Below, piece by piece: positions 1 to 26,821 of a DNA stretch of 26,821 bases. The notes under the pieces are model-generated. The model had not been told where the DNA came from. It worked only from the letters and a program-made list of their open reading frames with translations, and did no database searches. A program made the position numbers and the translations under genes. Each line of letters starts with the position of its first letter. The stretch's first letter is position 1. Source of the stretch: an uncultured virus (IMG/VR IMGVR_UViG_3300025961_000410) (lineage: Duplodnaviria; Heunggongvirae; Uroviricota; Caudoviricetes); IMG/VR virus record IMGVR_UViG_3300025961_000410; one strand, 5' to 3'.

Positions 1-1
1 C

Positions 2-442
2 CTTCTTAAACATTCCAGTGTCAAGAAGGTGATCTACGACTGCCAACCCCTGCTCACCAAAGTCAGGTTGACATAGAATCAACTTCTCTGGATCAACTCC
101 TAGAGCTTTTGCATATGTCATGTCCAATGCATGCTCTGCATCAATGAAGGCAGCAATTCCACCACTCTTCATAGCTGAGGCTATAGCATGCAATGTAAGT
201 GTGGTTTTACCTGCACTGTAAGGACCAAACACTTCTACGATTCTGCCTAACGGATACCCACCTACTCCAAGACATCTATCAAGAGTAAGAGATCCCGAAG
301 ATAGCACTGGAATCTTCGGGATCTCTCCGTGCATAGTCTGCAGCGAAGCTCCCTCCACCTGAGATTCTACATGCTTAGTAATCGATAGAATACGTTCATG
401 AAAATCTGGAACCTTAATGATAGGAGCTTTAGCTGCAGCCAT
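2..442 (-). CDS. recA: RecA recombinase (5' part; runs off the window edge; not in the ORF track)
   Basis: Manual translation from ATG 442: [10 protein letters not shown]...[41 protein letters not shown]...[11 protein letters not shown]...[21 protein letters not shown]. These are the RecA Walker A and IDAEHALD motifs. GAGGT RBS upstream. Confidence 0.97.
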
Positions 443-456
443 GTTATTACCTCAAC

Positions 457-1587
457 TCACCAAGAATTGTTACCACGACGACGAGTTGGTTGAGCACCTG
501 CAGTTGTACTAGCCACTGGTTGAACAGCTGGTTGATCAACTGCAGTTACTGAACCACCTACTTGAACATTCGAATTACCTTGAACTGTCTGTGTAGGGGT
601 TGGAGCAGTGAGATGACTTGAAGTTGGAACCCCAAACTTGAATGACACCATCTCATCATAGCTTTGAACACAAAGAACAGTGCCTTCAGAAAATGGAGCT
701 CCCCAGGGCATGTCTGGTAGTGAGTTATCATCCTGAAGATAAGCCATTTCTTCAGGATTAACTGGCAATGGACCAAGATTCAAAACAGTATACTTTGCCT
801 GGCGTGGACCACCTTCAGTACAGTCTTTTGTCAAAAGTATTTGCTGAGGCTTATCTGCATCGTAAAATGCAATTCCGTTTTCAGCTAGGTTATTCAACCC
901 TTCAAAAACAGTCTTTGGTCCAAGATAGAACTGATAGTCGACTTGATTCTCACCCTCATCAAAAGGGCGCTCAAGAGCTAACTTAGCCATATCAAAAACC
1001 TGGAAAACCCATCGTGGTCCAGCTTGCCACTTTCCTGCTTCATCCTTGATTTGATTCAAATCAGGATTTTGTGACAAAATCTTCTTATAGGTGTCTTTAT
1101 CATAACCCCAACGATCAGGATTGAGAGCGGAACCATCAAGTTTTGATGTTGCCCAACGATTTTCGAACTTTGCCCACCAGGCTTTATTTTCTTCACAATA
1201 GCGACATCGACCATCTTTAAAGAGTGGTTGATACTTCAAAACATCAACCAAATACTTATTAGTCTCTGTAGGGCAGAGAATAAACTGTGAACGATTCTTA
1301 CCGAGTGAGTCAGTACTATCTACATAGTGACCCACCAACTTGAAATAAAAAGTCCATAGCCCATCGGGTAATGCGCCCTTCTTTAGGATGTGGTTGTCCT
1401 GTTGAAACAGACTCCACTTTGCTGGGCTAAAAAGTCCAAAGAAGATTTTGTTACCAACCTTGGTGGTGGCATGCTGCCCAACTGGCAAAGGCGCGTAAAG
1501 AATGCTAGCTGAACGGCTTCCACCCCCACCTTGCTTGTTAAGATCTTCAACGTCTGCCTTGATAGGCATATTCATAGTTCGTCCCAT
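457..1587 (-). CDS. Single-stranded DNA-binding protein, T4 gp32-like (probable)
   Basis: H...C...CxxC zinc ligands (GHY, ILCP, RCRYC), aromatic-rich OB-type core, low-complexity tail, and position next to recA. Confidence 0.6.
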   Translation of the reverse strand: MGRTMNMPIKADVEDLNKQGGGGSRSASILYAPLPVGQHATTKVGNKIFFGLFSPAKWSLFQQDNHILKKGALPDGLWTFYFKLVGHYVDSTDSLGKNRSQFILCPTETNKYLVDVLKYQPLFKDGRCRYCEENKAWWAKFENRWATSKLDGSALNPDRWGYDKDTYKKILSQNPDLNQIKDEAGKWQAGPRWVFQVFDMAKLALERPFDEGENQVDYQFYLGPKTVFEGLNNLAENGIAFYDADKPQQILLTKDCTEGGPRQAKYTVLNLGPLPVNPEEMAYLQDDNSLPDMPWGAPFSEGTVLCVQSYDEMVSFKFGVPTSSHLTAPTPTQTVQGNSNVQVGGSVTAVDQPAVQPVASTTAGAQPTRRRGNNSW

Positions 1588-1617
1588 TGTCTCTTCTCTC
1601 TTTTCGCCTTATTGGGC

Positions 1618-2598
1618 TTATTTGTTTTCTTTTGGCATATTCATACGACGTTTAGAAGTTGTCGTAAGAGGGGTTTGTTTATTCGTAGCTTTTTCGTCTG
1701 GTTGAAAAGGATCAGGATAAGAGTCAGCCCCACCATGACCATTAGGGCATGTAATTCCAGCTGGGGTCATAAACTGAAGCTGACCACATAGGTTACAAAA
1801 AGTTTTCTGAGATGGTGTTGAAACTACAGTTGGGGTATTTACTAGAGGTTGTAATGGGCTATAATCCGCTGGAGGCTGACTAGCCCTACTTGGTGGCCTA
1901 CTCTCTTGAGTATTGTACCTACTCAACTGATTCTGAGAACTGATGTTTCCATACTTAGCTAAGTCATGATCAGCGACTTCTTTCATCTTGAAAGCTCGCT
2001 CTCCGTAGGTTGATGCAAACCTACCCATCCGCTTAGCCATCTCCATCAGGTTCCGTTTTGTAGCCTCGATCTTTTCGTAACTCCAACCCTCTTTCTGAAA
2101 CATCAAAGCGTGCTGAGTAAACTTTGCTAAGTCATCAGCATAGACTTGCCTATTCTCAGCATCACTGTAAAAATCATCTACCTTCTTTTGTGTGCCATGC
2201 TTTCCCAGTAAGAAACCTCGAAACGATTCCTCAATTAGGACTAGCCGCTCGTCTTCAGGAACATTCTCGCTAAACAACGAGATGACACAGTCTTTTACTG
2301 ATTCCAGCGTTTCTTTTAGATTGGCTGCAGTAGCATAATACTTAGCATATCTTCTAGCATGCGTCCACCAGATTGCATAACCACTCTCCTCAAACTCCAT
2401 CCGCTTGAATTCAAGATCAATAGCGGATTGCTCCCAATACGATTGATTAGAAGCATGCATGGCCATCTCTTCTACTAGGTTTTCCCTAAACCTAAGAAGC
2501 TGAACCATGTTGTATTGGATCTCAACACCATTCTGAAGAATGGTTAAAGTCTGCTCCTCTGGAGAGGAGATATCCATCTTGATTTGAGTAATGCTCAT
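1618..2598 (-). CDS. Hypothetical helical protein with C-terminal zinc ribbon; possible UvsY-like recombination mediator
   Basis: 326 aa ORF. Helical N-terminus (LVEEMAMHASNQSYW) and a CNLC...CPNGH motif. The function is inferred only from the recA/SSB context. Confidence 0.45.
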   Translation of the reverse strand: MSITQIKMDISSPEEQTLTILQNGVEIQYNMVQLLRFRENLVEEMAMHASNQSYWEQSAIDLEFKRMEFEESGYAIWWTHARRYAKYYATAANLKETLESVKDCVISLFSENVPEDERLVLIEESFRGFLLGKHGTQKKVDDFYSDAENRQVYADDLAKFTQHALMFQKEGWSYEKIEATKRNLMEMAKRMGRFASTYGERAFKMKEVADHDLAKYGNISSQNQLSRYNTQESRPPSRASQPPADYSPLQPLVNTPTVVSTPSQKTFCNLCGQLQFMTPAGITCPNGHGGADSYPDPFQPDEKATNKQTPLTTTSKRRMNMPKENK

Positions 2599-2846
2599 GT
2601 AGGATCTTGCATTGAAGATGCTAGAATACCAAACTTAGCTGCTTCTAGCAGACCCACAACAAAAGTTGTACCAAGATGCTCTGGTGCTAACACTACACCT
2701 TCACCACCTTCTGGTGCATATACTACGATAGCTTCTTTAGCTAGCTCAGGATGATCCTTGAACAGCTGAATGACTCGATTAGCATGCTCCTGCTCTTTTT
2801 TCGCCTTGTAATCATCTAAACTAGTTGGTTTCTGATCTGACATCAC
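2595..2846 (-). CDS. Hypothetical protein
   Basis: 83 aa ORF with ATGA overlaps on both sides. Confidence 0.65.
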   Translation of the reverse strand: MMSDQKPTSLDDYKAKKEQEHANRVIQLFKDHPELAKEAIVVYAPEGGEGVVLAPEHLGTTFVVGLLEAAKFGILASSMQDPT

Positions 2847-3031
2847 AACCTCTTTTTAAAGTTTGGAACTGCTACGAATCGTTTCACAATTTCTGTTTCT
2901 CCACAAGCAGGACATACGTACTTCCTGACCAACTCACCAGATTTCTTCAGAGTCCCACCCCTGCATCTCATCCACTCAAATCGACAAACTGGGACTGGGC
3001 AACGTATCTGAAGCGGGGTTGGAAGACGCAC
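2843..3031 (-). CDS. Small zinc-ribbon protein
   Basis: CPVPVC...CPACG motifs; ORF fills the gap exactly. Confidence 0.6.
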   Translation of the reverse strand: MRLPTPLQIRCPVPVCRFEWMRCRGGTLKKSGELVRKYVCPACGETEIVKRFVAVPNFKKRL

Positions 3032-3343
3032 TCACTTGCACTCAAATTTGCAAGATTCGGAAGTACATTTCCATGCTACTGGCTTATCGTTAAGAATACC
3101 AGAGCATTCATTTACGTGACATGAAAACCCTAGAATGTTGTTGTCAAGAGCAAACTTAATTTCATTTTTGAAAGTCAGTTCCGCCTTCAAGTAATCGATT
3201 TCCCAATTCTGTCTATCGATTTTCCCATTCAGAGTGATTTGGTTACTGCTAACGTACCCATGCCATATGATACTTGAAATAAACACCCCAAAAACCAACC
3301 CACCAATTGAATGAATTACAATCTCTTTATCCCGCTTATCCAT
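3032..3343 (-). CDS. Membrane-anchored protein with Cys-rich C-terminus
   Basis: Hydrophobic segment IVIHSIGGLVFGVFISSIIW, then a coiled coil and five Cys in the last ~30 aa. Confidence 0.6.
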   Translation of the reverse strand: MDKRDKEIVIHSIGGLVFGVFISSIIWHGYVSSNQITLNGKIDRQNWEIDYLKAELTFKNEIKFALDNNILGFSCHVNECSGILNDKPVAWKCTSESCKFECK

Positions 3344-4478
3344 GTTTCTGTTCCCATCTACATTGATCCCAAGCTCTAATAAACCAACCCTCTATATCCG
3401 CTCGTTCAGAAACCTTTCCAAACATCTTAACAGTCTCGTCCCAAGATTGAATCATAGCATCGAGATGGTTATGAGTCAACGTCATTCGATCTTCAAACAC
3501 CTGGTGGGGAATCCCACTCCAATAAGGTACACACGGAGCTGATTTACCCTTACTGACCAGAGCTATCCGAAAATCTCTAGTTAAGGTTGTCAGTACTGTA
3601 TAGAAAAGTGAGTGGAAGTTTACCCCTTCTCTCCACCACTCATCAACGCTTTCATACCAGATGGCTGGATCAGACATCCCCTCAATCAAAGCACCAGCTA
3701 CTCGTTTATAGAGCAGAATTGATGGGTAACCTGTTACTGCCTCAAACAGTTCAGAATCTATTAGCTCACCATTAGCACAAGCAATTAACTGGTCCGCTAC
3801 CTGTTGCACATCTCTTAAAGAACCCTCAGAACTAATTGCTAACGATGTTACAACCTCTTGTTGTACAGGTTGCTTAGCATCAGCAAAAATCCTCTTCAAA
3901 CTTTCTTCTACATTGATTGGTGGAAGGGGTTTGATATTGTAAGTCTGACACCTAGACTTAATTGTAGGTTTTACCTGTTGTGGATCCGTAGTGCAAAGAA
4001 TTGGTAAAAAACTAGTTGGTGGAGATTCAAATAGAGCTAGTAAAGCGTTTTGTGCTTCGTTCGTAAGCATGTGACATTCGTCCAATATGACAATACGCCA
4101 CTTGCCTGGCTTTGGCATCTGATCAGCTATTGAACGAAGTGCCTTAGCATCGTCAATGCCTCGATGAGATGCTGCATCCATCTCAATCGTTTCAGTGCTG
4201 GCACCCTTTACTAGATCTTGACATTCTCCGCAAGTTCCACAAGGCTCAGGTTTTTTAACCCCTTCTTTCAACTGCCTTGGAAGATCGTCGCAGTTGAGAA
4301 CCTTAGCTAACAACCTAGCTAGAGATGTTTTACCAGTCCCTCTAGGACCACAGAATAAAAAAGCGTTTGCAATTCTGTTTTCACAAACAGCGTTTTGTAG
4401 TATTCTGACAGTAGCCGCTTGACCTAAAACTTCTGAAAATCTCTGTGGTCTGTACCGAATTGCTGATGCTTGGAACAT
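3336..4478 (-). CDS. dnaX: DNA polymerase III clamp-loader ATPase, gamma/tau-like (short form)
   Basis: RYRPQRFSEVLGQ, Walker A GPRGTGKT, zinc module LNC...PCGTCGEC, Walker B ILDECHML, SRC arginine finger. Confidence 0.95.
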   Translation of the reverse strand: MFQASAIRYRPQRFSEVLGQAATVRILQNAVCENRIANAFLFCGPRGTGKTSLARLLAKVLNCDDLPRQLKEGVKKPEPCGTCGECQDLVKGASTETIEMDAASHRGIDDAKALRSIADQMPKPGKWRIVILDECHMLTNEAQNALLALFESPPTSFLPILCTTDPQQVKPTIKSRCQTYNIKPLPPINVEESLKRIFADAKQPVQQEVVTSLAISSEGSLRDVQQVADQLIACANGELIDSELFEAVTGYPSILLYKRVAGALIEGMSDPAIWYESVDEWWREGVNFHSLFYTVLTTLTRDFRIALVSKGKSAPCVPYWSGIPHQVFEDRMTLTHNHLDAMIQSWDETVKMFGKVSERADIEGWFIRAWDQCRWEQKHG

Positions 4479-4491
4479 TCTAGCTTAGCTA

Positions 4492-5103
4492 TTATACCAA
4501 GCTAATTCTTTCCCAGCAATAAGGACTCTTCATAGTAGTGAAGCCAAGTTCGTGAAACATCTTGAGGTTGTTATCCTCGTCATCAATAGCTAAAACATGC
4601 TTTCCAAGTTGAGGTAATAGGGGAACTAAAATCTCCCTCTTAACCTCACTTGATTTGCCATACGAATCAACTGGCCGCATCAACAGTCGATCCTCACCAA
4701 CAAAAGGAAAACCATGCTGAATTAGCCAATCCACTGTTAGCTGTCGAACATTCACACTACCTTGAGCACTTGGCCTACCTGTAAGATAGTAAAAGTTACG
4801 AATATTTTCATGTAGGGTCGTAACAAAGTCTAAAGCTTTTGTTTGTGGTTTATCAGCTGATGCTGCTTTGTAAAACTCATCCCACCTAATCCTGGATTGA
4901 GTTACATAAGCATCAGTGGGTTCTAAGTCACATGAACATTCTTCGTAAGGCCCTAAGTTTCTCCCACAACCTCTAAGACAAAGATTTGTCTGGCAAGCTG
5001 GGCAGTCAGAGTGTTGGCCATAATGTTCATTCCTTGCCAACCTCTCTCCAATAGTTAGTGTCCCATCGATATCAACTATCACTGAATCATAGTGAAAATG
5101 CAT
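4492..5103 (-). CDS. HAD-family phosphatase (PNKP 3'-phosphatase-like) with a Cys-rich insert
   Basis: HAD motif I VDIDGTL, LTGR, LLMRP...K, and motif IV IDDE. Confidence 0.8.
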   Translation of the reverse strand: MHFHYDSVIVDIDGTLTIGERLARNEHYGQHSDCPACQTNLCLRGCGRNLGPYEECSCDLEPTDAYVTQSRIRWDEFYKAASADKPQTKALDFVTTLHENIRNFYYLTGRPSAQGSVNVRQLTVDWLIQHGFPFVGEDRLLMRPVDSYGKSSEVKREILVPLLPQLGKHVLAIDDEDNNLKMFHELGFTTMKSPYCWERISLV

Positions 5104-5186
5104 TATTAACCTGTCTTTACCTTAGGTTCAGATTCATCTGCTATCTTATTAACAACAACAAATTCAATCTTGTAAAGCAGTAGATT

Positions 5187-5861
5187 TCATGACTCTGCTG
5201 AATATGCAATATTCGACATTTTGTAAACTTCAAGCTCTTCTTTACCACGTTCAGCGTAAGGTTCTTTACAACCTTTACAAAAAGGCTTTGATCGCCTATC
5301 ACAGAGGCCTGCGCAGTAACCACAATACTTACCGCTCTTCTGGAAAACAGGATTTTGGTCGTCTACCTTAATCACAAATCTATCTGCTAGCTTTTGTTGC
5401 TTCAATCTATCAGCTTCTGCTTTAGCTTGCTTCGCTGCTAATCGATCTGCTAGCTTTTGTTGCTTCAATCTATCAGCTTCTGCTTTAGCCTTCTCTTTTG
5501 CCTCGAGCCTGGCTTGCTTAGCTTTTTTCTTATCAACAACTTTTGGACAGGTAAGAATATTATGTTCTGGTGAATCGCAAATACGACAACGAAATTCAAC
5601 TATTGGTATTACTGCTCCAATAGGTGTTTTAATTGGATAGATCCCACCATCAGGACGCCTACCAACCAACCCGTCAGTTTCAAGTTCAATAATTGTTGAG
5701 AAAACTAATGGTAGTCCAAGTTTAATCCTATTTGACAACTCGGCATAAGTAAGCGGAAATGGTTCACCAGCTAGTTCTACTCTTTGTAGCCAAAGATAGA
5801 TAATCTTCGCTACTGTAGATTTTGGCCACTTACGAGACTTTTTTCGAAGTTTTGGCTTCAG
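5187..5861 (-). CDS. Winged-HTH / CCHC zinc-knuckle / coiled-coil / Cys-rich nucleic-acid-binding protein (start probably upstream of the tracked 5738)
   Basis: The frame stays open upstream of TTG 5738 through CTG 5861 and completes a wHTH-like segment (IYLWLQ...LTYAELSNRIKLGLPLVFSTIIELETDGLV). Contains C-x2-C-x4-H-x4-C (CRICDSPEHNILTC). Confidence 0.65.
   Translation of the reverse strand: MKPKLRKKSRKWPKSTVAKIIYLWLQRVELAGEPFPLTYAELSNRIKLGLPLVFSTIIELETDGLVGRRPDGGIYPIKTPIGAVIPIVEFRCRICDSPEHNILTCPKVVDKKKAKQARLEAKEKAKAEADRLKQQKLADRLAAKQAKAEADRLKQQKLADRFVIKVDDQNPVFQKSGKYCGYCAGLCDRRSKPFCKGCKEPYAERGKEELEVYKMSNIAYSAES
5382..5489. repeat. 45-bp perfect direct repeat (two copies, 63-bp period) inside a CDS
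   Basis: atctgctagcttttgttgcttcaatctatcagcttctgctttagc at 5382-5426 and 5445-5489; encodes AKAEADRLKQQKLAD twice. Confidence 0.95.
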
Positions 5862-6335
5862 GGTTGTAATCGAACCACCTCAACAGGTTTGTTCTGTTTC
5901 TCTGTGTAACGGATGCATTGGTAAGTACCTGAATTAATAACTACCGGTCCAAAATGCAACCATCCGATTGCAGCGATCAACTATAGCTTCATTACGCTTA
6001 CGATATGCTAGCCAACCATCATCTTTTATAATTGGCAAATGCAGTTCAACAACCTCGTCAGCTCGTTCAGTTATTGCCCACGTCTCTGGTGGTTGAGACC
6101 TGACCACGTCAGGGACAATAACCACTAATTTTGGTATCGATGGCTTAGCTCCAGGTCGATATAAACCAGCTCGATGTAACAAAGCTGCTTTAAGCGCTAT
6201 TGTATCCCCACCTTTAGCACCACCAAAAACTATCTCATTTACGTTAGGAGCAATAACCAAATCAAGAATTTTCGAATCAATCAATTGACTGTCAATTGAT
6301 TTAAACCGTCTTGAAGCTGTAATACCAACAATCAT
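5858..6335 (-). pseudogene. SLOG-superfamily (YspA/DprA-like) nucleotide-binding protein interrupted by a frameshift near 5940
   Basis: IVGITASR, GGAKGGD, YRKRNEAIVD, VAFWTG then TAA. The expected C-terminus (SGTYQCIRYTEKQNKPVEVVRL) continues in the +1 frame to TGA at 5858. Confidence 0.75.
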
Positions 6336-6496
6336 TTTAAACCTGATTCAATCAAATATCTAGTCACATCTGATCGAGTTATCTTTAGCTTGCGGTATTT
6401 CTGGACAAGATTCGATGACAAATTTTGCTTCTTTACCAGAGCATCAAGCTTCTTTATCACTGAATCTTCTAAACGAACTCTAGTCATTCTAATCAT
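6332..6496 (-). CDS. Ribbon-helix-helix (CopG/Arc-like) DNA-binding protein, 54 aa (not in the ORF track)
   Basis: MIRMTRVRLEDSVIKKLDALVKK...TRSDVTRYLIESGLK. ATGA overlaps with the polymerase stop and with the SLOG start. Confidence 0.75.
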   Translation of the reverse strand: MIRMTRVRLEDSVIKKLDALVKKQNLSSNLVQKYRKLKITRSDVTRYLIESGLK

Positions 6497-8679
6497 TTGT
6501 CTGACCATCTTTCAGATACTGCTGGTTCTGCTATCAAGGGTACGAGACATTCTGGGTATGCGTTTTCCATGGTGTCTTTAATTAGCCTGGTTGCTGGTTC
6601 TACATATCTATCTGCCGCGAAAAATCCTATGTCGTCATGAACCAACAATGCAGGTTGAATACCATCACCATCCTCAGATTTCAATACCAAAGGTATCTCA
6701 TGACGCTTAGCTTCAACAATGACGTCAGTAAACGCTTTACAGGCAAGGTCAGAAGCAAAACCTTGGATGATTGCATTTGGTCCCTGCCGCATAGCTTCAT
6801 CGACTTTTCTCTTCCGTCGATTCTGCTCTACTGCTAATATGCACTGACCAATCAATGGACAGGTTTGACACTTCTCAAACTTCCTGTTTCTTAAAGAGCT
6901 AGTCTGCTGCTGAAATATCGAAGTCTCTTGAAACATTGGTAGAGACTCTTTAAGATCAATACGATTGTAATGCTCTTTGAACAATGGAACTGAAGGACTC
7001 TCTTTAGTATCCCCAAAACACTTTGGGGCACCTTGTGGTTTGTAAACCTTAGGTGGTACCCACAACTGTGCATCTGGCAATCGCCTTCTTCTACCAATAG
7101 GGCTAACAACATAACCCAACTCGACTGACATCTTGTGGGTACTGTCAATCCAGTTTGCTAGAGTCGGCAAGCCTTTAAAGTAGTTGGCTAAGAACTCCCT
7201 TGCCTCATCAACAGAAATACCAAGGCTTTCTGCTAGACCATACTCCGTACTACCGTATAGTACCCCAAAGTTAACTCCCTTCGCTTTTGTCCTAATTGGC
7301 GCATGTAACTTCTTTACATCGTCAACATCACAATCAAGCTTAAAACAGGTTTTAGCAGTCGCTGAATGCAAATCTTCGTCATTTTTAAATGCTAAGATCC
7401 AGGCAGGTTCTTTACTAACATGTGCAGCTATTCTAAGCTCGATCTGAGAATAATCTGCAGTTATAAGCTTGAACCCAGCCGGTGGTATAAACATACTCTT
7501 AATAAGAGTTCCGCCATTTTCTGGTCGTGGCATATTCTGAACGTTAGGATCCTCAGATGCAAGTCGACCAGTCTTTGTACCATGAATCAAAAATCGAGGA
7601 TGAATTCTGACAGTCTTCTCATCATACCGATCTCTGATACCAATGACATAGCTCCCATGAAGCTTCTCAACGGATCTAGACTCAATCATCAACTCAATGA
7701 TTGGATGCTGCCCCTTTAGATTTTGAAGAGCTTCCTTATCTGTGGTGATAGTGTTTTTCTTACTCTTCTGTATTGGTAACCCTAGTTTGTTGTAGAGAAT
7801 GTCTGCAAGTTGCTGTGGGCTAGTAACATCAAATTTCTGACCAGCAGCTTCATGAATTTGAAGCTCAAGCTCAGCTTTACGATTGATGTAAAACTTGTCA
7901 AGTTCATCCAAACGTGACAAATCGATTGGCAATCCAGCAATTTCTGCCAGCATCGTTGATTGCTGGATTTGCATCGTATAATCGTAAAATAGATCTAATA
8001 ACCCCTGTTCCTCCATCTGCTGATAGAAGATTGGTTTAAGCTGTCTAGTGTAATCAGCGTCGCCACAAGCGTAGGGATACAGAATATCAGTGGGGATTGC
8101 TGTATACCGTCTATACTTTGGGTCGTAATACTCAAGAGCTTTTTGTAGATCTTGCTCGTACTGATTTGCTTTTGGATCTAGGTAATACGCAGCCATGGGT
8201 TTTAAGCCATGACGACAAGTCAGAATGCCTTCCTCATCCAAAAGATGATGAGCCAGCATGGTGTCAAAGGTAAAACCTCTTACCTTTATCTTCAAAACCT
8301 CCCAAATCCAGGTCATATCGAACTTAAAATTCTGACCACTCTTCTCGCTATTGTCGTCTTCTAAAAAATTCCTCAGCTTCTCTTTGACAAGATTGAAAAC
8401 CCTGGGATCCTTCCAGGTAGTGTTCTTATCGATACCAGTATACAATGGTAGGTATGCAGCTTCATTGGTTGCCCAACTAAACGACATACCACCAATTACT
8501 ACATCAGATCGGGGAAACTTGGGAGCACTATCCGAAGTGGGGTGGTTGGTTTCAATATCTACTGAGGTGTCAGATGAGTTCCCTAATACTGAAAACAACC
8601 AATGAAGCTTCTTTGGGGAATCAACTAAGGTGAACTTCTTAGTAGCTCCAGCATTCAACCATTTATGATCTTGCTGCAT
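6493..8679 (-). CDS. polA: Family A DNA polymerase (3'-5' exonuclease + polymerase, no 5'-3' nuclease domain)
   Basis: ExoI DIET, ExoII QNFKFD, ExoIII YACGD; TGRLASEDPNVQN; motif A ADYSQIELR; motif B RTKAKGVNFGVLYG; motif C VHDD. Confidence 0.96.
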   Translation of the reverse strand: MQQDHKWLNAGATKKFTLVDSPKKLHWLFSVLGNSSDTSVDIETNHPTSDSAPKFPRSDVVIGGMSFSWATNEAAYLPLYTGIDKNTTWKDPRVFNLVKEKLRNFLEDDNSEKSGQNFKFDMTWIWEVLKIKVRGFTFDTMLAHHLLDEEGILTCRHGLKPMAAYYLDPKANQYEQDLQKALEYYDPKYRRYTAIPTDILYPYACGDADYTRQLKPIFYQQMEEQGLLDLFYDYTMQIQQSTMLAEIAGLPIDLSRLDELDKFYINRKAELELQIHEAAGQKFDVTSPQQLADILYNKLGLPIQKSKKNTITTDKEALQNLKGQHPIIELMIESRSVEKLHGSYVIGIRDRYDEKTVRIHPRFLIHGTKTGRLASEDPNVQNMPRPENGGTLIKSMFIPPAGFKLITADYSQIELRIAAHVSKEPAWILAFKNDEDLHSATAKTCFKLDCDVDDVKKLHAPIRTKAKGVNFGVLYGSTEYGLAESLGISVDEAREFLANYFKGLPTLANWIDSTHKMSVELGYVVSPIGRRRRLPDAQLWVPPKVYKPQGAPKCFGDTKESPSVPLFKEHYNRIDLKESLPMFQETSIFQQQTSSLRNRKFEKCQTCPLIGQCILAVEQNRRKRKVDEAMRQGPNAIIQGFASDLACKAFTDVIVEAKRHEIPLVLKSEDGDGIQPALLVHDDIGFFAADRYVEPATRLIKDTMENAYPECLVPLIAEPAVSERWSDK

Positions 8680-8945
8680 TACTCAGACTTCGACTTCTTA
8701 GGTTGAGTTCGATTGGGAAAGTTTGCATCACTATCCATCTGCTTGTTGAATACAACCCTTTTTGAAGCTGGATCATAAAGATCTTGTGACACAGCTCCAC
8801 AGTCAGGGTTTTTACAAACTAACTGTCTTTCAACCGCAGTACCATGTCGATACTGAGCTCGACACATCATTGGTTGCTTCTCACAAGTAGGACAAAGAAC
8901 AGTAGTCTCGTAAGGTTTAAAACCATCAGATAGATCAGGCATCAC
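8679..8945 (-). CDS. Zinc-ribbon protein
   Basis: CPTC...CKNPDCG; overlaps both neighbours. Confidence 0.65.
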   Translation of the reverse strand: MMPDLSDGFKPYETTVLCPTCEKQPMMCRAQYRHGTAVERQLVCKNPDCGAVSQDLYDPASKRVVFNKQMDSDANFPNRTQPKKSKSE

Positions 8946-9529
8946 TTCCTCAACTGTTGGCTAAGAAGTCGTTGAAATTCAGTCTTCACACCTGGATCAG
9001 TCTCAAACAGACCTCTGACATCTAAGGTAATCGCAGTGCTTTGAGTCTGCAAAATACCTCGGCAAGTCATACAGTTATGCTTACCATTCATGTAAAGAGC
9101 TACACCCAAAGGATCGACATACTTAACGAATGCTTCTACCAGATCATGCGAAACAGTTTCCTGCATAGCTGGTCTAGCAGCAAACATTTTAATTGCTCGG
9201 GCTAACTTTGAGAGTCCAAGTTTCTTATCCCTTGGTAGATAAGCCAAAACGGCTTCAATTTCTACAGGCAAAAGATGATGTGGACAAACACCATGAGCAA
9301 TTACAGGACCGACCTGGATAATGCCCTTGTAGGGTGAATCAAAAGTCTTTCCAAAGATTTTTGCAATATCATCAGTCTCTATATACAGTCCCGAACAAAG
9401 CTCCCTAAAAGCTCTAGCAACTCTAGCGGGAGTTTCAGTGAAATTATCATCTTCTAGATCCACCCCCAGCCCCTTTAGGAGAAGATCGATACCTGCTTCA
9501 CATTGCGCTTTATTGTAAACGTGTTTCAC
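8942..9529 (-). CDS. folE: GTP cyclohydrolase I
   Basis: ETPARVARAF, CPHHLLP, GLSKLAR, QE, HNCMTCRG. Confidence 0.96.
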   Translation of the reverse strand: MKHVYNKAQCEAGIDLLLKGLGVDLEDDNFTETPARVARAFRELCSGLYIETDDIAKIFGKTFDSPYKGIIQVGPVIAHGVCPHHLLPVEIEAVLAYLPRDKKLGLSKLARAIKMFAARPAMQETVSHDLVEAFVKYVDPLGVALYMNGKHNCMTCRGILQTQSTAITLDVRGLFETDPGVKTEFQRLLSQQLRK

Positions 9530-11289
9530 TGATTGATTCCCTTACATTCTTCGTAAACTGTCTGACAAAACTCACCTGTACAGATTCCAGGTTCATGAGT
9601 TCCAAAACATTCTGGTTTCTCTACTACTACATCTAAATGAACTTCTTGCATACCAGATAAATCCAACATCTGAGGCTTAGACGTCTTCTTTACCTTAGGT
9701 TGTTTTGGCTCAGTTAATAATACTTTCGGGACCTTTGGAGCCTTGGGAATCTCGATTAAATGGTGATCGAAGATTGCTGAATTATCTTTTACTGGCTCAG
9801 TATCAACATCTTTTGTTTCTACAGTATCTGACGTTGGGCAAGGGAGAGTTAGACTTTCTTCTTGCAGCTCTTCTGGAGCTGGTACGACAGGACTAAGTCC
9901 GCTAACAACTTCCTGATCAGTAACTTCTGATGAACCATTGATAAGATCAGTATTAAGTTGAGTTGCCAGAGCTTGAATCGCAGGAATGTCTGAAAAAGAA
10001 ATCGAGCCCACCAGCTTTGGCCCTTTTGGTGGCTTAACCTTCACCTTACGTGGTAAGCCTGTCTTTTTACTGATCTTTGGTGGTGCTGGGGTATCATCTC
10101 TAATTGCAGCCTGCTCTTTTAACTTGCTTGGTTGAACAAAAAGTGAGTCAAACTCTGCTTGAACTTGGCTGACAACAGTCCTTTGAAACAACTTTGCATA
10201 ACGTTCAGTAGCAGCTAAATAACCCATTGATCGACAATCATCGATGTAATGCAAAGCCATAAACGATGCCTTACTGCAATGATCTTGAACATACTTGAAA
10301 TACCTATGCTTGTCGTCACGAAGAGCTTCTAACTTCTTGTGGCGCTCAATCATTAAACACAGGTTGTGCATAGAAATGACATGACCACCCGCTTGAGGGT
10401 GTCTCATCGCAGTGCTAAAGTCATAACCATTCTCCAGAATGTGGGTACAGACTGGACATGAACAAGGTGGTTTCTTCAACCCATGCCATGATTGTAACCT
10501 ATCACCAAACGTTAGCTCTTCACCCTTAGCTACATCATAGGGCATGATATACGTTCTCGTGGTATAACCAGAAGCATACGAAGAACTATCATACACCAGT
10601 CGATCAAAGAACTGTGCCCCATATACTAGCAGGGGTTGAACATTCCAACCAGACGTTCCTAGAAAGTGGGTATATCCTGTATGCCCCATGTGCATCAAGA
10701 ACCCCATCATCCTAGCCTGCCCCATTACATCGCCAGAAGGATGAAAACCTACTGACCAACCATTCTTACCGCGGTAGGTAAACTTCGACAGTTCTTCATA
10801 CCACCGAACAGTTCGGTCGTAAGTATGACCATGCAAAACGTTTAACATCCTCAGCTTATCAGAAACCATATTGTCCTGAAAGAACTGAGCATTGTCAATC
10901 GTATCTTTTAAGCCCTGTTCGTAAGTTGCATCATCGTGTTCAGCACCAATTGGGGTATCGATGATGAAAGCACAATCGCCATTTCGTTCCTGCCATCGCA
11001 AGATTTCCAATGGCTCGATATCAATCTTCTTACCAGCCTTCATATTCTGGTGAATTTGAAATCCACCTGAATCCGCCAGAACATAGGTTTCTTCTGGAAT
11101 ACCTAAATGTTTCCTATGCTCTGGCTGGTCTTTAGATGTGAAGGCGTTACTAAGCAAATGAGGGTGATAAAAGATTGAGTCCGGGTGATACCAACACCAC
11201 CATTTTCCAGGTTTTCCTAGAATATCCTCACACTTCAAAAGCTTAGCATCTACGAAGATGACAGGATAATACGACGAGTTGCTAGCCAT
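9526..11289 (-). CDS. TGT-fold guanine transglycosylase (DpdA-like, probably acting on DNA) with a long C-terminal tail
   Basis: LADSGGFQ, IIDTP, VLHG, HFLG, YDSSSY nucleophile motif, zinc site CSCPVC...HNL. Lies next to folE and polA. Confidence 0.85.
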   Translation of the reverse strand: MASNSSYYPVIFVDAKLLKCEDILGKPGKWWCWYHPDSIFYHPHLLSNAFTSKDQPEHRKHLGIPEETYVLADSGGFQIHQNMKAGKKIDIEPLEILRWQERNGDCAFIIDTPIGAEHDDATYEQGLKDTIDNAQFFQDNMVSDKLRMLNVLHGHTYDRTVRWYEELSKFTYRGKNGWSVGFHPSGDVMGQARMMGFLMHMGHTGYTHFLGTSGWNVQPLLVYGAQFFDRLVYDSSSYASGYTTRTYIMPYDVAKGEELTFGDRLQSWHGLKKPPCSCPVCTHILENGYDFSTAMRHPQAGGHVISMHNLCLMIERHKKLEALRDDKHRYFKYVQDHCSKASFMALHYIDDCRSMGYLAATERYAKLFQRTVVSQVQAEFDSLFVQPSKLKEQAAIRDDTPAPPKISKKTGLPRKVKVKPPKGPKLVGSISFSDIPAIQALATQLNTDLINGSSEVTDQEVVSGLSPVVPAPEELQEESLTLPCPTSDTVETKDVDTEPVKDNSAIFDHHLIEIPKAPKVPKVLLTEPKQPKVKKTSKPQMLDLSGMQEVHLDVVVEKPECFGTHEPGICTGEFCQTVYEECKGINQ

Positions 11290-11513
11290 TACTTAACCAG
11301 ACTCAAGTAAGAAACGTTAGGCTTAATACGTTTAACAACTTTTCGAATTTCTTTTGCCTTATCTTTTGATCGTTTAATGATCAACTGGTGTAACGCCTCA
11401 GCAACTACCTGTTCTGGAGTCAGTTCCATATCGACTATCAAATCAGTTAAAACCATTCTATCAATCGGTCGAAGTCTTAGCAGGGTTACTGGATCTAAAT
11501 GCTTTGGTTTCAT
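11289..11513 (-). CDS. Small basic protein, possibly ribbon-helix-helix
   Basis: VTLLRLRPIDRMVLTDL...EQVVAEALHQLI pattern; overlaps both neighbours. Confidence 0.55.
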   Translation of the reverse strand: MKPKHLDPVTLLRLRPIDRMVLTDLIVDMELTPEQVVAEALHQLIIKRSKDKAKEIRKVVKRIKPNVSYLSLVK

Positions 11514-12295
11514 AGTCTGATTGTGTTATAAATACCAGTAGGAGACTTAGCTGAAAAGTGTAAATCAGTTCCTACAACTTCAGCTTTGACATCATCAAAA
11601 CCCCACCGTTTCATCAGGAAAGTTGCGAGATGCTTTCCCCATAGGCTCTTATGCTGTGGATAATCACTTGAGAATAAGAACGGGCACAAAGTACCGTTGA
11701 CAATCGTATTATAGCGTTCATAGTCATAGACTAATCGAGATTGATGTTCAGCCTTTTCTTTGGCTGATTCTGCTCTAATCTCTTCATCAGATTTCTCCTG
11801 CATCAAAGTAGAGGGATTAACATAAGTGTCCACTTTCACCCTCCTTTGGGCATTATCTTCTACGGTTCTCCATGCTTGAACAGGAAATTCAAGATCCCAT
11901 TCACTGTGCATGGCTTGCCACATGTAGACCAACCTATCAAAATCTGGGACCACATGAAGCATAGTTCCAACCCCTGGCTTCAGTAGTCTTTGAAACTCTC
12001 CAAATAATTCGTAGGCAACTGCTGGATGAAAATGTTCCATCCAATGCGCTGAATATATCTCATCACAACTTCCAGCTTCAAAAGCTGAGAGATCTTGAGC
12101 TGATCTGAGCTTTACGAACTTTGTAGCATTAGCAACGTCGGATTCTTGTCCAGGCTTAACCCAAACTCTAGCCTCACCAAGTTCATCTTCTCTACTCAAA
12201 CGATTCCAAAACAGCTTGACACAATCTGGAACCCAAACATCAGCATTCGTCCAACCATCTTTAAGACAAGTTCCAGCACCCAAATGCAATTTCAT
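11510..12295 (-). CDS. Class I SAM-dependent methyltransferase
   Basis: Motif I KLHLGAG...GWTNAD; CDEIYSAHWMEHF; RLLKPG; VVPD. Confidence 0.85.
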   Translation of the reverse strand: MKLHLGAGTCLKDGWTNADVWVPDCVKLFWNRLSREDELGEARVWVKPGQESDVANATKFVKLRSAQDLSAFEAGSCDEIYSAHWMEHFHPAVAYELFGEFQRLLKPGVGTMLHVVPDFDRLVYMWQAMHSEWDLEFPVQAWRTVEDNAQRRVKVDTYVNPSTLMQEKSDEEIRAESAKEKAEHQSRLVYDYERYNTIVNGTLCPFLFSSDYPQHKSLWGKHLATFLMKRWGFDDVKAEVVGTDLHFSAKSPTGIYNTIRL

Positions 12296-12315
12296 CTCTT
12301 TTTAAACTCCTATCG

Positions 12316-12389
12316 TGGGACCGGTCGGGTTCGAACCGACAACCGCCCGGTTATGAGCCGGGAATTCTAACCAATTGAATTACAGTCCC
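12316..12389 (-). tRNA. tRNA with CAT anticodon (probably Ile2/lysidine type; elongator Met possible); CCA not encoded
   Basis: Cloverleaf: acceptor GGGACTG/CGGTCCC, D stem ATTC/GAAT, anticodon arm CCCGG-CTCATAA-CCGGG, T arm GTCGG-TTCGAAC-CCGAC, discriminator A followed by CGA. Confidence 0.93.
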
Positions 12390-12399
12390 AATCAATCAA

Positions 12400-13134
12400 T
12401 CAAACTTCAGGATCTGCTGATAACAAAACTCCAGCCTCTACGAAAGCATTCAATATTCGATTGTTTCTATCTTCACTGTAACTACCATTCTTTGCTTTTC
12501 TTAGGTACTCTTTTGCGATTGGCGAGCACCATACATCTTGAGCATAAACTTCGAAAATACCATTATTACAAAACGCTACCGCTCTACGAAAGCATGCTGG
12601 GCAGTTGCCACATTGTCTGTTTGATCGTGGTTGATAGCAAGCAACAGTAGCTTTTAGAATCTCTATCTTGTGTCCACGCTCGATACCTAGCTCTGTGTCT
12701 AGGAACCACTTGATCATCTCTGTTTTATCATGCTCTGGAAAGACAGGATCTAAGATTATTTTTCGATTAAACAGGTAGCTCAGAGTTTTTTCTGCTAGTC
12801 CAAAAAAGTAGATAGAACGGTCAGGTATAGATCTCTCATCTTTTTGGCAGACCACCCCAATATGATCATAACCATTGATGGCTGCAGCGAAAGCTAGCTG
12901 GAAGTTTCTACCAGGAATTTCCGCATCTTCCTTTTCAAACTGACCTAAGTTTGAAAGCAAATCAATATCAGTTACTTTCAGTTCAGGAGTAACATCTTCA
13001 AGGTTTTTTGTAGCATTAAGTTCTAGTCCTTCGTAGCGATGTCCCAAAGAACAGTACAGAGCAGCTGGCTTACCCATCCTAAACCAACCAATAAGTGAAT
13101 CAACTCCACCAGAAAAAAGAATGCAGTTTGTCAA
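12400..13134 (-). CDS. queC: QueC-family ATP pyrophosphatase (stand-alone, divergent)
   Basis: PP-loop LFSGGVDS, IPGRN, zinc motif CY...CGNCPACFRR. TTG start in a TTGA overlap. Confidence 0.88.
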   Translation of the reverse strand: MTNCILFSGGVDSLIGWFRMGKPAALYCSLGHRYEGLELNATKNLEDVTPELKVTDIDLLSNLGQFEKEDAEIPGRNFQLAFAAAINGYDHIGVVCQKDERSIPDRSIYFFGLAEKTLSYLFNRKIILDPVFPEHDKTEMIKWFLDTELGIERGHKIEILKATVACYQPRSNRQCGNCPACFRRAVAFCNNGIFEVYAQDVWCSPIAKEYLRKAKNGSYSEDRNNRILNAFVEAGVLLSADPEV

Positions 13135-13547
13135 GTTAGCAAACCTTCCACTACTAAGTTTTGGATAGGCGTGAGTGGTGAGCCTGAGACGTCCAAGTCC
13201 AAGATTCCCTTAATGAGGTTACCGCAGACATAGGAACCAGTTCTAACTAGTACGCCATCCTCAACAACACTATCAACAACTCTGCAACCTATACCAGTAA
13301 TCAACTTTCCTGGTACATGTTGATTTTCAACTGCAACATAATTTGGCAGCCTATAAACCCCATCATGATCAGCGAATAGTTTATACCTTTCACTGGTTGG
13401 TGTTCTCGATGGTAAAAGACCTATGTTTTGGATCCAGATTGACGGGTAATGCTTACCAAAAGAATAGACTCGTCTTACCTCATTTGGATCAACTACTAAT
13501 TGACTAGCAACTGCTACTAGCCCAGTTAAAAACGATCGTCTTTGCAT
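13131..13547 (-). CDS. Hypothetical protein with a twin-arginine-like N-terminus
   Basis: Starts MQRRSFLTGLVAVA. Confidence 0.65.
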   Translation of the reverse strand: MQRRSFLTGLVAVASQLVVDPNEVRRVYSFGKHYPSIWIQNIGLLPSRTPTSERYKLFADHDGVYRLPNYVAVENQHVPGKLITGIGCRVVDSVVEDGVLVRTGSYVCGNLIKGILDLDVSGSPLTPIQNLVVEGLLT

Positions 13548-13820
13548 TTAATGCTCCGTTGAACCAAGATAACCAGACCTTAGCTTACACCACTCTGCTA
13601 CTGAAAAAGTTGTAAGCAAACCATCACCGGGTTCCGATACTTCACCTTCTTCGTTTAGCCAGATGCTAACCATCTTCTCTAATTTTACCATATCAGCTTC
13701 GGTGAAAGCACAGTCCTCTTCTACAACATCGAGGCCTAAAGTTTCAGATAGAACTTTGTTAGCAGCATCAACAGAATCAGCAATAACATAATCACAGTCG
13801 TTGTAATAAAGGTTTGGCAT
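13548..13820 (-). CDS. Acidic hypothetical protein
   Basis: 90 aa D/E-rich ORF abutting its neighbours. Confidence 0.65.
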   Translation of the reverse strand: MPNLYYNDCDYVIADSVDAANKVLSETLGLDVVEEDCAFTEADMVKLEKMVSIWLNEEGEVSEPGDGLLTTFSVAEWCKLRSGYLGSTEH

Positions 13821-13823
13821 AGT

Positions 13824-15539
13824 CTATCGAACCTTTTGAACTTCCATCACCAACTCTTCAATGCTATAAGGACTAGGTTTGATAGCATCGTTCCACCATG
13901 GTGGAAGATCTTTTAAAGGTGCTGCATAAAGCTGTGGGTCTAGTAAACCAGCCCGCTTATAGGCAATCCTACGGGTATGGCAACATCCGCAGGTTCCACA
14001 AGGAATGTGGGCTCTTTGATGGTTAACCTTTTCTCTATCGTGATCTTTATTCCACTCTGCATTAACATAAAAGTCTAAGCTCTTCACAGAGTTTTCGTAA
14101 AATTCATTGTTAGGGTAGCGATCCTTAACAAAAACCCCTGAAGTATCGCAGCTCCAAGTTGCTTGCATCGGAACCTTCAGGTGGTGAGCTAAACGAATGT
14201 TGTCAGTCTTCATCAACCTGGCAATTGACAACCTACTCGTAACCCTTGTCTGCGTTCCAAACTCAGCAAAAGCATCAAATCGCTTAAAAAACTCTATAGT
14301 ATTGTCACTATAAGAACCAGATTCTTCAAGGTTAAACCCAGAATAGATACTTGAATAACCTTGCCCTTCAGCAAATGCAGCAGCTAAGGTTAGAAACACC
14401 ATATTCCTAGCTGCAGTCCAACAAAGTGTAGATTCAGAGCTTCTAAACCCTTGAGGGATCTCATCACCATTCTTGATCAGTGGACTAGTTGAATGCCATT
14501 TTCCAATATAGCTGGCATCAACGAAAACTGCTTTACATTGTAGTTCTTCAGCAACTACATTTACAGCTTCTTTTTCTCTTTCAACAGCTCGTTGCCCATA
14601 GTCCATATGAAGAAGAGTTACTTCATTTCCTTCCAGCTTAGCTGAAACGAAGGCTGCTAATGAACTATCCAAACCACCAGAGCAGATAACTAGCGACCTC
14701 TTAGAAGATCTAGCTGGCAAACTTGCTAAGATCTTGTTTTCAAGTTTCCAGTAGTGTTCGACCCCTCCACCATCTAGACTAAAGCCACTATATGCGGGCA
14801 TATCAAACCATCGAATATGAGGGTCTAGCCAATCTCTTCGACCATCAGCAACCTCAATGTTCTTTGCTTCGCTATTGTAAAGAAGATAATCGTTTACCTT
14901 AAGATCTGGATCTTCTTCATCCTCATCAGAATGAACCCATGCTAAGGTGAGTGGTTTAAAGTTACGAAAAAGATGTAGTGTGCCTGGGGACCTTGAATCA
15001 ACTAAAGCACAAGCGAAACCACCAGCAACCTCATGCAATAAATGTTGAATAGTCGATATCGACATCTTAACCGAAGTCTGCAATCGTTGACCAAACGTCT
15101 GATAATGTCGGTACAACCTGGCTAAAACTTCACTATCAATCCCAGTTTCATTCTTAAGATGAAACTTCTCCTGCAGAAGATCATCTTCTGGAAACGTTCC
15201 GTTGTGGGTTAGAATTACACCATCAACATAAATGGGTTGTCTTGCTAACTCATTTACTGAATCTGGCTGTTGAAGAGGCTGATATCGGTTATTGCCTACG
15301 ACAATGCAATTCTCAGAGAGATGCGTTGCTAAAAAAGCATAAAGAGATTCTTCACAAATTGAAGCTCTTTCAGGAGATCTGAAGACATCAACCCTGGGAG
15401 TAGGGGTTGGGTGGATGATAATTACGCCAGTACCATCTCGACCCCTATCCTCACCAGAAATGGCCATTCTGGTGATTTTCTTAGCTAGCTGGTCAATATC
15501 AGAACAACGATTAACCTTAGCTCCAAATATGCAACACAT
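13824..15539 (-). CDS. Gat-QueC fusion (class II glutamine amidotransferase + QueC), archaeosine-synthesis type
   Basis: Likely start ATG 15539 gives M-C-C-I-F-G (N-terminal nucleophile Cys). GATase-II motifs RGRDGTG, HNG, DSEV. QueC motifs CSGGLDS, YGQR, ARNMVFL, WSC...CGTCGCC. Confidence 0.92.
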   Translation of the reverse strand: MCCIFGAKVNRCSDIDQLAKKITRMAISGEDRGRDGTGVIIIHPTPTPRVDVFRSPERASICEESLYAFLATHLSENCIVVGNNRYQPLQQPDSVNELARQPIYVDGVILTHNGTFPEDDLLQEKFHLKNETGIDSEVLARLYRHYQTFGQRLQTSVKMSISTIQHLLHEVAGGFACALVDSRSPGTLHLFRNFKPLTLAWVHSDEDEEDPDLKVNDYLLYNSEAKNIEVADGRRDWLDPHIRWFDMPAYSGFSLDGGGVEHYWKLENKILASLPARSSKRSLVICSGGLDSSLAAFVSAKLEGNEVTLLHMDYGQRAVEREKEAVNVVAEELQCKAVFVDASYIGKWHSTSPLIKNGDEIPQGFRSSESTLCWTAARNMVFLTLAAAFAEGQGYSSIYSGFNLEESGSYSDNTIEFFKRFDAFAEFGTQTRVTSRLSIARLMKTDNIRLAHHLKVPMQATWSCDTSGVFVKDRYPNNEFYENSVKSLDFYVNAEWNKDHDREKVNHQRAHIPCGTCGCCHTRRIAYKRAGLLDPQLYAAPLKDLPPWWNDAIKPSPYSIEELVMEVQKVR

Positions 15540-15540
15540 G

Positions 15541-15867
15541 TCACTTAAACCCAATCTTAAAAGAAATGTCGACTACTGCTTTACCACTAGATTTGAAGAA
15601 TACAATTGTTTCTTTGTGAGTGGGAAGATTATGTTGATTTTCTTGATAAAGATCTTTTACTACTTTTTCTGCTAGTTGCTGGTCTTCAAATGCGTAGTAA
15701 TTAGCAGCACTATAAGTACCTGTAGTTGGTGGATCATTGGCATCCCACCCAGCTTCACAATAAGTCCGATCTTCAAAAATCAATATCGCATAGTGCGGGG
15801 TTGAAGGAATCTCAGAAGGCTTCTTAAGATGCTTTCGTAAATCGTCGTTGTAGTGATAACTGGACAT
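15541..15867 (-). CDS. Hypothetical protein
   Basis: 108 aa ORF abutting its neighbours. Confidence 0.65.
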   Translation of the reverse strand: MSSYHYNDDLRKHLKKPSEIPSTPHYAILIFEDRTYCEAGWDANDPPTTGTYSAANYYAFEDQQLAEKVVKDLYQENQHNLPTHKETIVFFKSSGKAVVDISFKIGFK

Positions 15868-16188
15868 TCAACCTCTCCAAACTTCTCCAGCTTCTTTTGC
15901 TGCTGTACCATACTTTAAACTGTCTTGAAAACAGACACTAGCTTGTTCTATTTTACCTTCTAATCTTGCTACTTCTGCCACTGCCATTTGCTGTACTGAC
16001 AGGTAATACAGTGAAGGTTGTTTATCAATTTCTTGGCCAGGTCGATACTGATTCCAAACTGTGATCTGAAGCTTTTTAGGAACCATTCTCCAATGCTTTA
16101 GACACATAAACATCTTTGGTGGAACTTGCTTAGTGCAATCAATAGCATGGCAAGTATGATTCATAGTGTTTCGACAAATCTCAATCAA
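15868..16188 (-). CDS. Zinc-finger phage protein
   Basis: HTCHAIDC...MFMCLKHWRMVP (C-x4-C...C-x2-H pattern). The true start may be the internal Met. Confidence 0.65.
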   Translation of the reverse strand: MIEICRNTMNHTCHAIDCTKQVPPKMFMCLKHWRMVPKKLQITVWNQYRPGQEIDKQPSLYYLSVQQMAVAEVARLEGKIEQASVCFQDSLKYGTAAKEAGEVWRG

Positions 16189-16378
16189 TCACAAAGCCCA
16201 ATGAGCGTAAAGAAAGTTCGCTAACCAAGTAAATCCGTTCCCCAACTTTGTAGTCTGTTTTATCCATATTCAGTATCATCACTTCCACTAATTTCGAATT
16301 GGTGAGGGCTGAAAACTTAACCGCAACTCCACCGGGAATATCTTCGACAGAAGATACGGTTAGCCATTTTACTTTCAT
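16181..16378 (-). CDS. Hypothetical protein
   Basis: 65 aa beta-rich ORF with an ATGA overlap. Confidence 0.55.
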   Translation of the reverse strand: MKVKWLTVSSVEDIPGGVAVKFSALTNSKLVEVMILNMDKTDYKVGERIYLVSELSLRSLGFVID

Positions 16379-16560
16379 AGCTCTTCGTCTTTCTCTATAG
16401 CTGAGGCATACTCTTCAGCTGGTTGCCAATCTCCCACAACTTCATCATGGTGATTTAGCCTACGAAACTTACCGCAATCTTTGCATACTTCAGATCGATA
16501 TGAACCATACCTTCTTGGTATGTCTTCGCCTCGAACTGTTTTCGTATGTTGACAACTCAT
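16375..16560 (-). CDS. Small zinc-binding protein
   Basis: CxH...CxxC (CQH, CKDC); ATGA overlaps. Confidence 0.6.
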   Translation of the reverse strand: MSCQHTKTVRGEDIPRRYGSYRSEVCKDCGKFRRLNHHDEVVGDWQPAEEYASAIEKDEEL

Positions 16561-17306
16561 AGCTTCAAAGGTAGGTAAAAGCTGTGGCTTACGACACCAT
16601 GTGGTACAGTTTCAATGTGTTGATAACCGTGGCTTTCAACTAATTGCCTAACACGTTCTGGAATCGAAGTGTCTTTAAACGTGTGGTTTTCTACTGAAAT
16701 TTTTGGACGAAGAGTTTTAATGAGGTTTTCAGCACCTTTTAGAACCTCTACCTCAGCACCCTCTACATCCAGCTTCAACCAATAGGGTCGACTAACAGAA
16801 AAATCAAAACCTTCCGCAATGAAATCTTCTAGCCAGGTGTCAAGCTTACTAACCTTAAAAATTGGCTTCCCAACTCTTTCTTCTAAGCTAGGTGCTATAG
16901 AGTAGAACTGCTGTGACATCACATCTAGCCACCCATCCCTGCTATACAGTCCTGTATTAAATAACCTAGCTCTGTCTTGCCAACCATTTAAAGCTAATGA
17001 CTCTTTGAGGAGCTCAACTTCAGTTAACTCATCGATCCCACCTTCTAGAGACCAACTAAAAGTTTTTTCTGCACCTTGTGCCAACGCTGCTAGAGTATAG
17101 CTTCCATAGGCAGCCCCAACATCAAAAATCCATGCACCATTCTCAATATGCCAGACACGATCTCTAACTTCTTGTTCATCGTCGTGAGTATACCAACTGG
17201 GGTGCAAAGAAGACAATACCGTTGGCTCAGTGTAACACCTAAACTGATACTGGTATTCTACTACAGAATTCTTGACAACTTTTAGTCTGTTTTCCATTTG
17301 TTTCAA
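16557..17306 (-). CDS. FkbM-family SAM methyltransferase
   Basis: IFDVGAAYGSYTL; KLDVEGAEVEVLKGA; RPKISVE. Confidence 0.9.
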   Translation of the reverse strand: MKQMENRLKVVKNSVVEYQYQFRCYTEPTVLSSLHPSWYTHDDEQEVRDRVWHIENGAWIFDVGAAYGSYTLAALAQGAEKTFSWSLEGGIDELTEVELLKESLALNGWQDRARLFNTGLYSRDGWLDVMSQQFYSIAPSLEERVGKPIFKVSKLDTWLEDFIAEGFDFSVSRPYWLKLDVEGAEVEVLKGAENLIKTLRPKISVENHTFKDTSIPERVRQLVESHGYQHIETVPHGVVSHSFYLPLKL

Positions 17307-17312
17307 TTGGTT

Positions 17313-18524
17313 TCACGTGTCAGAAATTTGTCGATGGATGTAATGCTCGATCGAAACTCTACCTTCATAGATGGATTGAGCGTCAGCATGAGTAGCCCAA
17401 TAGCAACGACAATTGTGCTTCTCAACCATTTCTTTAGTACGTTTCTTGTACTCTTCAAACCTGGCAGATAGTTCCCAACCAAAGACTGGAGTACTAGGCA
17501 CATCCAAGTCATACGACTGTGGAAGCAGTCTTAACACCTTTTTGTTACCATCCCTTACTACTTGCTTTCCAAGTCGTTCAGGACTAACTCTAGCATGGTC
17601 CTTTGGTGTATCCATCTCTGGTGGAAGAAAATCATCGCATGGTCGAATCACACAATTTGGATCCACCGTAACAAACCCTAAAAAGCCACTTTCCCCTTGA
17701 CAGCACTGCCAATCCATCTTTGGTCCATGCTTTTTCATACCAATCAATGATTCAACCGATGGATGAATCAAATAACCCCCAGACTTCATCGCTATGACTT
17801 GGTCAATTGCTTCGTTCAAAATCTGAACGTCTTCATCAGACTCAAACATAAGACCAGTCAAATCTACATGACGTTCAACCTTACTATAAGGTTGACCTCG
17901 ATTTGAGTGAATCATATCGAAATGCAGCCAGACATTTTTATCTGTCATGACCTTAATTAGCTCTGGAAGAACTGCTACATTCTTCCTGGTTAAGGTCATA
18001 CAGCCCTCAGCATCCCGCATCTGAGAACCATACTTCTCAACCCAGTACTTCAAAAACTGCCAGGCTTTGTTCGTCTTAACCTTACTTGAAACAGATGAAG
18101 TCTGATCATCAGCCAGGCCATCAACCGACATCGTCAATGATCTAAGACCAGAATTCCACCATAAATCTAGAATGTCTGTCGTAAGCCCAACACCAGACGT
18201 AATCACAGATGTTGGAATCTTAACGATATTCTCTGCATAATGAAGAAAACTAGCAACTCTGTTAGGTACTTGGGCAGGCTCTGCACCATACAAAGCTATG
18301 AACTGCGTTCCCAACTCTGATAAATTATCAAGAGTTCTGAACCACTCATCCATTGTTGCTTCTTCAGCATCAGCTTGATTGTTGTCGGTAACCCCATTTT
18401 CGTCAACTCTGAAAATAGAGCACCCGGAACATCTAAGAGGGCATCTTCTGGTAAAAAGAACCTCTGCTTTTGTTAGCGCTGGCTTACCCTTATGAGGTCC
18501 ACTCTCAATCAAACGTTGAGACAT
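17313..18524 (-). CDS. Radical SAM enzyme with C-terminal auxiliary Cys cluster (twitch/SPASM-like)
   Basis: CPLRCSGC (CxxxCxxC), YGAEP, ITSG, SVDG; C-terminal CC...C..RPCDD...CRC. Confidence 0.88.
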   Translation of the reverse strand: MSQRLIESGPHKGKPALTKAEVLFTRRCPLRCSGCSIFRVDENGVTDNNQADAEEATMDEWFRTLDNLSELGTQFIALYGAEPAQVPNRVASFLHYAENIVKIPTSVITSGVGLTTDILDLWWNSGLRSLTMSVDGLADDQTSSVSSKVKTNKAWQFLKYWVEKYGSQMRDAEGCMTLTRKNVAVLPELIKVMTDKNVWLHFDMIHSNRGQPYSKVERHVDLTGLMFESDEDVQILNEAIDQVIAMKSGGYLIHPSVESLIGMKKHGPKMDWQCCQGESGFLGFVTVDPNCVIRPCDDFLPPEMDTPKDHARVSPERLGKQVVRDGNKKVLRLLPQSYDLDVPSTPVFGWELSARFEEYKKRTKEMVEKHNCRCYWATHADAQSIYEGRVSIEHYIHRQISDT

Positions 18525-18808
18525 TATTTCCCTCTCTCAACTCCATCTTTAGGTTTAGCTGGAATCTCAAGGATAGCCTGCTTCTTCAACCTACCACAGC
18601 AGCTGATTACTAAGGTTCTCAAGCTATGTGCAACTACTCCTTGTCGGCCAATGACCTTACCAATATCGTCATCATGAACCTTCAGAGTAAATACCACAGT
18701 ATCCGCAGTTCCAGCAATCTCAACCTTTACCTCATCTGGAAAGTCCACCAACAGCATAACCAAATCTTCAAGAATCTCACGAATCGAATCAACACGAGTA
18801 TCAGCCAT
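18524..18808 (-). CDS. khpA: KH-domain RNA-binding protein, KhpA-like
   Basis: LVDFPDEVKV...LKVHDDDIGKVIGRQG (GxxG loop)...LRTL. Confidence 0.88.
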   Translation of the reverse strand: MADTRVDSIREILEDLVMLLVDFPDEVKVEIAGTADTVVFTLKVHDDDIGKVIGRQGVVAHSLRTLVISCCGRLKKQAILEIPAKPKDGVERGK

Positions 18809-18811
18809 AAA

Positions 18812-19528
18812 TCAAGCCTTTCGAACAAGCGTATCTGCAGTTGGCATTTCAAGTAGCTTCTCTTCAATCAACTTAGCTAACGTCTTTTCGAATGTCTTTT
18901 CTGAACTCCAACCCTTAGCTGCAACTTTAACCCAAATATCATTTTTGGGAGTTTCTACCGATACCTGAAGATTGGAGAGAATGTAATGACCCTGAGAACC
19001 AGGCTTATAACTGCCTATAGCTTCTTTAGAGACTTGCTCTTTTGGCTCTTTAGCAACTACTACTGTGGCATTCTTTGGGGCTTTAACCTCTACTGATTCA
19101 GTAAGAGGTTTAGCCAATTCAGCCTCTTTTAGCTTTTCTTCTGAGATACTCTCTTCAACCAATGTTGGAGCATCTTTTTCCACCAATAGACCCTGCTTAG
19201 CTTTAATTGCTTCCATTAGCTTAGCATATGTAAGCTGTTTACAAAAAGCCTTAGATTTCTCGAAATTATAGGGTTCGTCTGGAGCTAGTCCAACCCCCAT
19301 TCTAGCACCGAGGAAGCATTTACAAATCCAATGAATAGAGCAGACTGGCTCGCTACCCTCTGGAGGAACGTCAGGGTTGCACATATGCACGTTTAACAAT
19401 GCATCAGAAAAGCAAGGCACCTGATTTAACCTCTCAGGGTTTAAATTCAATCGAGAGAATTGGTTTACCTCATCTAGAATTGGTAACGTCAGTTTTACTT
19501 TAGGCGCAATTTCCATCAGATTCACCAT
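18812..19528 (-). CDS. Hypothetical protein: Cys-rich N-terminal domain, charged linker, wHTH-like C-terminus
   Basis: VPCFS...HMC...VCSIHWICKC; C-terminus SEKTFEKTLAKLIEEKLL. Confidence 0.6.
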   Translation of the reverse strand: MVNLMEIAPKVKLTLPILDEVNQFSRLNLNPERLNQVPCFSDALLNVHMCNPDVPPEGSEPVCSIHWICKCFLGARMGVGLAPDEPYNFEKSKAFCKQLTYAKLMEAIKAKQGLLVEKDAPTLVEESISEEKLKEAELAKPLTESVEVKAPKNATVVVAKEPKEQVSKEAIGSYKPGSQGHYILSNLQVSVETPKNDIWVKVAAKGWSSEKTFEKTLAKLIEEKLLEMPTADTLVRKA

Positions 19529-19902
19529 TTCTTCCCGTTTACTTCTGAAAAGACCCTATCTCCAACCATTTTCTTAACATCCTCTGGATTGTTTTCCGGA
19601 ATTTTCCCAGGAACGACAATCATTCCCTTTAAAGTCACTGTACGTTTCAACGATTCACATCTTCCACAACGCCAAACAAGCTCACCACCACCCCAACGCT
19701 TATACTCAAAGCCAGTTGGTGTAACTTGAACCTGTAGAACTTCGTCTTTTGCCTTACCTACTGTTTTGCAGTATCGATTACAAAACTCGCAGGGCAAACC
19801 TACTACTGAACTTGTTTCTGATAGCTCTGCATTTACTGGAAATACCTTATGTGGTTCGTACTTAACAATTTCAGATTCGTCAGGAATAACTGGATTTAGC
19901 AC
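19522..19902 (-). CDS. Zinc-finger hypothetical protein
   Basis: CEFC...CGRC; GTG start. Confidence 0.6.
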   Translation of the reverse strand: MLNPVIPDESEIVKYEPHKVFPVNAELSETSSVVGLPCEFCNRYCKTVGKAKDEVLQVQVTPTGFEYKRWGGGELVWRCGRCESLKRTVTLKGMIVVPGKIPENNPEDVKKMVGDRVFSEVNGKKW

Positions 19903-19926
19903 TAATCAATTCTACCAGAGCTAGAG

Positions 19927-20331
19927 TTAAAGATTCTCTCCGTTTGGGACTAGTATGATTCCAAGTCTGTTGCATTCATCAGTCACCCTAATAACGTCAG
20001 CTCTATTATCAGCTCCAGCTTCTTGAGCTTTAGCTAACAATTGGTACTCACGGTGGAGTTCTCGTGATTTCTCTTCTAGACCAGCTGGACAGTGTTTCAA
20101 CTTTCTAACTGGAGCTCCAATTCGCATTGCTTCCAATGTTCTTCCATCCCAACCACAACGATCTATAACTTCTTCAACTTTAGCATCGATTTCCATCAAC
20201 TCGATTAAAGGTGATAGCCTTCGTTCGATATATTCTGCTACGTCAGAGCTAGAAGAATCAATAGCTGCAATAAATGAAGCCATGCTAAGAGCTAATTCAC
20301 GTAGCTTCTCATTGGGTTTATACTCAGACAT
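19927..20331 (-). CDS. Hypothetical helical protein
   Basis: 134 aa ORF in the same operon orientation. Confidence 0.65.
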   Translation of the reverse strand: MSEYKPNEKLRELALSMASFIAAIDSSSSDVAEYIERRLSPLIELMEIDAKVEEVIDRCGWDGRTLEAMRIGAPVRKLKHCPAGLEEKSRELHREYQLLAKAQEAGADNRADVIRVTDECNRLGIILVPNGENL

Positions 20332-20333
20332 AT

Positions 20334-21089
20334 TTAAACGCCCTTCTTATCATTCCAGCGAAGTACATGAAGACGGGGACTAAAGTTTACACCATACTCG
20401 ATTGCTAGATCAATCACAGCTAGCATTCGTTCTAGCTGAACTTCTCTAGTAACACCTTCTGGCATAATGTACATCCGTTTCCTCAGTTGGTTAGTATCCG
20501 AGTCTGGGATTGCCTTATGCAGTAAAGCTAGCGCTTCAACCACATCATCAGCAGAAACCACTACAAACTTAAAGATCGCACCTAATCCGTACAGCATTGA
20601 CAAGGAGGTTGCTGATACATAAAAAGGTAGCTTCTTTGCATACTCATCGGAAAGATCTCCCATCCCTGCTAACTTAAGTTTAGGAGAGCAGTTAAACTGC
20701 AACCCGCTATGAGCAGCCATAGCTAAAAATCGATTGGGAGCATGAGTACCTTCTGTCTCCACTTCAAAACAGAACCCTTCACTAAACAGAGCTTTTATCA
20801 GCTCTTGAAAGTAAGGTTTATCTTGATGCAACAATGGCTCCCCACCAGTTATGATAAGTCTTCTTGCTTTACCAGCAACTAAGAAATCTACCTGCTCTTG
20901 AACAGACATTTTCCTAGTCTCAATCATACCCGGTTTCCAAGTCTGCTTGGAGTCACACCATGAACATTCTCGATGACATCCAGTGTAACGGATAAAAGAG
21001 CAGAGCTTGCCTACAGTTGATCCTTCTCCCTGAAGTGTATCTGTATAAATTTCAGTAATCGGGGCTTTTAGACTACTCAAATCAGTCAT
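20334..21089 (-). CDS. queE: 7-carboxy-7-deazaguanine synthase (radical SAM)
   Basis: EIY.TLQGEG, FIRYTGCHRECSWCDS, ITGGEPLL, VETEGT, SPKL, PRLH. Confidence 0.94.
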   Translation of the reverse strand: MTDLSSLKAPITEIYTDTLQGEGSTVGKLCSFIRYTGCHRECSWCDSKQTWKPGMIETRKMSVQEQVDFLVAGKARRLIITGGEPLLHQDKPYFQELIKALFSEGFCFEVETEGTHAPNRFLAMAAHSGLQFNCSPKLKLAGMGDLSDEYAKKLPFYVSATSLSMLYGLGAIFKFVVVSADDVVEALALLHKAIPDSDTNQLRKRMYIMPEGVTREVQLERMLAVIDLAIEYGVNFSPRLHVLRWNDKKGV

Positions 21090-21829
21090 AGAGATTGCTC
21101 TTCATAAATTGCTGAATTATCAGTACCATCTTCAAAACACTCTACTTTAACAACTCTAACCCTATTCAAAGAATCTATCAAAACTCTACCACCGATCTGC
21201 TTGAATACAAATTCAGCAAACTTCTCGCAACCCACCCCTCCCTCAAAAACTCTAAGGACTAAGCCAAAAGCTGATTCTCCATTTTTAAACCATTCGAGGA
21301 GTGGATCGTCACCTGCAACACAGGTCTTATGATCAAAAGTTTCCGCTAGAAAACTTTTGATACCATTATCTTTAAAGCTACCAAAATCCGCCACCCAATT
21401 CTTGTCATCTAAGGTTTTTGCAGCAAACCAAACCTTAAATGACAGGTGGTAACCGTGGACAAACGAGCAATGGCTTTTCGCACGCCATTGTCTAAATGCT
21501 ACTGAGCCAACTTTAAACGTCTTGGTAGACAGATATCGATAACCCTGCAACTTACTTCCTAACGAAGCTTTGCTGGATTCAATGGCTAGGAAATCTCTTT
21601 CGATTTTAACCTTTGCCTCTAAATGACGTAGTGGCAACCCTTCAATAAAGGCCTGTTGTGCAACAACATCTTCTTCCAAATTTGGATATACAGGATCATG
21701 TTTTGGAGTTTTTGCAAGAGCTGTTTTTCTAATCTCAAGAATTTTCTTAGATGACTCTAGGTCGACTAGATAATCTGCATGCAATAATTCTAAAGCTTCT
21801 GTGCGACTAACCGAATCAGTAATTCCCAT
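21086..21829 (-). CDS. queD: 6-carboxy-tetrahydropterin synthase with a ~90 aa N-terminal extension
   Basis: STKTF...AFRQWRAKSHCSFVHGYH, WVADFG, FDHKT, GCEKFAE. Probable start ATG 21829, just after the upstream TAA. Confidence 0.9.
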   Translation of the reverse strand: MGITDSVSRTEALELLHADYLVDLESSKKILEIRKTALAKTPKHDPVYPNLEEDVVAQQAFIEGLPLRHLEAKVKIERDFLAIESSKASLGSKLQGYRYLSTKTFKVGSVAFRQWRAKSHCSFVHGYHLSFKVWFAAKTLDDKNWVADFGSFKDNGIKSFLAETFDHKTCVAGDDPLLEWFKNGESAFGLVLRVFEGGVGCEKFAEFVFKQIGGRVLIDSLNRVRVVKVECFEDGTDNSAIYEEQSL

Positions 21830-21830
21830 T

Positions 21831-22400
21831 TTAGCTCCCAAATATGCCAGCAAAAGTCTGTTGAAACGTCAATCTATTCCAATTCTCTTCCCAAACTACC
21901 AAATTCTCAGAATCTGTTTTTGGGTTAATCCTGTCTGTACCTAGACTAAAAAACTCTTCTTTATCTATGTAAAAGAACCGGATATCCCCATCGTAAAGAC
22001 CTACTAACACAGCCCCTGCTATGTTTAACTCTTTCCAGAGTTTCTCTGCTCCATCTCCAACCCAATGAGATGATCGTCCCTTTGCTGAGGCAAAACCCGC
22101 TAGACGCTGCCCATCAGAAATTCCTGAAGCAAAATCCCAGCTGAACCTTCCAGCATCTGAAGCAATAGAAAATCTTGTCAAGACATTGAAATGTCCTAAC
22201 ACTACATAAGGGCGCTCATAGACTTCTGGCAGATTATCGTTCTGATGATCTGTGAACCCCTTATCTTTTACAGCGCCAATTACCAATTGTTTCGCCAATC
22301 GGTTTAGTGCTTCATTCCCTTTGTGGCCAGTCAAAAACATGGCCAATTTTCTTACTAAGTCTGGTGGGTATTTCTTCTTCGTTTTCTCTTCAGGTTCCAC
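21831..22400 (-). CDS. Hypothetical protein (possible degenerate restriction-endonuclease-like fold)
   Basis: 189 aa ORF, GTG start. The fold guess rests on secondary-structure pattern only. Confidence 0.55.
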   Translation of the reverse strand: MEPEEKTKKKYPPDLVRKLAMFLTGHKGNEALNRLAKQLVIGAVKDKGFTDHQNDNLPEVYERPYVVLGHFNVLTRFSIASDAGRFSWDFASGISDGQRLAGFASAKGRSSHWVGDGAEKLWKELNIAGAVLVGLYDGDIRFFYIDKEEFFSLGTDRINPKTDSENLVVWEENWNRLTFQQTFAGIFGS

Positions 22401-22824
22401 GTAACTGCTCCCGTAGTTCCATCAACAGCTTACCTAAATTGTTTTGACCTTTACCATCACAAACACCCCAGAAAGTATCTCCCCAAGTGTTGCCTTCAAC
22501 CAAAGTTTGAACTCCGGTTGCTAACAACTTCTCTTTTAGCTCTGGAATAGCAAACTTCTTACTCAGCCAATTATACATCGAAGCAATTTTGACTTGCTTC
22601 CAATCAGGCCTCAATGTCGCTTTTCTTCCACCAGCCTTGGCTAGCTTAGCTGAAGGCGATTCTAAAATTTGTCTACGTTGGCTGGCTATAAGCGTCTTAT
22701 CTGCTTGGAAACCATGCTCAACAGATCTTACCAGAATTGGTCCTAACTGGACATCAATCACGTTCAGATTGATCTGATAAAAATTCGACAGAAATGAGTA
22801 CTCTCCAGAAAAACTATTAATCAC
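22390..22824 (-). CDS. NADAR (YbiA/RibX-like) N-glycosidase
   Basis: FLSNFY, SVEHGFQADK, AKAGGR..LRPDW, KF...LKEKLLATG, LVEGN...DTFWG...GQNNLGKLLMELRE. Confidence 0.93.
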   Translation of the reverse strand: MINSFSGEYSFLSNFYQINLNVIDVQLGPILVRSVEHGFQADKTLIASQRRQILESPSAKLAKAGGRKATLRPDWKQVKIASMYNWLSKKFAIPELKEKLLATGVQTLVEGNTWGDTFWGVCDGKGQNNLGKLLMELREQLRGT

Positions 22825-24053
22825 GATACCTTTAGAGGGATTCCGACGCTACAAAAATCTGACCTTCCCTCTTCGATCATCAAAAAGGGATCCTGTGCTG
22901 AACCTACGTGAAAGGTAACTACCTCTGCTTCAAAATCTCGAAGACATTCTCTTACCTTGGCGTAGTGAATTCCAAGCTGATACACTGAGCTGATACTAGA
23001 AGCTGCTAAGATCTTCTCTTCCGCTTTTGCCTTAGTAAATCGATTCAACCCGACTAAGTCAACGATCACTCCACCATCAGCTAGTTTCTTAGCTATGTTG
23101 CATTCTACCGCCAAATCTTCTTTTCCAAGAACACTGGCAGCTGAAGCAAGGGCATCTAAGAACTGGTTCTTGTTAAACCTAATCGTTTCTCGACCCTTCT
23201 CATCAATAACTCGACCATCAGCGTCTAGCTTAGTCAAGAAATACTGCTCGTCTTGCATCTTGTGCAACCCCAAAAACTCCATGTAGGCTTTGGGGTATGT
23301 ATCTTCAACACATGCGATTCTTAACGAACATTCTGGAGAGCTGATCACAATCTTGGCATTTGTAACGTCAACCCCAAAATGTGTTTGGTTAACCCTAGAA
23401 AGTGTCTCAATCAATGGTAACGCTTTTGGAGAAATCACCATCCTAAATAGCGATGACTTTTCAGCTAGAGGGAACTGAGCCACATGAACAAGAGCTCTAG
23501 AAAACCCACAAATTCTGAAAAATCCTTCAGTGGTTAAATCCACCAAAAGCCCTGCATAGGCAGAATCGGCCTTCTCTTCGATAACCTTACTACAGCGAGT
23601 CATCCCATCTAACATTCGAGGTTCTAGTTCAAGCTCGAATTGAAATGGTCCTTTGAAAGAGACTGCTGGAATCGTCTCTTTTCGTAGTAGAGGTAGTTTA
23701 GCTCTAAACTCTCCTTGACGGATATTTAAGAATTCTTTTTCTACCCAAAAGTCAATAGCAAATCCATCGGGTCTTGTCTTGAGAATACTGGTTAGCTTTT
23801 CACACTCAACTAAAGCCTCACCATCAGATTTAATCTCACTACAAACACACCTTCCCTCAAAAGTGACATGAGGGTCATGAGCTCTAAGGGTTAACAGACT
23901 ATCGCCTACAATCAGCAGCAGATAGCCATAGATTGGACGAAGACCTGACTTCGCCCCATCTGAGGCTACTTTACTACACCTAGCTAATTGTACTCGAAGT
24001 ATTTCTGGGAGGATTGAAAATTTTAGATTCGATTCAGGTTCTTTTTCAGTCAT
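22821..24053 (-). CDS. dnaN: DNA polymerase III beta sliding clamp (divergent)
   Basis: 410 aa with a three-domain pattern; RPIYGYLLL, LTLRAHD, GEALVE...L, C-terminal DPFLM...GIPLK. DnaX is in the same operon. Confidence 0.8.
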   Translation of the reverse strand: MTEKEPESNLKFSILPEILRVQLARCSKVASDGAKSGLRPIYGYLLLIVGDSLLTLRAHDPHVTFEGRCVCSEIKSDGEALVECEKLTSILKTRPDGFAIDFWVEKEFLNIRQGEFRAKLPLLRKETIPAVSFKGPFQFELELEPRMLDGMTRCSKVIEEKADSAYAGLLVDLTTEGFFRICGFSRALVHVAQFPLAEKSSLFRMVISPKALPLIETLSRVNQTHFGVDVTNAKIVISSPECSLRIACVEDTYPKAYMEFLGLHKMQDEQYFLTKLDADGRVIDEKGRETIRFNKNQFLDALASAASVLGKEDLAVECNIAKKLADGGVIVDLVGLNRFTKAKAEEKILAASSISSVYQLGIHYAKVRECLRDFEAEVVTFHVGSAQDPFLMIEEGRSDFCSVGIPLKVS

Positions 24054-24999
24054 TGGAGTCCAAAATCCCTAAAGCAACTTCCTTCGTCAACACCACTGAA
24101 TTATACCTGCCATTACTGTTTTTAACAGTAGACTGCCTTGTCGAAAAGTCAGACGGTAGCGCCATTACGATCTCACACCAGTAAGCTCTAAGCTGTACTC
24201 TGTTCCAACCAAAATACTTCCCAGCACTAGTCAGGTCGTTTTTATACGTTGGAATTTGAGTTCCTAGCTGCTGAGCTTCTAGAATTTGTAGGTCTGCTTT
24301 TGCTTGATAATCACCATTCTCATTTAGCAAAAACTCTAGCAGAAGCTTTGCTTGTTCCGATAGGTTCTTTTCAATAAAGTTGACATAGCCTTGAAATACC
24401 AGTCGATCTTCAGCAGATTCAATCCAACCTTCAGCTAGGTCGATTTCGTCAAACTCACTACCATCTTCTCGTCGAATAGTCTTTGTTGGCCTGGCACCTG
24501 ACACCTTAGCGTAGTTCTTAACCTTCTTCTTCACCACAGCATGTTTTGAACGATCGAGAAAGCTTTTCTCAATCATCGGATTTTCTTTGTCTAGCCGATA
24601 ACCATTTCGTTCTGTATAATGCTTAGCGAACTTATCAGCGCAAAATTGCAACAGCCCCTGATACACAAAAGTACCAAGGGCTGTTTTCTGAATTGGCTCG
24701 CAATCGATTTTTGCTACGACTGCAGTTTCAGTTGAACCATAACGACGAATTGTGATGTTTGGCCCATCTTCAACTACCTCGTAGATTCGCTTATTGTGAC
24801 GGACTTGTGGGAGTTTCCAATCTCCCACATTTACCAGCATTTTCTCCATAGCGTCCATGAGACAGTCTTCATAAGACTCTCCCGTAACCCTAGAGAGATC
24901 GTTAGCAATGTTTTGTAATTTTGGTAGCCACCGCTTGACTTGAGCCCCTAATTCGGGCGACTGGACTTGCAACTGCTCTAGAAATTGCTCTGTGATCAT
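24046..24999 (-). CDS. Divergent sigma70-family RNA polymerase sigma factor
   Basis: Region 2-like WLPKLQNIA...YEDCLMDAMEKML...LGTFVYQGLLQFCADKF; region 4-like NLSEQAKLLL...LTSAGKYFGWNRVQL. Confidence 0.6.
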   Translation of the reverse strand: MITEQFLEQLQVQSPELGAQVKRWLPKLQNIANDLSRVTGESYEDCLMDAMEKMLVNVGDWKLPQVRHNKRIYEVVEDGPNITIRRYGSTETAVVAKIDCEPIQKTALGTFVYQGLLQFCADKFAKHYTERNGYRLDKENPMIEKSFLDRSKHAVVKKKVKNYAKVSGARPTKTIRREDGSEFDEIDLAEGWIESAEDRLVFQGYVNFIEKNLSEQAKLLLEFLLNENGDYQAKADLQILEAQQLGTQIPTYKNDLTSAGKYFGWNRVQLRAYWCEIVMALPSDFSTRQSTVKNSNGRYNSVVLTKEVALGILDSND

Positions 25000-25031
25000 C
25001 TTCCCTCAGTAAGTCAGTCTCTACAAACAAC

Positions 25032-25060
25032 ATAATAAAGATGGTAAGTTCGGAAATCAA
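25032..25060 (-). promoter_or_regulatory. Sigma70-type promoter upstream of the sigma-like gene
   Basis: Minus strand TTGATT-N17-TATTAT in the longest intergenic gap; GAGGG RBS before ATG 24999. Confidence 0.65.
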
Positions 25061-25124
25061 GTAGTAAGCAGAAATGCTATGTTAATATTTTGTTGTCAGG
25101 AGACTCACAAAGCTCTAAAACATA

Positions 25125-25376
25125 TTATGCAGCCTTCTTTGCTTTTGCAGCTTCCTCGATTCTAGCCAAAATATCTTCAAGTTTCTCGCCATCACGGAGA
25201 ACCATATGTTCTTTGGCAATTTTCACCATCGCTTCTTTTGTCAAAAACTTTCTGTAACCCATCTCTTCGTGATGGACATTAGTCTTTGCATGGTACCACA
25301 GAACATACTCCTTCCTACCAAGGATACCAGCAGCCTCTTTCAAAGTAAACAACTCATTTAAACGCGGATTACTCAT
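25125..25376 (-). CDS. HTH DNA-binding protein (MerR/excisionase-like)
   Basis: LFTLKEAAGILGRKEYVLWYH...GYRKFLT. Confidence 0.7.
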   Translation of the reverse strand: MSNPRLNELFTLKEAAGILGRKEYVLWYHAKTNVHHEEMGYRKFLTKEAMVKIAKEHMVLRDGEKLEDILARIEEAAKAKKAA

Positions 25377-26311
25377 TAGCTTTCTCCAACTAGGGTTATT
25401 AGTGACTCTTTGCTTAACTCATCAGGATCTTTAGCATACTCAGAAATATCGACTGGATCACTTCGTTTGCAACCCATCGATCTTAAAGAAGCCCAAATCT
25501 TTTGTGCTTGGTGAAAAGCGCCAGAATCAAACATCACGTATACCTGGCACTGGTTCAATTCTGCGAGTTTTGCAATATCCATCAGCTGCCTACTGGAGAG
25601 AGTTACGGTAGAAGCACCAACAGCGTATTCACCATAAGTTGCTAAACGCCACACGTCAAACTGACCTTCAACTATGAAAAACCTTTTTAGTGCAACATTC
25701 AACCTGTGGACACCGTAGAGAAATTGAGTCGTTGTGGCGCCTTCTGGAAACCTGTATCGAATCTGTTCTGAAGGGACTATAGATCTAGCGGTAAACGTAC
25801 ACTGTCTTCCATCAAGATCAATGAATGGGATTATCAACCTATTTCGATAATCACCAGCATAACAATAACGAATATCAAATCCTAAGTCTAATAGATCTTC
25901 TGTATATTTTCGAGTGTTTCTCAAATAATCGGGGAAATTATCTTTTGTCAGCTTATACTGAAAGTCTTCTGAGGGTAATGGTTGATAAGCAATATCAGCC
26001 GATTTTGATCCGAAACTTCCTTGAAAGTTAAGGACTTCTTCCCAGTTTCTAATTGGGAGAGTTGTTGATAGCTTCTTCTTGACTTCAGACCAGTCAAGAA
26101 TCCCTTCAAGCAGTTTGTAGAAGAGTGGAAATCCTCCACGTAACCCACACGATCCTGCTCTACAAATAAAGAAGCCAGTGTTTACATTAATCGCGAAGTT
26201 TTGGTATCCTCCGAAATGGAAGGGGCATTCACCCCTAAACTCACCTCTGTTGCCACCTTCTTTTAGATGGGATAGTTTGCTATGAGTCTCTACATAAGTT
26301 CTAATATTCAT
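25376..26311 (-). CDS. dnaG: DnaG-like DNA primase (CHC2 zinc finger + TOPRIM)
   Basis: CPFH...FICRAGSC, RLIIPF, FTARS, LYG, IVEGQFDV, KDPDE. Confidence 0.88.
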   Translation of the reverse strand: MNIRTYVETHSKLSHLKEGGNRGEFRGECPFHFGGYQNFAINVNTGFFICRAGSCGLRGGFPLFYKLLEGILDWSEVKKKLSTTLPIRNWEEVLNFQGSFGSKSADIAYQPLPSEDFQYKLTKDNFPDYLRNTRKYTEDLLDLGFDIRYCYAGDYRNRLIIPFIDLDGRQCTFTARSIVPSEQIRYRFPEGATTTQFLYGVHRLNVALKRFFIVEGQFDVWRLATYGEYAVGASTVTLSSRQLMDIAKLAELNQCQVYVMFDSGAFHQAQKIWASLRSMGCKRSDPVDISEYAKDPDELSKESLITLVGES

Positions 26312-26316
26312 GAAGT

Positions 26317-26355
26317 AAAATAAAACCTGCTTTAGCGTTCAACTAAAGCAGGTTT
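26317..26355 (-). terminator. Intrinsic terminator between groES and the primase
   Basis: 13-bp perfect stem AAACCTGCTTTAG / CTAAAGCAGGTTT (26323-26335 and 26343-26355), 7-nt loop, and TTTTATTTT at the 3' end on the minus strand. Confidence 0.85.
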
Positions 26356-26362
26356 AAAATGG

Positions 26363-26707
26363 TCAGTTCTGTGGACTCGTAACTTTGACTTTGCCCAAAA
26401 CTGCAGTATCAGGGCAAACCAAAAGCGCACCTTGACCCAACCCAACATACATCAAATCAACAACAGACTCAAGCGATACTACTACGTAATCGCCTACTGC
26501 TGCTGACATTGGCATACGTTTTCCAGCAACTGGATCAAAATACCCGGGGCCAGCTTTGAGCACTTCAAAAACAGCTGCTTTTGCAGATTGTTCAGTAGTA
26601 AGGGCAATACCACCCGCAGAGGTGATATCTTTTAGCAGGACCTTCTTGAGCCAGTAATAGTGGTGAAATGGCTCGTAGTCTAAAATCGCTACTTTAGAAT
26701 CACTCAT
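26363..26707 (-). CDS. groES: GroES-like co-chaperonin
   Basis: TSAGGIAL mobile loop, EVLKAGPG, MSAAVGDYV, AVLGKV. Confidence 0.85.
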   Translation of the reverse strand: MSDSKVAILDYEPFHHYYWLKKVLLKDITSAGGIALTTEQSAKAAVFEVLKAGPGYFDPVAGKRMPMSAAVGDYVVVSLESVVDLMYVGLGQGALLVCPDTAVLGKVKVTSPQN

Positions 26708-26820
26708 TTCTTCTCAGCCTCAGGAGCAGTAGCAGGGGCTGCTTTAGGTGCTTTTGCAGGCTTTGGAGCTGGAGCAGGCTTGGCTGGCTTAGCTGCCTGC
26801 TCTGAAAATTTAGCATTTGC
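26704..26820 (-). CDS. C-terminal end of a protein with a Pro/Ala/Lys-rich tail (partial)
   Basis: ...AKFSEQAAKPAKPAPAPKPAKAPKAAPATAPEAEKK*; its TGA overlaps the groES ATG. Confidence 0.65.
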   Translation of the reverse strand, partial: ANAKFSEQAAKPAKPAPAPKPAKAPKAAPATAPEAEKK

Positions 26821-26821
26821 T

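Follow-up and report, generated by a model that had tools for sequence, protein, structure and literature searches.

A conserved four-cysteine module before helix Q in the family A DNA polymerase of a group of uncultured large phages

The family A DNA polymerase (PolA) of an uncultured tailed phage carries, within its polymerase domain, a module with four cysteines that, from their spacing and conservation, very probably bind a metal. This Cys4 module is real, defines a branch of phage PolA enzymes and has apparently not been described so far. The favoured reading, to which we give a probability of about 0.5, is that the metal centre braces a basic lobe and a lengthened helix Q on the downstream DNA, likely aiding strand displacement in a clamp-equipped replisome. 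The stretch of DNA analysed, hereafter the window, comprises 26,821 nucleotides. It forms the end (26.8 kb) of a virus record with a length of 150,821 bases, in which a scan of 85 proteins recognised genes for terminase, portal, major head and tail fibre. Features are collected in Table 1.

Table 1. Positions in the window of the polymerase, its insert and the associated genes
Feature	Positions	Strand	Basis
PolA, family A DNA polymerase, 728 aa	6493..8679	minus	PF00476 E 1e-89, PF01612 E 6e-17, Klenow alignment, AlphaFold2
Insert region D536-D627: proline-rich arm, small helical lobe, N-terminal helix Q extension	6799..7074	minus	Klenow alignment, spacing count, AlphaFold2
C554, distant first cysteine in P-x-C-aromatic context, likely metal ligand	7018..7020	minus	45/45 and 4/4 new inserts
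C604-x2-C607-x5-C613, three clustered cysteines, likely metal ligands	6841..6870	minus	45/45 and 4/4 new inserts
R631, counterpart of R841 in E. coli Pol I, on which the template pivots during strand displacement	6787..6789	minus	45/45; Klenow alignment (position 517 of 8oo6_A)
Motif C HDD, H681-D683, sporadic HDE variant with catalytic D682 retained	6631..6639	minus	alignment, position mapping
DnaX-like clamp loader subunit	3336..4478	minus	domain search; 21/23 records
DnaN-like (beta) sliding clamp	22821..24053	minus	PF00712, phrog_947, solved beta clamps; 22/23 records
DnaG-type primase of conserved replication operon	25376..26311	minus	domain search
Deazaguanine cluster, accessory, between clamp and PolA	8942..21853	minus	domain searches; not found in 21/23 insert-bearing records
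FolE	8942-9529	minus	domain search
TGT/DpdA-like	9526-11289	minus	TIGR00432 E 8e-10; 'TGT domain' proteins of Vibrio phages
QueC	12400-13134	minus	domain search
Gat-QueC, second QueC	13824-15554	minus	domain search
QueE-like radical SAM gene	20334-21089	minus	domain search
QueD	21086-21853	minus	domain search

The polymerase, its insert and the four cysteines

PolA consists of a 3′-5′ exonuclease and a polymerase domain, the 5′ nuclease domain being absent. The PF00476 match lies above the cut-off and motifs A, B and C are present. Residues D409, K467, H681 and D682 are invariant in the 26 top relatives, and the exonuclease DxE residues D41 and E43 are kept at 90% or more in the PolA alignment. 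By its sequence the protein is a proofreading family A enzyme, for which polymerase activity is predicted. Identity with DpoZ, the aminoadenine polymerase, was rejected, the NCBIfam scores being 104.7 bits against a cut-off of 500 and 21.5 against 350. The HDD reading of motif C that the initial annotation singled out is present, but it is not a family trait: HDE occurs in 40 of 44 enzymes, HDD in three and HDS in one, and an enzyme 78% identical to the window PolA (P0002) has HDE. Judged from this alignment, the variant is incidental.

Directly before helix Q, the window PolA exceeds Pol I by 81 residues. Counted from the G of GRRRRLP, the N of NAIIQG lies 106 residues away. In most of the bacterial Pol I matches on which the search pattern could be read this spacing is 25; on many rows the pattern failed. 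In agreement, the HMMER alignment to Klenow (8oo6_A) stops at query residue 537 and restarts at 632. The insertion of about 80 residues first noticed in the fingers region is thus real, and all four cysteines fall within the interval 6810-7060 originally assigned to it, the clustered ones being encoded at 6868-6870 (C604), 6859-6861 (C607) and 6841-6843 (C613) on the minus strand.

The cysteines are conserved throughout the relatives of this enzyme. Among the best 120 of 4010 whole-protein matches, the top 26 were chosen regardless of the insert, and all of them, at 35-100% identity, carry the four cysteines (in P0020 the first is shifted in the alignment); since the choice ignored the insert, the motif is not due to chance. 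A profile built from 26 inserts and scanned over the collected PolA-like sequences matched 55 of 300, and comparison of the last 60 residues leaves 45 distinct sequences. Each of the 45 retains P552, R631 and all four cysteines, and 41 retain E618. Later scans gave 22 profile matches among 229 PolA frames, four of them new and all four with the motif, so that all four cysteines are present in 49 of 49 distinct inserts; the profile-found inserts are partly selected for cysteines, while the first 26 relatives are not. The most distant insert-bearing enzyme (P0032) is 29% identical to the window PolA. The conservation of the cysteines in homologs, the lack of which the initial annotation would have taken as a refutation, extends to enzymes at 29-35% identity. 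The residues between the cysteines are variable, the gap from the first to the second ranges from 37 to 53 residues, and outside the insert cysteine makes up 1.4% of residues.

On the alignments, a frameshift and chance cysteines were rejected. An intein or homing endonuclease was likewise rejected, as the insert is found in all members of the branch and no such Pfam family occurs among the 26 inserts. The Pfam search of these inserts gave no family common to more than one of the 26, and the insert profile found nothing below E 1 among PDB sequences. All 18 matches of the profile among 3720 longer candidates are PolA.

The CX2CX5C arrangement of the three clustered cysteines is also used by Endonuclease III/MutY and SPASM. 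With the distant cysteine included, the spacing C-xn-CxxC-x5-C is that of the iron staple in all 49 inserts; the resemblance to the 4Fe-4S staple of AddB and Cas4 that was originally pointed out agrees with the published CX248CX2CX5C of Dna2/AddB (PMC3439918). A distant cysteine followed by CX2CX5C binds 4Fe-4S in Dna2, AddB and Cas4 (PMC3439918, PMC3466216) and likewise in Nbp35 (PMC8514734), and the same 1+3 arrangement holds Zn in one crystal structure, that of a staple-type nuclease of the DUF3799 family (PDB 3L0A; PMC3466216). In E. coli, Zn may also be acquired through mis-loading (PMC3466216). Conservation and spacing together support the original suggestion of a conserved Cys4 module near the incoming template, probably with Fe-S or Zn. 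By analogy with these sites, a 4Fe-4S cluster is moderately favoured over Zn.

Predicted fold and position at the downstream DNA

The AlphaFold2 model of PolA, computed from 23 sequences, has a mean pLDDT of 89.1, with 74-90 per 10-residue block over residues 531-630, and the insert modelled alone reaches a mean of 86.8. The predicted elements are an extended arm, helices 563-570, 580-584, 586-596 and 599-606, and a single helix 610-659, at the start of which CxxC-x5-C is located. The span between the first and second cysteines is predicted as coil and helices, with no strands. Helix 610-659 contains R631, N635 and Q639 and is therefore the equivalent of helix Q, about 20 residues longer. The models accordingly predict a folded helical lobe capping a lengthened helix Q. 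Fold searches have little power with apo models of this size, and their negative results do not establish a new fold: Foldseek against the PDB gave no match at E 0.001, BFVD gave none, the best VIA-align Z was 3.7 among 48,161 chains, and ESM Atlas gave a feature score of at most 0.84 and a TM of at most 0.44.

According to the Klenow alignment, the insert presumably replaces the segment D827-E840 of E. coli Pol I. R631 would be the equivalent of R841, assuming a numbering offset of 324 for position 517 of 8oo6_A. In the E. coli enzyme the template is bent over R841, which acts as a pivot (bioRxiv 2022.08.02.502465), and S831 and R836, both belonging to the replaced segment, touch the downstream duplex (PMC6846080). 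Elements at this face are described for other family members: the strand-displacement (SD) loop of Mip1 lies at the N-terminus of helix Q, an extended helix Q serves strand displacement in Bst polymerase, and a fingers insertion of T7 polymerase near the downstream DNA binds the helicase (PMC11897208). The position of the F771 wedge is aromatic in 34 of 42 cases. The net charge of the insert, flanks counted, ranges from +1 to +9 and is positive in 45 of 45. Individual basic positions are kept only to a moderate degree, nine columns having 50-67% K/R, and the lobe surface differs much between the two sub-branches. By analogy with these elements, action of the insert on downstream DNA is given slightly better than even odds.

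Branch, replication genes and deazaguanine genes

In a tree of 79 sequences with the insert columns removed (nine near-duplicate or partial insert rows omitted), all 36 insert-bearing enzymes fall on one branch and none of the 43 others falls within it (FastTree support 0.97). The IQ-TREE SH-aLRT values are 71.8 for the whole branch, 100 for a core of 34 and 90.2 for P0020 with P0032. The simplest reading of these sequences would be a single gain of the insert, with no loss seen. The loop before helix Q tolerates other inserts: the polymerases of Dp-1, phiCTP1 and YS40 (L002:304-2643, L003:319-2616 and L004:433-2544), and likewise P0004 and P0005, have about 60-70 residues there that are poor in cysteine; the YS40 enzyme also has a C-terminal CxxC...CxxC. 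The deep-branching P0020 (L100:5833-8220) comes from a GC-rich locus; its motif C reads HDS, and it has a further CxxC...CxxC at the C-terminus. Three intein-like insertions are found at three distinct sites of the polymerase domain in P0010, P0015 and P0018.

The near-complete insert-bearing records measure 158-212 kb. A tblastn search with the window insert as the one query sequence gave no match among 50,697 phage records, and the window clamp matched no cultured phage. No insert was seen in 80 GTDB loci (a scan of 6 of the 64 GTDB parts), and a GTDB scan with P0032 gave no match. The Cys4 module is a marker of large, uncultured phages that form a group with an uncommon set of PolA, clamp and loader.

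The genes for PolA, a DnaB-like helicase, a DnaG-type primase, the clamp, a DnaX-like loader, RecA and SbcD form a conserved operon. The clamp family matches PF00712, with phrog_947 in eight of ten members and a best E of 2e-5 to solved beta clamps. It occurs in 13/13 of the first insert-bearing records, 10 of which supplied the rows of the clamp profile itself, and in 9/10 further ones; the loader occurs in 12/13 and 9/10, and each of the two in 9/9 near-complete records. This co-occurrence with the insert reflects the shared descent of one phage group and does not by itself imply that the insert acts for the clamp. PolA may use the phage clamp. In the PolA and insert alignments no conserved clamp-binding motif is apparent by eye, and a QETSIF-like stretch of the insert, considered as such a motif, was rejected because it is not conserved. 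A DnaB-like helicase and a 5′-3′ exonuclease are each encoded in four of five insert-bearing records, so that these phages need not rely on strand displacement by the polymerase.

Several other genes of the window deserve mention. The clamp and the DnaX-like subunit are diverged, and no delta subunit was recognised. Two unannotated genes between loader and RecA (457-1587 and 1618-2598, minus), conserved in 8/12 and 9/12 loci, are candidates for an SSB or a recombination mediator. An unannotated gene for a 317-aa protein lies between primase and clamp (24046-24999, minus), a position occupied in 10/12 loci by a gene of like size that is sigma-like by eye. The phage also has its own copies of a KhpA-type KH protein (18524-18808), Cpn10 (26363-26707) and NADAR (22390-22824), all on the minus strand.

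The initial annotation had proposed that the insert possibly adapts PolA to modified guanine or recruits partners, and had named an insert equally common in phages without deazaguanine genes as a result that would refute its reading. In 21 of the 23 records with the insert, the searches recovered no such genes. QueC, QueD, FolE and the DpdA-like protein are each present in 2/13 of the first records, and QueC and QueD in 0/10 further ones. For QueC and QueD the totals are 2/23 records, 1/9 at 90% completeness or more and 0/6 with direct terminal repeats; the 23 records include several near-duplicates and 14 that are incomplete, and the QueC and QueD family models matched in 10-13 of 14 control genomes. 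The window DpdA-like query gave no match at E 0.001 in 11/13 insert-bearing records, and a weak match in G010 (E 0.007) was dropped, as it runs antisense to a DUF3310/TSCPD gene. In other loci the clamp and PolA genes are one to three genes apart (the clamp of L100 was assigned by eye, Pfam giving none), which indicates that the deazaguanine cluster is a later arrival between them. From these counts and the locus order, the insert is older than the modification genes and independent of them.

An adaptation of PolA to 7-deazaguanine-modified DNA is therefore very improbable, even though the window PolA gene abuts FolE and the TGT/DpdA-like gene and the two que-positive records (G001, whose polymerase is identical to the window PolA, and G002) are the only two from the window's own sub-branch. 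Dp-1 is itself a deazaguanine phage (PMC6884629), with an unrelated insert at the same polymerase site. The DpdA models are insensitive, PF01702 missing the window gene and TIGR00432 the G002 gene, and a lone diverged DpdA could thus escape them in members without que genes. Against these points stand the low counts and the late arrival of the cluster, as well as the reports that base exchange in DNA is the most likely activity of DpdA and that the modification does not block polymerases (PMC6884629).

Neither Pfam nor PHROGs picks up the TGT/DpdA-like protein of the deazaguanine cluster, which has a long low-complexity C-terminal tail. Two methyltransferase-like genes (11510-12295 and 16557-17306, minus) and a second radical SAM gene (17313-18524, minus) lie inside the cluster, and several genes of the 11510-18524 region are common to L006. 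Together with the second QueC, these genes suggest a deazaguanine derivative beyond preQ0/G+.

Possible roles of the module and known systems

In the favoured reading, the metal would connect the arm, at C554, with the beginning of the long helix. Arm and helix, once tied, would form a rigid basic extension that would hold or bend the duplex ahead of the active site. The extension would thereby aid strand displacement, or primer removal together with the separate 5′-3′ exonuclease.

The main rival places a docking site for a helicase or SSB at the same face and is not exclusive of a role on downstream DNA, with which it is compatible. In its general form the metal-stapled lobe would serve as a dock for a component of the phage replisome, be it helicase, SSB, primase or clamp loader, much as gp4 is bound by the 'front basic patch' of T7. 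We consider it unlikely as the principal role, though it has the T7 precedent of helicase binding by a fingers insertion near downstream DNA (PMC11897208) in its favour. The conserved operon of helicase, primase, clamp, loader and RecA surrounding the PolA gene is in line with docking, and a variable lobe surface on an invariant cysteine core would fit co-variation with a partner, but the uniformly positive net charge suits DNA equally well. A further point against docking is the place of the clamp, which is on the product duplex, at the opposite side of the polymerase.

More doubtful still is a purely structural Zn site that would stabilise one of many lineage-specific insertions at a tolerant loop, would have little influence on catalysis and may mask PolA from host defences that sense phage polymerases. 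The cysteine-poor inserts of similar length in Dp-1, phiCTP1, YS40, P0004 and P0005 are compatible with such a site, Zn replaces Fe-S in a staple-type nuclease (PMC3466216), and a defence targeting polymerases has been proposed (PMC11348598). However, the absence of any cysteine loss in 49 inserts down to 29-35% identity, together with the invariance of P552 and R631, argues for a function under selection, and E618 is kept in 41/45. Disulfides, or cysteines that bind no cofactor, have very little probability: the 1+CX2CX5C spacing agrees with known metal sites, and replicative enzymes work in a reducing cytoplasm. The favoured reading remains a metal centre bracing a basic extension on the downstream DNA.

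If this centre is a 4Fe-4S cluster, PolA would be a family A polymerase with such a cluster inside its polymerase domain, where downstream DNA bends and splits, in a phage replisome whose clamp and loader are of bacterial type. We hold it tentatively, at somewhat less than even odds, that this is an independent invention and a compact, possibly redox-sensitive strand-displacement module. To our knowledge, Fe-S-bearing replicases are otherwise limited to eukaryotic B-family enzymes. It is established that B-family polymerases of eukaryotes, primase, helicases and glycosylases contain Fe-S clusters (PMC8514734), and whether the role of these clusters is structural or redox is debated (PMC3466216). 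A single-chain PolA with a removable 81-residue Cys4 module would offer a simple system for the role of a cluster in a replicase, and the site of the insert governs strand displacement, a property sought in enzymes for isothermal amplification. Searches of the open-access literature brought up no account of a cysteine-bearing insertion within the polymerase domain of a PolA. The main text of the 2023 reclassification (PMC10201439), in its accessible form, contains none of the words 'zinc', 'cysteine', '4Fe' or 'iron', and the accessible part of PMC11348598 none of 'zinc', 'cysteine' or 'clamp'.

Several known systems share one feature or another with this polymerase. The insert resembles the iron-staple nucleases AddB, Cas4, Dna2 and Exo5 in its distant cysteine and CX2CX5C, and has a proline after the second clustered cysteine in 26 of 45 cases. 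Unlike them, it has no RecB nuclease domain, and its cysteines span a helical lobe of 37-53 residues, compared with 248 residues in Dna2. The fold searches, a weak test with small apo models, listed no iron-staple nuclease. On the sequence evidence the insert would work like a staple at the metal site only and is not a member of these nucleases.

Endonuclease III and MutY have an Fe-S loop spaced CX6CX2CX5C. The insert shares with them CX2CX5C in a K-C-x-x-C-P context but differs in the first gap, 37-53 residues against 6, and their Pfam family gave no match among the 26 inserts at E up to 1. In these enzymes a basic element held by the cluster contacts the DNA backbone (PMC8514734).

An added domain is also seen in the phage PolAs fused to a uracil-DNA glycosylase (UDG) (PMC10201439, cluster 17; PMC13697223). 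There a whole enzyme domain lies in the N-terminal half, whereas the window enzyme lacks a UDG domain and has its site within the polymerase domain. One insert-bearing phage encodes a stand-alone cysteine-rich UDG (L413:2161-2790, minus; PF03167 E 2e-24), family-4-like by eye. Family-4 UDG can carry 4Fe-4S.

The replicase gene combination itself has precedents, PolA with polIII-beta and polIII-gamma being reported in the large phages RSL1 and Ma-LMM01; no insert is described there in the accessible text (PMC3201878). With Klenow-type Pol I of E. coli and Bst, the window enzyme shares the exonuclease and polymerase fold, motifs A, B and C and the equivalents of R841 and F771, but it differs by the absence of a 5′ nuclease, by 81 additional residues with a Cys4 site and by a clamp and loader of its own. 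In position, there is a likeness with the downstream-DNA face of other family A enzymes, where the SD and Catcher loops of Mip1/Pol gamma, helix Q of Bst and the T7 patch are likewise basic elements. The Mip1 SD loop occupies the same position as the phage insert, at the N-terminus of helix Q, and the Catcher loop lies elsewhere in the fingers; unlike the phage module, each of these elements is a short loop or hairpin, for which the accessible description mentions no metal site (PMC11897208).
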